Positions 1-63,519 of a DNA stretch of 63,519 bases are shown here, one piece after another. Source of the stretch: an uncultured bacterium (GTDB taxonomy: Bacteria; UBP6; UBA1177; JAKLFG01); the NCBI GenBank assembly GCA_937871295.1, contig CALMRE010000159.1:1-63519 (forward strand), written 5' to 3'. The number at the start of each line of letters is the position of its first letter. The first letter of the stretch is position 1. The notes under the pieces were generated by a model, which did not search any database, was not told the DNA's origin, and saw only the letters and a list, made by a program, of their open reading frames with translations. A program made the position numbers and the translations under genes.

Positions 1-2
1 GC

Positions 3-1694
3 GACGGCGACGACCGCCTGGTCGCAGGTGCAGGCGACGACATCGTGACCGGCGTCAAGGTGCAGGACACGATTTCCGACTATGTCGACTATGTGCCCGG
101 CACCACCCAGATCGCCACGCAGATCCACGAAGACGAGGACGGCAACTGGATAGGCGACGACTGGGCCGCCATTTCCGACGGTCCGGGCGGCGTGTTCCCG
201 CTCGCCCAGCCCTACATGGTGGCCGAGCAGATGAACTACTGCGAACAGGCGGCCGAAACATGCGACGGCAAACACGACCGCCGGATGGTCCGTTTCAAGG
301 TCACCCCGAAGCAGGGGATACCGAAACATGCGGTCATCGAGAACATGGCGCTCATCTCCGACCCCGCGACCACCTCGAAACCCTACAAGACCAACACCTC
401 GATCCCGCTGAAACTCCATTCGGGCTCCTGCCTGCCGCTGGCGACCTGCGAAGAGATGGACATGGCCAAGTGCGGCGGCCCGTGGGAAAATGTCGAGCCC
501 CCGACCGACACCGATACCACCACCGACTCCGATGTCGTGACCGCCTGCGAGACCTCCGGGGTCAAGATCGAATACGCCATCGGCAAGAACAGTCCGGCCG
601 GCGAGATCATCATCCCCAACCCGACCAGCGGCCTGACCATCGGCCAGTTCACCCTCCTGGGCAAGACCTCGGGCGACAAACAGGACTGCACCTTCAAACT
701 CAATAAGGTCAAGATAAAGTTCGACAAAGACCAGACGGTCGCCCTGACCGAACTCAAACTGGTCCACGACACCAACGGCAACGGCAAGTACGATAACGGT
801 GAGACCGAGATCGCCACGACCGAAGCGCTCGAAGGGGCCTACGCCGAGTTCGAGGTCCCCTCGACCAAGCGCGATTTCAAGGAGAACACCCTGCTCTACT
901 TCGTCGTGGTCGCCAAGGCCACCGTCAACGCCGCCTCGATAGCGGCCAACATCACCTTCCAGGGGATGCTCGAAGGGAACGAAGCCCTGCTCGTCGCCGA
1001 CAAGGGGGCCGCGCAGGTGACCACCGACACCGAGCTGAAGTTCGCCACCTACATGTTCGAGCCCGACGGAAAATCGTTCATTATCACCCGCGGCGAGAAG
1101 GACCCGGCGGTGCCTTCCGCGATAGCCGATGTCAACACCTACCGCGAGATACTCCAACTCCGCACTAAATCGAAAGGCGATGCGAACATCCTCAAGGCGA
1201 TGACCGTCCGCATCACCAGCGGCTATGTCCTGTTCGGCGAAGGTCTCCAGAAGGTCGGAGTCTACGTCGACAACGGCGGCGACGGGACCGCCGATACCCT
1301 GCTGGCCGAAGGAACCGCCGCGAAGAGCGAGGACGAATACGAACTCAAATTCAACACGCCGCTGACCTACGCCGCCGACGAGGAGAAGTTCCTCGTGATC
1401 AAGGCCGATTTCAACCTTTCGAACGACACCAAGGGCCGCCTGCAGGTCAAAAAGTCGGGCGGTCTGAGTCTCGACAAGTCGGTCCAGATATACACCCTCC
1501 CGATAGATTCGAAGGAATATACGGCTTACTGTGACCCCAACGATCTGAACTGTGTCGAACCGGAGCCGGAACCGGATCCCTGCCAGTGCGCGATGACCGG
1601 CACCGATAACGCCGGAATGGCGTCGTTCCTGTTCACCCTCATGATGGGGCTCGCTCTCCTGTTCGTGAGCCGCCGCGTCTACGGCGGAAAATAA
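3..1694 (+). CDS. Large secreted surface protein, paralog A (5' part outside window): DUF11-like repeat, Cys linker, two beta-sandwich-like modules, MYXO-CTERM-like tail
   Basis: Frame is open from nt 3 (ORF-track start 45 is an internal GTG). Product aligns by eye with the C-terminal halves of the 1773-4829 and 4913-7969 proteins (VQD..DYVPGTTQIA, IGKNSP.., DTNGNGKYD). Ends CQC, 13 aa, hydrophobic helix, SRR. Confidence 0.8.
   Translation, partial: DGDDRLVAGAGDDIVTGVKVQDTISDYVDYVPGTTQIATQIHEDEDGNWIGDDWAAISDGPGGVFPLAQPYMVAEQMNYCEQAAETCDGKHDRRMVRFKVTPKQGIPKHAVIENMALISDPATTSKPYKTNTSIPLKLHSGSCLPLATCEEMDMAKCGGPWENVEPPTDTDTTTDSDVVTACETSGVKIEYAIGKNSPAGEIIIPNPTSGLTIGQFTLLGKTSGDKQDCTFKLNKVKIKFDKDQTVALTELKLVHDTNGNGKYDNGETEIATTEALEGAYAEFEVPSTKRDFKENTLLYFVVVAKATVNAASIAANITFQGMLEGNEALLVADKGAAQVTTDTELKFATYMFEPDGKSFIITRGEKDPAVPSAIADVNTYREILQLRTKSKGDANILKAMTVRITSGYVLFGEGLQKVGVYVDNGGDGTADTLLAEGTAAKSEDEYELKFNTPLTYAADEEKFLVIKADFNLSNDTKGRLQVKKSGGLSLDKSVQIYTLPIDSKEYTAYCDPNDLNCVEPEPEPDPCQCAMTGTDNAGMASFLFTLMMGLALLFVSRRVYGGK
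1581..1694 (+). other. MYXO-CTERM-like sorting tail of paralog A
   Basis: CQCAMTGTDNAGMASFLFTLMMGLALLFVSRRVYGGK: CxC, spacer, ~20-aa hydrophobic helix, Arg pair, C-terminus. Confidence 0.6.
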
Positions 1695-1701
1695 TTTCCA
1701 T

Positions 1702-1730
1702 TTGACTTTCCCCCCGTCCCCATTTATATT
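1702..1730 (+). promoter_or_regulatory. sigma70-like promoter of paralog B
   Basis: TTGACT (1702-1707), 17 nt, TATATT (1725-1730). Preceded by the ATTTCCATT block that follows stop codon TAA 1692-1694. Confidence 0.5.
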
Positions 1731-1772
1731 CTTTCCGGTAGGTTCAACGGGAACTTTTTCATGGAGGATGCC

Positions 1773-4700
1773 ATGCGTCTGATACGCGCTCTTTCGGCGG
1801 CGTTCGTTATCTTTGCCGCCACCGCTGTTTTCGCCCAACTCACCGGTTTCACCGGCGACACGCTCGGCCCCGATGTTTCGCAGTATCAGGGCAAGGCGCT
1901 CAAGTGGGAGCAGGGCAGTCACGATTATTTCGTCATGCACCGCTCGATGGTGGCCAACAACAATCCCGACAACGACAACGGCGGCCAGAACCCGCAGGCC
2001 GATTCCTGTATGGCCTCCAATTTCTTCACGGTGGACGGCTCCCATATGCCGCCCGACGCACTTGTTGAAAATGCCTTTCTCGTCTGGATATCGAACAATC
2101 CGAGCGCGAACCTCGGCGCGCCGACCGACAATCAGGTGCAACTCGACTTCACCGCGGCCGACGGCAGTTTCACCGTTTCGCGCACCGTTACCGCCAGCCG
2201 GGTCGGCTACCTCGGCGAAGAGGGGAATGTCGGCCAGCAGGACTTCGAATTCGAGGGGATGAAATTCGCCCGCGCCGGCGGCGCCTTCGATTGCGGCTAC
2301 TATACCTACCGCGTCGGCATAGACGATTTCTTCGCCGAGATACACCAGAAAGGACGCGACGCCGGCTACGGACTCGACGGCCTGTCGCTCAACGGCACCT
2401 ACACCCTTTCGCAGATGGCCTGCTTCAACGACGAGATATACTGGAGCGGCGGCGCGATGATCATCGGCGGCTGGGCGATCGTCGTCATCTACAAATCGGA
2501 AGAGATAACGCCGAAGATGATCTACATGTACAACGGCTTCAAGATGTACATGGACGAAGAGGCGCCCATACCGGTGACCGGGTTCGAACTGCCCGACACC
2601 CCGGCGGTCCGCGTCTCTCTGCTGGTCAACGAGGGCGATCCGAACATGGCCGATTTCACCTACTACAGCCACGCCGAATCGCTGATGCTCAAGGGGCAGA
2701 CGGCGCCCGACGTCCTCTATATCTTCAACGACTGCAACCCGCCGATGTCCCTGAACGGCGCGAACTACACCGAGATGTACAACTCGATATCCTCCTTCTA
2801 CGGCTGGAACGACACCACGCCGCTGTGCATCGGCGGCATCCCGCCCAATCTGGACCTCAACACCATCCAGTACGCGATGGACTTCGACACCTTCATCTTC
2901 TCGGCGGAGAATCCCCCCTTCGACCAGCACCTGAAACGGGGCGACACCTCGCTCGAACTGCGGGTCTCGGCCAACGCCGATGTCGTGGTCACCAATCTGA
3001 TGGTGGTCAGCGTCACCACCCGCGCCTCGAAATACGATATCCCGGTCAATCCGAACACCCCCAACGGCCGCGAGAAACATTTCTGCTCCTGCTCCCCGGT
3101 CGAAGATTCGGTCTGCTTCGACCGTCCCTACTACTACACGCTCAAGGTACAGAACTGGGGCGACGAACTGGGGGAGAACATCACCCTGCAGGACGATCTG
3201 CCGTCGCAGGTCGACTATGTGGCCGGTTCGACCGAGATAGCGCGCGCCTTCGACGCGAGCGGCAACGGCACCGACTGGACCGCGATACCCGACGGCGCCG
3301 GCGGCGCCTTCCCCTTCGCGACCCCGTACAAGGTGGCCGATGTCCTGACCTACTGCAACACGGTCACCAACGAGTGCCCCGACACGCTGCTCATCCGTTT
3401 CAAGGTCATGCCCAAGAACGGCCTCCCCAAGAACACCGTCATCGAGAACACCGCCGTCATAAACGATACCACCAACCTTCCCTACCGCACCAACACCACC
3501 GTGCCCCTGCGGCTCCGCTCGGGCAACTGCCCCTCTCCCGCCGAATGTCCCGAACCGACCAAAGCGGAGTGCGGCGGCGAGGCGCAGAACGCGACCGAAT
3601 GCCAGAACGATGAAGAGTGCGGCGACGGCAAAAAATGCGACAACGGCAACTGTGTGGTCGACACCGGTTCGTTCGCAAGCAACACCGCGGTCGAATTTGC
3701 GCTGGGCAAGAATTCGCCGGCCAATGGGTCCTCCATCTACGTGCCCGCCCCCTCTTCCGGGCTGATCGTGGGACAGTTCACCCTCAAGGCGATATCGCCC
3801 GGCAACAGCGGCAAGGTCTTCAGTTTCGATGATGTGAAGGTCAAATTCACCCTCAGCACTCCGCAGATACAACTGGGCGGCCTCACGCTGGTCCGCGATC
3901 TGAACGGCAACGGCGTGCGCGATCCCGAGGACACCGTGCTGGCGACCGCCGCCGGGCTCAGCGCCGGGTATGCCGACTTCGTGATACCGATAAACTCGCG
4001 CGCCTTCCCCGTCAACACCCTGCATTACTTCCTCGTGGTCGTCGACGCCGCCTTCAGCGGCCCGACGATACCGGCCAACGCCTCCTTCAAGGGCGAGATC
4101 GAGAACAGCGTTTCGCTCATCGTCAGCGACGCCGGTACGCCGACGGTCAAGGAGAACACGGTCCCCTTCGCCAGCTTCGCCTTCGATCCCTCGCAAGGCG
4201 CTTTCATCTTCACCAAGGGACCGAACGACCCTTCGGTCAGGGCACCCGCCGATATGAAAAGCGCGATGCCGCTGCTCCAGATACGGGCCGTCTCTCCGGG
4301 ACAGGCGAACACCATCGAACGGATAACGGTGAAGACCGCGACCGGTTCGGTCCGCTACGGCGAGGGGATCGCAAAACTCACCCTCTGGGCCGACACCGAC
4401 GGCAACGGCACGGGCGATGCGCCGATAACTTCGATGCCCGCCTATGAACCGGGCGATTCTTCGGTGGAGTTCGTTCTGCCGGGGGGCCTTGCGCTCGCCG
4501 CCGGCGAGACGAAATATCTCGTCCTGAACGGCGAACTGTCGCTTTCGGGGACCGAAAAGGCGATCCTCGAGGTTCCCAAGAGCGGCGTCGATCTGGGCAC
4601 CACCGCCACGATAGTCGAACTGCCGGTCCGCAGCCGCGAATTCACCGTCGTCTGCGATGTTACCGATGTCACCTGCAACGGGACGAACGGCGGCGATGAC

Positions 4701-4829
4701 GAAGTGACCGAAGAAGACACCGCCTGCGGCTGTTCGGTCGTCGGCGATACCGCATCAGGACCGTACGGCGCGGCACTCATCCTCATGGCGGCGCTCCTGC
4801 TGGCCATACGCCGTCTTTTCACCGCCTAA
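1773..4829 (+). CDS. Large secreted surface protein, paralog B (unassigned N-terminal domain, DUF11-like repeat, Cys-rich linker, two repeated modules, MYXO-CTERM-like tail)
   Basis: GGAGG lies 5 nt upstream of ATG 1773 (ATG 1761 is an alternative). Signal peptide MRLIRALSAAFVIFAATAVFAQ. DUF11-type block YYYTLKVQNWGDELGENITLQDDLPSQVDYVAGSTEIA. Linker CPEPTKAECGGEAQNATECQNDEECGDGKKCDNGNC. Confidence 0.85.
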   Translation: MRLIRALSAAFVIFAATAVFAQLTGFTGDTLGPDVSQYQGKALKWEQGSHDYFVMHRSMVANNNPDNDNGGQNPQADSCMASNFFTVDGSHMPPDALVENAFLVWISNNPSANLGAPTDNQVQLDFTAADGSFTVSRTVTASRVGYLGEEGNVGQQDFEFEGMKFARAGGAFDCGYYTYRVGIDDFFAEIHQKGRDAGYGLDGLSLNGTYTLSQMACFNDEIYWSGGAMIIGGWAIVVIYKSEEITPKMIYMYNGFKMYMDEEAPIPVTGFELPDTPAVRVSLLVNEGDPNMADFTYYSHAESLMLKGQTAPDVLYIFNDCNPPMSLNGANYTEMYNSISSFYGWNDTTPLCIGGIPPNLDLNTIQYAMDFDTFIFSAENPPFDQHLKRGDTSLELRVSANADVVVTNLMVVSVTTRASKYDIPVNPNTPNGREKHFCSCSPVEDSVCFDRPYYYTLKVQNWGDELGENITLQDDLPSQVDYVAGSTEIARAFDASGNGTDWTAIPDGAGGAFPFATPYKVADVLTYCNTVTNECPDTLLIRFKVMPKNGLPKNTVIENTAVINDTTNLPYRTNTTVPLRLRSGNCPSPAECPEPTKAECGGEAQNATECQNDEECGDGKKCDNGNCVVDTGSFASNTAVEFALGKNSPANGSSIYVPAPSSGLIVGQFTLKAISPGNSGKVFSFDDVKVKFTLSTPQIQLGGLTLVRDLNGNGVRDPEDTVLATAAGLSAGYADFVIPINSRAFPVNTLHYFLVVVDAAFSGPTIPANASFKGEIENSVSLIVSDAGTPTVKENTVPFASFAFDPSQGAFIFTKGPNDPSVRAPADMKSAMPLLQIRAVSPGQANTIERITVKTATGSVRYGEGIAKLTLWADTDGNGTGDAPITSMPAYEPGDSSVEFVLPGGLALAAGETKYLVLNGELSLSGTEKAILEVPKSGVDLGTTATIVELPVRSREFTVVCDVTDVTCNGTNGGDDEVTEEDTACGCSVVGDTASGPYGAALILMAALLLAIRRLFTA
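4725..4829 (+). other. MYXO-CTERM-like sorting tail of paralog B
   Basis: CGCSVVGDTASGPYGAALILMAALLLAIRRLFTA: CxC, spacer, hydrophobic helix, RR. Confidence 0.65.
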
Positions 4830-4837
4830 ATTTCCGT

Positions 4838-4866
4838 TTGACTTTTTCCCGCAACCCTTCTAGAAT
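4838..4866 (+). promoter_or_regulatory. sigma70-like promoter of paralog C
   Basis: TTGACT (4838-4843), 17 nt, TAGAAT (4861-4866). Preceded by ATTTCCGTT directly after stop TAA 4827-4829. The ORF-track start 4838 falls inside this -35 box. Confidence 0.5.
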
Positions 4867-4912
4867 GCTCCGAGAGGTTAGGATCACACACTGTCCTTTA
4901 ACGGAGGTCAAC

Positions 4913-7900
4913 ATGATGCGTTCCGTGTTCGTCATCGCACTTTGCGCCCTTCTCCTGCCCGTGACACTCTCGGCCCAGCTGGGCCCCGATGTATCACTCG
5001 ACAAGAACGGTCAACCTATCAAATGGGAAGAGGGTTCCCGTGATTTCTTCGTCATGTGGAAGTCTCTGGTGGCGCGCACCGACGGTTCGGTCGACACCGG
5101 CGCCACCAACCCGCAGGCCGACTCCTGCATCGATCCGAATGTCGGCAGCACCTATATACTGGCCGACGGCGTCATACCGGCCAACGCGACCATCGAGCGG
5201 GCGTTCCTCATCTGGATGGCGGTGGTGGACCCCGCCCAACTGACCGCGCCCACCGACAACAGCGTGACGCTCTCCTTCCAGCATTCCACCGTGGGCGGAC
5301 TGAGCCTTGTGCAGGATGTGACCGCCAGTTACGCCGGAACGCTCGCCAATGTGTCGGGCAAGGATTTCGAGTTCGAAGGGATACTCACCACCGATCCGAG
5401 CGGCGGCAACGACGGTATCTTCACCTACCGCGTAGATGTGACCGATTTCCTCACCCAGATACAGGCGCTCGGCAACGAACAGGGGATCACCGATCCCGGC
5501 CTCGCCCTGACCGGCTCCTACAACGTCAAGGGGGTGACCTGCTCGGCGGCCGAGGCCTACAAGACCTCGTCGGGACTCATGGCGGGCTGGGCGCTCGCGA
5601 TGGTCTATTCGGCCGAAGGCATCCACGCCAAGAAGATCTATTTCTACAACGGCCTCATGCCCTACCGTTTCAATTCGGGCGACATCATGATATCGGGCTT
5701 CCAGTTGCCCAACGAGGCCGAGATACGGATGACGCTGTTCGTCGGCGAGGGCGATCCGGGGCTCTACAGTGCGCTCGATCCGAACGGTGAAGGGCTGCAG
5801 TTGCACGGCCCCATCGACACCTCCGCTCCGTGGTTGCCGCTGTTCGATGCCTGCAACCCGAACATGGGCAACTATGTCGAAGTCTACAATTCTATCTCAT
5901 CTCTCTGGCCCTACGGCGCGACCCAGCCCTACTGCGTGGGAGGTGTTCCGCCCAACCTCGAATTGAACAACATCGAGTACGCGATGGATGTCGATACCTT
6001 CGTCATAAACGCGAAGGACGAGCCATTCGCCACCCACCTGCACAAGGACGACATCATGTTCTTCCTGAAGGTCGGCGCCAATCAGGATCAGGTCTACACC
6101 AATCTGCTCATCCTTTCCATCGACACCAAACCGCCGTCGTTCGATATCCCCGAAGGGACCGCCTTCTCGCAGAACGGCCGCGAAAAGGATATCTGCACCT
6201 GCGCCCCGGCCAACGAACCGGACCGCGTCTGCGACGACCGTCCTTTCTATTACGTCATCAAGGTGCAGAACTGGGGAGAGAACCTCGCCGACAATGTGAC
6301 GGTGCAGGACACCCTGCCGGCCGAGATCGACTACATTCCCGGCACCACCGAACTCGCGACCGCCTTCGACGGTAGCGGCAACGGCACCAACTGGACCGCG
6401 ATACCCGACAACGGCGGCTTCCCGCTGGCGGCCGCCGCTCAGGTGTGGGCCGCCGGGATGCAGTACTGCGATCCGATCGCGCAGACCTGCCCCGACTCGG
6501 CCCTGATCCGCTTCAAGGTACAGCCGAAACCGGGTCTGCCGAAGAATCAGATGATCAAGAACAGCGCCTACATCGCCGATGCGACCGGCATCTCCTACCA
6601 GTCGAACACCTCGGTCCCGCTGACGGTCCGTTTCTCCAATTCCTGCCCCCCCATCACCGACTGCCCCGAACCGACCAAAGCATCCTGCTACGGAGAGAAT
6701 CAGAACTGCACGAGCGACGAACAGTGCGGCGATCCGTGCAAACGGTGCGATAACGGGACCTGCGTGGAAGATAAAACCTTGCCCGATTGCGGCGGCGGCG
6801 GCGGAGACCTCTGCTCCGGCACGCGTCTGGATTACCGGGCGGGCGATATGTCGCCTTCGAACGGCACCGCGAAGATCATCGTGCCGGCGCCCGCCGCCGG
6901 CCTGACCATGGCGCAACTCGCCGTGAAAGCCACCTGTACCGGCTCCAACAAGAATTTCAGTCTCGACATGGTCCGGGTGAAGTTCGCCTTCGAAACCGGC
7001 GTGGCGTTGTCGAACCTGAAACTGATCAAGGACACCGACAGCAACGGCATCGAGAGCGCGGGCGATGTCACCATCGCCACCACCGCCGCGCTGGCGCAGG
7101 GATACGCCGAATTCGCCATTGACGCCAATTCCCGCGTTATGGCGGCCAACATCGACAACAACCTCCTCATCGTCGCCGACGCCGCCTACAACGGCACGAC
7201 GGTGCCCAGCGAGACCACCTTTCAGGCGATCATCGAAGGGGATGCCTCCTTCGTCGCGAAAGACGCCGCCGGCGGCATCGCCAACATACTCGACGAAGAA
7301 CTCGACTTCGCCACCTTCATGTTCGAGCCCTCGGTCGGCTACTTCATCTTCACCAAGGGGCCGAAGGAACCGGCCGAACCGGCGCACAATCTGCTCAACC
7401 GCAGCAACCCGGTCATACACATCCGCGCCAAATCGCTCGACGGCGAAAATCAGATCAAGAGCATCAGGATCGAACGGCTGGGCGAATCGACCGTCTTCGG
7501 CGAAGGCATCGAAACGATATCGATCTTCGAGGACACCAACGGCGACGGCGTCGGCGACGGGACGCCGATAGCGACCGCGGGCGATTTCGGCACGCCGGTC
7601 GAAGAGTATATGTTCGACAACCTCAACCTCAGACCCGAGTTCACCTTCTCCGATAAACAGGAACGCTACTATGTGCTCAACCTTACCTTCAAACTCGAAG
7701 AAGGGATGACCGGACAGGTCCAGATACCGCGTCTCGGGGTCAAACTGGCCGATTCGACCAAAAAGATCATCGAACTGCCCATCCAGTCGCGCAGTTATCA
7801 GTGCGTATCGCCTTTCTGCTATGAAGGTAAAACTGAAACCTGCGCCTGTTCTTTCGTGGCCGATGAGAACGAACCGACCCCGCCGTGGGCGGGCATCGTC

Positions 7901-7969
7901 CTGCTGATGGCGGCGTTGGGCTTGGCGGGCTTCGGTCTGCGGTCACGCCGGCGGCATCCTTCCGTGTGA
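4913..7969 (+). CDS. Large secreted surface protein, paralog C (same architecture as B)
   Basis: SD GGAGG 4903-4907, ATG 4913. Signal peptide MMRSVFVIALCALLLPVTLSAQ. FYYVIKVQNWGENLADNVTVQDTLPAEIDYIPGTTELA. CPEPTKASC..CTSDEQCGDPCKRCDNGTC. Collinear with paralog B throughout. Confidence 0.85.
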   Translation: MMRSVFVIALCALLLPVTLSAQLGPDVSLDKNGQPIKWEEGSRDFFVMWKSLVARTDGSVDTGATNPQADSCIDPNVGSTYILADGVIPANATIERAFLIWMAVVDPAQLTAPTDNSVTLSFQHSTVGGLSLVQDVTASYAGTLANVSGKDFEFEGILTTDPSGGNDGIFTYRVDVTDFLTQIQALGNEQGITDPGLALTGSYNVKGVTCSAAEAYKTSSGLMAGWALAMVYSAEGIHAKKIYFYNGLMPYRFNSGDIMISGFQLPNEAEIRMTLFVGEGDPGLYSALDPNGEGLQLHGPIDTSAPWLPLFDACNPNMGNYVEVYNSISSLWPYGATQPYCVGGVPPNLELNNIEYAMDVDTFVINAKDEPFATHLHKDDIMFFLKVGANQDQVYTNLLILSIDTKPPSFDIPEGTAFSQNGREKDICTCAPANEPDRVCDDRPFYYVIKVQNWGENLADNVTVQDTLPAEIDYIPGTTELATAFDGSGNGTNWTAIPDNGGFPLAAAAQVWAAGMQYCDPIAQTCPDSALIRFKVQPKPGLPKNQMIKNSAYIADATGISYQSNTSVPLTVRFSNSCPPITDCPEPTKASCYGENQNCTSDEQCGDPCKRCDNGTCVEDKTLPDCGGGGGDLCSGTRLDYRAGDMSPSNGTAKIIVPAPAAGLTMAQLAVKATCTGSNKNFSLDMVRVKFAFETGVALSNLKLIKDTDSNGIESAGDVTIATTAALAQGYAEFAIDANSRVMAANIDNNLLIVADAAYNGTTVPSETTFQAIIEGDASFVAKDAAGGIANILDEELDFATFMFEPSVGYFIFTKGPKEPAEPAHNLLNRSNPVIHIRAKSLDGENQIKSIRIERLGESTVFGEGIETISIFEDTNGDGVGDGTPIATAGDFGTPVEEYMFDNLNLRPEFTFSDKQERYYVLNLTFKLEEGMTGQVQIPRLGVKLADSTKKIIELPIQSRSYQCVSPFCYEGKTETCACSFVADENEPTPPWAGIVLLMAALGLAGFGLRSRRRHPSV
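7841..7969 (+). other. MYXO-CTERM-like sorting tail of paralog C
   Basis: CACSFVADENEPTPPWAGIVLLMAALGLAGFGLRSRRRHPSV: CxC, spacer, hydrophobic helix, RSRRR. Confidence 0.65.
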
Positions 7970-8043
7970 TCTGAGGGCACGATATTCGTGTTGCGGCACA
8001 GCGAACGGGGAAGGGCGTCTGGGGCATTGAGCGCAAAAAAAGG

Positions 8044-8071
8044 TTGCTTTTTCCCCGACTAGGGGTATGGT
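8044..8071 (+). promoter_or_regulatory. sigma70-like promoter of rpmB
   Basis: TTGCTT (8044-8049), 16 nt, TATGGT (8066-8071), about 40 nt upstream of ATG 8112. Confidence 0.4.
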
Positions 8072-8111
8072 TGTTTCGTTTTTGATGGTTCACCTGCAGA
8101 AGGAGAGAACG

Positions 8112-8303
8112 ATGTCCCGTATGTGTGAAGTGTGCGGCAAGAAACCGATGTTCGGGCATAATGTCAGCCACGCGAACAACAAGACCCAGAAGATCCAGAA
8201 CCCCAATGTGCAGAAGGTCAAGGTGCGCGAAAGTGACGGCAGGGTCCACTCCATATTCATCTGCACCCGTTGCATACGGACCGGCAAGGTCGTCAAGGCA
8301 TAA
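8112..8303 (+). CDS. rpmB: 50S ribosomal protein L28
   Basis: [25 protein letters not shown].. is the L28 signature. SD AGGAGA lies upstream of ATG 8112. The ORF-track start 8067 is an in-frame upstream extension. Confidence 0.93.
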
Positions 8304-8306
8304 CGG

Positions 8307-8340
8307 CCGTCCGCCTCTGCGGGACGGGGTCTTTTTTCTT
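8307..8340 (+). terminator. Intrinsic terminator after rpmB
   Basis: CCGTCC (8307-8312) pairs with GGACGG (8322-8327), followed by TCTTTTTTCTT. Sits between convergent genes. Confidence 0.6.
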
Positions 8341-8344
8341 AAGA

Positions 8345-9163
8345 TTATTTTTTCTCGGTGTCGGCGGACGGAACGGTCTGTTCGGTTCCCTTTTCTTCGA
8401 CTTTCTTTTCCTCAACTTTCTTCTCTTCGGCCTTTTTCGGAGCCGCCGCATTGTCGGGCTGCTGCGGACCGACGCCGCTGCCGAACTGGCCGTCGTTGCG
8501 GAGTATCGTGGTGAATTTGAGGTCGCCCGCCTTCTTGAAAACATCGGGACGCCCGTCGCGATCAGTATCCTTCTCTACGCGCTCCAGGACACCGCCGGCG
8601 TAATATTCCCAGTAATCGATCGTGCCGTCGCCGTCCTGATCTTCCTCCAGTTTGATGAGTATCCCCTTTTCGTCGAAGTATTTCCACAGATCGCTCTTCT
8701 CGTCGAACTGTGAATCGATCTCCTTCTGTACGATGTTCATACCGATGTAGTGATCGGTGGTCTCTATCTTCCCGTCGAAATCAAGATCGAGCTCCTCCTT
8801 GGCCACCGCGCCCGATTCATCGTAGAAGCGGTAGACATCGTATTTGCCGTCGAGGTTGAGGTCCATCATCTTGATGAATATCTGCGGCTCGGCATCCGCT
8901 TCGGCGCCCTTTTCGGCGGAGTTCCTTTTGTAGACATTCACTATGTCGGTCTTTTTGTCGCCGTTGCGGTCGAATTCACGGACGAGGTAATCCTTTTCGT
9001 CGAGTTTGAGTTGACCGCCCTTGGCCGTTATGGTTATCTCCTTCGGGCCGGTCGGGCGGGAACCGTCGGAGTAGCCCCCTTTCTTCGATGCGCCGTCGGT
9101 CTGGGCCGTCGCGCACCCGAACAGAAACAACGCCGCCGCGGCACACACTAACAGTGATCTCAT
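8345..9163 (-). CDS. Lipoprotein with Asp-rich Ca-binding-type loops and a Lys/Glu-rich tail
   Basis: ATG 9163 gives MRSLLVCAAAALFLFGC (lipobox). Five DxDxDG-like loops (DRNGDKKTD, DLNLDGKYD, DLDFDGKIE, DQDGDGTID, DTDRDGRPD). Tail KKAEEKKVEEKKVEEK. Confidence 0.7.
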   Translation of the reverse strand: MRSLLVCAAAALFLFGCATAQTDGASKKGGYSDGSRPTGPKEITITAKGGQLKLDEKDYLVREFDRNGDKKTDIVNVYKRNSAEKGAEADAEPQIFIKMMDLNLDGKYDVYRFYDESGAVAKEELDLDFDGKIETTDHYIGMNIVQKEIDSQFDEKSDLWKYFDEKGILIKLEEDQDGDGTIDYWEYYAGGVLERVEKDTDRDGRPDVFKKAGDLKFTTILRNDGQFGSGVGPQQPDNAAAPKKAEEKKVEEKKVEEKGTEQTVPSADTEKK

Positions 9164-9234
9164 GGGAACCCCCTTCTCGCAGAACGATATCATGGTAAAG
9201 TTTCTCGCGGAAAAAGCAATTTCCCGGGGAGGCG

Positions 9235-12147
9235 TCATTCTTCGCTCTCCTCGGCATCGGCCTGATCGCTACCGGCCGGATAGTGGATATATCTGACGGC
9301 GGATCCGATCCGCTCACGGTCGAGTCCCTTGACCAGCACCGTTATCTTGTTGGTCTTCTCGCGGAACCTGAGCGGCACGGTGAACTCTCTGCGGGTCTCG
9401 CCGGCGGCGATCCGGTAGTAGAAGACCTTCTTGTTGTTCTGGTAGGCGAAGATATCCTGCACCTCGTCGCCCGACACGGTGAACACGATGCGGCCGTCGG
9501 CCGAGGCGCTGACAAGCGGCGACCGGTCGAGCACGATGCCGGGCATGGCGATGCCATACTGCCGTTTCAGGGAGAGCGCCGCAGTAAGCGGATCGGCGGT
9601 CGCCGCGGCTTGGCCGCTGCGGACCCAGTAGCCGCCTTCGAGCCGCACCGCCTCCTCTCCACACCGGCCGGTGGTGCGCACGACCATCGCGCCGGAGGCC
9701 ACCGCGACCGGCGTCCGGAAACGGATATCGGGATACAGTGCGGTGTCTGCCTTCAGCAGGACCGGCCCCGCTCCCTTCTCTTCGTAACGGCATGAATGAT
9801 CGCGGGGAACGAAGGGGATCGAGAAACCGGCCGAATATTTGGTCTTGTAGTCGTACAACGAAACGGCCAGAGCGATGCGCGCCTTCTCCGACGGCAGGGC
9901 GGCGATCTTGAAGGTGAAGGAGACCTCCTTTTCCTCGCCCGCCTTGAGCACTATGGTCTCACTGCCTTTGCTGATGAAAAGTTCGGGGCTGTTGTTGACA
10001 TTGATGAGTTGCAGGCGACCGTCGAGGATCGCACCCTTACCGGTGTTCTTGAGGGCGATACGGGCCGTTATCTGCTCGCCCTCCTCAACCAGCCCGTTAA
10101 TCGACCCCATGCTCTCCTCGGCCAACAGCGAGAAAAGCACTTCGGGCATCTCCATCGGCAGTGTCTCCAGTTCGATGTGTTCGCTTTTGAGAACGGAACG
10201 GAAACTGTCTACGGAAAGGTCGAGTCGGACCGGCTGACGGCGCCACGGCATGTGTTCGGGGATCGTGACCGGCACGGTCCGTTCCACGGAGCCGGAGAAG
10301 GAACCGAATGGTATCTCGAGATTGCGCAGGAACGGGATATCGGTGTCGAACGCGGCGACAAGGTTGTCCACGGCGCCCGGATAGGCGGCGCGGAAAGTGA
10401 GTTTGTTTTCCTTCCCCGCCTTAAGCGGCGCCCCCGAAACGAGTTCTATCTTCAGCTCTCCCGGTTTGATCGTCGCCGCGGCGGCGACCTTTTTCCACGG
10501 AATGCCCATTTTCTCTAGTTTGCCGGTGAGGACCGCCATCTGATCGTCGCGCAGGCGTTCGGCCGACGCGGCCACCGGCTCCTTCCGGCCAAGGCGCAGT
10601 TTCACGAAATCCATCGTCAACTGGATCTCCTCATCGTTCTTGAAAACGCCCACTTTTTCGCGCCGGCTTTCCTTGTGCAGTTCGTCGGGGGTCTTGTAGG
10701 GCTTGAAATAGTATATCGTCATAAGCGGTCGTTCGAGTTCCTTGGGCACGTAGGCGCTGACGAGATGCTCCTTGAGATCTTTCTCTCCCATGATGTTCGA
10801 TCGGGTCTTGAAGAGGCTCAGTTTGCGCGGATCGGCATAACTGGGCTGATACTCGATATCGGGCTCGACGCCGATGGTCTGTATCGAGATGTCGCCGGGT
10901 GTCAGGTACTGCGCGATGGTGAGTTTGAGGCCGCCGCCGCGCGGTATGCGGAACAGGTTCTGCACCGAGCCTTTGCCGAAGGTACGCCGTCCGACGATGG
11001 TGGCGCGGCCGTTCTTTTTGAGCGCCGCAGCGACGATCTCGGTAGCCGAGGCGGAGCCTTCGTTGACGATGGCGACCATCGGAATGTCGAGGATGTCATG
11101 GCCCTCGCGCGATGCCTCGGAAACGTCCTTGCCCTCTTCGCCGACGGTCGAAACGATGACGCCCCGGTCGAGGAACAGGTCCGATATTTTGATCGCCTGC
11201 GTCAGCAGACCGCCCGAATTGTTGCGCATATCGAGTATGAGCGCCTTCATCCCCTTTTTCTTGAGATCGGCGAGCGATTCGGCGAATTGCGCGTAGGTGT
11301 TCTCCATGAAGCCGGTCAGCTTTATGTAGCCGATCCCCTTCTCGGGCATCGCGGCGATGACCGACTGTATCTTGATCACCGCCCGTTCGAGTTCGAACTT
11401 GATCACCGCGGGCGCCCCTTTGCGCTTGATGTACAGCGACACCTTCGTCCCCGGCTCGCCGCGCATCCGTTCGACCGCCTTGTTGAGCGCCATATTCACG
11501 GCCGACTCGTCGTTTATCTGCACGATGATGTCGCCCGAAAGGATGCCGGCGCGGTCGGCCGGGGTGCCGTCTATCGGCGACACGACCGTTATCTCGCCGT
11601 CCTCGTTGGTCTGTATCACGATGCCCAGTCCGCCGAAATTGCCTTCGGTCGACGAGGTGAATTCCTCGAACTCCTTCGGCGTGAAGATGTAGCTGTGGGG
11701 ATCAAGCCGCCGGAGGAAGCCGTTGATGGCGACATATTCGATATCGCCGATCTCGCGGTCGCCTTCCGGTTTATAATCTTTTTCCAGATGAGCGTAGACC
11801 TGCCGCAGGACGATGGCGATATCCCACAGGTCCTTCATCCGTTTGACCTCGACGATATACTGCTTGTTGTATATCTGGAGAGAGACTTGTTTCGTCTCGC
11901 GGTCATAGCGGGTCACGATCTCGGCGAACTCCTCCTGTATGGCGTCCAGCGCTTTTTCCAGCAGATCGTCGGGCCGCAGTTTCGCCTTGTCGAGGTAGCG
12001 GTTCTGTATCGCGTGGAGGGCGAAGAGGGTCACCTCGGCCTGCGAAAGCGAGTTCCCCTTCGAGGTGGAGAAGAGGCGGTCGAAGATGTCGCCATGGAGC
12101 ACTATGGCGAAAAAGAGCAGAACAAGCAGAACGACATTTTTATACAT
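9235..12147 (-). CDS. Carboxyl-terminal processing protease (S41 family, PDZ domain) with a long unassigned C-terminal extension
   Basis: PDZ: GGLGIVIQ..GTPADRAGILSGDIIVQIND. S41 blocks LILDMRNNSGGLL and TFGKGSVQ. ATG 12147 is preferred over TTG 12174. About 530 aa follow the peptidase core. Confidence 0.88.
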   Translation of the reverse strand: MYKNVVLLVLLFFAIVLHGDIFDRLFSTSKGNSLSQAEVTLFALHAIQNRYLDKAKLRPDDLLEKALDAIQEEFAEIVTRYDRETKQVSLQIYNKQYIVEVKRMKDLWDIAIVLRQVYAHLEKDYKPEGDREIGDIEYVAINGFLRRLDPHSYIFTPKEFEEFTSSTEGNFGGLGIVIQTNEDGEITVVSPIDGTPADRAGILSGDIIVQINDESAVNMALNKAVERMRGEPGTKVSLYIKRKGAPAVIKFELERAVIKIQSVIAAMPEKGIGYIKLTGFMENTYAQFAESLADLKKKGMKALILDMRNNSGGLLTQAIKISDLFLDRGVIVSTVGEEGKDVSEASREGHDILDIPMVAIVNEGSASATEIVAAALKKNGRATIVGRRTFGKGSVQNLFRIPRGGGLKLTIAQYLTPGDISIQTIGVEPDIEYQPSYADPRKLSLFKTRSNIMGEKDLKEHLVSAYVPKELERPLMTIYYFKPYKTPDELHKESRREKVGVFKNDEEIQLTMDFVKLRLGRKEPVAASAERLRDDQMAVLTGKLEKMGIPWKKVAAAATIKPGELKIELVSGAPLKAGKENKLTFRAAYPGAVDNLVAAFDTDIPFLRNLEIPFGSFSGSVERTVPVTIPEHMPWRRQPVRLDLSVDSFRSVLKSEHIELETLPMEMPEVLFSLLAEESMGSINGLVEEGEQITARIALKNTGKGAILDGRLQLINVNNSPELFISKGSETIVLKAGEEKEVSFTFKIAALPSEKARIALAVSLYDYKTKYSAGFSIPFVPRDHSCRYEEKGAGPVLLKADTALYPDIRFRTPVAVASGAMVVRTTGRCGEEAVRLEGGYWVRSGQAAATADPLTAALSLKRQYGIAMPGIVLDRSPLVSASADGRIVFTVSGDEVQDIFAYQNNKKVFYYRIAAGETRREFTVPLRFREKTNKITVLVKGLDRERIGSAVRYIHYPAGSDQADAEESEE

Positions 12148-12185
12148 TTCCCGTTTTTCCTCGCGTAACCGCAAGCCTTGTTTCT

Positions 12186-12584
12186 CTACGACAGGTCGGC
12201 ATCGAAGAAGATCGGTTCTTTTTTCTTGATGAACTCTTCGATGAGCATTCGCTGTTCTTCGGTCATGTCTATGAACTGAAGTCCCATCCCCGGCTCGGCA
12301 TCGGCCAGTTTGAGCGGGTTGCTCTCGCGGATCCAGGCAACTTTCACCAATACGGGGATATCACGCCCCTCAAGGGAGAGGGAAAGGTTGAACTCGGTGC
12401 CGATGGGATAGAACTGGTGGGTCGCGACGAACAGGCCGCCCGCGCTGATGTCTTCGGTGAAGCCGCGGAAGAAATTATGAGCGCCGGTCAGCGTTACTTC
12501 GATGTTCACTGAAACGCGCGGACCGGAGCGCTGGCGCGAGAATACCACACCGTCCGGCTGTTTTTCATCATATTCCGGTGTCAC
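12186..12584 (-). CDS. PilZ domain protein (c-di-GMP receptor type)
   Basis: RSGPR (RxxxR) and DISAGG (DxSxxG) motifs, 132 aa. Resembles the TIGR02266-type PilZ paralogs of Myxococcus. Confidence 0.8.
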   Translation of the reverse strand: MTPEYDEKQPDGVVFSRQRSGPRVSVNIEVTLTGAHNFFRGFTEDISAGGLFVATHQFYPIGTEFNLSLSLEGRDIPVLVKVAWIRESNPLKLADAEPGMGLQFIDMTEEQRMLIEEFIKKKEPIFFDADLS

Positions 12585-12620
12585 AAGCGATCTCCTTCAG
12601 GATAAAAACATAGGTCGATA

Positions 12621-14102
12621 TCAGTCTTGGATTATTTTGAATTCAACGCGGCGATTCTGCGCGCGTCCTTTTTCGGTGCGGTTGGGCGCTATCGGCTTGT
12701 CGGGACCGAACCCGACCGCCTCGAGTTTCGCCCCGTCGACCCCTTCGTCGATGAGGAATTCGCGCACCGAATCGGCGCGGGACTGAGAGAGTTTCACATT
12801 GAGGCTGCGGTTCCCGACATTGTCGGTGTGACCCTCTATCATCACCTTCTTGATGCTCGGCACACTCTTGATGGCGTCAGCGACCTCCTTAAGCATGGCG
12901 TACGACTTCTTATCGATGACCGCCTTGCCGGTGGTGAAGAAGACCGTCTGCTTGAGTTCTATTTTCTGCGCCGTCACCACGATGAGTTTATATTTCTTCG
13001 GACAGCCCTGTTCCTCTATCGGTCCCGGTTCGTTCGGACATTTATCGTCCTTGTCGGCGAGCCCGTCACCATCGGCGTCGACCGATGGGCAACCGTGCGT
13101 TTCGGGTTTGCCCGCCTCGTTGGGACACTTGTCTTCGGCGTCGGGCAGGCCATCCTTGTCATTATCGGCCTCGGGACAGCCGTCGGCGTCCTCAAAGTTA
13201 TCCTTGTCCTCCGCATCATTGACGCAATTGTCGACCACATCGGGCACGCCGTCCTTGTCGGTGTCGAGCACCGGACAGCCGAAGTTCTTTATGACGCCCT
13301 TGTCGTCGGGACATTTGTCGTTCTCGTCAAGGATGCCGTCCTTGTCGTTGTCGGTTTCGGGACACCCGTCCTGATCCTCGAAGTTATCCTTGTCCTCCGG
13401 CTCGGTCGGACACTTGTCTATCTCGTCGGGAATGCCGTCGTTATCCTTGTCGTTGACCGGACAGCCTTGATTAGAGGCCGGACCGGCATTGTCGGGGCAC
13501 TTGTCCAATTCATCGAGTATGCCGTCCTTGTCGTTATCGGTGTCGGGACAGCCGTCCTCATCCTGGAAGTTGTCGCGGTCCTCGGGATCGAACGGACAGC
13601 GGTCCTTGTTGTCGGGGATGAGGTCCTTGTCACCGTCTGCCGCCGGCGGACAGCCGCCCAGTTCCCGGATGCCCGGAACGGTGGGGCACTTGTCGTCCTT
13701 GTCGAGTATCGCGTCGCCGTCGGTATCGGGACAGCCGTCGTATTTCACGGGGCCCGGCTGCAGGGGGCACCGGTCCACGGCATCGGCGACACCATCGGCG
13801 TCCTTGTCGTGCGGGATGCAGGAATCGGCCTTCTTCGTGGCGATCTCGGCGTACTTCTTCTCGCGCAGGAGATGTTCCTCGGCGATGTGATAGTTCCCCG
13901 CATCGAGTTCCGCCTGAGCCGCGGCGACCTCTACCCGCGCCATCGCCAGATCGTAGGGGACGCACATCCGGGCGCCGCGCTTTTCGTCCACCGAAAGACG
14001 GGATTCCTCGACCTTTATCTCGTTCTGTATCTTGTCTCCGGTCACGCAGGATAGAAGAAGCAAGGCTCCGAAGGCCGCGATGAGGAGCAGTGTGTATCTC
14101 AT
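12621..14102 (-). CDS. OmpA-family lipoprotein with thrombospondin type-3-like Ca-binding repeats
   Basis: Lipobox LLLLSC. Multiple D.DxDG(I/V/L)(P/L)D..D.CP repeats. C-terminal OmpA/MotB domain (IEGHTDNVGNRSLNVKLSQSRADSV, NRRVEF). Confidence 0.9.
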   Translation of the reverse strand: MRYTLLLIAAFGALLLLSCVTGDKIQNEIKVEESRLSVDEKRGARMCVPYDLAMARVEVAAAQAELDAGNYHIAEEHLLREKKYAEIATKKADSCIPHDKDADGVADAVDRCPLQPGPVKYDGCPDTDGDAILDKDDKCPTVPGIRELGGCPPAADGDKDLIPDNKDRCPFDPEDRDNFQDEDGCPDTDNDKDGILDELDKCPDNAGPASNQGCPVNDKDNDGIPDEIDKCPTEPEDKDNFEDQDGCPETDNDKDGILDENDKCPDDKGVIKNFGCPVLDTDKDGVPDVVDNCVNDAEDKDNFEDADGCPEADNDKDGLPDAEDKCPNEAGKPETHGCPSVDADGDGLADKDDKCPNEPGPIEEQGCPKKYKLIVVTAQKIELKQTVFFTTGKAVIDKKSYAMLKEVADAIKSVPSIKKVMIEGHTDNVGNRSLNVKLSQSRADSVREFLIDEGVDGAKLEAVGFGPDKPIAPNRTEKGRAQNRRVEFKIIQD

Positions 14103-14941
14103 TTCACGCCTCCCGCTCCGCCTTGATTCTTTTCCTCGGCCTCCCGTTTGAGCCGCTCATACAGTTCGTAGTAACTTTCCTCTTTCTTTTTCTTCGTATC
14201 GTCCTTTTTCTCTTCTTTTTTCTCTTCCTTTTTCTCCTCCGCCTTCACCGGAGCCGGAGCCGGTTTTGTCGGTTCGACCTTCGGCGCCGGAGCCGGCGCG
14301 GGCGCCGGAGCCGGCTTGGCTGCGGGAACGGGGACCGGCGCCGGTTTCGGCGCGGGCAGAGGGGCGGGAGCGGCCGGCTGGGGAGCAGGCGCGGGCTTGG
14401 CCGTCGGGGCCGGTTTCGGGGCCGGGGCCGGTTTCGGGGCCGGGACCGGTTTCGGCGCGGGCGCCGGCTTGACCGCCGGGGCCGGTTTCGGGGCCGGCGC
14501 GGGGGCCGTTTCGGTCGCGGGCGAACTCTGGGGGCGCTCCTCTCCCGGACCGGGGACCGGTATCGCGCTCAACGCAACGATCGCCTTGCCGGCGTATTCC
14601 TTCGCCTGTTCGGCCATCGCGCGCGCTTTCTCATGTTCGCTTTTCGATTGCAGGTCGCGCGCCTTGGCCGTGAGTCCGTCGGCCATATAGAAGAAGTAGA
14701 GCGGATCGCGATCCTCTTTCTTTTCCACGAAAGCGACCGCCTCCTTCGAGAGCGAGCGGTTCCCGAAGCGGTCCTTCACGACCAGCCGGGAGTCCTGGAA
14801 TGTGCCCTCTATCCGTTTGAGCGCGTCATCGCGGGCCGCGTCGGCATCGCGTATCGCCGAGACCGACTGTATGGTGCCGCACGAGGCCGCCACGACCGTG
14901 GCAACGAAAATCACCAGTAGTCCCAAAGCGTTACATCTCAT
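14099..14941 (-). CDS. Lipoprotein with a long Pro/Ala/Lys repeat spacer and Lys/Glu tail
   Basis: ATG 14941 gives MRCNALGLLVIFVATVVAASC (lipobox). Helical N-terminal domain, then (PAPKPA)n-like tract, then EEKKEEKKEEKKDD. Stop overlaps the OmpA start (ATGA at 14099-14102). Confidence 0.7.
   Translation of the reverse strand: MRCNALGLLVIFVATVVAASCGTIQSVSAIRDADAARDDALKRIEGTFQDSRLVVKDRFGNRSLSKEAVAFVEKKEDRDPLYFFYMADGLTAKARDLQSKSEHEKARAMAEQAKEYAGKAIVALSAIPVPGPGEERPQSSPATETAPAPAPKPAPAVKPAPAPKPVPAPKPAPAPKPAPTAKPAPAPQPAAPAPLPAPKPAPVPVPAAKPAPAPAPAPAPKVEPTKPAPAPVKAEEKKEEKKEEKKDDTKKKKEESYYELYERLKREAEEKNQGGAGGVK
14245..14520. repeat. Degenerate tandem GC-rich coding repeat (Pro-Ala-Lys tract)
   Basis: Reiterated GGGGCCGGTTTCGG-type units, for example gccggtttcggggccggggccggtttcggggccgggaccggtttcgg. 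Encodes the PAPKPAPA.. tract on the minus strand. Confidence 0.7.
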
Positions 14942-15018
14942 GTCACCCTCGTAAGAAACCAAGTAAGGCGACACTATCAGAAAATGGCGGCCGAGTCAAG
15001 TTCTACGCGGGGGATCCG

Positions 15019-17619
15019 CTAAAAATTTATCCAGTTCTTGTATTCGAGGTAGGGGCGCAGCCAATCGCGCGATTCAAGCCGCTGTTCCTCGAAGAAAAGG
15101 AAGTACGATTTCATGATGGGGAAGTCCATTCCCTGCGTCGCCTGCAGGAACCCCTCCTCGATGAGCGATTCCCAGTCCTCGCCCGAGGCGAACTTGATCC
15201 TGCTCAGCAGGAGCATCACCTTCGCCTTGAAATAGGAGATGTTGTAACTCATGGCCAGTTCAAGCGCCCCTTCCAGCACCGCGATGGCATCGTTGTATTC
15301 GCGGCCTGCGATATGCACCTCGGCCAGTTTGCAGGCGGCCCGGATAAAGATGATGGTGGCCGGATCGTTGTCAAGGTCGGTCACCTCCTGCTGGTCGCGC
15401 GAACGGATGTCCTCCATGATGCGGAAGGCGCGCATGGCGAAGATCTTGGCGTCCTGTATATTGTCGGTCCGCAGCAGCAGATCGGTCATCCGGTCGATGA
15501 TCGATATCTCGTCCTCGTAGCAGCCCGCCCGGTGGAGTTGCTTGACCACGTCGACCACATCCTGTATGACGATCTTGTCGGTCTCGAGCAGGAACAGTTC
15601 TCCCTGCGCCACCAGTTGTATGTGCAGAAGTCCCTCTATCTTGGCGGTGTCGAACATCGTCTGCCAGAACAGGCGCGCCCACTGCGGATCGGAGAAACCC
15701 CACAGTTTCGCGTTCTTGAGTTCCAGATAGAGGCGGAAGTTCTTGTAATCCTGATTCTTGCCGAACGAGGAAAGTATCGACTGGTAACAACGCTGCGCCA
15801 GTTCGAAGAAACCCAGTTTCTCCATGTAGACGGCCGAGGAATAGAGGAACGAGTTGTACTTGCGTTCGGTGATGCCGCCGAGATTGAGATAACTGAGGAG
15901 CAGCCAGTGGCGGTTGATGCCCGCCATATCGGGAGCGGTCGAGAGCTTGAGGACCACGTCGCGGTAGAATTTGCGGTCATCGGCCTCGAGTTTGAAGGTC
16001 TTTTTAAGTATATGGACCATGGCCCGCGAGGTGAAGCGGTAAACATCCCCGTCGACCGTGAGGTATTGTTTGGCGACGAGCGTATCGAGCAGCGGTCCGC
16101 CATCTTCGAACAGCAGGCGCAGGAACGGCCCCGGCAACTGGTAGAGCGACAGCATCACCAGCCGGCGCAGCATCTGTGCCACCGCCGGCTCCAGCCGGGT
16201 GTAGCGCATCAGCACGAGTTCATCGAGCGTATCGGGGATCTTGAGATCGTCCGGTATCTTCTGGAAACGCCAACTGCCGCGCATATCGAAGATGAAGCCC
16301 AATTCAATGAGGAGGCGCAGGAGTTCCTGCGTGTAGAGAACGTTGTGCTCCGGTTTGTTGAGCACCTTCTCGATGTCGGCGGGCAGACGGGGCGTCTTGA
16401 GGAAGTCGCGCACCGTGGCAAGCCGCTCGGAATGGGGCACGCCCCCGAACCGGAACCGGTTCTCGTCGCGGACCAGTTCGGTGATCTGCGCCGATCGGTC
16501 GCATACGAACAGGACGGTGATGGGAATGTAGGCGAAGACCCGGCGGAGATTCTTAAAGAACCGCAGGGAGCGGAGGTTTATCTGCCCCGCGTTGTCGACG
16601 ATCCAGAGGACCGGCTTATTGCGGGCCGCCCAGTAACACATGAAGGCAAGGAGGTATTCAAGATCGTTCTTGGGCAGTTTCATCTGGACCGGGGCGAAAT
16701 TCAGGCATAAAAGGGCGGTAAGCGATTCGCGCTTCCCCTCCGGCAGCGTCCCGGCGAAGTATTTGTCCAGTTTTCCCCGCACCTGCTGGGGATCGGTCGT
16801 CCTGAGGTTGAGCACCGACCGGACCAGATGGGTGAACATCGTATAGTCGAAGTCGAAGGGATTGACGGTGCTGATCACTATGTTCACATCATTGAGCGCG
16901 TTCTGCTGGGAGAACTGTTCCACCGCAGCGGTGAACTGTCCCTTGCCCGATCCGGCAGGCGCCTCGATGGTGAAGAAACCGCCTTTCGAGGTAGCGAGCG
17001 CCCGGCTCATCGCGTCGAACAGAGCGGGGATCGCCGGATCGGTCACCTTCACCGCAACGGCGTCGGAAAGTTCCTGCAGCGATATGGCATAGGTGGTGTC
17101 CGAAAGGTAGGGATTCAGTTCCTGCCGGCTTTCGCGTATCGTCACCTCGCTGGCCTGCGGAGCGATATCGCCGGCGGCGTCGTTCTTTTCCTCCTCGACG
17201 GGAAGCGCCTCTTCCTCGACCGCGACCGCCGGTTCCTTCCCCTGCGGCGCTATTTCTATGGAAAAGTCGGTCCCCGCGAGCGTGTTGAGGTCGATCTCCA
17301 CCCCGCCGCCGTTGGCTGCCGGGGAGGGCGGTTCGGACTCGGGAGCGATGATCTCGGTCAGAGTGATGTGCCCGCGATCAAGGGACTGCGCGTTCTTTTT
17401 TTCCTTGGGAAGCGGCGCGGTCTTCTGGGGCGCCGCCTTTTTCACCGCCCTGTCGCCGCCGGAACGATCGGTCAGTTTGCCGCCGCAGGACATGCAGAAG
17501 TTGGCGCCGCGCTCATAGAGCAGTTTACACGAGGGGCAGACCTTCCCGAGGTCTCGACCGCATGCGGAGCACAGCTTGGCGTCATCCGGCACGGGTATCT
17601 GGCAGAAGAAGCAGTTCAT
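15019..17619 (-). CDS. Double zinc-ribbon + P-loop NTPase (STAND/AAA_16-like) + helical-repeat signalling protein
   Basis: N-terminus has four CxxC pairs (CFFC, CSAC, CPSC, CMSC). P-loop-like EAPAGSGKGQF with Gly at the usual Ser/Thr position. Walker-B-like VLWIVDNAG. About 400 aa of helical/TPR-like C-terminus. Confidence 0.6.
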   Translation of the reverse strand: MNCFFCQIPVPDDAKLCSACGRDLGKVCPSCKLLYERGANFCMSCGGKLTDRSGGDRAVKKAAPQKTAPLPKEKKNAQSLDRGHITLTEIIAPESEPPSPAANGGGVEIDLNTLAGTDFSIEIAPQGKEPAVAVEEEALPVEEEKNDAAGDIAPQASEVTIRESRQELNPYLSDTTYAISLQELSDAVAVKVTDPAIPALFDAMSRALATSKGGFFTIEAPAGSGKGQFTAAVEQFSQQNALNDVNIVISTVNPFDFDYTMFTHLVRSVLNLRTTDPQQVRGKLDKYFAGTLPEGKRESLTALLCLNFAPVQMKLPKNDLEYLLAFMCYWAARNKPVLWIVDNAGQINLRSLRFFKNLRRVFAYIPITVLFVCDRSAQITELVRDENRFRFGGVPHSERLATVRDFLKTPRLPADIEKVLNKPEHNVLYTQELLRLLIELGFIFDMRGSWRFQKIPDDLKIPDTLDELVLMRYTRLEPAVAQMLRRLVMLSLYQLPGPFLRLLFEDGGPLLDTLVAKQYLTVDGDVYRFTSRAMVHILKKTFKLEADDRKFYRDVVLKLSTAPDMAGINRHWLLLSYLNLGGITERKYNSFLYSSAVYMEKLGFFELAQRCYQSILSSFGKNQDYKNFRLYLELKNAKLWGFSDPQWARLFWQTMFDTAKIEGLLHIQLVAQGELFLLETDKIVIQDVVDVVKQLHRAGCYEDEISIIDRMTDLLLRTDNIQDAKIFAMRAFRIMEDIRSRDQQEVTDLDNDPATIIFIRAACKLAEVHIAGREYNDAIAVLEGALELAMSYNISYFKAKVMLLLSRIKFASGEDWESLIEEGFLQATQGMDFPIMKSYFLFFEEQRLESRDWLRPYLEYKNWINF

Positions 17620-17692
17620 ACGCTGTTTCTACGGGTCCGTTTCCCTTCAATAGCGGGTCATCGTAGCGATTTTGGCCTGCTTTGTCAAATAA

Positions 17693-18403
17693 TCAGCGTG
17701 AATCGGTCGCACCCGCCGTCGCCGCCCGTTCGGCGATATCCCACTGCGCGTCGACCGGCCCCTGCACGGCGCGTATCGTCGCCTCCGCGCGGTCGATCAA
17801 GCCCGGATCGGCGCGGAACGACAGTCGCGCCAACAGCGTGACCGAAAGACCCTCCGGCAGGGCGCCGGCGCAATCGGCGGCAAAGGAAAAATCGGATCCT
17901 CTCACGGTGTCGATCTCGTAGCGGCAGGAGAAACGCCCGTCGCAGAAGTCGATACGCCACACCTGTCCGGGAAAGACCGGCCGCGACGGCAAGGCATAGA
18001 AAAAACGGCGGAGCGCCATCGGGTAGAGCGGACTTACGGCAACGGGACAACGGTCACCGGCGGGAACGGCGGTAAAGGAGCGATCGAAGCGATCTCCCGA
18101 CACCAGCCCGCGGAGCCGCTCATCGAAAAGCGCGCCCTTCTCCACCCGGCCGGTCAGACGGAGCGTCCCCTCTTCACGCAGGAAATGCTGTTCCAGCAGA
18201 TAATGATTGGAAAGTCCGAGGGTCGTTCCGGAACGGTAGGTCAGCGTCCCCTTTTCGGTCACCTCGGTCGTAACGGAGCAGTCGTCGCACCACGCAGGAG
18301 CGGTTGCGGCATGGCGATAGCGCAACGCCGCAGCCGTGACCGCCGCGACCGTGGCGACGAAAAACAGGACCTGTCCGGCACGTTTCCAGCGTTGCGGCAG
18401 CAT
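17693..18403 (-). CDS. Hypothetical membrane-anchored protein
   Basis: N-terminal hydrophobic helix (VLFFVATVAAVTAAAL). High-GC codon usage consistent with neighbours. No family recognised. Confidence 0.5.
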   Translation of the reverse strand: MLPQRWKRAGQVLFFVATVAAVTAAALRYRHAATAPAWCDDCSVTTEVTEKGTLTYRSGTTLGLSNHYLLEQHFLREEGTLRLTGRVEKGALFDERLRGLVSGDRFDRSFTAVPAGDRCPVAVSPLYPMALRRFFYALPSRPVFPGQVWRIDFCDGRFSCRYEIDTVRGSDFSFAADCAGALPEGLSVTLLARLSFRADPGLIDRAEATIRAVQGPVDAQWDIAERAATAGATDSR

Positions 18404-18426
18404 CGGTTCTCCGGGGCGAAAAGGGA

Positions 18427-19767
18427 TCAGAACCCCTCTTCCGCCGTTTCGTCTATCGGAGCGAATTTCGTATAATGTGATATGAATTTGAGTTTCACAT
18501 CGCCCATCTGACCGTTGCGATTCTTGCGGACGAGGATGGATGCGATATCGCGCTCACGCGCCTCTTTGGACATATCGCGGTGGATGAACATGACCACGTC
18601 GGCGTCCTGTTCGATGGCGCCGCTGTCGCGCAGATCGGAGAGCATGGGGATGCCGTCCTTGCGGTCCTCGGCCTTGCGGCTGAGCTGGGCGAGGGTAATG
18701 ACCGGGATACCGATATCCTTGGCGAAAAGTTTGATGTTGCGCGATATATGTTCGACCTCGCGGACCCGGTCGTCGGGGTAGGCCGAATCGCGCATGAGCT
18801 GGATATAATCGATGAATACGGCGTCCAGACGGCCCGCCTCGACCAGTATCTTCTTCGCCTTCGAGCGGATATCGGCGATGGTCAGATAGGACGATTCGTC
18901 GATATAGAACGGGAGGGCGCTCAGGGTGTCGACCTGCTGCCAGAGCCGGTTGTATTCGTCCGGTTCGAGCCGCCCGGTGGTGAAGTTCTTGGCGTTGATG
19001 AGGCATTCCTGCGAGAAGATGCGGCGAACCAGTTGCGTGGCCGGCATTTCGATGGTGAAAAAGAGGATGGTCGCCCCTTTCTTCGCCATTTCGACCGCCA
19101 TGTTGAGCGCGAAACTGGTCTTCCCCATGCCGGGACGCCCCGCAACGACCACCATCTCGCCCGGCTTGAAGCCGGTGGTGAGGCCGTCGAGGCTGTCATA
19201 ACCGGAGGTAAGCCCCTGCAGTGCCAGATCCTGCTCGATGCGCTCTTTCAGGCTGTCTATCTCGCTGGTGATGACATCCTTAATGCGGACCACCGACCGG
19301 GTGTTGCGCCGGATGCTCAATTGAATGAGTTCGTTGGTCGTTTCATTGACGATATCGTCGAATTCCGATTCCTGCCGGTAGGAAAGGGCGGCGTTCTCTT
19401 CGCATACCTTGATGAACTGACGGTGGAGCGACTTATCGGCGACGATCCCGGCGTGATCCTTGAGCGCCGCCTCGGAGGTGAACTGCGCCGCCTCCAGAAG
19501 TTCGGTCAGGTAGACCGAACCGCCGACAAAATCAAGTTCTCCGCGCTTCTTGAGTTCTTCGCTGACCGTGACCATGTCGGGGGTCCGGCCGGAATGGTAC
19601 AATTCCTGTATCGCGCGGAATATGTTCTGATGCCGGATCTCCCAGAAATCGGTCGGGACCAGCCCCTGTTCCTCAACGGTGCCGTACAGCGCCCCTTTGA
19701 GCAGAAGGCATCCCAGAAGAGATGACTCCGCATCGAGATTATGGGGCAGTGTGACCAGTTGTCTCAT
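18427..19767 (-). CDS. dnaB: Replicative DNA helicase DnaB
   Basis: LPHNLDAESSLLGCLL N-terminal motif. Walker A GRPGMGKTSFALNMA. Synteny with rplI (4-nt overlap). Confidence 0.95.
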   Translation of the reverse strand: MRQLVTLPHNLDAESSLLGCLLLKGALYGTVEEQGLVPTDFWEIRHQNIFRAIQELYHSGRTPDMVTVSEELKKRGELDFVGGSVYLTELLEAAQFTSEAALKDHAGIVADKSLHRQFIKVCEENAALSYRQESEFDDIVNETTNELIQLSIRRNTRSVVRIKDVITSEIDSLKERIEQDLALQGLTSGYDSLDGLTTGFKPGEMVVVAGRPGMGKTSFALNMAVEMAKKGATILFFTIEMPATQLVRRIFSQECLINAKNFTTGRLEPDEYNRLWQQVDTLSALPFYIDESSYLTIADIRSKAKKILVEAGRLDAVFIDYIQLMRDSAYPDDRVREVEHISRNIKLFAKDIGIPVITLAQLSRKAEDRKDGIPMLSDLRDSGAIEQDADVVMFIHRDMSKEARERDIASILVRKNRNGQMGDVKLKFISHYTKFAPIDETAEEGF

Positions 19768-20237
19768 TCGGTCGCCGGCGGCGGGGTCTCCTCTTCGAGC
19801 GCCACGACCCAGAGCTTGACCTTGCCCTTGAGTTCGCGGAACAGTTTGACCTCCACCTCATACACGCCGCTCTTCTTGATGGGCCCGTCGAGCAGGATGT
19901 GCCGGTGATCTACCTCGAAACCCTTCTCCTTGATGGCGTCGGCTATCTCGCGGGTGGTCACCGAACCGAAGAGTTTGCCCTCTTCGCCGACCTTCTTGGC
20001 GATACTGATGTCGATGGCGCCGATCTTCTCGGCCAGTTCGCGCGCCTTGCCGTATTCGCCGTCGATCTGCTTCTGGATGAGGCGGCGGTTGAATTCGAGT
20101 TCCTTCACATTCTTCTCGTTGGCGGGCATGGCGAACCCTTTCGGGATGAGGAAGTTGCGGGCGTAGCCGTCCTTCACTTTCACGATCTCGCCGGCGCCGC
20201 CGACCTTGTCGATGTCCTTGGTAAGTATGATCTTCAT
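19764..20237 (-). CDS. rplI: 50S ribosomal protein L9
   Basis: MKIILTKDIDKVGGAGEIVKVKDGYARNFLIPKGFA. Confidence 0.93.
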   Translation of the reverse strand: MKIILTKDIDKVGGAGEIVKVKDGYARNFLIPKGFAMPANEKNVKELEFNRRLIQKQIDGEYGKARELAEKIGAIDISIAKKVGEEGKLFGSVTTREIADAIKEKGFEVDHRHILLDGPIKKSGVYEVEVKLFRELKGKVKLWVVALEEETPPPATE

Positions 20238-20246
20238 GGCGTCCTC

Positions 20247-20471
20247 CTATCGACCGGTCACGGTGTAGGGAAGGAGCGCGATGGTGCGCGCCTTCTTGAT
20301 CTCGCAGGCCAGATCGCGCTGATGCTTCGCGCAGATGCCGCTGATGCGGCGCGGGATTATCTTGCCGCGTTCGGTGATATAATTCAGGAGCACCTCGGGG
20401 TGCTTGTAGTCGAGCGGTATCTCGGTGTTGGCGCAGAAGCGGCAGACCTTTCTTTTTCTGTAGACCGTCAT
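20247..20471 (-). CDS. rpsR: 30S ribosomal protein S18
   Basis: CRFC..LDYK....[22 protein letters not shown] motif string. Confidence 0.93.
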
Positions 20472-20486
20472 ATTCTTCTCCCTTGT

Positions 20487-21005
20487 TTACAGTTCGACAT
20501 TCTCTTCATCGACATCCTTCGACTTGGTGAGGGATGCCTGAAGTTTGGTGTTGTACTCGCGGTTGTCGTCGGCCGAGGTGGTGACCGGTTCGGCCGCGGC
20601 TATCGGAGCCATCGTCCGTTCGGGACGGTCGTCGCGCGGCTTCCATTCCTGTATCCGGTCCGCCATCACCGCGACACCCTTGGCGTTCGCCTTGAGTTCC
20701 TCCAGATTCACCTCTTTGTCGATGCGGCACGACATGAACTTGAGGACATGTTCCCAGTTGTTGAAGTTACGCTCGAGTTCCGCAACGACCGCGCCGGTGC
20801 CCACATAGTCGAAATAGACATAGTGGCCCTTCATGTTCTTGCTGATCTCGTAGGCGAGCTTCTTTTCGCCCCAGGACTGGAGCGATACGATCTTGCCGCT
20901 CATCGTCTCAACGATGCCGTTGATCCGTTCGGCGAACTGTCTGACCGACTCCATGCCGCCTTCGGGCTTAAGGATGACGGTAGACTCGAAATACTTCTCT
21001 TTCAT
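20487..21005 (-). CDS. rpsF: 30S ribosomal protein S6 (with acidic C-terminal extension)
   Basis: YESTVILKPE.. S6 N-terminus. SD GAGGAGGAG upstream of ATG 21005. Heads the rpsF-rpsR-rplI-dnaB gene string. Confidence 0.88.
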   Translation of the reverse strand: MKEKYFESTVILKPEGGMESVRQFAERINGIVETMSGKIVSLQSWGEKKLAYEISKNMKGHYVYFDYVGTGAVVAELERNFNNWEHVLKFMSCRIDKEVNLEELKANAKGVAVMADRIQEWKPRDDRPERTMAPIAAAEPVTTSADDNREYNTKLQASLTKSKDVDEENVEL

Positions 21006-21092
21006 GACTCCTCCTCATGGGTGTAAAGTCCAATTACTTCAATTGAACAAGGGGAGAACTTCTCCAGCGTTCAATGAACAAACGAGGCTTGG
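21006..21092 (-). promoter_or_regulatory. rpsF 5' leader with nested hairpin (candidate S6:S18 autoregulatory leader)
   Basis: About 85-nt leader between the promoter and ATG. Nested inverted repeat TTGAAC (21043-48) with GTTCAA (21069-74), enclosing GGAGAA (21053-58) with TTCTCC (21060-65). Confidence 0.3.
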
Positions 21093-21120
21093 ATTATAGT
21101 AAGGAAATGCCCGTTGGCAA
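21093..21120 (-). promoter_or_regulatory. Strong sigma70-like promoter of the rpsF operon
   Basis: On the minus strand: TTGCCA (21120-21115), 16 nt, TATAAT (21098-21093). Confidence 0.55.
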
Positions 21121-21167
21121 GATTTTTTTAGGATCACGGCGTTTCGGCCGATCCCGGAATGCGTTCG

Positions 21168-22247
21168 CTACATCCCCCAGACCGAGCGGATGCGTGACAG
21201 GAGATGGTTGAAGGCGGCATCCTGATCGGTGAACTTCTGCACGAGCGCCCCTTTCTCGAAATAGAGCGCCGACCCGTTGCCGAGCGCCACGCCCAGATCG
21301 GCCTCCTTCGCCTCGCCGGGGCCGTTGACCTCGCACCCCATGAGGGCGACGGTGAGGCGCGGTTTCAGCCACCAGCGCGCTTCGTCGAAGAATTTTTCGA
21401 GTTTATCGTGATAACTGAAAAGCGTTCCGTGGGTCCGGCCGCAGGTGGGACAGGATACGATCTCGCCGCCCGCCGTGAGCAGTCCGCACGCCTTGAGGAT
21501 GTGCATGCCCGTCACGATCTCGTCCTCCACCGGTCCGGTGAGGCTCACGCGGAAGGTATCGGCGAGCCCTTCGTGGAACAGTATCGCGATACCGGCCGCC
21601 GATTTGATGCGTCCGCCGAAGCCGCCGCCCGCCTCGGTGATGCCGACATGGAACGGCGCGTCGGTGAACTGCGCGAGCGCTTGGCACGCCGCCACCGTTT
21701 CGGGAACGGAGTGCGATTTGACCGACAGCTTGAAGTTATAGTACTTGAGGTCCTGTTCAAGATACTCGACCCAGCGCCGCGTGCTCTCGACCAGCGCATC
21801 GGCCGTGGGCCCGCCGTGTTTCTCAAGGATATCCTTTTCGAGCGAACCGGCGTTGACGCCGATGCGGAGCGCCAGATCGGGCCGTGTGCGGGCCGCCTCG
21901 ACGATGAGTTTCACCCGCTCTTTGCCGCCGATATTGCCCGGATTGAAGCGGACGCCCGCGACACCCGCCGCGATGGCGGCCAGCGCGAGCCGGTGATCGA
22001 AATGTATGTCGGCGATAAGGTCGCCGCGAAAATCTTTGGCCAGTTGTCCGAGCCCCAACAGTTCGGCCTCGCACCGCACCGCCGTGCGGACGATGCGGCA
22101 GCCCATCGCGAGGACCCGGTCCGCTTCGGCGAGCGCCGCATCAGCGTCGACAAGCGGAGTGGTGAGCATCGTCTGGATGACCGGCATCCGGCCGCCGCCG
22201 ATGAGGCTCTCTCCCAGCCGTATCTCGCGGCTCATGCGCCGTTTCAT
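21168..22247 (-). CDS. ispG: 4-hydroxy-3-methylbut-2-en-1-yl diphosphate synthase (IspG/GcpE)
   Basis: VSCPTCGRT and MGCEVNGPGEAKEADLG Fe-S motifs. VIQTMLTTP N-terminal block. ATGA overlap with the dxs stop. Confidence 0.93.
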   Translation of the reverse strand: MKRRMSREIRLGESLIGGGRMPVIQTMLTTPLVDADAALAEADRVLAMGCRIVRTAVRCEAELLGLGQLAKDFRGDLIADIHFDHRLALAAIAAGVAGVRFNPGNIGGKERVKLIVEAARTRPDLALRIGVNAGSLEKDILEKHGGPTADALVESTRRWVEYLEQDLKYYNFKLSVKSHSVPETVAACQALAQFTDAPFHVGITEAGGGFGGRIKSAAGIAILFHEGLADTFRVSLTGPVEDEIVTGMHILKACGLLTAGGEIVSCPTCGRTHGTLFSYHDKLEKFFDEARWWLKPRLTVALMGCEVNGPGEAKEADLGVALGNGSALYFEKGALVQKFTDQDAAFNHLLSRIRSVWGM

Positions 22248-24094
22248 TTCGCGAGCCTCCGTACCGCCGCTGCGAAGGCCGAAGCGCCGACGCCGAATTT
22301 CTCGCGCAGTTCAGCCTGCGTGCCGTGCGGGATGAATTTATCGGGAAGGCCGAGCAGTTCGGTCCGTAGCGTGAGATGCCGCCGCGACAATTCTTCGAGT
22401 ATCGCGCTCCCGGCGCCCCCCGCCACCGCGTTCTCCTCGATGACGACGAGCTTCTTTATCTTGCGCTTCTTGATGAGGTCGAACAGCTCCTCGGGGAGCG
22501 GCTTGATGTAGCGCAGGTCGTATATCGAGTAGGTGATCCCCTCTTTTTTGAGCGCCGCAAGTTGGCCGAGCGCATGGTGGTCGCCCAGCCCCACCGTCAC
22601 CGCGAGTATGTCGCCGGCGGCGTCATGGAGCAGTTCTCCCTGCGCATACGGAAGCGGTTCTATCCGGCGGTTGAAGGCGGCGCCGGTGCCGCTGCCGCGC
22701 GGATAGCGTATCGCGAACGGTCCGTCGCTCTTCAGCGCCCTCTCGATGGCCCCCATCAGTTCCGGCTCACTGCGCGGCGCGACGATGGTCATATTGGGAA
22801 TGGAGCGGAGGAACGAGACATCGAACACGCCGTGGTGCGTCGCGCCGTCCTCGCCCACCAGTCCGCCGCGGTCGATGAGGAGCACCACCGGCAGATTCTG
22901 CAGGGCGACATCGTGGACCACCGAATCGAAAGCGCGCTGGAGGAAGGACGAGTAGAGAAGCACCAGCGGGCGCCGTCCTTCGGCCGCGAGCCCCGCCGCG
23001 AAGGTGACCGCATGTCCTTCCGACATCCCGACATCGTAGACCCGGTCCGGCAATTCCTTCTGAAGTTGCGTGAGTCCGGTGCCGTCGGGCATCGCCGCGG
23101 TAATGGCGACCAAGCGTTCATCGCGCCGGAAGAGGTGCGGCAGATACTGGCCGAGGTAGTCGGTGAAACCCGATTTGGAACTCTTGTAGGGTTTGCCGGT
23201 CGCGCGGTCGAACGGCCCGATGCCGTGGAAGAGGCGCGGGTTCTCCTCGGCTGGCGCGTAACCTTTCCCTTTTTTGGTATGAACATGGAGCAGTATCGGT
23301 TCGCCGTTGGGCTTGAGGTCTTCAAGCGTCTCGATGAGTTCCGTAAGATTGTGGCCGTCTATCGGGCCGACATACTGAAAGCCGAACCCCTCGAAAAGTA
23401 TGCCGGGGGTGAGAAGCGATTTGGACGATTCGAGCGCCTTGCGGATGATCTCGATGATCCGTTCACCGCGGAAGAACGGGGGTAGATGGGTCAGCAGGTT
23501 CTTCACCTCGTTCCGCATCCCGGCGTAGGCGTGGCCGGTCAGTTTGCGCGAGAACCAGCGCGACAGTCCGCCGACCGAGGTGGCGATGAACATATCGTTG
23601 TCGTTGAGTATCGTCAGCACATTTTTCCCGAACGCTTCGGCGTTGTTCATCCCCTCGAAGGCGAGGCCGCTGGTCATCGATCCGTCGCCGATGACCGCGA
23701 TCACCTTGCCGTCGCCGCCCCGGGCGTAGAGCGCCTCCTTGATGCCGAGCGCCGCCGATATCGAAGTGCCGCCGTGGCCGGTGCCGAAGACATCGTAGGG
23801 CGATTCGCTCCGTTTCGGGAAGCCGCTGATGCCGCCGAAGGTGCGCAGGGTGTGGAACCGCGCCTTGCGGTCGGTCAGTATCTTGTGGGCGTAGGCCTGA
23901 TGGCCGACATCCCAGACGATCCGGTCGCGTTCGAGATCGAATACTTTAAGGAGCGCGAGCGTGAGTTCCACCGTCCCCAGCGAGGGGGCGAGGTGACCGC
24001 CGTTCTTGGCGCAGGTGTCGATAATGAGTTCGCGCGTCTCGGCCGCCAGCCGTTCCAATTCCTCGATCGAGGCGTTGCGGATATGTTCAAGCAT
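22244..24094 (-). CDS. dxs: 1-deoxy-D-xylulose-5-phosphate synthase
   Basis: GGHLAPSLGTVELTLAL, DVGHQAYAHKILT, GDGSMTSGLAFEGMNNA. ATG 24094 is preceded by GGAGGAGGGA. The ORF-track start 24376 is a spurious extension that overlaps the next gene. Confidence 0.93.
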   Translation of the reverse strand: MLEHIRNASIEELERLAAETRELIIDTCAKNGGHLAPSLGTVELTLALLKVFDLERDRIVWDVGHQAYAHKILTDRKARFHTLRTFGGISGFPKRSESPYDVFGTGHGGTSISAALGIKEALYARGGDGKVIAVIGDGSMTSGLAFEGMNNAEAFGKNVLTILNDNDMFIATSVGGLSRWFSRKLTGHAYAGMRNEVKNLLTHLPPFFRGERIIEIIRKALESSKSLLTPGILFEGFGFQYVGPIDGHNLTELIETLEDLKPNGEPILLHVHTKKGKGYAPAEENPRLFHGIGPFDRATGKPYKSSKSGFTDYLGQYLPHLFRRDERLVAITAAMPDGTGLTQLQKELPDRVYDVGMSEGHAVTFAAGLAAEGRRPLVLLYSSFLQRAFDSVVHDVALQNLPVVLLIDRGGLVGEDGATHHGVFDVSFLRSIPNMTIVAPRSEPELMGAIERALKSDGPFAIRYPRGSGTGAAFNRRIEPLPYAQGELLHDAAGDILAVTVGLGDHHALGQLAALKKEGITYSIYDLRYIKPLPEELFDLIKKRKIKKLVVIEENAVAGGAGSAILEELSRRHLTLRTELLGLPDKFIPHGTQAELREKFGVGASAFAAAVRRLAK

Positions 24095-24183
24095 AGAGTA
24101 TCCCTCCTCCAATGGCGGCTTCATCATAGCGATGAGACGGGCGTTGTCAATACAAAAAGGTGTGCGAAGCCGCACAGATAGCG

Positions 24184-24555
24184 TTATCGGGTAACGAGAC
24201 TGCGCGCCGTTTCGGGCAGACGGCCGAGATCCTCGACGATATGGCAGTTGCGGAACTGGGTGACATTGCCGGGATGGACCGAGGTATTCTCGGTGTTGTA
24301 GAGGACCATCGGCGTTCCGGCGAGCGCCTCGGTGCCGTTTATCGCGCCGCAGAACTGGCCGGTGTGGAACCAGCACACCGAAGAATTGAGCACGATGATA
24401 TCGGGTTTTTCGGTGCAGAGCATCGAAAGCAGTTTGAAGGGAGAGGTGACCACGCGGACCGAGAATTCGTCCGACAGTTTCCCGCGGATCTCCTCCATGC
24501 GGCAGGTCGCCTCTTCGATGAGGACGACGCGCTTTTTATTCCTTTCCGAGTTCAT
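24184..24555 (-). CDS. CheY-like pseudo-receiver domain protein (phospho-acceptor Asp absent)
   Basis: Receiver-like alternation VVLIEE.. / DIIVLNSSV / PMVLYNT. EE replaces the acidic DD pair and Asn sits at the acceptor position. Compare the canonical receiver at 63283 (IVDDD, LLTDINMP). Confidence 0.55.
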   Translation of the reverse strand: MNSERNKKRVVLIEEATCRMEEIRGKLSDEFSVRVVTSPFKLLSMLCTEKPDIIVLNSSVCWFHTGQFCGAINGTEALAGTPMVLYNTENTSVHPGNVTQFRNCHIVEDLGRLPETARSLVTR

Positions 24556-24763
24556 CTTCCCGTTTCTCCGTTACGGCGCCGTTCTCGCCGAGCACCTGTA
24601 TCTTCTTCTCGGCCGCCGCGAGATAGTCACGGATCTCGGCCGCGAGCTTCATCCCCTTCTCGTAGAGCTTGACCGCCTCTTCGAGTTCACTGCCCGCCGA
24701 AAGTTTCTCGGCGATCTTCTCAAGCTCGGTGAATTTCGACGCGATCCCGCCCTTTTTTTCCAT
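24536..24763 (-). CDS. xseB: Exodeoxyribonuclease VII small subunit
   Basis: FTELEKIAEKLSAGSELEEAVKLYEKGMKLAAEIRDYL, 75 aa. Sits upstream of dxs as in the classical xseB-ispA-dxs operon. Confidence 0.85.
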   Translation of the reverse strand: MEKKGGIASKFTELEKIAEKLSAGSELEEAVKLYEKGMKLAAEIRDYLAAAEKKIQVLGENGAVTEKREDELGKE

Positions 24764-24787
24764 GGTTCCTCACCAAAAAGTAGAACG

Positions 24788-24815
24788 ATTGTAGCCTGCC
24801 GAAAGAAAAAGTCAA
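24788..24815 (-). promoter_or_regulatory. sigma70-like promoter of the xseB-dxs-ispG operon
   Basis: On the minus strand: TTGACT (24815-24810), 16 nt, TACAAT (24793-24788). SD GGTGAGGAA precedes ATG 24763. Confidence 0.55.
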
Positions 24816-24882
24816 GCATTACAATGAACTAAACCGCTTAAAAAACTGAATGTATCCCTTTTGAGCCCTCCGGGATAAAAAG

Positions 24883-24911
24883 TTGCGCGATGCCCCCGTT
24901 GTCGTTATGAT
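24883..24911 (+). promoter_or_regulatory. sigma70-like promoter of the CxxC gene
   Basis: TTGCGC (24883-88), 17 nt, TATGAT (24906-11). Divergent from the xseB promoter. Confidence 0.4.
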
Positions 24912-24943
24912 GCCACCGCCTTATGGCACGATGGAGAATGGCG

Positions 24944-25291
24944 ATGCCCAAGAAAGAGACCGATGTCCTCTGCAAGATACTCTGCACCCGCTGCGGCAAG
25001 GAGGGGTATGTCCCCTTCGTCGCCGACGGCTCGCGCAGTTATTACTGCGCCGACTGTCTTAAAGAATTCAACGCCGAAAAGAAGCGCGGTACCGTCAAGG
25101 AGGTCAAGGACCAGAAAGGGCGGTCGCGGTACGAGTTCATCTGCGATATTTGTCTGCGGATGAAACGATCCAGCGAACAGCCCAAGAAAAATCGCGGACA
25201 ACTCATGTGCGCCGAATGCGCCGAGAAAGAGAAGCGGACCCAGCGGACCGCCGGGCGCAAACGGATCGTGATAGCCAATAAAGAGGACTAG
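24944..25291 (+). CDS. CxxC-x17-CxxC zinc-ribbon protein (two modules)
   Basis: CTRC-17 aa-CADC and CDIC-18 aa-CAEC, with a basic tail. SD GGAG 24933-36 favours ATG 24944 (alternatives 24923 and 24938). Confidence 0.65.
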   Translation: MPKKETDVLCKILCTRCGKEGYVPFVADGSRSYYCADCLKEFNAEKKRGTVKEVKDQKGRSRYEFICDICLRMKRSSEQPKKNRGQLMCAECAEKEKRTQRTAGRKRIVIANKED

Positions 25292-25626
25292 CGGACCTTG
25301 TGCGGCGGCACTTCGGACGGCAGTTCCATAGATAATTCAACAAGCCCTTTGAACACGCCGTTCTCGAACCACGGCGCCTGATAGATGAGCTTCTTGACGC
25401 CCTTTTTCTCTATCGTGTAGACATGGGGAGCCTTGCTCTCCATCATCGCGCGGATCATCTCCTGCGACGCCTGTTTATGACAATCGAACATGCTCTTGCC
25501 CACGAGCGGCGCGTTCTCGGGCGTCTCAAAGATGGCCCGCGCCTTGTCATTGAGATAGAGCAGGATCCCCTTGTCGTCGCTGACGGTCACCGCCGCGCCG
25601 AACTCTTTGAAAAAATCGGGCATCAT
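25288..25626 (-). CDS. Small stand-alone PAS-fold protein
   Basis: 112 aa. AAVTVSDDKGILLYLNDKARAIF...GKSMFDCH....I..M.....HVYTIEKKG PAS-like pattern. Lies 4 nt downstream of thyX. Confidence 0.55.
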   Translation of the reverse strand: MMPDFFKEFGAAVTVSDDKGILLYLNDKARAIFETPENAPLVGKSMFDCHKQASQEMIRAMMESKAPHVYTIEKKGVKKLIYQAPWFENGVFKGLVELSMELPSEVPPHKVR

Positions 25627-25630
25627 GGCA

Positions 25631-27103
25631 TTACTCCGTTCCGTATATTTCGGTGCGTCGCGCGTCGAAGTCGCTTTTGCCGCACAGCATCATCATGGTG
25701 AGCGGGGCGATCTTTTCGACCGCAACGCGCATCAGCCGCGAGGTCTCGCGGATGTCCCACTGGGCGTGTTCATCTTCGCGCAGTGCGGCGAAATGGTAGA
25801 GTTCGCGGGCGTTGAGCCGCGTGAGGACCCGGCGCCGGTGGGCGTTGGTAAGGATATAGTCCTTTTCGTCGGGACAGTGTTCGGCGAGCATCGCGTAACA
25901 CTCTTCGCTCCGGCGGACCGCCGCGTGAAATTCCTTTTCCATTCCTATCTCGACGATGTTCGGCGGCACGGTGACGCCGAGCGTGAGATCGTAGCCCTGC
26001 ACGATCTGCGTGGTCATCCGGTGGCGCTTGAGCTGGGCGTAGTTGGTGGCGCTGACGGTCAGTTCGTAGAGGAACTCGATGGTCTCGAAGGTGCGGTCGG
26101 CGCGGTCCCAGCAGGAACGCTGTGACAACGCCGTACGGACGAGTTGCCGCCGCTGGCCGGGGTCCATCGCGGAAGCCGCCGCGTGCGCCGCCGCATAGTC
26201 GCCGCCGCCGTAGCGGAAGAGTATCGCCGCGCAGAGCGACATGTCGGGGCTGTCGGTGTGCGACAGAAGCCGCACGAGTTCGCCGCTCCCCGATGCCTGA
26301 CGCGGCAGGGCTTCCTGCGCGAGGACAGCGAGTTCTTCGACGCGGCCGGTATCGTAGGCGGTGGGATTCGCGTACTTGATGATGGAGGGGGAAAGCGCGG
26401 CCAGCGGCCGGTGCAATTCCTCGGCCAGCGCGCGCACCTCGCCCCGCCGGTCGGCGCGGAGCCGCCGCAGGAGATGTTCGAGTTCGCGGGCATTCATCGT
26501 CATCCCGAACTGGGTGGCGGTCGCGAGACTCACCACATAGCGGGCATCCTCTTTGGCCCAGCCGTCGACCGTCCGCTCGCCGTTCTTGGTGGCGACCACC
26601 CCGGCGTGTTTGCGGAACAGATGGTTTTTCAGGGCATCATAGAGTTTCTTATAGATCTCGTTCTGGAACTCGACGGTGGCGCGGAACTCCTTTTCAAGCC
26701 ACGCCGCGACGACACCGGGCGGCAGGATGAAGTCGCCGTCGAGGGTGATGTATCTCTGCGATTTCTCGGTATAGGCGGCGAGCCGGAACTGCTGGACCGC
26801 TTCGGCGGCGAGCCGTGAGACGCCGATGATGTCGAGGTTGAACAGGGCGTGTTCGGCGACCGACGCGTGGCCGAGCCCGAAGATGATCGACTCGTTGGAC
26901 TTCCGCGCCTTATCGGTCGCGGTGCGCGAATCGGCGCGCAGTTCCTCGATATCGCGGGGATCGCGCGAGATGCGGGCGTAGGCGGCCGAAAGCGTCTCGG
27001 GGGTCACATTGTCGGCCTCCCAGTGCGCTTTCTCCTTCAGTTCCCGCAGTATCTCGGCATCGACATTGTACCCGGCAAGGACCACCTTCATGAAGCACCC
27101 CAT
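25631..27103 (-). CDS. thyX: FAD-dependent thymidylate synthase ThyX, double-length (tandem ThyX-like halves)
   Basis: First half: GHASVAEHALF and ..YTEKSQRY. Second half: QLKRHRMTTQ (RHR). 490 aa versus roughly 220-250 aa for typical single-domain ThyX. Alternative start ATG 27091. Confidence 0.8.
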   Translation of the reverse strand: MGCFMKVVLAGYNVDAEILRELKEKAHWEADNVTPETLSAAYARISRDPRDIEELRADSRTATDKARKSNESIIFGLGHASVAEHALFNLDIIGVSRLAAEAVQQFRLAAYTEKSQRYITLDGDFILPPGVVAAWLEKEFRATVEFQNEIYKKLYDALKNHLFRKHAGVVATKNGERTVDGWAKEDARYVVSLATATQFGMTMNARELEHLLRRLRADRRGEVRALAEELHRPLAALSPSIIKYANPTAYDTGRVEELAVLAQEALPRQASGSGELVRLLSHTDSPDMSLCAAILFRYGGGDYAAAHAAASAMDPGQRRQLVRTALSQRSCWDRADRTFETIEFLYELTVSATNYAQLKRHRMTTQIVQGYDLTLGVTVPPNIVEIGMEKEFHAAVRRSEECYAMLAEHCPDEKDYILTNAHRRRVLTRLNARELYHFAALREDEHAQWDIRETSRLMRVAVEKIAPLTMMMLCGKSDFDARRTEIYGTE

Positions 27104-27184
27104 CTAAAGTCGGGCGATTATACCGCCCCCGATTCGTAAGGCAAGAAAGAGCTCAACAGGGTGTCCGCCGACCGTTCCCACATC

Positions 27185-27219
27185 CGCTCACTGTTCACTG
27201 CTCACCGCTCACAATTCAC
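27185..27219. repeat. Five phased heptamer direct repeats NNNTCAC
   Basis: cgcTCAC tgtTCAC tgcTCAC cgcTCAC aatTCAC, exactly 7-nt phased. Ends 4 nt upstream of the -35 box of the 27284 gene. Confidence 0.8.
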
Positions 27220-27222
27220 GAT

Positions 27223-27251
27223 TTGCATTTTCTCTCAAAGCCGCATATCAT
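27223..27251 (+). promoter_or_regulatory. sigma70-like promoter of the aminotransferase gene
   Basis: TTGCAT (27223-28), 17 nt, TATCAT (27246-51). Confidence 0.4.
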
Positions 27252-27283
27252 CGCGCCGGTTCTATCTTTTTGGCGAGGTTCCC

Positions 27284-28957
27284 ATGACCGCACCGCTTTC
27301 CATCGACGCGCTCCGCAACGACATCGTCGGCCGCGACGCCGCCTTCGCGACACCCTACGGCCTGCGGCACCTCTTCTACGCCGACTACACCGCTTCGGGG
27401 CGGGCGCTGGGCATGGTCGAAAAGAAGATCGTCGCGATACTGCGCTCCTACGCCAACACCCACACCGAGGACGACCACACCGGCAGTTACATGACGCGGC
27501 TCCTTCACGACGCCGAATCGCGCATCAAACGGATGGTCAATGCCGGTCCCGACGGCAAGATCGTGCCGGTCGGCGCGGGTACCACCGGGGCACTCCAGCG
27601 GCTACAGGAGATGATGGGGATCTACATCCCGCCGGTCACCCGCGAACGAATCTACGAGACGGTCGAACGGCTCAACTGCGACAGTTGCACGATACTGAAG
27701 AAGATAGAGGAATCGACGCCGGTCGTCTTCGTCGGCCCCTACGAACATCACACCAATGAACTGATGTGGCGCGAGGCCTTCGCCAAGACGGTGGTCATCG
27801 GCCTTGACCCGCACGGCATGATAGATCTCGCCGATCTCGAACGGAAACTGGCCGACCCCGTCTGGAAAGGGCGCATCAAGATCGCCTCCTTCTCGGCCGG
27901 TTCGAACATCACCGGCGTCCGGACGAAGGTTTACGAGATAGCGCGGCTCTGCCACCGCTACGACGCCTACATCTTCTTCGATTTCGCGGCGGTCGCCCCC
28001 TATGTCGAGATCGACATGAACCGCGACGCCGACTCCTACTTCGACGCCATCGTCTTCTCACCGCACAAGTTCCTCGGCGGCCCCGGCTCCTGCGGCATCC
28101 TCGTTTTCAACAAACGGATCTACCGCGAAGACCTACCGCCCACGGCGGCGGGCGGCGGCACGGTCGACTATGTCGGCTACGAATACCACGACTTCACCAA
28201 AGATATCGAAACGCGCGAAACGGCGGGCACTCCGCCGATACTCCAGACGCTCCGGGCGTCTCTCGCCATGGAGGTGAAAGATCAGGTCGGCGTCGAGACC
28301 ATCGAACGGATCGAACGGGAACACCTGCGCTATTTCATGGAAGGGCTCGCCGCCATTCCGGGCGCCGAACTGCTGGGCGACATCCCGGCCGACGAACGGA
28401 TCGCGATCATCTCGTTCAACCTGCGCCACCGCGACCGCATCCTCCATCCGCGCTTCGTGACGCGGCTGATGAACGATCTCTTCGGCATCCAGTCGCGCGC
28501 CGGGTGCAGTTGCGCCGGTCCCTACGGCCACCAGCTCCTCAACATCGACAACGAGACCTCGCTCAAGTACCGCGACCTCATCAAACAGGGGGTCTGCGGC
28601 CTGAAACCGGGCTGGGTGCGGGTCAACCTCCACTACACTTTTACCCACGAAGACATCAATTTCCTCCTCGCGGCGATACGGTTCACCGCGACGCACGGGC
28701 ATGAATTCCTGCGCGACTACCGCTTCGACATCAATACGGCAGAATGGCGTCATCGTAAAGAGCGGAAAAAGAAGGTCGCCTGTTCGCTCGATGCGCCGAT
28801 ATCGCGCAAGAAGATCGATCTGAAGAAGTTGGGTGAATTGCGGGCGGGCTATCTCGCCGCGGCGCAGGCTGATGCCGACCGGCTGACTGCCCTACCGGCG
28901 ACCGCCTACCACACCGACGACGCCGAGCTCGAATCGCTCAAATATTTCTATTACTGA
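27284..28957 (+). CDS. Class V aminotransferase / cysteine-desulfurase-fold PLP enzyme
   Basis: SFSAGSNITGV, FDFAAVAPY and FSPHKFLGGPGSCGILVF (PLP Lys). ATG 27284. The ORF-track start 27161 would translate the heptamer repeats. Confidence 0.75.
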   Translation: MTAPLSIDALRNDIVGRDAAFATPYGLRHLFYADYTASGRALGMVEKKIVAILRSYANTHTEDDHTGSYMTRLLHDAESRIKRMVNAGPDGKIVPVGAGTTGALQRLQEMMGIYIPPVTRERIYETVERLNCDSCTILKKIEESTPVVFVGPYEHHTNELMWREAFAKTVVIGLDPHGMIDLADLERKLADPVWKGRIKIASFSAGSNITGVRTKVYEIARLCHRYDAYIFFDFAAVAPYVEIDMNRDADSYFDAIVFSPHKFLGGPGSCGILVFNKRIYREDLPPTAAGGGTVDYVGYEYHDFTKDIETRETAGTPPILQTLRASLAMEVKDQVGVETIERIEREHLRYFMEGLAAIPGAELLGDIPADERIAIISFNLRHRDRILHPRFVTRLMNDLFGIQSRAGCSCAGPYGHQLLNIDNETSLKYRDLIKQGVCGLKPGWVRVNLHYTFTHEDINFLLAAIRFTATHGHEFLRDYRFDINTAEWRHRKERKKKVACSLDAPISRKKIDLKKLGELRAGYLAAAQADADRLTALPATAYHTDDAELESLKYFYY

Positions 28958-28960
28958 AGA

Positions 28961-29383
28961 CTACTTCACCAGTCCCGCGATGAATCCCCACGGTACGAAA
29001 TAACCTAATCCCCACGACACGAGGTTCGCGCCGTAGGAAAGGACGAGCGGTTGCCACCACCGCTTCGGCCGGAGGAAGAACCAGTACCACGCCGCCTCGA
29101 TGAGCGGGATGAAGATGAGTTCACGCGACCAGACCGGATCGAACACCTGCAGGATGAACGGCACATCGGGACGCGCCATGATGGTGAGCACCGGTAGAAT
29201 GAGGATGAAAAGCGGATGGGTCAGACACTGCGCGACCACACCCGCCGCGACGGTGCGTTTGGCGGTCGCCTTGAAGAGGCCGAACCACCGGAACGCGAAC
29301 AGCACCGGTATCTCTATCGCGAACGACAGAATGAACGCCGTCCCATAGGTGACGGTCAGCGCCGGCCAGTTTATATGCGGCAT
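28961..29383 (-). CDS. 140-aa polytopic membrane protein (4 predicted TM helices), unknown family
   Basis: Four hydrophobic segments carrying membrane-embedded E24, H56, E96 and N120. SD GAGG lies 4 nt before ATG 29383. Starts 16 nt downstream of the tiny tail-peptide gene. Confidence 0.65.
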   Translation of the reverse strand: MPHINWPALTVTYGTAFILSFAIEIPVLFAFRWFGLFKATAKRTVAAGVVAQCLTHPLFILILPVLTIMARPDVPFILQVFDPVWSRELIFIPLIEAAWYWFFLRPKRWWQPLVLSYGANLVSWGLGYFVPWGFIAGLVK

Positions 29384-29399
29384 GAAACCTCGGTAAAAA

Positions 29400-29423
29400 C
29401 TACAGGAGGGTCAATGCACAACC
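29400..29423 (-). other. Short Cys-containing C-terminal tail (G-C-A-L-T-L-L-stop)
   Basis: Codons read directly: GGT TGT GCA TTG ACC CTC CTG TAG. Same type of ending as at 36163-36192 and 38578-38604. Confidence 0.6.
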
Positions 29424-29588
29424 GACCTCATCACCACTTGTCTCTTCGACATCGGTATCGCTGTTTTCGTCCATACTGACATAGTCGACATCATACTCCT
29501 CTTGATCCTCGTCAGGAGGCGGCGTTTCTCCGTTGATATTCAGAGTCAAGCCGAGAACCATGAACAGGATCAACAACCGCTTTTTCAC
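29400..29588 (-). CDS. 62-aa secreted acidic peptide ending in VGCALTLL (tail-only protein)
   Basis: GTG 29588. Signal peptide MKKRLLILFMVLGLTLNING. Acidic segment ETPPPDEDQEEYDVDYVSMDENSDTDVEETSGDE. C-terminus GCALTLL. Has its own promoter. Confidence 0.6.
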   Translation of the reverse strand: MKKRLLILFMVLGLTLNINGETPPPDEDQEEYDVDYVSMDENSDTDVEETSGDEVGCALTLL

Positions 29589-29620
29589 GACACACCCCCG
29601 TTCCTCAAAAATAACGACAG

Positions 29621-29649
29621 AGTATAACCGGAGCGCAGAAAAGAGTCAA
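29621..29649 (-). promoter_or_regulatory. sigma70-like promoter of the tail-peptide/membrane-protein operon
   Basis: On the minus strand: TTGACT (29649-29644), 17 nt, TATACT (29626-29621). Preceded by TAAAATTTCCATT, the same cassette as at 1692 and 4827. Confidence 0.5.
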
Positions 29650-29658
29650 ATGGAAATT

Positions 29659-31134
<1,476 letters not shown>

Positions 31135-31261
31135 AGAATGCTCCAAAATCGTTTTTCAAATCACCGATCGGTATGGACAGATACTGCAGACGGAATGCAG
31201 AAGCGTCGAACGATCACGCCGCGTTTATAGCACAAGTATGAACAAATAGCAAGGGTTATTT

Positions 31262-32356
31262 TCACTCCCCCAGCCAGAGGTTGAGTCCGCTCACGATGAG
31301 CGTCGAGACCTCGTTGCCCGCGTCGTGCCGCACATAGTCGTAGGTGATGACGGTGCCTACCATGTCTCCGAGTTCCACTCCGTTAAAGGAATACCAGCGG
31401 AGGTAACTTCCCTCGTAGCCGAACCCGACCCCCATCGGAAGGGTCGGCGGGAGCGACAGCGTGTACTGCAGTTCAGCATAGTCCGATTCGGGGATGTCGC
31501 TTTCGTAGAAACGGACGGTGAGCGTCACCGAATTGTTCCCGTTGAACTGCTCGGTAAAGGTGTCGGTCGTCCAGAACTCGCGGATGTCGGTGGGCGACAC
31601 GACGATCCGCAGATAGCCCTCGGGCGTCTCGGCGTTGTCGGCGTAGAAGTAGCGGACCATTGAGTCCTTTGACCCGTTGCATTCGCCTTCATGCTTGATC
31701 GCGACATCGTTCATCCATGCGGTACATTCGTCGCCGTAGACCCTGAGGTCACAGCCGCACACCGGCGCCGGTTCCTCCGGCTGGGGGCAGTCGGGCGGTT
31801 GCGGACGGCAGACGCCGAACCCCATATCACAGACGCCGACTTTCTTCTCGCAGAATTCGTTCTCGCCGCACTCGTCGTTGCGGAAGCAGAGGACATCGCC
31901 GTCGCATTCGCCCGCATGGTCGATCACCGCGCCGCTGGCGGCGGCCCAGCACTGGTTGCTGTAGGTATAGTCATCACAGCCACACTGCGGGGCGACGGCG
32001 CGGGTCATGAAGCAGTCGGTCGGTCGGTTATCACACTTCCCCATGACCGCCTCGCTACAGGAGCCGAGCGGCTTGGCGCAGAACTCGTCTTCGGCGCACT
32101 GATCGTTGGATGTGCAATCGACCAGCGCGTCACTATCGGGTTCCTCATCGGTCATCGGATCGTCGGTGACTATCTCGTCGGTGGCGACATCGTCGGACTG
32201 ATCTGTCTGATCTGACTGATCCGTCGGATCCGACTGATCGTCGTCACCCGCCACCGTCTGATCGGTCAGGGTGTCGGTGTCGCTCTTGTTCGCCGTCGTG
32301 TTGTCGCACGCGACAAACAGCAGAAGCGCAAAAAACCCAATAAAAACAAGTCTCAT
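31262..32356 (-). CDS. Lipoprotein with acidic tether, two Kazal-like Cys domains and a C-terminal beta-rich domain
   Basis: Lipobox LLLFVAC. D/T/Q-rich tether. QCGCDDYTYSNQCWAAASGAVIDHAGEC and VCGCDLRVYGDECTAWMNDVAIKHEGEC resemble the Kazal core (CG.D..TY.N.C......G.C). Confidence 0.6.
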   Translation of the reverse strand: MRLVFIGFFALLLFVACDNTTANKSDTDTLTDQTVAGDDDQSDPTDQSDQTDQSDDVATDEIVTDDPMTDEEPDSDALVDCTSNDQCAEDEFCAKPLGSCSEAVMGKCDNRPTDCFMTRAVAPQCGCDDYTYSNQCWAAASGAVIDHAGECDGDVLCFRNDECGENEFCEKKVGVCDMGFGVCRPQPPDCPQPEEPAPVCGCDLRVYGDECTAWMNDVAIKHEGECNGSKDSMVRYFYADNAETPEGYLRIVVSPTDIREFWTTDTFTEQFNGNNSVTLTVRFYESDIPESDYAELQYTLSLPPTLPMGVGFGYEGSYLRWYSFNGVELGDMVGTVITYDYVRHDAGNEVSTLIVSGLNLWLGE

Positions 32357-32458
32357 GGTATTTCCTCCCGCAAAGATAACGCCCTTTAGTGTCCCCCACC
32401 CCGGCGGTTTATTATACCATTATATATATAAATGCAACCGCCGTCTCTACTCCCGGTG

Positions 32459-32487
32459 TTGCTTTTCGCCCCGTCAAGGTCTATTAT
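32459..32487 (+). promoter_or_regulatory. sigma70-like promoter of the DUF4349 gene cluster
   Basis: TTGCTT (32459-64), 17 nt, TATTAT (32482-87). Sits in an AT-rich divergent intergenic region. Confidence 0.45.
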
Positions 32488-32514
32488 GCGGTGTTCTCAG
32501 TAAGGGAGGAAACC

Positions 32515-33912
32515 ATGTTCCGACCACTTTTCCCGGTATTGCTTTTGATCGCGCTTCTGACCGGTTGCGCCCACTACAGCGAAGCAGCGCCCGCCATGGG
32601 CTACTACGACACGGCGCGCAACGGCGTTACCCGGCAGACGGCCGACACGCGCGGTTACGACGGGTACGAGAAGAAAAAGATGGCGGTCACCGGCACGACC
32701 ACCGCGGCCCCGATGCCCGCCGCTCAACCGATGATGCGCGCTCCGGCGAAGGAAGAGTCCTACGAGTACGACGACGACGAGGCCGAGTACGAGAGCGGAT
32801 CGGGCGTCGGCGACGCATCGGCCGACTACGACGAGGGCGGCAGTTACGGCGTCGATTCGTACGGCGTCGGCGGCATCAGTGTGTCGGGTCAGGGCGGCGC
32901 GAATTACGGCGCGGCGGCCAAGCCTGCCGACAATGCACAGGATACGCCCGTCAGCGACGGCCGGATGGTCATCTACCGCTCCGAGATATGGGCGTCGGTC
33001 GACGCGGTGGGCGACGCGGTGAAGAATATCGAGAAACTCGCCGCGGACATCGGCGGCCGCATCGACAGCGTCTCGACGCAGAGCGGCGCGGCATCGGCGA
33101 CCATCGTCCTGCGCGTTCCGGCGGCGAAGTTCGACGAGGCGGTCGCGCTCATCGAGAAGATCGGCGAGATCACCGGCAAGAACATATCGGCCGACGATGT
33201 GACCGAAGAGTTCCGCGACACCGCCCTGCGGCTGAATACCCAGAAGATGATACTCGCGCGGTTCGAGGAACTGCTGAAAAAGGCGACCGACCCCAAAGAG
33301 CGGGTCGGCATCCTGCGCGAGATGGAACGGATATCGTCCGACATCGCGGCGCTCGAGCAGCGGCTCAGCTACCTCAAGGATCAGGCCGATTTCTCGACCA
33401 TCACCCTCTACCTCACCGCCGCGGTGCGCGACGCGGTGAAACGCTACCAGCCCTCGCCCTTCCGCTGGCTGCGCGCCGTCGGCCCCGATTCGTGGCCGGT
33501 GGGACACTACAGCGACGACCTCGCCTACGCCAAAGGACCCGACGGTTTCTTCGCGGCGCGCGAGGATTTCGAGGAGCACCGCGACGCGTGGCTCTTCCAG
33601 TCGCCGCAGGGAACGGTCCGCGTGCGGCTGACCGAGACCGAGAATTACCCGAAAGCCGACGCCCCGTTCTGGACCGAGGCGCTGACGCTGGAGATGGGCA
33701 ACCGGCTCTACAAACAACTGGCCGACGAGAAGACGGGACCCTTCGCGACCCGCACCTACGAGGTGCCGGGCGAGCGGCGCTACCTCGTCGGGTTCGCGGC
33801 GGTGGAGGATGACCTCTTCATCGTCGAGGCGGTGTTCGATTCGGCGGACGACCATGCGGCGGCGGCCGAGATCGTCAAAAAGTTCATCGGTTCGGTGGAG
33901 GTGCGGCCATGA
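32515..33912 (+). CDS. DUF4349-like lipoprotein with C-terminal extension
   Basis: SD AGGGAGGA, ATG 32515. Lipobox LLTGC. MVIYRSEIWASVDAV..ATIVLRVPAAKFDEAV..DVTEEFRDT..RL......RFEELL......L.....L.YLKDQADFSTITLYL matches my recollection of DUF4349. Confidence 0.65.
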   Translation: MFRPLFPVLLLIALLTGCAHYSEAAPAMGYYDTARNGVTRQTADTRGYDGYEKKKMAVTGTTTAAPMPAAQPMMRAPAKEESYEYDDDEAEYESGSGVGDASADYDEGGSYGVDSYGVGGISVSGQGGANYGAAAKPADNAQDTPVSDGRMVIYRSEIWASVDAVGDAVKNIEKLAADIGGRIDSVSTQSGAASATIVLRVPAAKFDEAVALIEKIGEITGKNISADDVTEEFRDTALRLNTQKMILARFEELLKKATDPKERVGILREMERISSDIAALEQRLSYLKDQADFSTITLYLTAAVRDAVKRYQPSPFRWLRAVGPDSWPVGHYSDDLAYAKGPDGFFAAREDFEEHRDAWLFQSPQGTVRVRLTETENYPKADAPFWTEALTLEMGNRLYKQLADEKTGPFATRTYEVPGERRYLVGFAAVEDDLFIVEAVFDSADDHAAAAEIVKKFIGSVEVRP

Positions 33913-34511
33913 AAAAGATACTCTGGATAGCGCTCCTGTTCGCGGCGCCGCTTCTCTTCGGCGGCGACCGTGCCGAGATGCAGGAGCTGACCTTCTACCT
34001 CTCAACGCTCCGTCCCGACGCGGCGGTCCCGGCGCTCAAAGGGCTGGCCGAGAGGTCGGGCGGCTTTGTGGTGGCGCTGAACAACACGACCGTCACCCTG
34101 CGGATCCCGGCGGCGAAGCTGGCCGAGGCGCGCGGCGAGATACTGAAACTCGGCATGGTGACCGACCTTGAGGAATACAGGGAGGATCTCACCGCCGCCA
34201 TCATAGAGCTCAAGGCGCGCATCGCCGTCAAGGAGGAGTACCTGAAAAAGATAGAGGCGATCCTCGCGACCACCGGCGTGCAGGACACCCTCGAGATGGA
34301 ACGGGCGCTGAGTCAGGCGGTAATGGACCTCGAGGCGTTGAAGGGCGAGCTGCGAATGGACGAACACGACGCCGCGAACGCGATAGTCACGGTCTATGTC
34401 AACCCGCAGAATAACGGCATCCGCCCGAAGAATCAGCGCTGGAGCCGCTGGGGCTTCGTCAATACACTCGGCATCCAACCGCTCGTGACGGCGGGGGAGG
34501 CGGCGCGATGA
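33909..34511 (+). CDS. DUF4349-like secreted protein (short paralog)
   Basis: ATGA start/stop overlap with the upstream gene. Signal peptide. TVTLRIPAAKLAEARGEILKLGMVT...EDLTAAIIELKARI..KEEYLKKIE parallels the upstream protein. Confidence 0.55.
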   Translation: MKKILWIALLFAAPLLFGGDRAEMQELTFYLSTLRPDAAVPALKGLAERSGGFVVALNNTTVTLRIPAAKLAEARGEILKLGMVTDLEEYREDLTAAIIELKARIAVKEEYLKKIEAILATTGVQDTLEMERALSQAVMDLEALKGELRMDEHDAANAIVTVYVNPQNNGIRPKNQRWSRWGFVNTLGIQPLVTAGEAAR

Positions 34512-34966
34512 GATACCTATTTATCCTTGCACTGCCCTTACTGCTTGCGGCGTGCGCGACGGCGCGGATGGATGTTCCCGCCGGGTTCGCCCACTTCGAT
34601 AAGGAGCAGTCGCAGTTCCTCATGGCGGCGGCCGACGGCTTCATGGTCCGGGCGCGGATCGCGGGTGGCGGTGACGCGCTCGCCGGCAACCTCGACATCG
34701 CGCTGTGGCAGAAGGAGACCGACGGCTTCCTGACGGCACGCGGCTACATCCCGGCGACGAAACGGGAGGTGAAGACCGGCGGCGGGATGACCGGGACGCT
34801 GACCGAGTACACTATTCTGTATAATGGAGAAGAGCACCGCTACGCCGTCGCCCTGTTCAGCGACGGGAAACAACTTTTCACCGTCGAGGCGGGCGGCAGC
34901 GCCGCATCGTTCGAGAAGCACCGTACGCAGGTCGAACAGGCGATCGCGACGCTCCGCGCCGAATAA
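34508..34966 (+). CDS. Hypothetical lipoprotein
   Basis: ATGA overlap with the upstream gene. Lipobox LLLAAC. 152 aa. No family recognised. Confidence 0.55.
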   Translation: MRYLFILALPLLLAACATARMDVPAGFAHFDKEQSQFLMAAADGFMVRARIAGGGDALAGNLDIALWQKETDGFLTARGYIPATKREVKTGGGMTGTLTEYTILYNGEEHRYAVALFSDGKQLFTVEAGGSAASFEKHRTQVEQAIATLRAE

Positions 34967-34977
34967 CGGAGGGACCT

Positions 34978-36192
34978 ATGAAAAAACTCATCGTATCGGC
35001 GATACTGCTCTTCGCGCTGGCTCTTCCGGCGCAGGTGATCAACGAGGCGTGGCGGCCCGACGAAGGGCCGGTATGCTACGCCGTTCCGATACTCGACTAT
35101 TCGACGATGACGGCCAAGGAGATGGCCATCCACTACTTCACCAACCTCGCCCGGATGGGCTACGACTGCGGCACCCCGGCGCTCGAATGCGGCTCCAGCG
35201 GCACCCTGCCGCTGTTCGCGCTCGACTTCAAGCTCTCCACCGCCGCCCGCTGGTTCAGCAAACACCTCAACGACACCCCCTGCTTCCAGCACGACACCTG
35301 CTGCACCCTCACCCTCGCGGGCGACGAGGTCCAGTGCGTCAGCGGCACCGCCTGCACCAATCAGCCGTGCGACAAGACCTACTGCGCCGGCACCTCGTGG
35401 GTCGAACGGATAGCGCTCTTCGGCGCCAGTCCGACCGGCGAGAACCTCGCCGCCGGGAACGAACTGGCCGTATCGACCCTCTGCCAGTGGATGAACTCGC
35501 CGGGGCACCGCGACAATATCTGCCTCCCCACCCACACCTCGCTCGGCACCGGCTACCACGGCGGGCAGAACTGTTTCTATCATTACTGGACGCAGGATTT
35601 CGGCGGCGGCACACAGAGCGGGCGACTCTATCCCGGCGCCCTGTTCATCGACGGCACCCTCACCGCCGGGGTCGTCGTGAAGACACCTTCGGCCGCCACC
35701 GATGCCTCGGTGTTCGTCGACGGAGCCGAAACAACGCTTTCCAACACCTTCGGCACCGCCATCCGCGGCGCATGGAGCGCGGCGGTAGCGGCGGCCGACT
35801 GCGCCGCCTACCACTTCACCGTCTCGTTCGCCGACAGCAAGACAGAACGGTTCCCGCCGACCGGCTACCTCTTCAACAGCGAGAATCCCGCGGAATGCGA
35901 AGCGCCCGACGGCGACCCCGACAGCGACACCGCGAAACCTGACGATACCACGCCCGACGACGCGCAACCCGACGATCAGCCCGATCAGACCGCCGAGTCC
36001 GACCTGCCCGACGGAACGGTACCCGACGAAGAGTCCGACGACCACTCCACCATCCCCTACGACTTCAATCCGGCAAAGGATGACGCCGGGGCGGCTGGCG
36101 ACACCGACACGGCGCCGTCCGATTGGGATTTCGCGTGGCCCGACACCGATAAACCGTCCGACGGCGGCTGTTCCTGCGCCCTCATTCCGTAA
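34978..36192 (+). CDS. Secreted CAP/SCP/PR-1-like domain protein with acidic tether and short CxC tail
   Basis: Signal peptide. GENLAAGN....L..WMNSPGHRDNI ... YWTQDFG CAP motifs. About 90-aa D/P/T-rich tether. Ends SDGGCSCALIP. Confidence 0.75.
   Translation: MKKLIVSAILLFALALPAQVINEAWRPDEGPVCYAVPILDYSTMTAKEMAIHYFTNLARMGYDCGTPALECGSSGTLPLFALDFKLSTAARWFSKHLNDTPCFQHDTCCTLTLAGDEVQCVSGTACTNQPCDKTYCAGTSWVERIALFGASPTGENLAAGNELAVSTLCQWMNSPGHRDNICLPTHTSLGTGYHGGQNCFYHYWTQDFGGGTQSGRLYPGALFIDGTLTAGVVVKTPSAATDASVFVDGAETTLSNTFGTAIRGAWSAAVAAADCAAYHFTVSFADSKTERFPPTGYLFNSENPAECEAPDGDPDSDTAKPDDTTPDDAQPDDQPDQTAESDLPDGTVPDEESDDHSTIPYDFNPAKDDAGAAGDTDTAPSDWDFAWPDTDKPSDGGCSCALIP
36163..36192 (+). other. Short CxC C-terminal tail (GGCSCALIP-stop)
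   Basis: ggc ggc tgt tcc tgc gcc ctc att ccg taa. No TM helix or basic cluster follows the Cys motif. Confidence 0.6.
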
Positions 36193-36282
36193 ACGGCCCG
36201 TTCTCTACTGACACTCCGGTCTATTTTCCTTGCCTTTCCCGCCGCAATTGTTATGCTTTCGTGAATTTGGAGTGAGGGAACG

Positions 36283-38604
36283 ATGATTTTCCGGCTTGTC
36301 GCTTCGTGCGTTTTCGCACTTCTCCTTTCTGTTTCGCTCCACGCCGGCGACTCCTTCGTCTCGCTTGAAGGCTACCCCATGGCAACGCCGCTGTTCCCGA
36401 ACTACATCCTGTTCGAGCAGACCCTCGCCGTGCAGAACGGCCGCATCGGGATGGTGCTCTACCCCGCCCCCGGCGATCCGGCGCTCATTACCCGCGACGA
36501 CAGCGAACTGTCGCTCTTCGCCGCCTGCGACAGCGCCGCGCTCGACCACATCGAGATCGGCAAGGAGACGGCCGAAGGCTTCGTACCGTTCCTGTCGCTC
36601 ACCCATAAGTCGTTCCTCCCGGCGGGCAACGGCGTGACCCGATTCTTTTTCGACCTCCCCTACCAACTGCCGCACGGCGTCTACACCCTGCGCGCCGTCA
36701 TCAACGGACTCCCGGTGACCGTTCCCAACGGCGTCGGCTTCATCGCCGAGAAGCGGATCGCTTTTACTCTCTGGGCCGATCCGCAGATAGAGGATCTGCA
36801 GTCGAAGAAGGACATCAATCTCAACTGGAACGATCACTCCTACCCCGGCTTTTCCGACGATCTGCTCGACTACTCGCGTCAGCAGGGGATCATCGCCATC
36901 GCCATCGCGCAGATGAGCGCGATGGACACCGACTTCATCGCCTGTCTGGGCGATCTGGTGTTCGGCATCAACCATCAGCGCGAATACGAGGATATCGTCC
37001 AGTTCCTCGCAAAGGCCGAGATACCCTTCTTCGGCGTGCCGGGCAACCACGACGGCTACGCGAAGTTCGAGAACGAGAACGACTTCACCACGCCGCTGGA
37101 ACGCGACGGACTCAACTACTGGCGCGCCTTCATCGGACCCACCTACTCATCGTTCAAGATATTCGGCAAGACGCTTATGATGCTCAACACCTACGACGGC
37201 ACCGCCGAACGCCGCGCATCGGGCGATCCGATCGGCATCGGCGACAACGGCGCCGCGCCGGTCAGCAACTACGGCGGCTTCCTCTCCGACCCGCAGCTCC
37301 TCTGGGCGACCGAATCGTTCGCCGTGGGCGAAGTGGCGATGATGTTCTCGCACCAGCTGCCCATCGGCATGGTCGAGAGCGGTTTCGAGTTCACCCCGAT
37401 GGAGAAATATCCGGCCAACCGCATCATCGGCGCCTTCGTCGACGAGGAATGGAACATCGAGACGACCGCCTACGACAGTAACATGCTCGACACGATCTTC
37501 GCCGAGAGCGGCACCTACAACACCGGCACGCGGCTGTTGGGCGCGATGCTCCCCGAATTCCCGCGGCCGCCGATCTACTTCGCGGGCCATGCCCACCGCG
37601 ACCGCTACTACCATTTCGAAGCGGGCAGTGAAGTGATCCCCGGCACCGGACTCTTCGCGCCGCAGGAGATCGTCTTCACCCAGACCAAGAGCGCCGCCAG
37701 TTCGGGAGAAGCTTACTGGGGCATCCGGCCCATCTATCACGATATCGAGACCGCGACCACCTCCTTCAGCTATCTCTGCGCCGACGACGCCGACTGCAAC
37801 CCCGACAAAGAGGGCGAGAAGGCGGGGTTCCCCTCGATGCCGCTCGGCAATTTCTGGGTGAACTACACCGCGAGCGAAACGACATCGCTCTACATCGGCG
37901 GCAACGGCGTGTCGGTCACGGCGCAGGCCGAGATCGTCAACTTCCTGCCGACGGCGCAGACGGCGCGGCTCCGCTTCGTGATGCCGGCAAAGGAACTCGG
38001 GTATCTCTTCGACTCGGCCGAGCCGGTCATCGACGACGCCATGCTCTCGGCCGACCGCAAGACGATGCTCATCACTGCAAAGGGCGAAGTGGCCGCCGGT
38101 TCGACCGTCGAAGGGTTCCTCCAGCGGCAGTTCATCAGGAACAGCGTCACCGCCTCGCTTGCCCCAGACACCGTGGCGGCACCCGTTCCGGAGGTCGAAT
38201 ACGAGGAATGGATACCGGGTAATTCTCCGCTGGAGTTCACCGTCACCAACGCGGACGACTATTTCCACCTCATCTGGCACCGCGACGGGAAACCGGTCCG
38301 CGATGGTGCCGAGTTCAAGGAGAAGTTCAACCCCTACCATCCGAAAGAGGCCATCGAGCTGCTCTACATCGCCAAGAACGGCGCTTTCGGCATCAAGCAG
38401 TTCTCGGTCGATGTGGAAGAGGAAGAGACCGACGATGATGCGCTGTTGTCCGACGATGAGGAGATAAAGGACGAAAGCGACATAAAGGACGAAGAAGCGA
38501 TATCGGACGACGACCCCATCACGACTCACGACTCACTTCTCACGGATACCGACCCGATCATCAAAAAAGACAATACCGGCTGCGGGTGTACGCTCCTGTT
38601 TTAG
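36283..38604 (+). CDS. Secreted calcineurin-like metallophosphoesterase with acidic tether and short CxC tail
   Basis: Signal peptide MIFRLVASCVFALLLSVSLHA. Motifs CLGDLVFG, GVPGNHDGY and FAGHAHRD. D/E-rich tether. Ends NTGCGCTLLF. Confidence 0.8.
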   Translation: MIFRLVASCVFALLLSVSLHAGDSFVSLEGYPMATPLFPNYILFEQTLAVQNGRIGMVLYPAPGDPALITRDDSELSLFAACDSAALDHIEIGKETAEGFVPFLSLTHKSFLPAGNGVTRFFFDLPYQLPHGVYTLRAVINGLPVTVPNGVGFIAEKRIAFTLWADPQIEDLQSKKDINLNWNDHSYPGFSDDLLDYSRQQGIIAIAIAQMSAMDTDFIACLGDLVFGINHQREYEDIVQFLAKAEIPFFGVPGNHDGYAKFENENDFTTPLERDGLNYWRAFIGPTYSSFKIFGKTLMMLNTYDGTAERRASGDPIGIGDNGAAPVSNYGGFLSDPQLLWATESFAVGEVAMMFSHQLPIGMVESGFEFTPMEKYPANRIIGAFVDEEWNIETTAYDSNMLDTIFAESGTYNTGTRLLGAMLPEFPRPPIYFAGHAHRDRYYHFEAGSEVIPGTGLFAPQEIVFTQTKSAASSGEAYWGIRPIYHDIETATTSFSYLCADDADCNPDKEGEKAGFPSMPLGNFWVNYTASETTSLYIGGNGVSVTAQAEIVNFLPTAQTARLRFVMPAKELGYLFDSAEPVIDDAMLSADRKTMLITAKGEVAAGSTVEGFLQRQFIRNSVTASLAPDTVAAPVPEVEYEEWIPGNSPLEFTVTNADDYFHLIWHRDGKPVRDGAEFKEKFNPYHPKEAIELLYIAKNGAFGIKQFSVDVEEEETDDDALLSDDEEIKDESDIKDEEAISDDDPITTHDSLLTDTDPIIKKDNTGCGCTLLF
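38578..38604 (+). other. Short CxC C-terminal tail (GCGCTLLF-stop)
   Basis: ggc tgc ggg tgt acg ctc ctg ttt tag. Confidence 0.6.
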
Positions 38605-38667
38605 TGCTTTTTGATTTTTCCGCGTTATACTCCTTCCGTTCACCGTTCAATTAATAGGGAGGAAACC

Positions 38668-38946
38668 ATGAAACGCATCCTTTCGGCGATCATCGTGCTG
38701 TGCGCCTTCACCGCCTTCGCGGGCGACTACGGCAAATGCAGTTTCGACTCGAATTGCCACCCCGGCGTCAAGTGTAACTCGGGCGCCTGCGCCGACTCGG
38801 CCGGCTCCAAGTGCAGTTTCGACTCCGACTGCGGCGGCAAGGGGGCCAAGTGCAACAGCGGCAAATGCTCCAACGCCCCCGACGGCAAATGCAGTTTCGA
38901 CAGCGAATGCCCCGGGAAGAAATGCAGTTCGGGCAAGTGCAAGTAG
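38668..38946 (+). CDS. Small secreted protein made of three 4-Cys repeats
   Basis: SD AGGGAGGA, ATG 38668. Signal peptide MKRILSAIIVLCAFTAFA. Three copies of KCSFDS(N/D/E)C..G.KC(N/S)SG(A/K)C. Confidence 0.7.
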   Translation: MKRILSAIIVLCAFTAFAGDYGKCSFDSNCHPGVKCNSGACADSAGSKCSFDSDCGGKGAKCNSGKCSNAPDGKCSFDSECPGKKCSSGKCK

Positions 38947-38947
38947 C

Positions 38948-39787
38948 GTGCCGATGCTCCGCTTTTCCATCGTCATACCGTCGCTGAACCAAGGGCGATT
39001 CATCGGCGACGCCCTCCGTTCCATCGCGGGACAGAACCACCCGGCCGTCGAGGTCATCATCCGTGACGGCGGCTCCACCGATGATACGGCCACCGTCGTG
39101 CAGGGTTTCGGCCCGCTGGTCACCAAGTTCGTATCGGAGCGCGACGGCGGCCAGTCCGACGCGCTCAACAAAGGTTTCGCGCAGGCGACCGGCGACATCT
39201 TCGGCTGGATGAACGCCGACGATCATTACCTGCCGGGTGCTTTCGCCGAGGCGGCGCGCATCTTCGCAGCGAACCCCGATATCACGGTAGTCTACGGCAA
39301 CTGGGTGACGATAGATGAAGCGGGTCACCCGATCCGGTCGCACCACGCATTAAAGGCGCGCACGCCCCATTTTTCCTACGAGAATTTCGACGCCTACAAT
39401 CAGGCGATGTTCTGGCGGCGTGAAGCACACGAACGGTTCGGCCGGTTCGATGAAAAACTCCACCGGCTGATGGACAACGACCTCATCCTCGCACTGCTGC
39501 TCAACGAGCGACCGGCGCGCTTCCGGCGCACCGACGCCTTCCTCGGCGCGTTCCGCGTCCACGAGGCGCAGAAGACGCCCGATGAACGGTTCGACGCGAA
39601 ACAATTCGAGGAACAGGCATACCTTGACAAAAAGTATGGTTTCGCGACGGCCGATTCCCTGCGCGGGAAGTGCTACCGCCTCCGCTATCGTTGGCATCAA
39701 CTCGCCGATTCGCTCGCCGCGGGCGGCCTCAGGTATACCCTCGACAAGGCGCGCACCGGGCTTCGCAAACGGGGCGGCGTGTTGTAA
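38948..39787 (+). CDS. Family 2 glycosyltransferase
   Basis: FSIVIPSLNQGRFI..AL.S...Q..P.VEVIIRDGGSTD, QSDALNKG, WMNADD. Start is GTG 38948 or ATG 38954, 1 nt after the upstream stop. Confidence 0.8.
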   Translation: MPMLRFSIVIPSLNQGRFIGDALRSIAGQNHPAVEVIIRDGGSTDDTATVVQGFGPLVTKFVSERDGGQSDALNKGFAQATGDIFGWMNADDHYLPGAFAEAARIFAANPDITVVYGNWVTIDEAGHPIRSHHALKARTPHFSYENFDAYNQAMFWRREAHERFGRFDEKLHRLMDNDLILALLLNERPARFRRTDAFLGAFRVHEAQKTPDERFDAKQFEEQAYLDKKYGFATADSLRGKCYRLRYRWHQLADSLAAGGLRYTLDKARTGLRKRGGVL

Positions 39788-39832
39788 CCCATCCCCCTTA
39801 AATATGTTCTGAGAAAATAATAGGGCTGGATA

Positions 39833-40795
39833 TTAATAAACTTTTATATCAAAGTCTTTCAGTTTTCTTGGAAGATGATCGTCCAAATTTGAAACCTCAT
39901 GATCATTCAATTCTATCAATGGAACTCCATACTTCTTGTAAATCTCTATTTTTTTCTTTTTTCGTTCTTCATATTTCTTGTCATTTTCAATACCCCAGTA
40001 TTCAATAAATACTTTTCCCGCAGGAAGATAAAAATCTGATATCATATCATCTGGAATATTGGGAACTTTTCTCTCATACGCATGTACGATTCCTGAATCA
40101 TATAAGTAGTTATCAATAATGACCTCTGCTTTTGAGCGGACATAGTGCCCATCTTTTGTTCGGTGCATCGTGGGATAAAGCTTTCTAACATCATCAGATC
40201 CTTGATTGGTATTGACAAGCTGTTGAGGCGGGGGAAGCTCCTTGCTTTTTTCCTCATGAGTATCGTGGAACGCCTCTATGATGTTCTTGTTTTGTAAAAT
40301 ACTTTGGGGCCACATGACATAAGCCGTACCTTTTTTATCGTGCTCATAATTTCTTCCTCCAACACTAACGCCAAATTTGGTTACCTTCCAACCATTTGGT
40401 CTTTGCCCAACAAAAACTCTTTCAATCAACCCAATCTCCGACAAAATGAGATTAAGCCGTTCTGCTGAGACTCCGAAGTGTTCCCCAATTTTAGTTGAGT
40501 TAATAAGTTTTGCGCCCTCTTCCGCACTTTCCTTTGTTTTTTTCTGCACGATTTCTTTGATTTCTTCTTTTTCCCTCGGTTTTTCCGAATCAAACTTTAT
40601 GTCCTCTGGCCACACTATAAAATCACCATACTGAGAACTTGTTCTTACTTGTCCACCTTTTTGTTTGCCAAGTTCGGTCAGAACCAACTTGTCATTCTTA
40701 TTCTCAATCCAGCCCAGTGTTTTAAGCCGACCTATAAGGTCATTGTTCGACAGATCCAACTTTTTCGCGAGTTTCGCTGTTGAAATAAGATCCAT
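39833..40795 (-). CDS. Two wHTH-like repeats + C-terminal PD-(D/E)xK-like nuclease-fold domain protein
   Basis: Internal repeat (ISTAKLAKKLDLS...LGWIE...LVLTELG..GG ; INSTKIGEHFGVS...IGLIE...WKVTKFG..GG). C-terminus RSKAEVIIDNYLYDSGIVHAYERKV...SDFYLPAGKVFIEYWG...Y..R...K..IY...G..LIEL. Confidence 0.45.
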   Translation of the reverse strand: MDLISTAKLAKKLDLSNNDLIGRLKTLGWIENKNDKLVLTELGKQKGGQVRTSSQYGDFIVWPEDIKFDSEKPREKEEIKEIVQKKTKESAEEGAKLINSTKIGEHFGVSAERLNLILSEIGLIERVFVGQRPNGWKVTKFGVSVGGRNYEHDKKGTAYVMWPQSILQNKNIIEAFHDTHEEKSKELPPPQQLVNTNQGSDDVRKLYPTMHRTKDGHYVRSKAEVIIDNYLYDSGIVHAYERKVPNIPDDMISDFYLPAGKVFIEYWGIENDKKYEERKKKKIEIYKKYGVPLIELNDHEVSNLDDHLPRKLKDFDIKVY

Positions 40796-40881
40796 GAGTT
40801 TTCCTCCTGTTGAAAATTATTTCCTCAAATCATCAGGAGAATAAATTATCGGCTTGAGGAAAGCAAGAAATACGAAGGTTG

Positions 40882-40897
40882 CTATTTCTTGACCGGC
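40882..40897. repeat. 16-nt direct repeat copy 1 (CTATTTCTTGACCGGC)
   Basis: 15/16 identical to 42587-42602. Supplies the stop and last four codons (PVKK) of the 40882-41334 ORF. GC-rich patch in AT-rich surroundings. Confidence 0.7.
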
Positions 40898-41334
40898 GCA
40901 AATAGTTTTTCCCTTTTCATAAAAACGACAGGAGAGCCGTATATACCACCGGACATAGAATCAAGGGTATGCGACACATCCCATTCTTCGCCCAGTTTAC
41001 TTGTCCAAAGATTAGGACCGATCTGTCTTGCCGCATGAGTCGGTATGCCTTCTTTTTCGCGCTTTTCAAAAATAGCCACTTTCTCAAAGCCTTCTTCATA
41101 AGAGCCATTCAAACAGAGCTCATATCCATAAAGACGGTAGAATGAAATAAACGCCTCCAGCGTTTCCTCTCTTTTTATTGTGGCAGGCCAAAACATGTAG
41201 GGACCTGGCCAACACCAACGATTATCAATCTGTGCCGCCCATGCAATACAATTGTAGAGCGGTGTTTGCGGGCTGGTTATTTTGAACGGCTTCTCTTTAG
41301 ATAAGGGAAACTCATTCGGGGATATCTTTGTCAT
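40882..41334 (-). CDS. Putative Cys/His (papain- or NlpC/P60-like) hydrolase-fold protein
   Basis: ATG 41334 (the ORF-track start 41364 is TTG). PLYNCIAWAA (candidate nucleophile Cys) and IPTHAARQ (candidate His) about 75 aa apart. No secretion signal. Confidence 0.4.
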   Translation of the reverse strand: MTKISPNEFPLSKEKPFKITSPQTPLYNCIAWAAQIDNRWCWPGPYMFWPATIKREETLEAFISFYRLYGYELCLNGSYEEGFEKVAIFEKREKEGIPTHAARQIGPNLWTSKLGEEWDVSHTLDSMSGGIYGSPVVFMKREKLFAPVKK

Positions 41335-41761
41335 ACAGGACCTTGTTGCGATTCCACCACTCAAGCCAATCCGCCGTCATAGCTAAAAGATCACCAGCAT
41401 GTTCGTCAGATATGGGATTTTCATGAGTAATACAAAAAAGAGCATAAAACCAATGATCCGGCCTCGTCTCTAACTCATGTATCAGAACGGGCACAACCTC
41501 TTTACCTAGTGCAATGATCTTTTGATAGTGCAGATTCTCAAATCTGTCCGACAGCGATGACGAAAATCGCGTTTGCTCCTTAAGTTTCTTACGATACTCT
41601 TCAAAAGCAAATTTTACTCGAGAACGCGTAATCTCTTTCGATGTTACGGTTCCGTGGAACTCATCGCGCGCTTTCTTGTCGAAATCCCACCAGCCACCGG
41701 TAATGGTAGATATCGCCGATGATTGAGAGCCAGAGGTCAATTCAAATTGGCAGGTACTCAT
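41312..41761 (-). CDS. Hypothetical 149-aa helical protein
   Basis: ATGA overlap with the upstream gene and 23-nt overlap with the downstream gene. KIIALGKEVVPVLIHELE..PDHWFYALFCITHENP....AGDLLAMTADWLEWW suggests a helical repeat. Confidence 0.5.
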   Translation of the reverse strand: MSTCQFELTSGSQSSAISTITGGWWDFDKKARDEFHGTVTSKEITRSRVKFAFEEYRKKLKEQTRFSSSLSDRFENLHYQKIIALGKEVVPVLIHELETRPDHWFYALFCITHENPISDEHAGDLLAMTADWLEWWNRNKVLYDKDIPE

Positions 41762-42501
41762 CTGAATAGCCTCCGCGTATTATCGGTAATACACGACTCG
41801 AAGACCTTGTTTTTGATCTCTCTTAACTGCGCAAAACACTTTATCATGTCCTCGGTAGCGCAAGAGGGACCATCTATAAAGGTATCAATATCTAATATAA
41901 ACACAGGGGTTCCATCCTGTTTCGGGCCAACCGTTTCCGTAATGACCGCATCAATGTTCTTTTCCTTATCAACTTGAACATGGGTCTGTAGAAAAAACCC
42001 CTTAAATATCTGTGGGAGCGAAGGCGGAATAGGAGGCATATTCGAAATATAGTCCTGAAACTTAAACCCGGGATCATCAAAGGGCAATGCAATCTCGTTC
42101 ACATATCTGATCGCCATTCTGTTTATTGTTCCGTGCCCCACATGTTTTCTGAAGAAAGACCAACCTTCCATTGCTTTTTGAAAGAAATCATTCCAGTGCG
42201 TGTATGGGGCAAGCATGTTGAACGAAAAACCATCTTCCCTAAGCTGAACCAGCATCTTTTTGTTTGCCGACCAGAAAAAATAGCCACTAACACGACTCGT
42301 TGATTCTGATGTTTTCTCTCCCTTTTCATTAATGCTGATTCTTTCCTCAAATTTTCTCTGCGTTTTTTTATCCGGATACAAAACCGAAAAATCCGTTGAG
42401 AGCCTTTCGGCTTTTTCTTCAACCTCAACTTCGGTCAACAGCGGTAATATTCTTATGTCTAGTATCGCTTCTCTTGCCGGTGCATTTTTATAGGTTTCCA
42501 T
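41758..42501 (-). CDS. TIGR04255-family uncharacterised protein
   Basis: YKNAPAREAILDIR N-terminus, INRMAIRYVNEI core, VFILDIDTF, and C-terminal L.....KVFESCIT. Matches my recollection of the TIGR04255 pattern. 247 aa. Confidence 0.6.
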   Translation of the reverse strand: METYKNAPAREAILDIRILPLLTEVEVEEKAERLSTDFSVLYPDKKTQRKFEERISINEKGEKTSESTSRVSGYFFWSANKKMLVQLREDGFSFNMLAPYTHWNDFFQKAMEGWSFFRKHVGHGTINRMAIRYVNEIALPFDDPGFKFQDYISNMPPIPPSLPQIFKGFFLQTHVQVDKEKNIDAVITETVGPKQDGTPVFILDIDTFIDGPSCATEDMIKCFAQLREIKNKVFESCITDNTRRLFR

Positions 42502-42524
42502 GGTCGCCCCCTAAAAAACAATTG

Positions 42525-42553
42525 ACGATACTTTATCTCGGACAGGAATTCAA
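42525..42553 (-). promoter_or_regulatory. sigma70-like promoter of the island three-gene module
   Basis: On the minus strand: TTGAAT (42553-48), 17 nt, TATCGT (42530-25). SD AGGGGG precedes ATG 42501. Confidence 0.4.
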
Positions 42554-42586
42554 TTTTTTCAGCGGTAGCTTTCTGACTGACTGTAT

Positions 42587-42602
42587 CTACTTCTTGACCG
42601 GC
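42587..42602. repeat. 16-nt direct repeat copy 2 (CTACTTCTTGACCGGC)
   Basis: Stop and last four codons (PVKK) of the DUF4340 gene, at the right boundary of the low-GC island. Confidence 0.7.
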
Positions 42603-43552
42603 TTGCCCATCGGCATCGAAGCGGGCTTGCCGGGCATGAGATCGGGCTTGGCGAGTTTGTTGTAGTAGTATTCCGAAAGCCCGAAGACGCCGCCATCCTT
42701 CCGGATGAGATAGTCGGGCTTCTCCTTGAGTTTCAGCCCCGGCAGTTCGAACGAGGCGCTCTCGCCGTTCTTGAACGAAACGGTGACCTTTCCCTTCGCC
42801 AATGATTCCTTTTTCTTGTCCTTCTCTATCTCGGCGACCGTTTCGGGCGGGGTGTCGATGAAGGAACTCACCCGCAGGCCGCCGACGGCGGTGAGGAGCG
42901 ACTTCGCCTTCTGCGGATCGGCGCCGTCGATGCCGGTGACCAGTGCCTCGCCCTTATCGTCAAGCGTCACCGCGACCTCGGGCTGACCGACAAGCGTGAT
43001 CTTCACCGATGTCACATCGGCCGGTTCCTGACCGGGAAAGAGCTTCCGCTCGCGCCATTCGCCGTCGTAGCGGGCGAAGGTGAAGCGGTCATTGCTGGGC
43101 GACAGATATATTTCGTTGTCGAACTTGAGGGGAAGCCGCGCGCCGGCCGGCTGGCCCATGACGATGGTCTTTCCCAGCACCGTCACCTCGATCGCCTTGT
43201 CGAAGCCGTACTTCTTCTTCGACTCCTCGGTGAAGGGACCCACCTTGTGGCCGAAGCGCAGTTTCGGCAACGCCTCGACCGCCTTATCGACCAGCGTCTT
43301 GTCGGCCGGGAAATTATCCTTATCCTTCACCACCCACTTGTCGCCCATCTTGGCGAGCGTCACAGAGGTGTTCTTTTCGGTGTCGGCGATCTTGAGTTCG
43401 GCTATCTGATCTTTGGTCAGTCCGGGGAAAAGCGACTTGTTCTCCAGTTCGATGTTCTTCTTCACCGTCTGATCATCGAGGTAGCCTTTCAGCATAAACC
43501 CGCCGACCAAGAGCGCCAGTACGCAGAACAGTATGATATTGCGCTTGCTCAT
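42587..43552 (-). CDS. DUF4340-like protein (accessory component of the GldG-type ABC system)
   Basis: N-terminal TM anchor, 321 aa. Position directly after the GldG-like gene, as in the common ATPase / ABC-2 permease / GldG / DUF4340 operons. Confidence 0.6.
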   Translation of the reverse strand: MSKRNIILFCVLALLVGGFMLKGYLDDQTVKKNIELENKSLFPGLTKDQIAELKIADTEKNTSVTLAKMGDKWVVKDKDNFPADKTLVDKAVEALPKLRFGHKVGPFTEESKKKYGFDKAIEVTVLGKTIVMGQPAGARLPLKFDNEIYLSPSNDRFTFARYDGEWRERKLFPGQEPADVTSVKITLVGQPEVAVTLDDKGEALVTGIDGADPQKAKSLLTAVGGLRVSSFIDTPPETVAEIEKDKKKESLAKGKVTVSFKNGESASFELPGLKLKEKPDYLIRKDGGVFGLSEYYYNKLAKPDLMPGKPASMPMGKPVKK

Positions 43553-43553
43553 A

Positions 43554-45164
43554 TCAGACCCTCCCTGACCGTTTGTTTCTCATCATCATCCGCAGAATGC
43601 CGAAAAGGATGACCAACAGCGGCATCAGCAGCGTACCGACCCAACGGATGATCTCCTTTTTCGCGTCGGTGATGTCGGCGTCAATGAAGACATACCCCTG
43701 ATCGCGCGACCGGATCCCCGCCAGTTCGGTCGAATTGGTGAGGTGATCCATCATGTTGATGAAGAACATCCCGTTGGTCTGGAAGTTACGCATGTTGCGG
43801 TCGAGGATGAATTCCGGCGTACCGATGAGGAGCACCTGTCCCGGCGTTTTGCCTTTCGCGGCAAAGGTCGGGGCGTCGGCCTTGGCGGGAAGGCCCCCGG
43901 CGGCGAACGAACTGGGGAAGAGCCCCGACGCGAGGACCGCGAGGTTGAAGACCTTGAAGTCGCTCGACGGCGGTTCGGTTATCTGGTCGGGCATCCCCAT
44001 GACGGCGCCTTTCTGCTCCCAGCTCTTACCCGACGACTTGGCGACCACGGTGTAGGTCACCCCCTCCTTTTCAACGATATCGATGGAGGATGAGAAGGTG
44101 AAGGCGAGCGTCCCGATCTCGCGCAGGAAACCGGGCAGTTCGGGCGCCATCTGCTGGGCGCCCACCTTTATCCAGAGCGGATAGGGCTGAAGGTAGCGCA
44201 TGTTGCCCGACGGGATGAGCGCCGGGAAGTTGTAGGCGTCGAAGACCATGTTGCCCTGCAGTTTGAGGCCCCACGCTTCGAGCATGTTGCCGTAGTTGAT
44301 GCGCCGCTCCTGTCCCATCATCTGCTGTCCGAACCGCATACCCGACTGTAGGATGACGAGCGATCCGCCGGAAAGGACGAACTGGTCGGCGACATATTTT
44401 TCCCAGTCGGTGAGATTGTCGGCCTCGTGGATGACCAGCACCTTCGCCCCGGCGGGAAGTTGGTCGCCATCCTTGAGCTGGACCTCCTGCACCTCGTACT
44501 GTTCGCGGAGCGCCTGCGCCACCGCCATGGTGTCCTTCGTTATCGAATGACTCGGCGGTATCTGACTCTGTAACTGCGCCATCATCTGCGGGTCGAGTCC
44601 TTCGGGAAGTTTCACCTCTTTATTAAGGAAGACGATGGTATCCTGCTTTTCACGCGTCAGTTTGATGACGGCGCTCATCAGTTGATATTCGAGGTCCTTG
44701 ATCCCCATGACCACCGGAAGGATCTCGCTTTTTTCCTGATAGTAGATGGCGATGCCCATATAGATCGCCTGAACCTCTTCCTTGTTCTTGCCGATGACAT
44801 TGAGATTCACTTTCTCGATGCCCGCCTTCTTGGCATCCTCTTCGATGTTCGGGTCCTTTTCGGGAACGAGGATGGAGAGTTCGACATTGCCCTTACCGTA
44901 ATTCTCGAACTCCTTGAGGATGTCGAGGATATCGCGCTTGACCGGCAGGACGCGCGGCGGCAGTTCATCGGAGATATAGAACTTGAGGTGGATGGGCGAC
45001 TTGAGCTCGGTCAACAGTTTCCGGGTCGAATCGCTCACCGTGTAGATGCTGCCCCGCGTGAGATCGAGCCGGAAGAACCAGTAGGAGGAAAGGATATTGG
45101 CGAAGAGCACTATCCCGGTGACGAGCAGTATGGCGATGAGGGCGTCTGTTTTTCTTCTTTTCAT
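43554..45164 (-). CDS. GldG-family ABC-transporter auxiliary protein
   Basis: SD GGGAGGA, ATG 45164. N- and C-terminal TM helices. FRLDLTRGSIYTVSDSTRKLLTELKSPIHLKFYIS is typical of the GldG N-terminus. Confidence 0.7.
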   Translation of the reverse strand: MKRRKTDALIAILLVTGIVLFANILSSYWFFRLDLTRGSIYTVSDSTRKLLTELKSPIHLKFYISDELPPRVLPVKRDILDILKEFENYGKGNVELSILVPEKDPNIEEDAKKAGIEKVNLNVIGKNKEEVQAIYMGIAIYYQEKSEILPVVMGIKDLEYQLMSAVIKLTREKQDTIVFLNKEVKLPEGLDPQMMAQLQSQIPPSHSITKDTMAVAQALREQYEVQEVQLKDGDQLPAGAKVLVIHEADNLTDWEKYVADQFVLSGGSLVILQSGMRFGQQMMGQERRINYGNMLEAWGLKLQGNMVFDAYNFPALIPSGNMRYLQPYPLWIKVGAQQMAPELPGFLREIGTLAFTFSSSIDIVEKEGVTYTVVAKSSGKSWEQKGAVMGMPDQITEPPSSDFKVFNLAVLASGLFPSSFAAGGLPAKADAPTFAAKGKTPGQVLLIGTPEFILDRNMRNFQTNGMFFINMMDHLTNSTELAGIRSRDQGYVFIDADITDAKKEIIRWVGTLLMPLLVILFGILRMMMRNKRSGRV

Positions 45165-45174
45165 GGCGTCCTCC

Positions 45175-45888
45175 CTACCAGTTGCGCGCTTCAAGCGACT
45201 TGACATTGTAATAGACGAACAGCCCGATGAGAGAGAAATAGAACAGCAGGTCGCGCGAATCGAGTACGCCGCGGCCGATGCTCTGGAAATGGTAGTTCAG
45301 CGAGAAGTTCCGCACCACCTCGGCGATGAGGTTCGGGAAAACCGAATAGACCGGCTCGGTCCCGATGATGAGGAGAAGGAACAGTATCACGGCGGTGAAG
45401 AGGAAGGCCGTTATCTGGTTGGCGGTGAGCGAACTCACGAAGTTGCCGATGGCGACATAGGCGGCGGCGAGCAGGAGCGCCCCGAGGTAGCTGGCCACGA
45501 CCGTCCCCCAGTCGAGCGGCCCGGTGACCGCGACCAGCAGCGGAACGATGAGCGTCAGCAGTATCGCGATGCCGACGAAGGCCGCGCCGGCGAGGAATTT
45601 ACCGATCACCAGTTCGGTATCGAGCGCCGGCATGGTGAGGAGCACCTCCATCGTGCCGCTTTTCCGTTCTTCGGCCCACGACTTCATCGTGACGGCCGGG
45701 ACGAAGATGAGGAATACCCACGGCATGACGCCGAAGAAATCGTTCATCGACACGATCCCCTGCAGGAAATAGACGCGGAAGAAGAGGAACGAAAGGAGTA
45801 TCAGGAACAGCGTGAAGAAGATATAGGCGATGGCCGAGTTGAAGTACCCGAGCATCTCTTTGCGGAATATCGTCAGTGTGCTTCTCAT
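45175..45888 (-). CDS. ABC-2 type transporter permease
   Basis: 237 aa, six hydrophobic segments. ATGA overlap with the ATPase gene. Confidence 0.8.
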   Translation of the reverse strand: MRSTLTIFRKEMLGYFNSAIAYIFFTLFLILLSFLFFRVYFLQGIVSMNDFFGVMPWVFLIFVPAVTMKSWAEERKSGTMEVLLTMPALDTELVIGKFLAGAAFVGIAILLTLIVPLLVAVTGPLDWGTVVASYLGALLLAAAYVAIGNFVSSLTANQITAFLFTAVILFLLLIIGTEPVYSVFPNLIAEVVRNFSLNYHFQSIGRGVLDSRDLLFYFSLIGLFVYYNVKSLEARNW

Positions 45889-46820
45889 CCGTTGCCTCCT
45901 TCGATAAGTGACAGGAAGGTGTTCTCGAGCGACCGCGATTCGAGGTGTATCTGGGCGAGGTCCCAGTTTTCCGCCACGGCGGCGCGGAATATCTGATTCC
46001 CCGTCTCGCGCTCCCCTTTCGTTTTCACGCGGAAGGTATCGTTCGCCACGCGGCTGACCGCCGCAACGCCCGGGATCTTCGCCAGCGCGTCGGCGACCGT
46101 CCGTTCATCCTTCGCGGTCAGGAACTCGATGCGGAAGATGTTGTGGCCGCTGGAGCGCTCTTTCAGATTTTCCAGCGTATCGTCGGCCACGATCTTCCCC
46201 TGATTGATGATGATGACGCGGCTCGCCACCGCTTCGACCTCCGAGAGGATGTGCGAGCAGAGGATGACGCTTTTTTCGCGGCCGAGGTCGCGGATAAGGC
46301 CGCGGATCTCGGTTATCTGTATCGGGTCGAGTCCGTTGGCCGGCTCGTCGAGTATCAGTATCTCGGGGTCGTGAATGATCGCCTGCGCGAGTCCCACCCG
46401 CTGCCGGTAGCCTTTGGAAAGATGGCCGATGATGCGGTGGCGCACATCGACTATCGCGCACCGTTCCATCGCCCGCTTTTTGGCCGCATCGGGATCGGCC
46501 ACCCCCCGCATCTGCGCGACGAAGGTGAGGTATTCCTCGACCGTCATGTCGGTGTAGAGCGGGTTGTTCTCGGGCAGATAGCCTATGGCGTTGCGCGCCG
46601 CGATGGGATCGTCGACGATGTTGCGACCGTGGACGCGGATATCGCCCGTGTCGGCCGGCATGTAGCCGATGATCATCTTCATCGCGGTGGTCTTCCCGGC
46701 GCCGTTGGGGCCGAGAAAGCCGAGGATCTCACCCTTGCGCAGGGTGAACGAGGCATCGGCGACCGCCCGGATGCGGTCGTAACTTTTCGATACCCCGGTT
46801 ACCGTGATCAGTTCCGTCAT
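45885..46820 (-). CDS. ABC transporter ATP-binding protein
   Basis: Walker A GPNGAGKTT, signature LSKGYRQRV, Walker B ILILDEP. Confidence 0.92.
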   Translation of the reverse strand: MTELITVTGVSKSYDRIRAVADASFTLRKGEILGFLGPNGAGKTTAMKMIIGYMPADTGDIRVHGRNIVDDPIAARNAIGYLPENNPLYTDMTVEEYLTFVAQMRGVADPDAAKKRAMERCAIVDVRHRIIGHLSKGYRQRVGLAQAIIHDPEILILDEPANGLDPIQITEIRGLIRDLGREKSVILCSHILSEVEAVASRVIIINQGKIVADDTLENLKERSSGHNIFRIEFLTAKDERTVADALAKIPGVAAVSRVANDTFRVKTKGERETGNQIFRAAVAENWDLAQIHLESRSLENTFLSLIEGGNG

Positions 46821-46875
46821 GCAGTGACCTCCGTATCAGGAATAGAGCATTTTTCGCCCATTGAACAACGGTGCG

Positions 46876-47667
46876 TCAGGATTTATTCCGGCGCGGCGGG
46901 AAACGGCCCGTGCGGACCTCGTCGCGGTACTCTTCGAGCGCCGTAGTGACCAGCCGGTCCATATCGGCATATTTCTTAAGAAACGATGGATTGAAATCGC
47001 CGTTCATCCCCAGCAGATCGTAGATGACCAGCACCTGCCCGTCGGTCGCGGGGCCCGCCCCGATGCCGATGGTCGGCACGGCGACCTCGGCCGTTATCGC
47101 GGCCGCCAGATCGGGCGGAATGGACTCAAGCACTATCATGACGGCGCCGCTGCGTGCCAGCACCCGCGCCCCTTCGGCGATAAGTTCGCGCTCTGCCTGA
47201 CTTTTCCCGCGCTTCTGGTAGCCGCCGAAGAGGTTGACATACTGCGGGGTGAGTCCGACATGGCCAATCACCGGGATACCGAACGAGGTAAGCCGCGCAA
47301 CGAGCTCGGCGACCTCGCTTCCCCCTTCGACCTTCACCGCCTCGGCCCCCGCCTTCATGAGGGTGACGGCGCTTTCGACCCCCTTTTCGACCGCCGCCTG
47401 ATAACTGCCGAAGGGCATGTCGGCAATGAGAAAGGGCGACGGCGCGCCGCGGCGGACCGCGCGGACATGGTAGGCGACCTCTTCAAGGGCGACCCCGAGG
47501 GTGCTCTCCTCTCCTTTTATCACCATGCCGAGGCTGTCGCCCACCAGCAGTGTCTCGATACCCGCATTTTCGGCGAGCCGGGCGAACGAGGCGTCATAGC
47601 AGGTGGTCATGACGATGGGCGCGGCGCCCTTTTTCCTCAGCAGATCCGGCAACGTGACTTTCTTCAT
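46876..47667 (-). CDS. panB: 3-methyl-2-oxobutanoate hydroxymethyltransferase
   Basis: MTTCYDASFARL..GIETLLVGDSLGMV, ADMPFGSYQ, VKVEGG. Confidence 0.92.
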   Translation of the reverse strand: MKKVTLPDLLRKKGAAPIVMTTCYDASFARLAENAGIETLLVGDSLGMVIKGEESTLGVALEEVAYHVRAVRRGAPSPFLIADMPFGSYQAAVEKGVESAVTLMKAGAEAVKVEGGSEVAELVARLTSFGIPVIGHVGLTPQYVNLFGGYQKRGKSQAERELIAEGARVLARSGAVMIVLESIPPDLAAAITAEVAVPTIGIGAGPATDGQVLVIYDLLGMNGDFNPSFLKKYADMDRLVTTALEEYRDEVRTGRFPPRRNKS

Positions 47668-47680
47668 GGAGGATCCCTCT

Positions 47681-49423
47681 CTACTCGAAATAGAGCGCTT
47701 TGATGATCTCGTCGAACGAGGTCTGGCCGGCGGCGAGTTTGCGTATCGCCGAGTCGCGCAGGGTGATCATGCCGTCCATCACGGCGTTCTGACGGATCTC
47801 GTCGGTGGTGGCGCGGGTGGCGACCAGCCGCGAGGTCTTCCCGGCGACCGGCATATATTCGATGATGGCGGTGCGCCCCTTGTAGCCGGTGAAACGGCAT
47901 TTCACGCACCCCTCGGCGTCCTTTATGCGGTAGGTGTTGTCGAGCGCCAGTTTGAGCATCACCTTCTCGTCCTCGGTCATGTCGCGTTCGAACGAGCAGT
48001 GCGGACAGAGTTTGCGGACGAGCCGCTGGGCCAGTATCCCGCTCAGCATCGAGGCGAGGAGGAACGGCTCTATCCCGAGGTCTATCATCCGCTCGACGGT
48101 CGATGCGGTGTCGTTGGTGTGGAGCGTCGAGAAAACGAGGTGGCCGGTAAGCGCCGCCTGCACCGCGTTGTCGGCCGTCTCCTTGTCGCGTATCTCGCCC
48201 ACCATGATGATGTCGGGGTCCTGCCGCAGGATGTGCCGCAGCGCCGAGGAGAAGGTGATCCCCGCCTTGGTGTTGACCCCCATCTGGTTTATCTCGTTCA
48301 TCACGATCTCGATGGGATCCTCGATGGCGACGATGTTGACATCGGGCTTCGCGAGCTCCTTGAGGGTCGAATAGAGCGTGGTCGATTTGCCGCTCCCGGT
48401 CGGGCCGGTGACCAGCAGCATGCCGTAGCCTTTCTTGAGCGCGATGCGCCACGCCGCCAGTTGCGCCTCGTCGAACCCGATCTCCTCGAGCGGCCGGATG
48501 AAGTAGCCCGATTCGAGTATCCGCAGGACCATCTTCTCCCCGTAGATGACCGGGATGGTGCTGGCGCGCAGTTCGACCTCGCGCTTCTCGTCGAGCACCA
48601 GTTTGATGCGGCCGTCCTGCGGGCGGCGCTTTTCGGCGATGTCCATCCGCGCGAGCATCTTGAGCCGCGAGAGGAACGACGCATGCGCCTCTATCGGGAA
48701 ACTGTAGATGGTGTGCATCATACCGTCGAGCCGGAACCGGATATGGGTCTCGTCGCGCTTCGGTTCGATGTGAATGTCGCTCGCGTCCTGTTCCACCGCG
48801 TAGCGCAGCATATAATCGACCGCGTTGACGATGTGCTTGTCGTCGAGTTGCCCCCCCTCGGATATCGAGGTGAGCTGTTCTATCGACGCGTAGGTGTCGC
48901 GCACCTTCTCTTTGGCCGCCGCCTTTATCGACTTCTTGAAGCCGAAGACATCGCCGAGTATCTTGTCGATGTTGGTCGGCGACGCGACGACCGGATAGAT
49001 CGGCTTACCGGCGGTCGCCTGCAGTTGGTCGATGATCTCCATGTTGAAGGGATCGGCCATCGCCACGACTATCGCGCCGTTCTCCTCGTACAGCGGCAGG
49101 ACCAGATGACCGCGGCCGTAGGGAAGCGAGATGATGGAGGTGACCATCTGCGAATCTATCTTGAGCGGGTCGGGCACCAGATACTCACAGCCGGCGCGAC
49201 CCGCGACGAGTTTCAGCATCTTCTCCTCGTCGAGCGCCAAGCCCTCGTCGCGGAACATGGTCATGACCAGATCGGTGACGAACGGCTCCTTCTTGAAGCG
49301 GTCCTTGTAGAGCCCTTCGTAGTAATCGCGTTTGTTGGTGAAGAATTCCCGCTTGTCGCGCGCAAGGAGTCCGTACTCCTCGAGCAGATCGAACACGAAG
49401 TCGAGCGAAAGCGTTATCTGCAT
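47681..49423 (-). CDS. GspE/PilB-family secretion/pilus ATPase
   Basis: Walker A VTGPTGSGKSTT. T2SSE N-terminal domain. Tetracysteine CPHC...CVKC. ATG 49423 lies 4 nt after the upstream stop (the ORF-track start 49507 overlaps the upstream gene). Confidence 0.88.
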   Translation of the reverse strand: MQITLSLDFVFDLLEEYGLLARDKREFFTNKRDYYEGLYKDRFKKEPFVTDLVMTMFRDEGLALDEEKMLKLVAGRAGCEYLVPDPLKIDSQMVTSIISLPYGRGHLVLPLYEENGAIVVAMADPFNMEIIDQLQATAGKPIYPVVASPTNIDKILGDVFGFKKSIKAAAKEKVRDTYASIEQLTSISEGGQLDDKHIVNAVDYMLRYAVEQDASDIHIEPKRDETHIRFRLDGMMHTIYSFPIEAHASFLSRLKMLARMDIAEKRRPQDGRIKLVLDEKREVELRASTIPVIYGEKMVLRILESGYFIRPLEEIGFDEAQLAAWRIALKKGYGMLLVTGPTGSGKSTTLYSTLKELAKPDVNIVAIEDPIEIVMNEINQMGVNTKAGITFSSALRHILRQDPDIIMVGEIRDKETADNAVQAALTGHLVFSTLHTNDTASTVERMIDLGIEPFLLASMLSGILAQRLVRKLCPHCSFERDMTEDEKVMLKLALDNTYRIKDAEGCVKCRFTGYKGRTAIIEYMPVAGKTSRLVATRATTDEIRQNAVMDGMITLRDSAIRKLAAGQTSFDEIIKALYFE

Positions 49424-49427
49424 CCGG

Positions 49428-51143
49428 TCACGCCACGGCGTCCCTGACCGCCGAGATGATGGTGGCGAGCCGGGTCGTCTCTTCGCGCGCCTTGGCGACC
49501 TCGGCATCCTTCGCCGCGACCGTCTTTTCGAGTTCGGTTATCTTTCGGGCGACCAGTTCCAGTTCCGCGGCCTTCTTTTCGAGCGTCCCCTTTTCGGCAA
49601 CGAGCGCCTCGATGCGGGTCTGCAGTTCGGTTATCTGCACCTCGGAGGCGGCCGCCTTTTCAAACACTTCGTCGTGCTTCTTCTCGAGTTCCGCCAGTTT
49701 CGCCGCCAACTCGTCGCGCTCCTTGTGGGCCGCGTCGCGGTCGTCGCTTATCGTGGAGAATTGAAGCACCGTCTCGCGCAGTTCGCCCAGTTCCTTCTCG
49801 GACGCCTCGTGCTTGGCTTTCAACTCCTCGTGCTGTTTTTCCAGTTGGCCGGTCTTGTATTTGGCGCTCGCCGAATCGATCTCGAGACTGTCCTTTTCGG
49901 CCTGCAGGACCTCTATCTTGTCGGTCTTTATCTTGAGTTCGTCGGTGAGCGGCTTCATCTTCTCTTCGTAACTCGCCTTGAGTTCTTCGGTCAGCCGCTT
50001 GGCCTCCTCCTGCGCCTCCTTGAGTTTCTTTTCGAACTCGGCCTGCGTCTCCTGCACCCGCGCGGCGGCGGCGGTCTCGGCATCGGCTATCCGCTTCTCG
50101 ATCGCGGACTTTTCGGCAAGGAAGGCGTCGTGTTCCGCCTTCATCTTCTCCATCTCTTTTTCCGACGCCTTGACCTTGTCCTTCATCTCCTTGTTGACGA
50201 TCCGGAGGTCGTCGAGTTCATCCTTGGCTTCGTCATATTTCTTTTTCAGTTCCTCGGCCTGTACCGAGGCTCCCTTCATCGCGCGCTCCGACTCCTCCTT
50301 GAGTTGCGCCTTGAGCTGTTCGAGCGACTGGGAGACCTGCGTCTTCTCGTCGTCGGCGTTGCGCAGACGATCCTGTTCGGCCGAGAGTTCGACCTGCAGT
50401 TTCTGCACCGTCAGTTTGAGCTCCTTTATCTCCGCTTCGCTCTTGTCCATTTCGGCCGACATCTCGTCGGTGCCCGCCATCTTCTTCTCCAGTTCGCGGA
50501 CCTGCGCCGCCTTGGAGGCGAGCGCCTCCTTTATCTCGCCCAGTTCGGAGGAAAGTTTTTCGTTCTCGCCCTGCGTCTTTTCAAGTTCGGCCCGCACCGC
50601 GATGCTTTCCTCGGCGTTCCCTTCGCGCCGCTTGGCATCGGCTTCGAGTTTCTCCAGTTTCTTTTTCAGCGCCTCGTTCTCCTTGGCCAGTTCCGCCGCC
50701 TTGCCGTCGCCGGCCGGGGCCGCCGGGGCCGCCGCGACACCCTCCTCTTCCGCCTCATCGCCGTCGATGAACGGCAGGAGCGCATGGGCCGCCGCCAGTA
50801 TCGAATCGGTCTCCTGCGGCAGTTTCATATAGTAGTCGGCCGCGAAATCGAGCGAACGGTGCTTATCGAAAGTCTGCTCGGTCGCCTCGCTGGACAGCAG
50901 CAGGATCGGCGTCTGCCGGTACTCGGCTATCTCGCGGACCTTCTTGCACAGCAGGAATCCACCGAGGCTCGGGTTCTCGGCGCGGATGATGAAGAGGCTG
51001 ATCGCGCCGGAACCGAGGTGCCCCGACATCTCCTCCTCCGCCTTCGCGGTGTGGACCGTGAAGCCGAACTGTTCGAACGCCTTTTTCAGCGTCTTGGCGT
51101 GTTTGGTGTCGCTCTCGTAGATCAGAAGGTTTTTTTCGGCCAT
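49428..51143 (-). CDS. FrzS-like protein: pseudo-receiver domain + ~430-aa coiled coil
   Basis: LLIYESDT, GFLLCKKVREI and KHRSLDFAADYYMKLP parallel M. xanthus FrzS. The acceptor position reads FIIRAEN. The remainder is heptad-rich E/K/A/L sequence. Confidence 0.7.
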   Translation of the reverse strand: MAEKNLLIYESDTKHAKTLKKAFEQFGFTVHTAKAEEEMSGHLGSGAISLFIIRAENPSLGGFLLCKKVREIAEYRQTPILLLSSEATEQTFDKHRSLDFAADYYMKLPQETDSILAAAHALLPFIDGDEAEEEGVAAAPAAPAGDGKAAELAKENEALKKKLEKLEADAKRREGNAEESIAVRAELEKTQGENEKLSSELGEIKEALASKAAQVRELEKKMAGTDEMSAEMDKSEAEIKELKLTVQKLQVELSAEQDRLRNADDEKTQVSQSLEQLKAQLKEESERAMKGASVQAEELKKKYDEAKDELDDLRIVNKEMKDKVKASEKEMEKMKAEHDAFLAEKSAIEKRIADAETAAAARVQETQAEFEKKLKEAQEEAKRLTEELKASYEEKMKPLTDELKIKTDKIEVLQAEKDSLEIDSASAKYKTGQLEKQHEELKAKHEASEKELGELRETVLQFSTISDDRDAAHKERDELAAKLAELEKKHDEVFEKAAASEVQITELQTRIEALVAEKGTLEKKAAELELVARKITELEKTVAAKDAEVAKAREETTRLATIISAVRDAVA

Positions 51144-51175
51144 GGTGTCCCTCTTCCGTTTCCGTTATCGTTTCC

Positions 51176-51640
51176 CTACTTTCTCGCTATCCCTTTGAGC
51201 GCCGTGGTTATCGCGCCGATCGAACCGAAGCCCTTCGAGCGGAGGATGCTCATGAGCGCCGGCCCGCCCAGCGGGATAAGTCCCAAATAGCCCTTCATCG
51301 TCAGGCGGAACGCCCCCGACAGTATCTTGAGGTCGATATGGGGGCGGTACTTCTCGTGGTAGTAATTCTCGGCGAAGTAGAGGATGATCGCATCGGCCGT
51401 CTGCGGGTTCGCGGCGAGGAAATCCTCCAGCATCGCGGCGGGCAGAGTGATGTCCATATCGACCTCGACCCGCTCCGCGGAAGGATAGGCGGTCAGTTCG
51501 AGTCCCCCCTTCGCCTTGCGGAACAGGAGGTCGGTGTCGGGCAGGACGCGGAGTTTTATCGCGGCGCTGTTGCCGAGACTCTGGACTATCTTTTGGGCGC
51601 CGGGATTGATCCGGCAGAATTCTTCAAGACGCTGTCGCAT
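51176..51640 (-). CDS. Hypothetical protein
   Basis: 154-aa ORF with codon usage like its neighbours. No family recognised. Confidence 0.45.
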   Translation of the reverse strand: MRQRLEEFCRINPGAQKIVQSLGNSAAIKLRVLPDTDLLFRKAKGGLELTAYPSAERVEVDMDITLPAAMLEDFLAANPQTADAIILYFAENYYHEKYRPHIDLKILSGAFRLTMKGYLGLIPLGGPALMSILRSKGFGSIGAITTALKGIARK

Positions 51641-51715
51641 GGGGAGTGATTCACCGTATCTTCAAGACCATAAAGTTCCATTTCTCTACCATATAATAAA
51701 GGGCTTTGCAAGAAA

Positions 51716-52513
51716 TTAGCGGCGGCTGCCGTAGAGCCATTCCTTGAGGCGGTTCGGCGCGATATCGGGGTAGAGACGCGTCAGCAGGGCAAGGGCGTCC
51801 TTCACCGAAAGGGTATCAAGGATGCGGTCGCGCTCCGGATCGTCGGGTGGTAGGGTGCGCGGCGGGGCGATGCGGGGCGCTGCGACCACGGTGAACTCCC
51901 CTTTTTCCGTAACGGGTGCTCCGGCGTAGACGAAGACCTCTTCAAATTCCTTGGTCAGTTCGCGGCAGACGACCACCCGCTCACAGCGCGACGCGAGCAG
52001 TTCCAGCAGGTCGGCGGCGCGGTTGGGCGACTCGTAGAGAACCACCGGCAAGCCGCCCGCAAGGAGCGTTTCGAGGTCGCGCACCCGCTCCGCCCCTTTC
52101 GCCGGCAGGAAGCCGCCGAAAAGGAACCGGTCGGCCGACATCCCCGACACCGAAAAGGCGGCAGCGGCGGCCGACGGACCCGGAAGCGGCGAGACGCGGA
52201 TACCGCGGTCGAGCGCCGCGCCGACGAGGTATTTCCCCGGATCGGATACGGCGGGGGTCCCGGCATCCGATACGAGCGCGAGCAGTTTGCCCTCCGCAAG
52301 AAGCGTCAGATAGTGTTCCAGTTTCCCCTTTTCGCTGAACTTATGGTACGATTCGACCCGCGTGGAAATGCCGTGTCGGACACAGAGTTTCGCCGTCTGG
52401 CGGGTATCTTCGGCAAGGATGAGGTCGCACGAGGCGAGCACCGCGCGGGCCCGCTCCGAGAGGTCGCCGAGGTTGCCGATGGGGGTCGCCGTGACGAAAA
52501 GGGTGCCTCTCAT
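51716..52513 (-). CDS. rsmI: 16S rRNA (cytidine1402-2'-O)-methyltransferase
   Basis: GTLFVTATPIGNLGDLSERARAVLASCDLILAEDTR. Confidence 0.9.
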   Translation of the reverse strand: MRGTLFVTATPIGNLGDLSERARAVLASCDLILAEDTRQTAKLCVRHGISTRVESYHKFSEKGKLEHYLTLLAEGKLLALVSDAGTPAVSDPGKYLVGAALDRGIRVSPLPGPSAAAAAFSVSGMSADRFLFGGFLPAKGAERVRDLETLLAGGLPVVLYESPNRAADLLELLASRCERVVVCRELTKEFEEVFVYAGAPVTEKGEFTVVAAPRIAPPRTLPPDDPERDRILDTLSVKDALALLTRLYPDIAPNRLKEWLYGSRR

Positions 52514-52911
52514 CGCAGTCCCACCGCCGGGAAGGCATCCTCGAGATAGTCCATCTCGTACTTGCCCTCAGCGCCGACCAGCGCCGCCACATCGAACCGG
52601 ATGCGGGTCTTCTGCAACCGCACGCCGTGCGTCTGCGCCCAGTAGAGCGCCGTTTTCACGATATGCCGTATCTTCTGCGGGTGTATCGTTTCGGCGGGGG
52701 TGCCCCCTTCCCAGAACCGTTTTTTCCACGAACGGACCTCGACGAACAGGAGCAGATCCTCTTTCCGCGCGACGATATCAAGCTCGCCGCCGCGCACCGT
52801 GAAGTTGCGGTCGGCTATCGTGAAGCCTCGCTTTTCGAGGTGCTTCGCGACGAATTCTTCGGCGTCGGCGCCGCGCTGGCGGGTATTGCGCTCTTCGGCC
52901 GGTCCGTTCAT
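52510..52911 (-). CDS. yraN: YraN-family (UPF0102) endonuclease-like protein
   Basis: GADAEEFVAKHLEKRGFTIADRNF..RGGELDIVA....LLFVEVRSW. ATG 52911. ATGA overlaps on both sides. Confidence 0.8.
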   Translation of the reverse strand: MNGPAEERNTRQRGADAEEFVAKHLEKRGFTIADRNFTVRGGELDIVARKEDLLLFVEVRSWKKRFWEGGTPAETIHPQKIRHIVKTALYWAQTHGVRLQKTRIRFDVAALVGAEGKYEMDYLEDAFPAVGLR

Positions 52912-53369
52912 TTGTCCATCCCTTTCCGGAAACGATCCATCTCCCGTTTCTGATCCTTTTCGCGCAGGGTGGACCGCTTGTCGTACTGCGCCTTGCCGCG
53001 GGCGAGGGCGACCTGCACCTTGGCACGGCCGTGCTCGTCGAGATAGAGTTCGAGCGGGATGACGGTGAAGCCGCGCTCTTTGACCTTCTGCGCCCATTTG
53101 AGGATCTCGCGCTTGTGGAGGAGCAGTTTGCGCGACCGGTCCTCGGCATGGTTCCAGCGGTTGCCGTAGACATAGGGGGCGATGTAGAAACCGACGAGGA
53201 ACGCCTCCCCGTTCTTGATCTCGATGTAGGAGTCGCGGAAGGCGACATCGCCGTCGCGTATCGACTTTATCTCGGTCCCCATCAGGGCGAGCCCCGCCTC
53301 GAATTTCTCGAGCATCTCGTACTCGTGATAGGCCTTTTTGTTGCGCGCGACGACTTTCTTGTCGGCCAT
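52908..53369 (-). CDS. smpB: SsrA-binding protein SmpB
   Basis: ARNKKAYHEYEMLEKFEAGLALMGTEIKSIR...LLLHKREI. ATG 53369 with SD GGAGGGAA. It is only the last 153 codons of the 735-codon ORF-track entry. Confidence 0.92.
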   Translation of the reverse strand: MADKKVVARNKKAYHEYEMLEKFEAGLALMGTEIKSIRDGDVAFRDSYIEIKNGEAFLVGFYIAPYVYGNRWNHAEDRSRKLLLHKREILKWAQKVKERGFTVIPLELYLDEHGRAKVQVALARGKAQYDKRSTLREKDQKREMDRFRKGMDK

Positions 53370-53437
53370 GTATTCCCTCCGTGCGGGGCCATTATACACG
53401 GAAGGGGCCGTTCGTGAATAAATTTCTTCGGCGGGGG

Positions 53438-53465
53438 TTGTTTTTTGCGCGCGCCGTGTTAGTAT
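53438..53465 (+). promoter_or_regulatory. sigma70-like promoter of the arylsulfotransferase-like pair
   Basis: TTGTTT (53438-43), 16 nt, TAGTAT (53460-65). Confidence 0.4.
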
Positions 53466-53498
53466 GTGCCGCTCCCATCGTTCACAAGGAGGTTTGTC

Positions 53499-55415
53499 AT
53501 GTCGAAGTTCATGCCCGTGGTCCTGCTGGCCGCCACCCTGCTGTGGTGCGCCTGCGACAGCGATAAGAAGGATACGGCCGACGCCGATACGCCGGCCACC
53601 GACACCGCGACCGATGAGGACACGCTCCTCCCCGACGACGACGAGGTGACCGATCCCCTCGCGGCGCTTTTCGGCGAGCCGGTCCTCAATCCCTCGGGAG
53701 CGGCGCCGCTCACCGCCGAGATACCCTTCACCCCCGACATTGTCGGCTCTCTCGCCCTGCGGGTCGAGTGTCCCGCGCTGGAGGGGGCCGACCCCTACGA
53801 GAAGGACTTCGACTTCACCGTCGGGAAGACGATACCGATCCCGGTCATGGGGCTCTACCCCGACTGCGCCAACCTGCTTACGGTCACCGTATTCGACGGC
53901 GAAGGAACGGAGCGGGGCACCCGCGAGTTCACGCTGACCACCGCCCCCGCGCCGGAGGACTTCCCCACCGCCACCGTCGTCGGTTCGTACGCCGGTGACG
54001 CCTTCACCTTCGTGGTCTACTACCTGACCCGGGCGTCGGAAGAGGAGCCGGAGGAGAACGGCGGGGTCGAGACGGTCCCCGGCATCGTCCCCGAATTCAT
54101 CGGCATCATGTTCGATAAAAAAGGGCATATCCGCTGGTATTCGGAACTCGCGTACAAAAAGATCGCCGCGATCGAGATCATCGACGGCTACATCTACGGC
54201 AGCGACTGGGGCGCCGAGGCGGGGGTGCTCTGGTGGCACGATTTCATGGGGAGGACCGGCGGGTCGATCGATCTGGGCGAACTCGGGTTCCTGTGGATAC
54301 ACCACGATGTGGTCAAACTGCCGAACGGGAATCTCCTCCTGACCGCCGACCCGATCACCAACGACTATATCGAGGAATACCTGATCGAGGTCGATCCGGT
54401 CGCCGGCACGGTGGTGAAGGAATGGGACCTGCGTCCCGTCTTTCCCGATGTGGCCGATCTCTACCGCGACATACCGCCCACCAGCGCCGATGTCTACGGC
54501 ATCACCAACGATCCGATACACTTGAACGGCATCGTCCACGATCCGGCCGACGACGGAATCATCGTATCCTCCCAGCGTTCCGGCGTGGCAAAACTCGCCG
54601 CCGACGGCACCCTCAAATGGTTCCTCGCCCCCCACCTGACCCGCTACATCGACGACGCCGACGCCGACGGGGTGAGCGACAGTTTCATGGTCAACTACGA
54701 CCCGAGCAACCAGATGACCTGGATCGGCGACTACACCGGCGCAACCTACACCGATGACCGGATGCCCTGCGGCGGAGAACCGGCGGAAGGGACCTATCCC
54801 TTCGCGTTCTCCTACGGCGAGTTCCTGCTCCGGCCGCTCGACGGCGCGGGCGCCCCGATCGCCGACGAAGAGGTTCTGCGCGGCTTTGTCGACGGGACCG
54901 ATTTCCGCTGGCCCTTCCGGCCGCACGCCCCGCTCCTGACCGCCGACGGCACGCTGATGCTGTTCGACAACGGGCTGGCGCGTAATTTCACCATCATCAA
55001 TAAAGATACCTTCAGCCGCGCTGCCGCCTACCGCATCACCCCCGACGAGGACGGCTACGGCGGGACGGTCCAGCAGACGGCCGAATATATCCTGACCCAC
55101 GACCCGCTGTGGCACCGCTTCAGCGCCGCGGTCGGCGACGTCGACCTACTGCCCGACGGCTCGCTCCTCATCGCCTCGGGCGCGCTCGGCTCCGCCTTCT
55201 ACCCCGACCTCATCATGGCCCAGTACGGCGACGGCACACGCGGCGCCTACATCGCGCAGGTCGACGCCGAGACCGGCGACGAGATCCATTCGCTCCTCAT
55301 CGAACGGGTCATCTCTGAAGACTATCCCAACGCCCCCTTCAGCGTCTACCGCGCCGAACGGGTCGATCCCTACGCGAACTTCGCCCTGCCGGAGGGGTTG
55401 AGCGGCGCATGGTGA
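53499..55415 (+). CDS. Aryl-sulfate sulfotransferase (ASST)-family beta-propeller lipoprotein, copy 1
   Basis: SD AAGGAGG, ATG 53499. LLWCAC lipobox-like. WIHHDVVKLPNGNLLL, NDPIHLNGIVHDPADDGIIVSSQRSGVAKLAADGTLKWFL and LMLFDNG match the ASST pattern from memory. Confidence 0.7.
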   Translation: MSKFMPVVLLAATLLWCACDSDKKDTADADTPATDTATDEDTLLPDDDEVTDPLAALFGEPVLNPSGAAPLTAEIPFTPDIVGSLALRVECPALEGADPYEKDFDFTVGKTIPIPVMGLYPDCANLLTVTVFDGEGTERGTREFTLTTAPAPEDFPTATVVGSYAGDAFTFVVYYLTRASEEEPEENGGVETVPGIVPEFIGIMFDKKGHIRWYSELAYKKIAAIEIIDGYIYGSDWGAEAGVLWWHDFMGRTGGSIDLGELGFLWIHHDVVKLPNGNLLLTADPITNDYIEEYLIEVDPVAGTVVKEWDLRPVFPDVADLYRDIPPTSADVYGITNDPIHLNGIVHDPADDGIIVSSQRSGVAKLAADGTLKWFLAPHLTRYIDDADADGVSDSFMVNYDPSNQMTWIGDYTGATYTDDRMPCGGEPAEGTYPFAFSYGEFLLRPLDGAGAPIADEEVLRGFVDGTDFRWPFRPHAPLLTADGTLMLFDNGLARNFTIINKDTFSRAAAYRITPDEDGYGGTVQQTAEYILTHDPLWHRFSAAVGDVDLLPDGSLLIASGALGSAFYPDLIMAQYGDGTRGAYIAQVDAETGDEIHSLLIERVISEDYPNAPFSVYRAERVDPYANFALPEGLSGAW

Positions 55416-57295
55416 AGTTCCTCTGCATATTCGTATGGGCGCTTTTGCTTCCTTGCGCCTGCGACAACGGCGGCGCGCCGAAAGACGATACGCCGATTCC
55501 CGACGAGGACGGCATCGTCGACCCCCTCGCGGCGCTTTTCGGCGAGCCGGTCCTCAATCCCTCGGGAGCGGCGCCGCTCACCGCCGAAATACCCTTCAAC
55601 CCCGATCTGCCCGGTATGCTCACCCTGCGGATCGAGTGTGCGACTGTTGAGAGGGCGGAACCGTATGAAAAAGAGTTTTCCTTCACCGTCGGAAAGACGA
55701 TACCGATACCGGTGATGGGGCTATATGCCGACTGCGCGAATACCGTCACGATCACCCTGTTCGACGGCGAAGGGACGGTGCGCGACACTCGCGAGTTCAC
55801 GCTGACCACCGCCCCGACGCCGGAGGACTTTCCGACCGCCACCGCCGTCGGCTCGTACGCCGGCGACGCCTTCACCTTCATCACCTACTACCGGACCCGT
55901 CTTCCGCAACCCGAAGAGGAGTTTCCCGATGACCTTCCCGAGGTCATCAATAACACCATTCCCGAGATCACCGGCATCATGTTCGACAAGCGCGGCCGCG
56001 TTCGCTGGTATTCCGATCTTCCCTACGAATTCCTTTTCCCGATGGAATTCATCGACGGACATCTGTACGGTGGCGACTGGGCCGCCGACATGGGGTTGGT
56101 ACAGTGGTACGACCTGATGGGAAGGCGACAGGGCACCATCGATATCGGCACCCTCGGATACCTGCGGGTCCACCACGACATTCTGAAAAAGCCCGACGGC
56201 CATTTCATCATCACCGCCGACAAGATCGGCAACGACTATATCGAGGATCATCTGATCGAGGTCGACCCTATCGATGGAACACTCGTCCATTCATGGGATC
56301 TCAACCTTGTCATGCCCGATGTGGCCGATCTATACCGCGACATTCCGCCCACCGGCACCGAGAAGCCCGGACTCACCAACGACCCGATACACCTGAACGG
56401 TGTCGCCTATGACCCGACTGACGGCGGCTTTGTCGTTTCTTCCCAGCGGTCGGGCATCGCGAAGATAGCGGCCGACGGTACGCTCAAATGGTTTCTCTCC
56501 CCCCATCTGACCCGCTACATCGACGACGCCGACGGCGACGGGGTGAGCGACAGTTTCATGGCCAACTATGATCCGTCGAACCAGATGACCTGGATCGGCG
56601 ACTACACCGGCGATAACTACACCGACGAGCGGATGCCCTGTGGCGGCGAACCGGCGGAGGGGACCTATCCCTTCGATTTCTCGTACGGCGAATTCCTGCT
56701 GACCCCGCTTGACGGGGCGGGCGACTCGATCACCGACGAACAGGTACTACGGGGCTTTGTCGACGGCGCCGATTTCCGCTGGCCTTTCCGCCCGCATGCC
56801 CCGCTTTTGAAAGAGGACGGTACGCTCCTGCTCTTTGACAACGGCCTTGCGCGCGGTTTCGGCATCATCAACAAGAATTCTTTCAGCCGCGCGGTCGCCT
56901 ATCGCATCACTCCCGACGGGGACGGCTATGGCGGGACGGTCGAGCAGACAGCCGAATATGTCCTGACGCACGATCCGCTGTGGCACCGACTCAGCGTTGT
57001 CGTGAGCGATGTCGATGTGCTGTCCGACGGATCGATCCTTGTTACTTCGGGATCTCTCGGATCGCGCCTCTATCCCGACCTCATCATGGCCCAGTACGGC
57101 GACGGCCCGCGCGGCGCCTACATCGCGCAGGTCGATGCCGAGACCGGCGACGAGATCCATTCATTCCTCATCGAACGGGTCATATCGGAAGATTATCCCA
57201 ACGCCCCCTTCAGCGTCTACCGCGCCGAACGGGTCGACCCCTACGCGGCGCTCGCCCTGCCGGAGGGGCTGACGGCCGTTGTGGACAACCCTTGA
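55409..57295 (+). CDS. ASST-family beta-propeller lipoprotein, copy 2
   Basis: ATG 55409 overlaps the copy-1 stop (ATGGTGA). Collinear with copy 1 and shares identical DNA tracts with it. Confidence 0.7.
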   Translation: MVKFLCIFVWALLLPCACDNGGAPKDDTPIPDEDGIVDPLAALFGEPVLNPSGAAPLTAEIPFNPDLPGMLTLRIECATVERAEPYEKEFSFTVGKTIPIPVMGLYADCANTVTITLFDGEGTVRDTREFTLTTAPTPEDFPTATAVGSYAGDAFTFITYYRTRLPQPEEEFPDDLPEVINNTIPEITGIMFDKRGRVRWYSDLPYEFLFPMEFIDGHLYGGDWAADMGLVQWYDLMGRRQGTIDIGTLGYLRVHHDILKKPDGHFIITADKIGNDYIEDHLIEVDPIDGTLVHSWDLNLVMPDVADLYRDIPPTGTEKPGLTNDPIHLNGVAYDPTDGGFVVSSQRSGIAKIAADGTLKWFLSPHLTRYIDDADGDGVSDSFMANYDPSNQMTWIGDYTGDNYTDERMPCGGEPAEGTYPFDFSYGEFLLTPLDGAGDSITDEQVLRGFVDGADFRWPFRPHAPLLKEDGTLLLFDNGLARGFGIINKNSFSRAVAYRITPDGDGYGGTVEQTAEYVLTHDPLWHRLSVVVSDVDVLSDGSILVTSGSLGSRLYPDLIMAQYGDGPRGAYIAQVDAETGDEIHSFLIERVISEDYPNAPFSVYRAERVDPYAALALPEGLTAVVDNP

Positions 57296-57353
57296 CTTTG
57301 TCTCCGTTCCGTGCCAATATCGCCCGTGTTGTGAACCGAACTGGAGGGATATC

Positions 57354-57764
57354 ATGAGAACCTTGCTGACCGTCGCGATCGTAACGCTCTTTTCGGCGGG
57401 ACTGCTCGCCGGCGCCGCCTTTTCAGAAGCGATAGACAAGGAGGGCAACACCTCGACGTGGACCTTCTTCCAGAAAGATAAGGCGAGCGCGGGCGCCGCG
57501 AGCGCCGAGGCGATAAAGAAACTCAAGGAGCAGGGCCACGCCAAGGTCACCTCTCCCGCGAGCACCGGCATGGACCACGGCGTCTATGTGGTCGTGTTCA
57601 CCGCCTACGAACACAAGGGCGAGGCGCGCTGGAGTCACGGCTTCGGTTTCCACAAGTCCTCCCAGAAGGAGGCCGAGAAGGCGGCGGTGGCGAATCTCAA
57701 GAAGAAGGACAAGGCGTGGAAGGCCGACTACGGGTACGATCTGAAAGAGACCAAGAATTTCTGA
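57354..57764 (+). CDS. Small secreted hypothetical protein
   Basis: SD GGAGGG, ATG 57354. Signal peptide MRTLLTVAIVTLFSAGLLAGAAFS. 136 aa. Confidence 0.55.
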   Translation: MRTLLTVAIVTLFSAGLLAGAAFSEAIDKEGNTSTWTFFQKDKASAGAASAEAIKKLKEQGHAKVTSPASTGMDHGVYVVVFTAYEHKGEARWSHGFGFHKSSQKEAEKAAVANLKKKDKAWKADYGYDLKETKNF

Positions 57765-57822
57765 TCCGGCACTCTTTTTCTTTCCCACAAACTTTCAACA
57801 GTGCGCCTAGCAAGTTCCTAAC

Positions 57823-57849
57823 CGTCCGTTTTTGTAGGGACGATTTTTA
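57823..57849 (+). terminator. Weak intrinsic terminator candidate
   Basis: CGTCC (57823-27) pairs with GGACG (57838-42), 10-nt loop, then ATTTTTAC. Confidence 0.3.
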
Positions 57850-58005
57850 CACCGCTTTCCTTGACTCCCGTTTCGTGGCGTATTTCCGGCCTGCGGCGGA
57901 CCCCCCAGCGCGGGGAGGAGAATGCCTCGACCGCTTTCTTCTTTGTTTTTGAAGGATGTTCATTTCCTCTTTCGGCCTCCGAAATGTTGAAAGAGACATT
58001 TATGA

Positions 58006-58034
58006 TTGACAACGGGCAGTTGCAGGGATAGAAT
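58006..58034 (+). promoter_or_regulatory. sigma70-like promoter of the Cys-repeat/FGE gene
   Basis: TTGACA (58006-11), 17 nt, TAGAAT (58029-34). Confidence 0.55.
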
Positions 58035-58060
58035 GACCCCGCAGTAACCAGAAACCGGGG

Positions 58061-60112
58061 GTGGTCGTGCGACGCGCCTGTTCTCTTTTCATGACATTGG
58101 CGACATTGCTGCTGTACGGCTGCGGCGGATGCGATTTCGGCGCTGTCGAGGATCCCTGCGCCCCCGACCGGTGCGGGATGGTGGGCGACACCAACTGCGG
58201 CGACTGTTCCGACTATCACGGCGGATGCGGCAGCGATCCTTCCGAGCCCGACTATTACTGTTCCGCAGGACACTGTGTCTCTCCCTCGTGCGGGAACGGT
58301 GTGGTTGAAACACCCGAGAAATGTGAACGGGGAACCACTATTCTTTGTACGGAACTCGTTCACGATGCGTATCTCGACGGTACCGCGACCTGTGCCTATA
58401 ACTGCAACGAATGGGATACTTCGTCCTGCGTTCAGAAGAACTGGTGCGGCAACGGCGTACTGGAAGAGGACAATAACGAACTCTGCGAAACGGGCGACAC
58501 CCTCCCCTGCGCCGAACTCGACGCCGAACAATTCCTGAAAGGCGCCGCGACCTGCGACGACTATTGCGTGTGGGACAGTTCCGCCTGCACGGAGCGGAAT
58601 GTCTGTGGCAACGGCGTGATCGAACCGGAGGCCGGAGAGATCTGCGAGGGAAGCATTATACTTTGTACCGACATCAGCGACCAGTTCCTGAGCGGCTACG
58701 CCTCTTGTGTCGCCGACTGTTCCGGCTGGGACAAGGATGACTGTATCATGGCGAATGTCTGCGGGAATGGCGTGGTCGAACCGGAGGCCGGAGAGGTCTG
58801 CGAACGCTACGATCCCATCGCCTGCGCCGCTCTGGACAGCGGCTATACCGGCGGCTATGCCTATTGCCTGAACGACTGTTCCGATTGGGATATATCGGCC
58901 TGCACCACGCCGCCCAGCACGTGCGGGAACGGCGTTATCGACGATGTCAGCGAAGAGTGCGAGGCGGGCATGGGGATCCCCTGCGTCGAGATAGACCCCG
59001 CGCAGTATGTCTACGGCACCGCCCCCTGCAACAGCGAATGTTCCGGCTGGAGCGTCGCGCCGTGTCTCGGCACCGACGCCTGCGGCAACGGCATCTTCGA
59101 GCTCGGCGAGGAGTGCGAGATCACCGACACCATCCCCTGCACCGAGATAGATCCGGTCAACTACCTGCCGGGGAACGCCCCCTGCCTGAGCGATTGTTCC
59201 GGCTGGGATCCGTCGCTGTGCGCCACCGTGCAGGTGTGCGGCAACGGCATCGTCGAAGAGGGGGAGACCTGCGACACCCTTCCGGTCGCCTGCGCCGCGC
59301 TCGATCCGCTCGTCTGGGCGCTCGGCACCGCCCCCTGCCGCGCCGACTGCGAGGGCTGGGACACCGGCGACTGTCTGGAGGTCGCCGACCCCGACGATAT
59401 GGTCGATATACCGGGCGGCCCCTTTTTCATGGGGTGCGACGCCGCGCAGTGGACCGACTGTCTGCAGATGGAAAAGCCGGAACACGCGGTAACGCTGTCG
59501 CCCTACGCCATAGACCGCTACGAGGTGACCGTCGCGCAGTATCAGTTGTGCATCGCGGCGGGGAAATGCACCGGCAGCATGCACGGCGCCCACGCCGGAG
59601 CGACCGCCTGCAACCTCGGCTCGGAGCGCGACCCGCGGATGCCGGTCAACTGCGTCAGTTGGAACGGCGCGGCGGCCTACTGCAAATGGAAAGGCAAGCG
59701 CCTGCCGACCGAGGCCGAATGGGAATACGCGGCGCGCGGCCCGGAAGGGTGGCCCTACCCGTGGGGAACGGTGACGGCCGACTGCGGCCGGGCCTCCTAC
59801 GACGCCGGCGCGGGGGCCGGTTGCGGCACCGGGGCGACCTCCGTCATCGGTTTGCGGCAGAAGGGGAAAAGCCTTTCGTTCGATCTCTACGACATGGCGG
59901 GCAACGTCCGCGAATGGGTCGCCGACCGCTATGTCTACGACTATTACTGGGGCAGTCCCGTACAGGATCCGCAGGGACCGGTGGCCGGCGATATGCGGGT
60001 GGCGCGCGGCGGTTCGTGGAAAAGCGACGCCCGCTCGCTCAAGACCTACGCCCGCTACGCCAATTACCCGACCACGACCTACACCGATCTGGGCTTCCGC
60101 TGCGCAAAATAG
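58061..60112 (+). CDS. Lipoprotein: seven six-Cys CGNG repeats fused to a C-terminal FGE-sulfatase (SUMF1-like) domain
   Basis: GTG 58061 (ATG 58091 alternative). LLLYGC. FGE block from about aa 447 (nt 59399): IPGGPFFMG, EKPEHAVTLSPYAIDRYEVT, NCVSWNGAAAYCKWKGKRLPTEAEWEYAARG, YDMAGNVREW, VARGGSW, LGFRCAK. Confidence 0.85.
   Translation: MVVRRACSLFMTLATLLLYGCGGCDFGAVEDPCAPDRCGMVGDTNCGDCSDYHGGCGSDPSEPDYYCSAGHCVSPSCGNGVVETPEKCERGTTILCTELVHDAYLDGTATCAYNCNEWDTSSCVQKNWCGNGVLEEDNNELCETGDTLPCAELDAEQFLKGAATCDDYCVWDSSACTERNVCGNGVIEPEAGEICEGSIILCTDISDQFLSGYASCVADCSGWDKDDCIMANVCGNGVVEPEAGEVCERYDPIACAALDSGYTGGYAYCLNDCSDWDISACTTPPSTCGNGVIDDVSEECEAGMGIPCVEIDPAQYVYGTAPCNSECSGWSVAPCLGTDACGNGIFELGEECEITDTIPCTEIDPVNYLPGNAPCLSDCSGWDPSLCATVQVCGNGIVEEGETCDTLPVACAALDPLVWALGTAPCRADCEGWDTGDCLEVADPDDMVDIPGGPFFMGCDAAQWTDCLQMEKPEHAVTLSPYAIDRYEVTVAQYQLCIAAGKCTGSMHGAHAGATACNLGSERDPRMPVNCVSWNGAAAYCKWKGKRLPTEAEWEYAARGPEGWPYPWGTVTADCGRASYDAGAGAGCGTGATSVIGLRQKGKSLSFDLYDMAGNVREWVADRYVYDYYWGSPVQDPQGPVAGDMRVARGGSWKSDARSLKTYARYANYPTTTYTDLGFRCAK
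58289..59374 (+). repeat. Seven tandem ~50-aa six-Cys repeats (coding)
   Basis: CGNG(V/I)(V/I)E..(E).CE....C..(L/I)D...(Y/F)..G.A.C...C(S)(G)WD...C repeated seven times (aa 77-438). Confidence 0.8.
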
Positions 60113-60121
60113 GAGCACGAT

Positions 60122-61216
60122 ATGGGGATCGGAAAGGAGATAGGCAGAATTCCGTGGACCTTGGCGGTCGCGGCGTTTTGCCTTTTCTTCGGTTGTGAAG
60201 GTTCTTCCGTCATTACAGAGAACGATGACCTGCCGGACGCATCAATTAACGATGATCTGTCGGTAACGCCCCAATGCGGGAACGGTATCGTTGAAACAGG
60301 AGAGAGCTGCGAACTGTATGAGAGCAGGGATTGCATTGACCTTGACCCGAAATACTATGCCCGCGGAACGGCGACCTGTACACCGGATTGTGCGGGATGG
60401 GATCTTTCCCGCTGTGTTCTCAATCATATCGAAAGGCCTGATTGCGGTAACGATATCGTCGAAGACGGCGAAGAGTGCGAATCGGGCGATATCGAATATT
60501 GTACGGTCATCGATCCCGAGCGCTACGCTACCGGCACCGCGTTCTGCGTCGACTGCGTGTGGCGTATGGACAATTGCTGGAAAAAGAATGTTTGCGGGAA
60601 CAATATCGTGGAAAAAGAGATCGGCGAGATATGCGACAAACAAAGTACTCTTTCTTGCATTTCTTTGGATCCCGAAAAGTATATCGGCGGCACGGCGTAT
60701 TGTAACAACCAGTGTACGGGTTGGCTCACCTACCAGTGTATTGAACCGAATGTCTGTGGCAACAACATTCTTGAAGAGGATATCGGCGAGATATGCGAAG
60801 AAGGATACGGGAAGCCCTGCGTGGTCCTCGATCCGGAAAGCTATATCGGGGGAACCGCTTATTGCGACGACAAGTGCACCGGTTGGGATCCGGACACCTG
60901 CGTCCTTGCCGGCATTTGCGGGAATTATGTCGTCGAGAATGATGAGGTCTGCGACGAATCCTCTCTCCTTTGCGCCGACATCAGCGATCAATACAGCGCC
61001 GGATATGCTCATTGTCTGAACGACTGCTCCGGTTGGAACACCATGAATTGCATCGAGAAACCTCCCTGCGGGAACGGCGTGCTGGACCAGAACGAGGAAT
61101 GCGATGCAAGCATGACCATCCCCTGCGTCGAGATAGATCCGGTGAAATACACCGCCGGCATTTCCTACTGCAACGGCGACTGCACCGGCTGGGATATTTC
61201 CACCTGCGAGGAATGA
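60122..61216 (+). CDS. Lipoprotein made of six six-Cys CGNG-type repeats (lower GC than neighbours)
   Basis: Lipobox CLFFGC. Six repeats CGN(G/D/N/Y)(I/V)(V/L)E...CE...C...DP(E)(K/S)Y.(G)GTA(Y)C...C(T)GW....C. Confidence 0.8.
   Translation: MGIGKEIGRIPWTLAVAAFCLFFGCEGSSVITENDDLPDASINDDLSVTPQCGNGIVETGESCELYESRDCIDLDPKYYARGTATCTPDCAGWDLSRCVLNHIERPDCGNDIVEDGEECESGDIEYCTVIDPERYATGTAFCVDCVWRMDNCWKKNVCGNNIVEKEIGEICDKQSTLSCISLDPEKYIGGTAYCNNQCTGWLTYQCIEPNVCGNNILEEDIGEICEEGYGKPCVVLDPESYIGGTAYCDDKCTGWDPDTCVLAGICGNYVVENDEVCDESSLLCADISDQYSAGYAHCLNDCSGWNTMNCIEKPPCGNGVLDQNEECDASMTIPCVEIDPVKYTAGISYCNGDCTGWDISTCEE
60275..61207 (+). repeat. Six tandem six-Cys repeats (coding)
   Basis: Same repeat class as 58289-59374 (aa 52-362). 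Confidence 0.8.
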
Positions 61217-61227
61217 ATCCAAGAGTT

Positions 61228-61256
61228 TTGACTTTTGGGCTCGATTACCATAGACT
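61228..61256 (+). promoter_or_regulatory. sigma70-like promoter candidate
   Basis: TTGACT (61228-33), 17 nt, TAGACT (61251-56). Confidence 0.4.
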
Positions 61257-61299
61257 TCGCGCGTTATTATTCGGATACGGTCTTTCGGAGACGACAGCC

Positions 61300-61509
61300 A
61301 TGGAACAGAAGAAACCGAATCAGAACGAACTGCAGAGCAAAACGCTTATTCTCGGCGAGGTCGACGGCATCGACGATATGCTGGCCGGACTCAACAAAGG
61401 CCGCGAACAGTTGCAGAAACCGAAAAAAGAACGCGACTGGAAGACGATCTTCATCGTCGCGCTGGTCGTCGTGGTCCTCATCGAGATACTGATCCTCCTC
61501 TTCCGGTGA
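61300..61509 (+). CDS. Small single-pass membrane protein
   Basis: ATG 61300. 69 aa. C-terminal TM helix TIFIVALVVVVLIEILILLF. Its stop overlaps the GTG of the next gene. Confidence 0.45.
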   Translation: MEQKKPNQNELQSKTLILGEVDGIDDMLAGLNKGREQLQKPKKERDWKTIFIVALVVVVLIEILILLFR

Positions 61510-63314
61510 TACACCGCCGCCTGCGCATCGGCCGGCTTTTGCCCCGGCTCCTTTCGGGCGTTCTGTTCGCCGTAGCCGCCTACTTTCTGGTGAAGTACGG
61601 CCGTCAGGTCGCCGCCGTAACGATCGTCGACAATAACTTCCACGCCACCGCCAAACTCATCGTGCTGGCGGTCGCCGGCTGGATCGGCATCATCCTCGCG
61701 CTGGTCGGCATGCTCTCCACCCGGCGCCGGTCGCGGCTGTTCATACCCCGGCGCGCCTATGTGCTCGCCATGCTCCTGCTGGTGCCGCTGATGGCCTATC
61801 TCTGGAACTTCACGGTGCAGTATTCGCTCAAGCGCTATCCCGTGTCGGGCGATGAGATCAGCATGATGTTCCAGGCCGATGTCTTCTCGCGCGGCAAACT
61901 CTGGAACACGACGATGGACCTGTCGGTCGCGCCGCACTTCAAGCGACACCATGTCGTAACGCTTCCCGAACGGGAATTCTCGAAATATCCGCCCGGCGTG
62001 CCGCTCCTGATGGCCCTTTTCACGCTGACGGTCGGCATCGAATGGACCAATGTCGGCATCACGCTGGCGACCTTCTTTCTGCTCTTTTTCGTGGTATCGC
62101 GGATATCGGGTTCGCGGGTGGCCGCGCTGCTGGTCGGACTGCTCTTCGCCGTTTCGACCTCGGTCATCTTTCACGCGAGTTCCTACTTCTCCCACCCGGC
62201 GGTGATGCTGCTGGCGCTCGCCGTGGTCGCCGCCGTCATGGCGGCGGGAAAAGCGGCGGCGGGTCGCGGGCGCGACCGGCTCATCGTGCTTGCGGGCGCC
62301 GTCATCGGGCTCACCCTCTTCTTCCGGATGTGGGACGCCGTCATCATCGCCTGCGCCGTGGGACTGTTCCTGACCCGCGAACTGTTCTTCCCTCCGCGTG
62401 GCGAACCGCGAAGTTCCCTGCGCGATCGCTTCCGCCCCTACCTGAGGACCGTCGGCCTGTTCTGTCTGGGCGTCGTGCCGTTCATTCTGCTGTTCCTGCT
62501 CTACCAGAAACTCTACACCGGCGAATTCCTCACCTCCCCCTACAAACTCTATTACTACGGCCATCAGCTCATCGCGAGCAAGCGGATCAACGAGATACAC
62601 GCCGACATGGGCGATTACTACGATAAGGGACTGCTCGGGCTCACCCCCAACTGGCTCAAGGCGCAGGCGCAGTGGACCAACAAATACCTGATCTGGCTCC
62701 TGCTCGCCCTCCCTTTCCTTAAACTCGGCAGACTCCGCCGGTATGAATGGTTCCTCGTCTTCCTGCCGATAAGTTACATCCTCGGCTATGCGATACACAA
62801 CGCCGGGGGCGGCGACAGTTTCGGCGCCCGCTACTACTACCCGGCGCTCTGGTGCTGGTTCTACGGCGCCGCCGAATCGGTGCACTATCTCGCGCGGCGG
62901 CTGTGGCGCTACCTTCACTGGGTCCCCTATGTCCCGTTCCTTTACTTCCTGTTCACCTACTGGCAGGAGGACTTCCCCGGCAAGGAGACCGGCATCATGC
63001 GCGGCGTCAACAAGCGGTTCGCCCTCTACGAACACGTCGAGAACCGCGTGCCGCCCGGCCAGAAAGCGGTCGTCCTGATCAAGCGCCCCACCGCGATGGA
63101 CGGCAGTTTCTTCACCCGCCACGCCATAGATCTTTCGGACCGCATCCTCTACGGCCGTCACTTCGTCAAGCCGCGGCTGGCCGAGGATCTTCTGCAGCAG
63201 TTCCCCGACCGCCGCATCTACGTGTTCGATTGGGACAAGAAGAGCAAAAAGATAAACTTCTACGAGATCGGGGGAAAGGCGGATGAAACAGCCGTGGAAG
63301 ATACTCATCGTTGA
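61506..63314 (+). CDS. Polytopic membrane glycosyltransferase, GT39/ArnT (PMT_2)-like
   Basis: About 600 aa with many TM helices. A DE motif in the first extracytoplasmic loop (PVSGDEISMMFQADVF). Soluble C-terminal domain. Confidence 0.55.
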   Translation: MIHRRLRIGRLLPRLLSGVLFAVAAYFLVKYGRQVAAVTIVDNNFHATAKLIVLAVAGWIGIILALVGMLSTRRRSRLFIPRRAYVLAMLLLVPLMAYLWNFTVQYSLKRYPVSGDEISMMFQADVFSRGKLWNTTMDLSVAPHFKRHHVVTLPEREFSKYPPGVPLLMALFTLTVGIEWTNVGITLATFFLLFFVVSRISGSRVAALLVGLLFAVSTSVIFHASSYFSHPAVMLLALAVVAAVMAAGKAAAGRGRDRLIVLAGAVIGLTLFFRMWDAVIIACAVGLFLTRELFFPPRGEPRSSLRDRFRPYLRTVGLFCLGVVPFILLFLLYQKLYTGEFLTSPYKLYYYGHQLIASKRINEIHADMGDYYDKGLLGLTPNWLKAQAQWTNKYLIWLLLALPFLKLGRLRRYEWFLVFLPISYILGYAIHNAGGGDSFGARYYYPALWCWFYGAAESVHYLARRLWRYLHWVPYVPFLYFLFTYWQEDFPGKETGIMRGVNKRFALYEHVENRVPPGQKAVVLIKRPTAMDGSFFTRHAIDLSDRILYGRHFVKPRLAEDLLQQFPDRRIYVFDWDKKSKKINFYEIGGKADETAVEDTHR

Positions 63315-63519
63315 CGACGATCCCTCCATCCTGCGGAGTTTCGAGAAGTTCCTGCGGGGAGAGGGGCACGCCGTTTCGACGGCCCGCGACGGCATCGAGG
63401 GCTGGGAAGCGATCCTTTCCGACCGGCCCGACATCCTGCTGACCGACATCAATATGCCGCGCATGACGGGGCTGGAACTGCTGGAGAAGATGCGCGCCGA
63501 ATTGGGCGGGACGATGCCG
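63283..63519 (+). CDS. Response regulator receiver domain (3' end outside window)
   Basis: My own translation: MKQPWKILIVDDDPSILRSFEKFLRGEGHAVSTARDGIEGWEAILSDRPDILLTDINMPRMTGLELLEKM.. It has the canonical DD pair and acceptor Asp. It runs off the window so is absent from the ORF track. Confidence 0.85.
   Translation, partial: MKQPWKILIVDDDPSILRSFEKFLRGEGHAVSTARDGIEGWEAILSDRPDILLTDINMPRMTGLELLEKMRAELGGTMP

Follow-up and report, generated by a model that had tools for sequence, protein, structure and literature searches.

A small four-helix membrane protein encoded behind cysteine-tailed secreted proteins as a candidate factor of C-terminal sorting in uncultured bacteria

The window, a stretch of 63,519 nt of DNA from an uncultured bacterium, carries an operon of two genes, which encode a small secreted peptide and a four-helix membrane protein. 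We consider it fairly probable that peptide and membrane protein belong together as a dedicated substrate-and-factor module in Cys-type C-terminal sorting, in which the membrane protein would be the cognate processing or modifying factor. About half of the loci examined have a relative of this protein encoded directly after a Cys-tagged surface protein, and this makes it a strong candidate for a new sorting factor of bacterial surface proteins. The features of the operon and the Cys-tailed proteins of the window are listed in Table 1.

Table 1 Features of the two-gene operon and Cys-tailed proteins encoded in the window
Feature	Position	Strand	Evidence or characteristics
140-aa four-helix inner-membrane protein gene	28961..29383	-	ORF, homologue searches, AlphaFold2
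Intergenic spacer, 16 nt, TTTTTACCGAGGTTTC	29384..29399	-	SD GAGG, 5 nt ahead of ATG
62-aa tail-only pre-protein gene	29400..29588	-	ORF, GTG start
Promoter-like region	29621..29658	-	15-mer AATTTCCATTTGACT (29658..29644) and -10 hexamer TATACT
CAP-domain secreted protein	34978..36192	+	Acidic tether and short tail ..GGCSCALIP-COOH
Metallophosphoesterase	36283..38604	+	Acidic tether and short tail ..GCGCTLLF-COOH
Giant surface protein, 5' end cut by window edge	45..1694	+	Tripartite tail CQC, TM helix, SRR
Giant DUF11-repeat protein	1761..4829	+	Tripartite tail ACGCSVVGDTASGP-TM-RR; 15-mer at 1693-1707
Giant DUF11-repeat protein	4838..7969	+	Tripartite tail CAC..TM..RSRRR; 15-mer at 4829-4843

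The order given in the preliminary description, a tail-only peptide, a spacer with the SD sequence GAGG and a gene with four TM helices, was read in the sequence; past the stop codon of the peptide, only the spacer precedes the start of the 140-aa gene. The pre-protein consists of a Sec-type signal peptide (MKKRLLILFMVLGLTLNING), a 34-aa acidic tether and the residues VGCALTLL at the free C-terminus. The pair was found again, with the tail intact, in four independent assemblies, and the spacer measures 15-16 nt in the close relatives in which it is readable. Orthologues of the peptide (loci L001, L006 and L007) share with it the signal peptide, an acidic composition and the ending GDE[VG]GC[AS]L[TI]LL. 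The body of the peptide diverges between orthologues (pN of about 0.43) and has acquired in-frame indels, which across lineages disturb neither the frame nor the signal peptide or tail. The gene of the membrane protein is under purifying selection (pN/pS 0.13-0.36).

The operon is preceded by the promoter-like site TTGACT-17-TATACT, which scored 10/12 in the promoter scan. The -35 hexamer is formed by the final six bases of AATTTCCATTTGACT, followed by a 17-nt spacer and the -10 hexamer, which ends at 29621. A promoter cassette common to the operon and the giant genes had already been proposed, and indeed the window contains three copies of the 15-mer AATTTCCRTTTGACT (1693, 4829 and 29644 on the minus strand; about 0.07 copies expected by chance), the two further copies being located upstream of genes for giant Cys-tail proteins. 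This shared 15-mer is a hint of co-regulation. Its core also precedes the partner operon in L003 and L006.

The ending of the peptide was said to recur on the CAP protein and the metallophosphoesterase, which is what their sequences read; the CAP protein is probably another client with a signal of this class. In the short tails, 4-6 residues come after the Cys (ALTLL, ALIP, TLLF, SVVF, ALTLLD), and the tails match the first 7-9 residues of the MYXO-CTERM signal. They are retained in orthologues of both the CAP protein (GGCSCAIIL, GGCGCAIIL, AGCSCALIP, GCGCSVVF) and the peptide (GC[AS]L[TI]LL). The slot before the membrane-protein gene is occupied by the 62-aa peptide in the window, by a 272-aa protein in L003 and by a 214-aa protein plus the peptide in L006, all of which end with GC[AS]L[TI]LL(D). 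No TM helix was found in any frame after the stop codons of the CAP and phosphoesterase genes. Stop-codon readthrough or frameshifting into a TM helix was ruled out by the sequence past the stops of the CAP, phosphoesterase and peptide genes.

All three giant proteins carry the long tails that had been ascribed to them, composed of CxC, a TM helix and RR, so that truncated and full-length tails coexist in the window lineage. The giant protein at 1761..4829 reaches 18.1 bits with the MYXO-CTERM model TIGR03901 (cut-off 20). The tail of the 62-aa peptide contains a MYXO-CTERM-like motif with the Cys near the C-terminus (G-C-A-L-T-L-L). However, the chain stops five residues past the Cys, has neither a TM helix nor an Arg cluster and yields no match to TIGR03901, and is thus to be regarded as a truncated relative of MYXO-CTERM rather than a member.

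The membrane protein belongs to a family of about 100 proteins of 105-140 aa from uncultured bacteria, retrieved by homologue searches and nowhere described in the literature searched. The hosts are MAGs labelled Spirochaetales, Deltaproteobacteria, Myxococcota and Planctomycetia. The homologue search found no family member in cultured Myxococcota, including cultured myxobacteria, and the protein is therefore not a universal MYXO-CTERM factor, a point that weighs against the module. One sequence from the representative search (P0010, 1856 aa) was discarded as a low-complexity repeat protein.

For the analysis of gene neighbourhoods, loci were gathered via the membrane protein alone (54 metagenomic loci and further contigs), yielding 57 non-redundant loci, and a partner was defined as an ORF on the same strand ending at most 100 nt upstream of the membrane-protein gene. 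In 23 of the 57 loci the partner ends in a Cys motif, a TM helix and a basic cluster, compared to 20 of 2267 other ORFs (Fisher odds ratio 76, p = 4e-28). A short Cys tail lacking the TM helix is found on the partner in a further 7/57, compared to 15/2267 (both kinds combined, p = 9e-35). With Cys-type tails of either kind in 30/57 loci against a background of about 1-1.5%, the co-occurrence of tail and family on which the preliminary description had made its proposal depend was found. The commonest partner has the full tripartite MYXO-CTERM-type signal; hence the short tail represents a lineage-specific truncation of a known class. It is not an unrelated new signal, and the earlier reading of it as a TM-less relative of MYXO-CTERM is retained.

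When ten partners were compared with TIGR03901.2, three passed (26.0, 27.3 and 21.9 bits) and the rest remained below the cut-off of 20. Among the partners are tail-only peptides of 60-113 aa, members of two unrelated conserved small families, a Pel9A-like beta-helix enzyme and several proteins lacking a Pfam match; in L012, for instance, a tripartite partner of 113 aa goes with a 121-aa relative of the membrane protein. The bodies of the partners differ, and what they have in common is limited to signal peptide and tail. Because the pairing is kept when the TM helix is lost, the Cys-proximal motif, and not the helix, appears to be recognised. In an all-against-all clustering of the ORFs nearby, spurious antisense ORFs of the high-GC DNA obscured most of the outcome, and an MFS neighbour was the only real recurrent family.

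The adjacency could also be incidental, with Cys-tail proteins simply being abundant and the membrane protein having an unrelated housekeeping role. A tail-bearing neighbour is missing in 25/57 loci (about 44%), which counts against the module as well. These contexts include the low-GC relatives L009, L072 and L074, and some members are found among cell-envelope housekeeping genes or at housekeeping-like sites next to MurJ, GlmU-like or MFS genes. Nevertheless, the enrichment over the local background is about 45- to 70-fold (p < 1e-27), the orientation of the partners is fixed with gaps of 1-40 nt, and arrays of two or three Cys-tail genes stand ahead of the membrane-protein gene in L022 and L046. 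Coincidence is thus very unlikely. The variant in which the pair would be a secreted toxin peptide and the matching immunity protein, i.e. a bacteriocin pair, was rejected, given that the peptide is strongly acidic and poorly conserved outside the tail and that the partners are diverse, including a 559-aa pectate-lyase-like enzyme. The partners in L043 and L045 feature a TM helix and a basic cluster but no Cys, an observation that does not favour the module.

With the 83-sequence alignment, AlphaFold2 modelled the 140-aa protein at a pLDDT of 95.5, with helices at residues 6-33, 41-70, 84-104 and 111-127. This model was used instead of one based on 8 close homologues only, which was unusable (pLDDT 54). 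The predicted topology is N-out/C-out, loops 1 and 3 being rich in Lys and Arg according to positive-inside analysis. At a mean column identity of about 30%, P26, H56, P57, E88, E96, N120 and S123 are invariant in 83/83 homologues, and E24 is present in 82/83, the remaining sequence being gapped at that column. The residues E24, H56, E96 and N120, which had been singled out from the window sequence, are therefore conserved throughout the family. The family motifs are E-x-P, T-H-P, E-x7-E and A-N-x-x-S; neither Cys nor Arg is found in the invariant columns. E24, H56, E96, N120 and S123 are predicted to cluster in the middle of the membrane and E88 to lie at the periplasmic mouth. Tandem fusions of the membrane protein, with a degenerate first half, occur in L024 and L031 and hint that the protein probably works as a dimer.

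The label 'enzyme' would follow from these conserved intramembrane polar residues. A non-catalytic role, as a receptor, escort, retention factor or anchor for the signal or the mature client, or as a subunit of a larger machine, e.g. with the MFS-type neighbour, seems to us quite unlikely. It would be in keeping with the very small size of the protein (105-140 aa is small for an enzyme, which also counts against the module as preferred here), with loci that pair it with an MFS or other polytopic protein whether or not a tail protein is present, and with the tandem fusions, whose degenerate halves suggest an oligomeric scaffold. Yet invariant buried E, H, E, N and S in such divergent sequences fit catalysis or ion binding better than a scaffold, and the pairing persists when the partner offers no TM helix to bind. 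Moreover, the bodies of the clients are unrelated, so that any binding must still be to the tail.

No known family was matched by the membrane protein, as the proposal of the preliminary description requires. Searches of Pfam, NCBIfam and PDB sequences gave nothing coherent for single members, a 14-member set or the 83-member set. The CPBP/Rce1-like glutamic intramembrane proteases, to which the myxosortases MrtX, MrtC, MrtP and MrtJ belong, were likewise not matched: none of the 83 members hit PF02517 or the NCBIfam myxosortase models, even at E-values up to 10. A synthetic CPBP consensus, which had no match among PDB sequences and plasmids, retrieved as query the real PF02517 proteins used for hhalign. 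The comparison of the family alignment A3 with 30 of these yielded a probability of 2.2%. As the motifs EExxxR, FxxxH and HxxxN/D are absent as well, membership in CPBP/Rce1 was rejected. Foldseek against the PDB, with the pLDDT-95 model as query, gave no match better than E = 2.6 or a TM-score of 0.35 among the matches listed. Rce1 and rhomboid structures were absent among these matches, which is supportive only, since Foldseek is weak on all-helical membrane proteins. That no similarity to any protease or transferase fold was seen among the listed matches counts against the module.

No Pfam or NCBIfam match to rhomboids or rhombosortases (PF01694) was obtained, and four TM helices stand against the six of the rhomboid fold with its GxSG Ser and TM6 His; the invariant S123 and H56 might nonetheless conceivably support Ser-His chemistry analogous to that of rhomboids. 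Exosortases and archaeosortases also gave no family match, and have about eight helices compared to four, the family featuring no conserved Cys or Arg. The gathering threshold for SpoIIGA (Peptidase_U4, PF03419) of 28.4 bits was not reached by any of the 83 members. Matches below the threshold were obtained for 9/83. The best of them (16.3 bits, E = 0.006) extends over profile positions 8-103, in our reading the membrane part at the N-terminus of SpoIIGA. This resemblance is a weak lead only.

Taken together, we tentatively propose, as a possibility, that the 105-140-aa four-helix family is a new class of C-terminal sorting or processing enzymes that is unrelated to sortases, exosortases, rhombosortases and CPBP myxosortases and acts on invariant-Cys signals. 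In the window lineage, what is left of the signal would be a CaaX-like periplasmic tail devoid of a TM helix (G-C-x-x, then 3-5 hydrophobic residues, COOH). If true, no Cys tag of this short extracytoplasmic kind would have been known from bacteria before.

Alternatively, the membrane protein could be a modifying enzyme that attaches a lipid or another group to the invariant Cys or transfers the new C-terminus to a lipid, with cleavage being left to a CPBP-type myxosortase encoded elsewhere; we regard this as unlikely, though worth serious consideration. The Cys-tag pathway is half known: the protease MrtX has been identified (PMC11980579), while the enzyme that modifies the MYXO-CTERM Cys is expressly described as yet to be identified (PMC11980579; Haft 2023, bioRxiv 10.1101/2023.06.07.544157). 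The neighbourhood statistics fit a modifier equally well, and a tail without a TM helix does not have to be freed from one, so that modification may be the sole step required. MAPEG proteins, four-helix enzymes that conjugate thiols, stood at the top of the Foldseek matches listed, at noise level (E of at least 2.6, TM-score of at most 0.30) and hence not significant and of no evidential weight. The family, however, displays no transferase motif and no significant fold match, and a motif scan found no CPBP gene in the window or in the loci covered. Furthermore, MrtX alone processes TraA in E. coli (PMC11980579), which lacks the family; any modification required there must therefore be performed by a widespread enzyme.

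In the module that we prefer, the peptide would be a minimal client that is exported by Sec and then loses its signal peptide. The mature form would comprise the acidic tether and G-C-A-L-T-L-L, i.e. the motif and the first hydrophobic residues of a MYXO-CTERM-type signal. At the periplasmic face, the membrane protein may bind the signal close to its Cys and would then process it, most likely by hydrolysis that removes the residues past the Cys. This processing might be coupled to, or come after, modification of the Cys, and the clients would finish attached to the membrane or the surface. In this scheme, direct tail recognition, catalysis and the sequence of events are what we infer.

Bacterial surface display is governed by C-terminal sorting tags and the membrane enzymes cognate to them. 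The neighbourhood evidence that links this unannotated family to Cys tags is comparable in kind to that behind earlier sorting enzymes. With it, the range of MYXO-CTERM-like sorting widens to include uncultured lineages with the labels Spirochaetales and Planctomycetia. The natural minimal substrates (60-113 aa) are suited to mass spectrometry and reconstitution, and the TM-less variant of the tag separates recognition of the Cys motif from that of the helix. Annotation could be improved for about 100 proteins now hypothetical, plus their clients.

Compared to known systems, the pair resembles rhombosortase/GlyGly-CTERM, exosortase/PEP-CTERM and archaeosortase/PGF-CTERM in combining a C-terminal tag, a polytopic membrane protein, an enzyme in those systems, and minimal tail-only clients. 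Rhombosortases differ by a rhomboid Ser-His dyad and six TM helices, the present family having no Pfam, NCBIfam or Foldseek match, and exosortases and archaeosortases by a Cys-Arg-His triad and about eight TM helices, whereas the family has no conserved Cys. Likeness to CaaX processing (prenyltransferase, Rce1, ICMT) consists in a Cys near the free C-terminus, the aliphatic residues after it and the proposed membrane-embedded factor. In CaaX, the Cys is exactly the fourth residue from the end and processing is cytosolic or at the ER face; the short tails described here carry it fifth to seventh from the end on Sec-exported proteins, and the candidate factor is not Rce1-like.

MrtX/MYXO-CTERM (PMC11980579) is approached by those family partners that pass the MYXO-CTERM model and by the giant proteins of the window with their GCGC-type tripartite tails. 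MrtX, however, is a single-copy housekeeping CPBP enzyme that is never co-operonic with its clients (PMC11980579), while the present family often is and is unrelated to it in sequence and fold. With MrtJ/JDVT-CTERM (Haft 2023, bioRxiv 10.1101/2023.06.07.544157), the differences are that MrtJ is a CPBP/Rce1-type glutamic protease of about seven TM helices, compared to four helices lacking EExxxR, FxxxH and HxxxN, that the membrane-protein gene here comes after the client, and that the signal of the window lineage is devoid of the TM helix and Arg cluster. Both systems nevertheless comprise one client and one polytopic membrane protein in a two-gene neighbourhood, have an invariant-Cys C-terminal signal on the client, and are sporadic, dedicated modules recognised by gene neighbourhood.

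The peptide ORF (62 aa) and the gene of the 140-aa membrane protein follow each other in a single operon, and the peptide reads MKKRLLILFMVLGLTLNING, then ETPPPDEDQEEYDVDYVSMDENSDTDVEETSGDE, then VGCALTLL. A promoter cassette shared with the giant-protein genes, as claimed in the preliminary description, was confirmed: the 15-mer AATTTCCRTTTGACT has exactly three copies in 63.5 kb (0.07 expected), located 5' of two giant-protein genes and 5' of this operon, and two related contigs have its core ahead of the equivalent operon. The exact peptide sequence is missing from a collection of 15 billion proteins in which its neighbours on the contig are present, the ORF having been either left uncalled or called from another start. 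The 60-aa orthologue of L001 (L-numbers denote other loci carrying the membrane-protein gene) is called as a gene in this collection.

A DEAD-box helicase with a long low-complexity basic C-terminal extension adjoins the operon upstream in the window and is conserved as its left neighbour in L001 and L006. The DNA between it and the membrane-protein gene is variable: L006 has NYN, a 214-aa tail protein and the peptide as extras, and L003 an NYN gene ahead of the 272-aa tail protein. Elsewhere in the window, the GC content falls sharply to 0.42 at 40001-42000 compared to about 0.60 in the rest, which probably marks a horizontally acquired island.

Coordinates of features in the window and in other loci of the membrane-protein family
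Feature	Location	Strand	Remark
Promoter-like site	29649..29621	minus	TTGACT-17 nt-TATACT, 5' of 62-aa ORF
62-aa ORF	29400-29588	minus	GTG start
Spacer	between 62-aa and 140-aa ORFs	minus	16 nt, with GAGG
140-aa ORF	28961-29383	minus	after the spacer
DEAD-box helicase	29659-31146	minus	
Lipoprotein	31262-32356	minus	N-terminal acidic tether
Lipoprotein	L072:4435-5871		N-terminal acidic tether
CAP-domain protein	34978-36192		short tail ..GGCSCALIP
Metallophosphoesterase	36283-38604		short tail ..GCGCTLLF
Low-GC stretch genes	39833-40795, 40882-41364, 41758-42501	minus	
Tandem fusions	L024:2656-3372, L031:2635-3351		238-aa ORF each
CRISPR-like array	L031:1061-2392		immediately 5' of fused gene
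Second-signal protein	L059:2439-2834		directly upstream of family gene
MFS-type transporter	L012:4417-5532	minus	
MFS-type transporter	L059:1300-2442	plus	
MFS-type transporter	L061/L062		5' of family gene
80-aa flanking protein	L017:6336-6578	minus	without Cys
336-aa protein	L017:3996-5006	plus	without Cys

The gene neighbourhood provides the decisive evidence linking the family to Cys tails. Since the loci were gathered through the membrane protein alone, the test is not circular. Within the window's clade, the upstream gene lies 15-16 nt away and always ends in GC[AS]L[TI]LL. The remainder differs between loci: the window, L001, L006 and L007 have a peptide of 60-64 aa, preceded in L006 by the 214-aa protein, and L003 has a 272-aa protein. 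In more remote members (25-55% identity) the gene ahead is 1-40 nt off and typically carries the full tripartite ending of Cys motif, TM helix and basic cluster, e.g. ..DDGCGCSANPYAAGFPLTALMLVIGLAPLLFSRRKR. The L012 partner is itself tail-only (113 aa: signal peptide, Asp-rich tether, GSCAMA.., TM helix, RKRAKS), and in L022 and L046 two or three consecutive Cys-tail genes stand ahead of the membrane-protein gene.

Among 57 non-redundant loci having upstream sequence, the partner shows Cys, TM helix and basic cluster in 23, a short Cys tail in 7 and a TM helix with basic cluster without Cys in 2; the other 25 have no upstream tail partner. Background frequencies, taken from the remaining ORFs of this DNA that reach 80 aa, are 20/2267 (Cys, TM helix and basic cluster) and 15/2267 (short Cys tail), giving an odds ratio of 76 (Fisher, p = 4e-28; both Cys classes combined, p = 9e-35). 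The genomic co-occurrence expected in the preliminary description was thus found, and a coincidental association, or a toxin-immunity pair, is highly improbable. The curated MYXO-CTERM cut-off was passed by three of ten partners tested. Partner bodies are mutually unrelated (among them a Pel9A-like beta-helix enzyme, two distinct conserved families of small proteins and several proteins without Pfam match). It was by such a constant tail on variable bodies, beside a polytopic membrane protein, that sorting enzymes were recognised before (Haft 2023).

The short ending proposed earlier for the CAP protein and the metallophosphoesterase is seen in their sequences and is common to both and the peptide: an acidic tether, G-C-x-C/L and 3-5 hydrophobic residues before the C-terminus. 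Three giant proteins at the window's left end bear the long version, e.g. ..ACGCSVVGDTASGPYGAALILMAALLLAIRRLFTA, one reaching 18.1 bits with the MYXO-CTERM model, slightly short of its 20-bit cut-off. Short tails also correspond to the start of long ones, as had been suggested, GCGCSVVF equalling the beginning of ACGCSVVG.. on a giant protein; one genome holds both forms. The truncation is genuine: past the stop codons of the CAP and phosphoesterase genes no frame encodes a TM helix, and what comes directly after the peptide's own stop is the spacer and the 140-aa gene.

Orthologues of the CAP protein and the peptide keep their Cys tails. CAP orthologues end in GGCSCAIIL, GGCGCAIIL, AGCSCALIP or GCGCSVVF after a variable tether. 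The peptide body evolves fast (pN ~0.43 between lineages, in-frame indels), with signal peptide, acidity and the last ten residues kept. Judged by this pattern, the tails behave like a signal. Two lipoproteins, one in the window and one in L072, carry an acidic tether at the N-terminus right after the lipobox Cys, mirroring the arrangement of C-terminal acidic tether and Cys tail.

A word-indexed search with the membrane protein gave seven close relatives (75-90% identity). Exhaustive HMMER searching with their profile yielded only eight real clusters among 1.8 billion cluster representatives, and the profile widened by these gave 99 proteins of 105-160 aa, all unnamed or hypothetical and none with a Pfam domain. 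Named sources are MAGs labelled Deltaproteobacteria, Myxococcota or Planctomycetia; those of the window's own clade are labelled 'uncultured Spirochaetales bacterium'. The family was absent from cultured myxobacteria in these searches.

An alignment of 83 sequences (30% mean column identity) has seven invariant positions (P26, H56, P57, E88, E96, N120, S123) and three nearly invariant ones (E24, T55, G127), so that three of the four polar residues singled out previously are invariant and E24 nearly so. AlphaFold2 with this alignment returned a four-helix bundle (pLDDT 95.5, pTM 0.85), in agreement with the four TM helices first described. Lys and Arg are concentrated in loop 1 (3.2 per sequence) and loop 3 (2.1 per sequence) rather than in loop 2 or at the termini, from which an N-out/C-out topology is predicted. 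E24, H56, E96, N120 and S123 would then sit mid-membrane, with E88 at the periplasmic end of helix 3. Purifying selection acts on the gene (pN/pS = 0.13-0.36). Tandem two-copy fusions occur in L024 and L031, with a canonical C-terminal copy and a degenerate N-terminal copy (T-H-G for T-H-P, first Glu of helix 3 lost), which hints at a dimer as the functional unit. The L031 fusion follows a CRISPR-like array with a repeat of ~35 nt (GTCTTCCGATGTGATTCCTTCGGGAAAATGAAAAC) and a period of 69-74 nt.

The fold and family comparisons suggested earlier matched no known family. Searches of Pfam, NCBIfam (June 2026) and PDB sequences with the 83 members gave no meaningful match for any. The sole recurrent match was sub-threshold (9/83 members, best E = 0.006), to a profile region that we interpret as SpoIIGA's membrane part. 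Foldseek with the confident model against 350,000 PDB chains found no match better than E = 2.6 and TM-score 0.35, and membership of CPBP/Rce1 was rejected (hhalign probability 2.2% against 30 genuine PF02517 proteins). As all these comparisons lack a meaningful match, the membrane protein is not a homologue of myxosortase, rhombosortase or exosortase by the tests applied here.

We lean towards the membrane protein being a processing factor which, at the periplasmic face, would recognise the signal's Cys-proximal portion and perform a processing step. A Glu/His/Asn or Ser-His centre would most likely hydrolyse the signal past the Cys, in a way analogous, not homologous, to CPBP or rhomboid chemistry. 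The peptide would be a minimal client, probably what is left of a full-size one after loss of its body. The pairing survives where TM helix and Arg cluster have been lost, which argues that the TM helix is not the recognised feature. Caution is warranted by the 44% of loci, low-GC relatives included, without a tail-bearing neighbour, by the family's absence from the cultured myxobacteria searched, and by TraA processing in E. coli, for which MrtX alone is enough (PMC11980579). A transferase modifying the Cys is an unlikely, if conceivable, alternative; the MYXO-CTERM pathway has no enzyme assigned to that role (PMC11980579).

Further partner types were observed. Seven loci (L052, L057, L059, L063, L064, L065, L070) encode, directly upstream, small Cys-rich, Thr-rich proteins (~130-240 aa) with a uniform Cys-type signal, C-[SQ]-[IF]-G-x(6-8)-R-x-[AVG]-P-W-[LFM]-[LM]-A-G-[AS]-F-S-L-L-F-L-F-x-R-R-R. 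It reaches only ~12 bits on the MYXO-CTERM model, pairs with the family's 109-aa subgroup, often with an MFS-type gene directly upstream, and may constitute a separate, undescribed CTERM class. Partners in L043 and L045 end in TM helix and basic cluster without Cys. In L017, a Planctomycetia-labelled MAG, the 80-aa protein (signal peptide, short linker, TM helix, RFRR) and the 336-aa protein near the family gene (ending in TM helix and RRRR) likewise have none, and Cys may not be universal among partners.

A divergent MFS-type transporter (~370-400 aa, PF07690 just sub-threshold) adjoins the family gene in ~11 loci, in some immediately upstream with no tail protein between. The membrane protein could be a non-catalytic receptor or subunit, possibly partnered by this recurrent neighbour, which we regard as quite unlikely compared to the processing role.

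Neither the membrane-protein family nor the TM-less signal form was described in the papers found by our literature search. The system would work like the dedicated pair MrtJ/JDVT-CTERM, with a signal related to MYXO-CTERM. The membrane protein fits into no known sorting-enzyme family. Of the three features that define MYXO-CTERM, the window's tail lacks two, the TM helix and the Arg cluster, and its spacing and cellular compartment set it apart from a CaaX box. What is new is an undescribed protein family and a TM-less signal form within a known kind of system.
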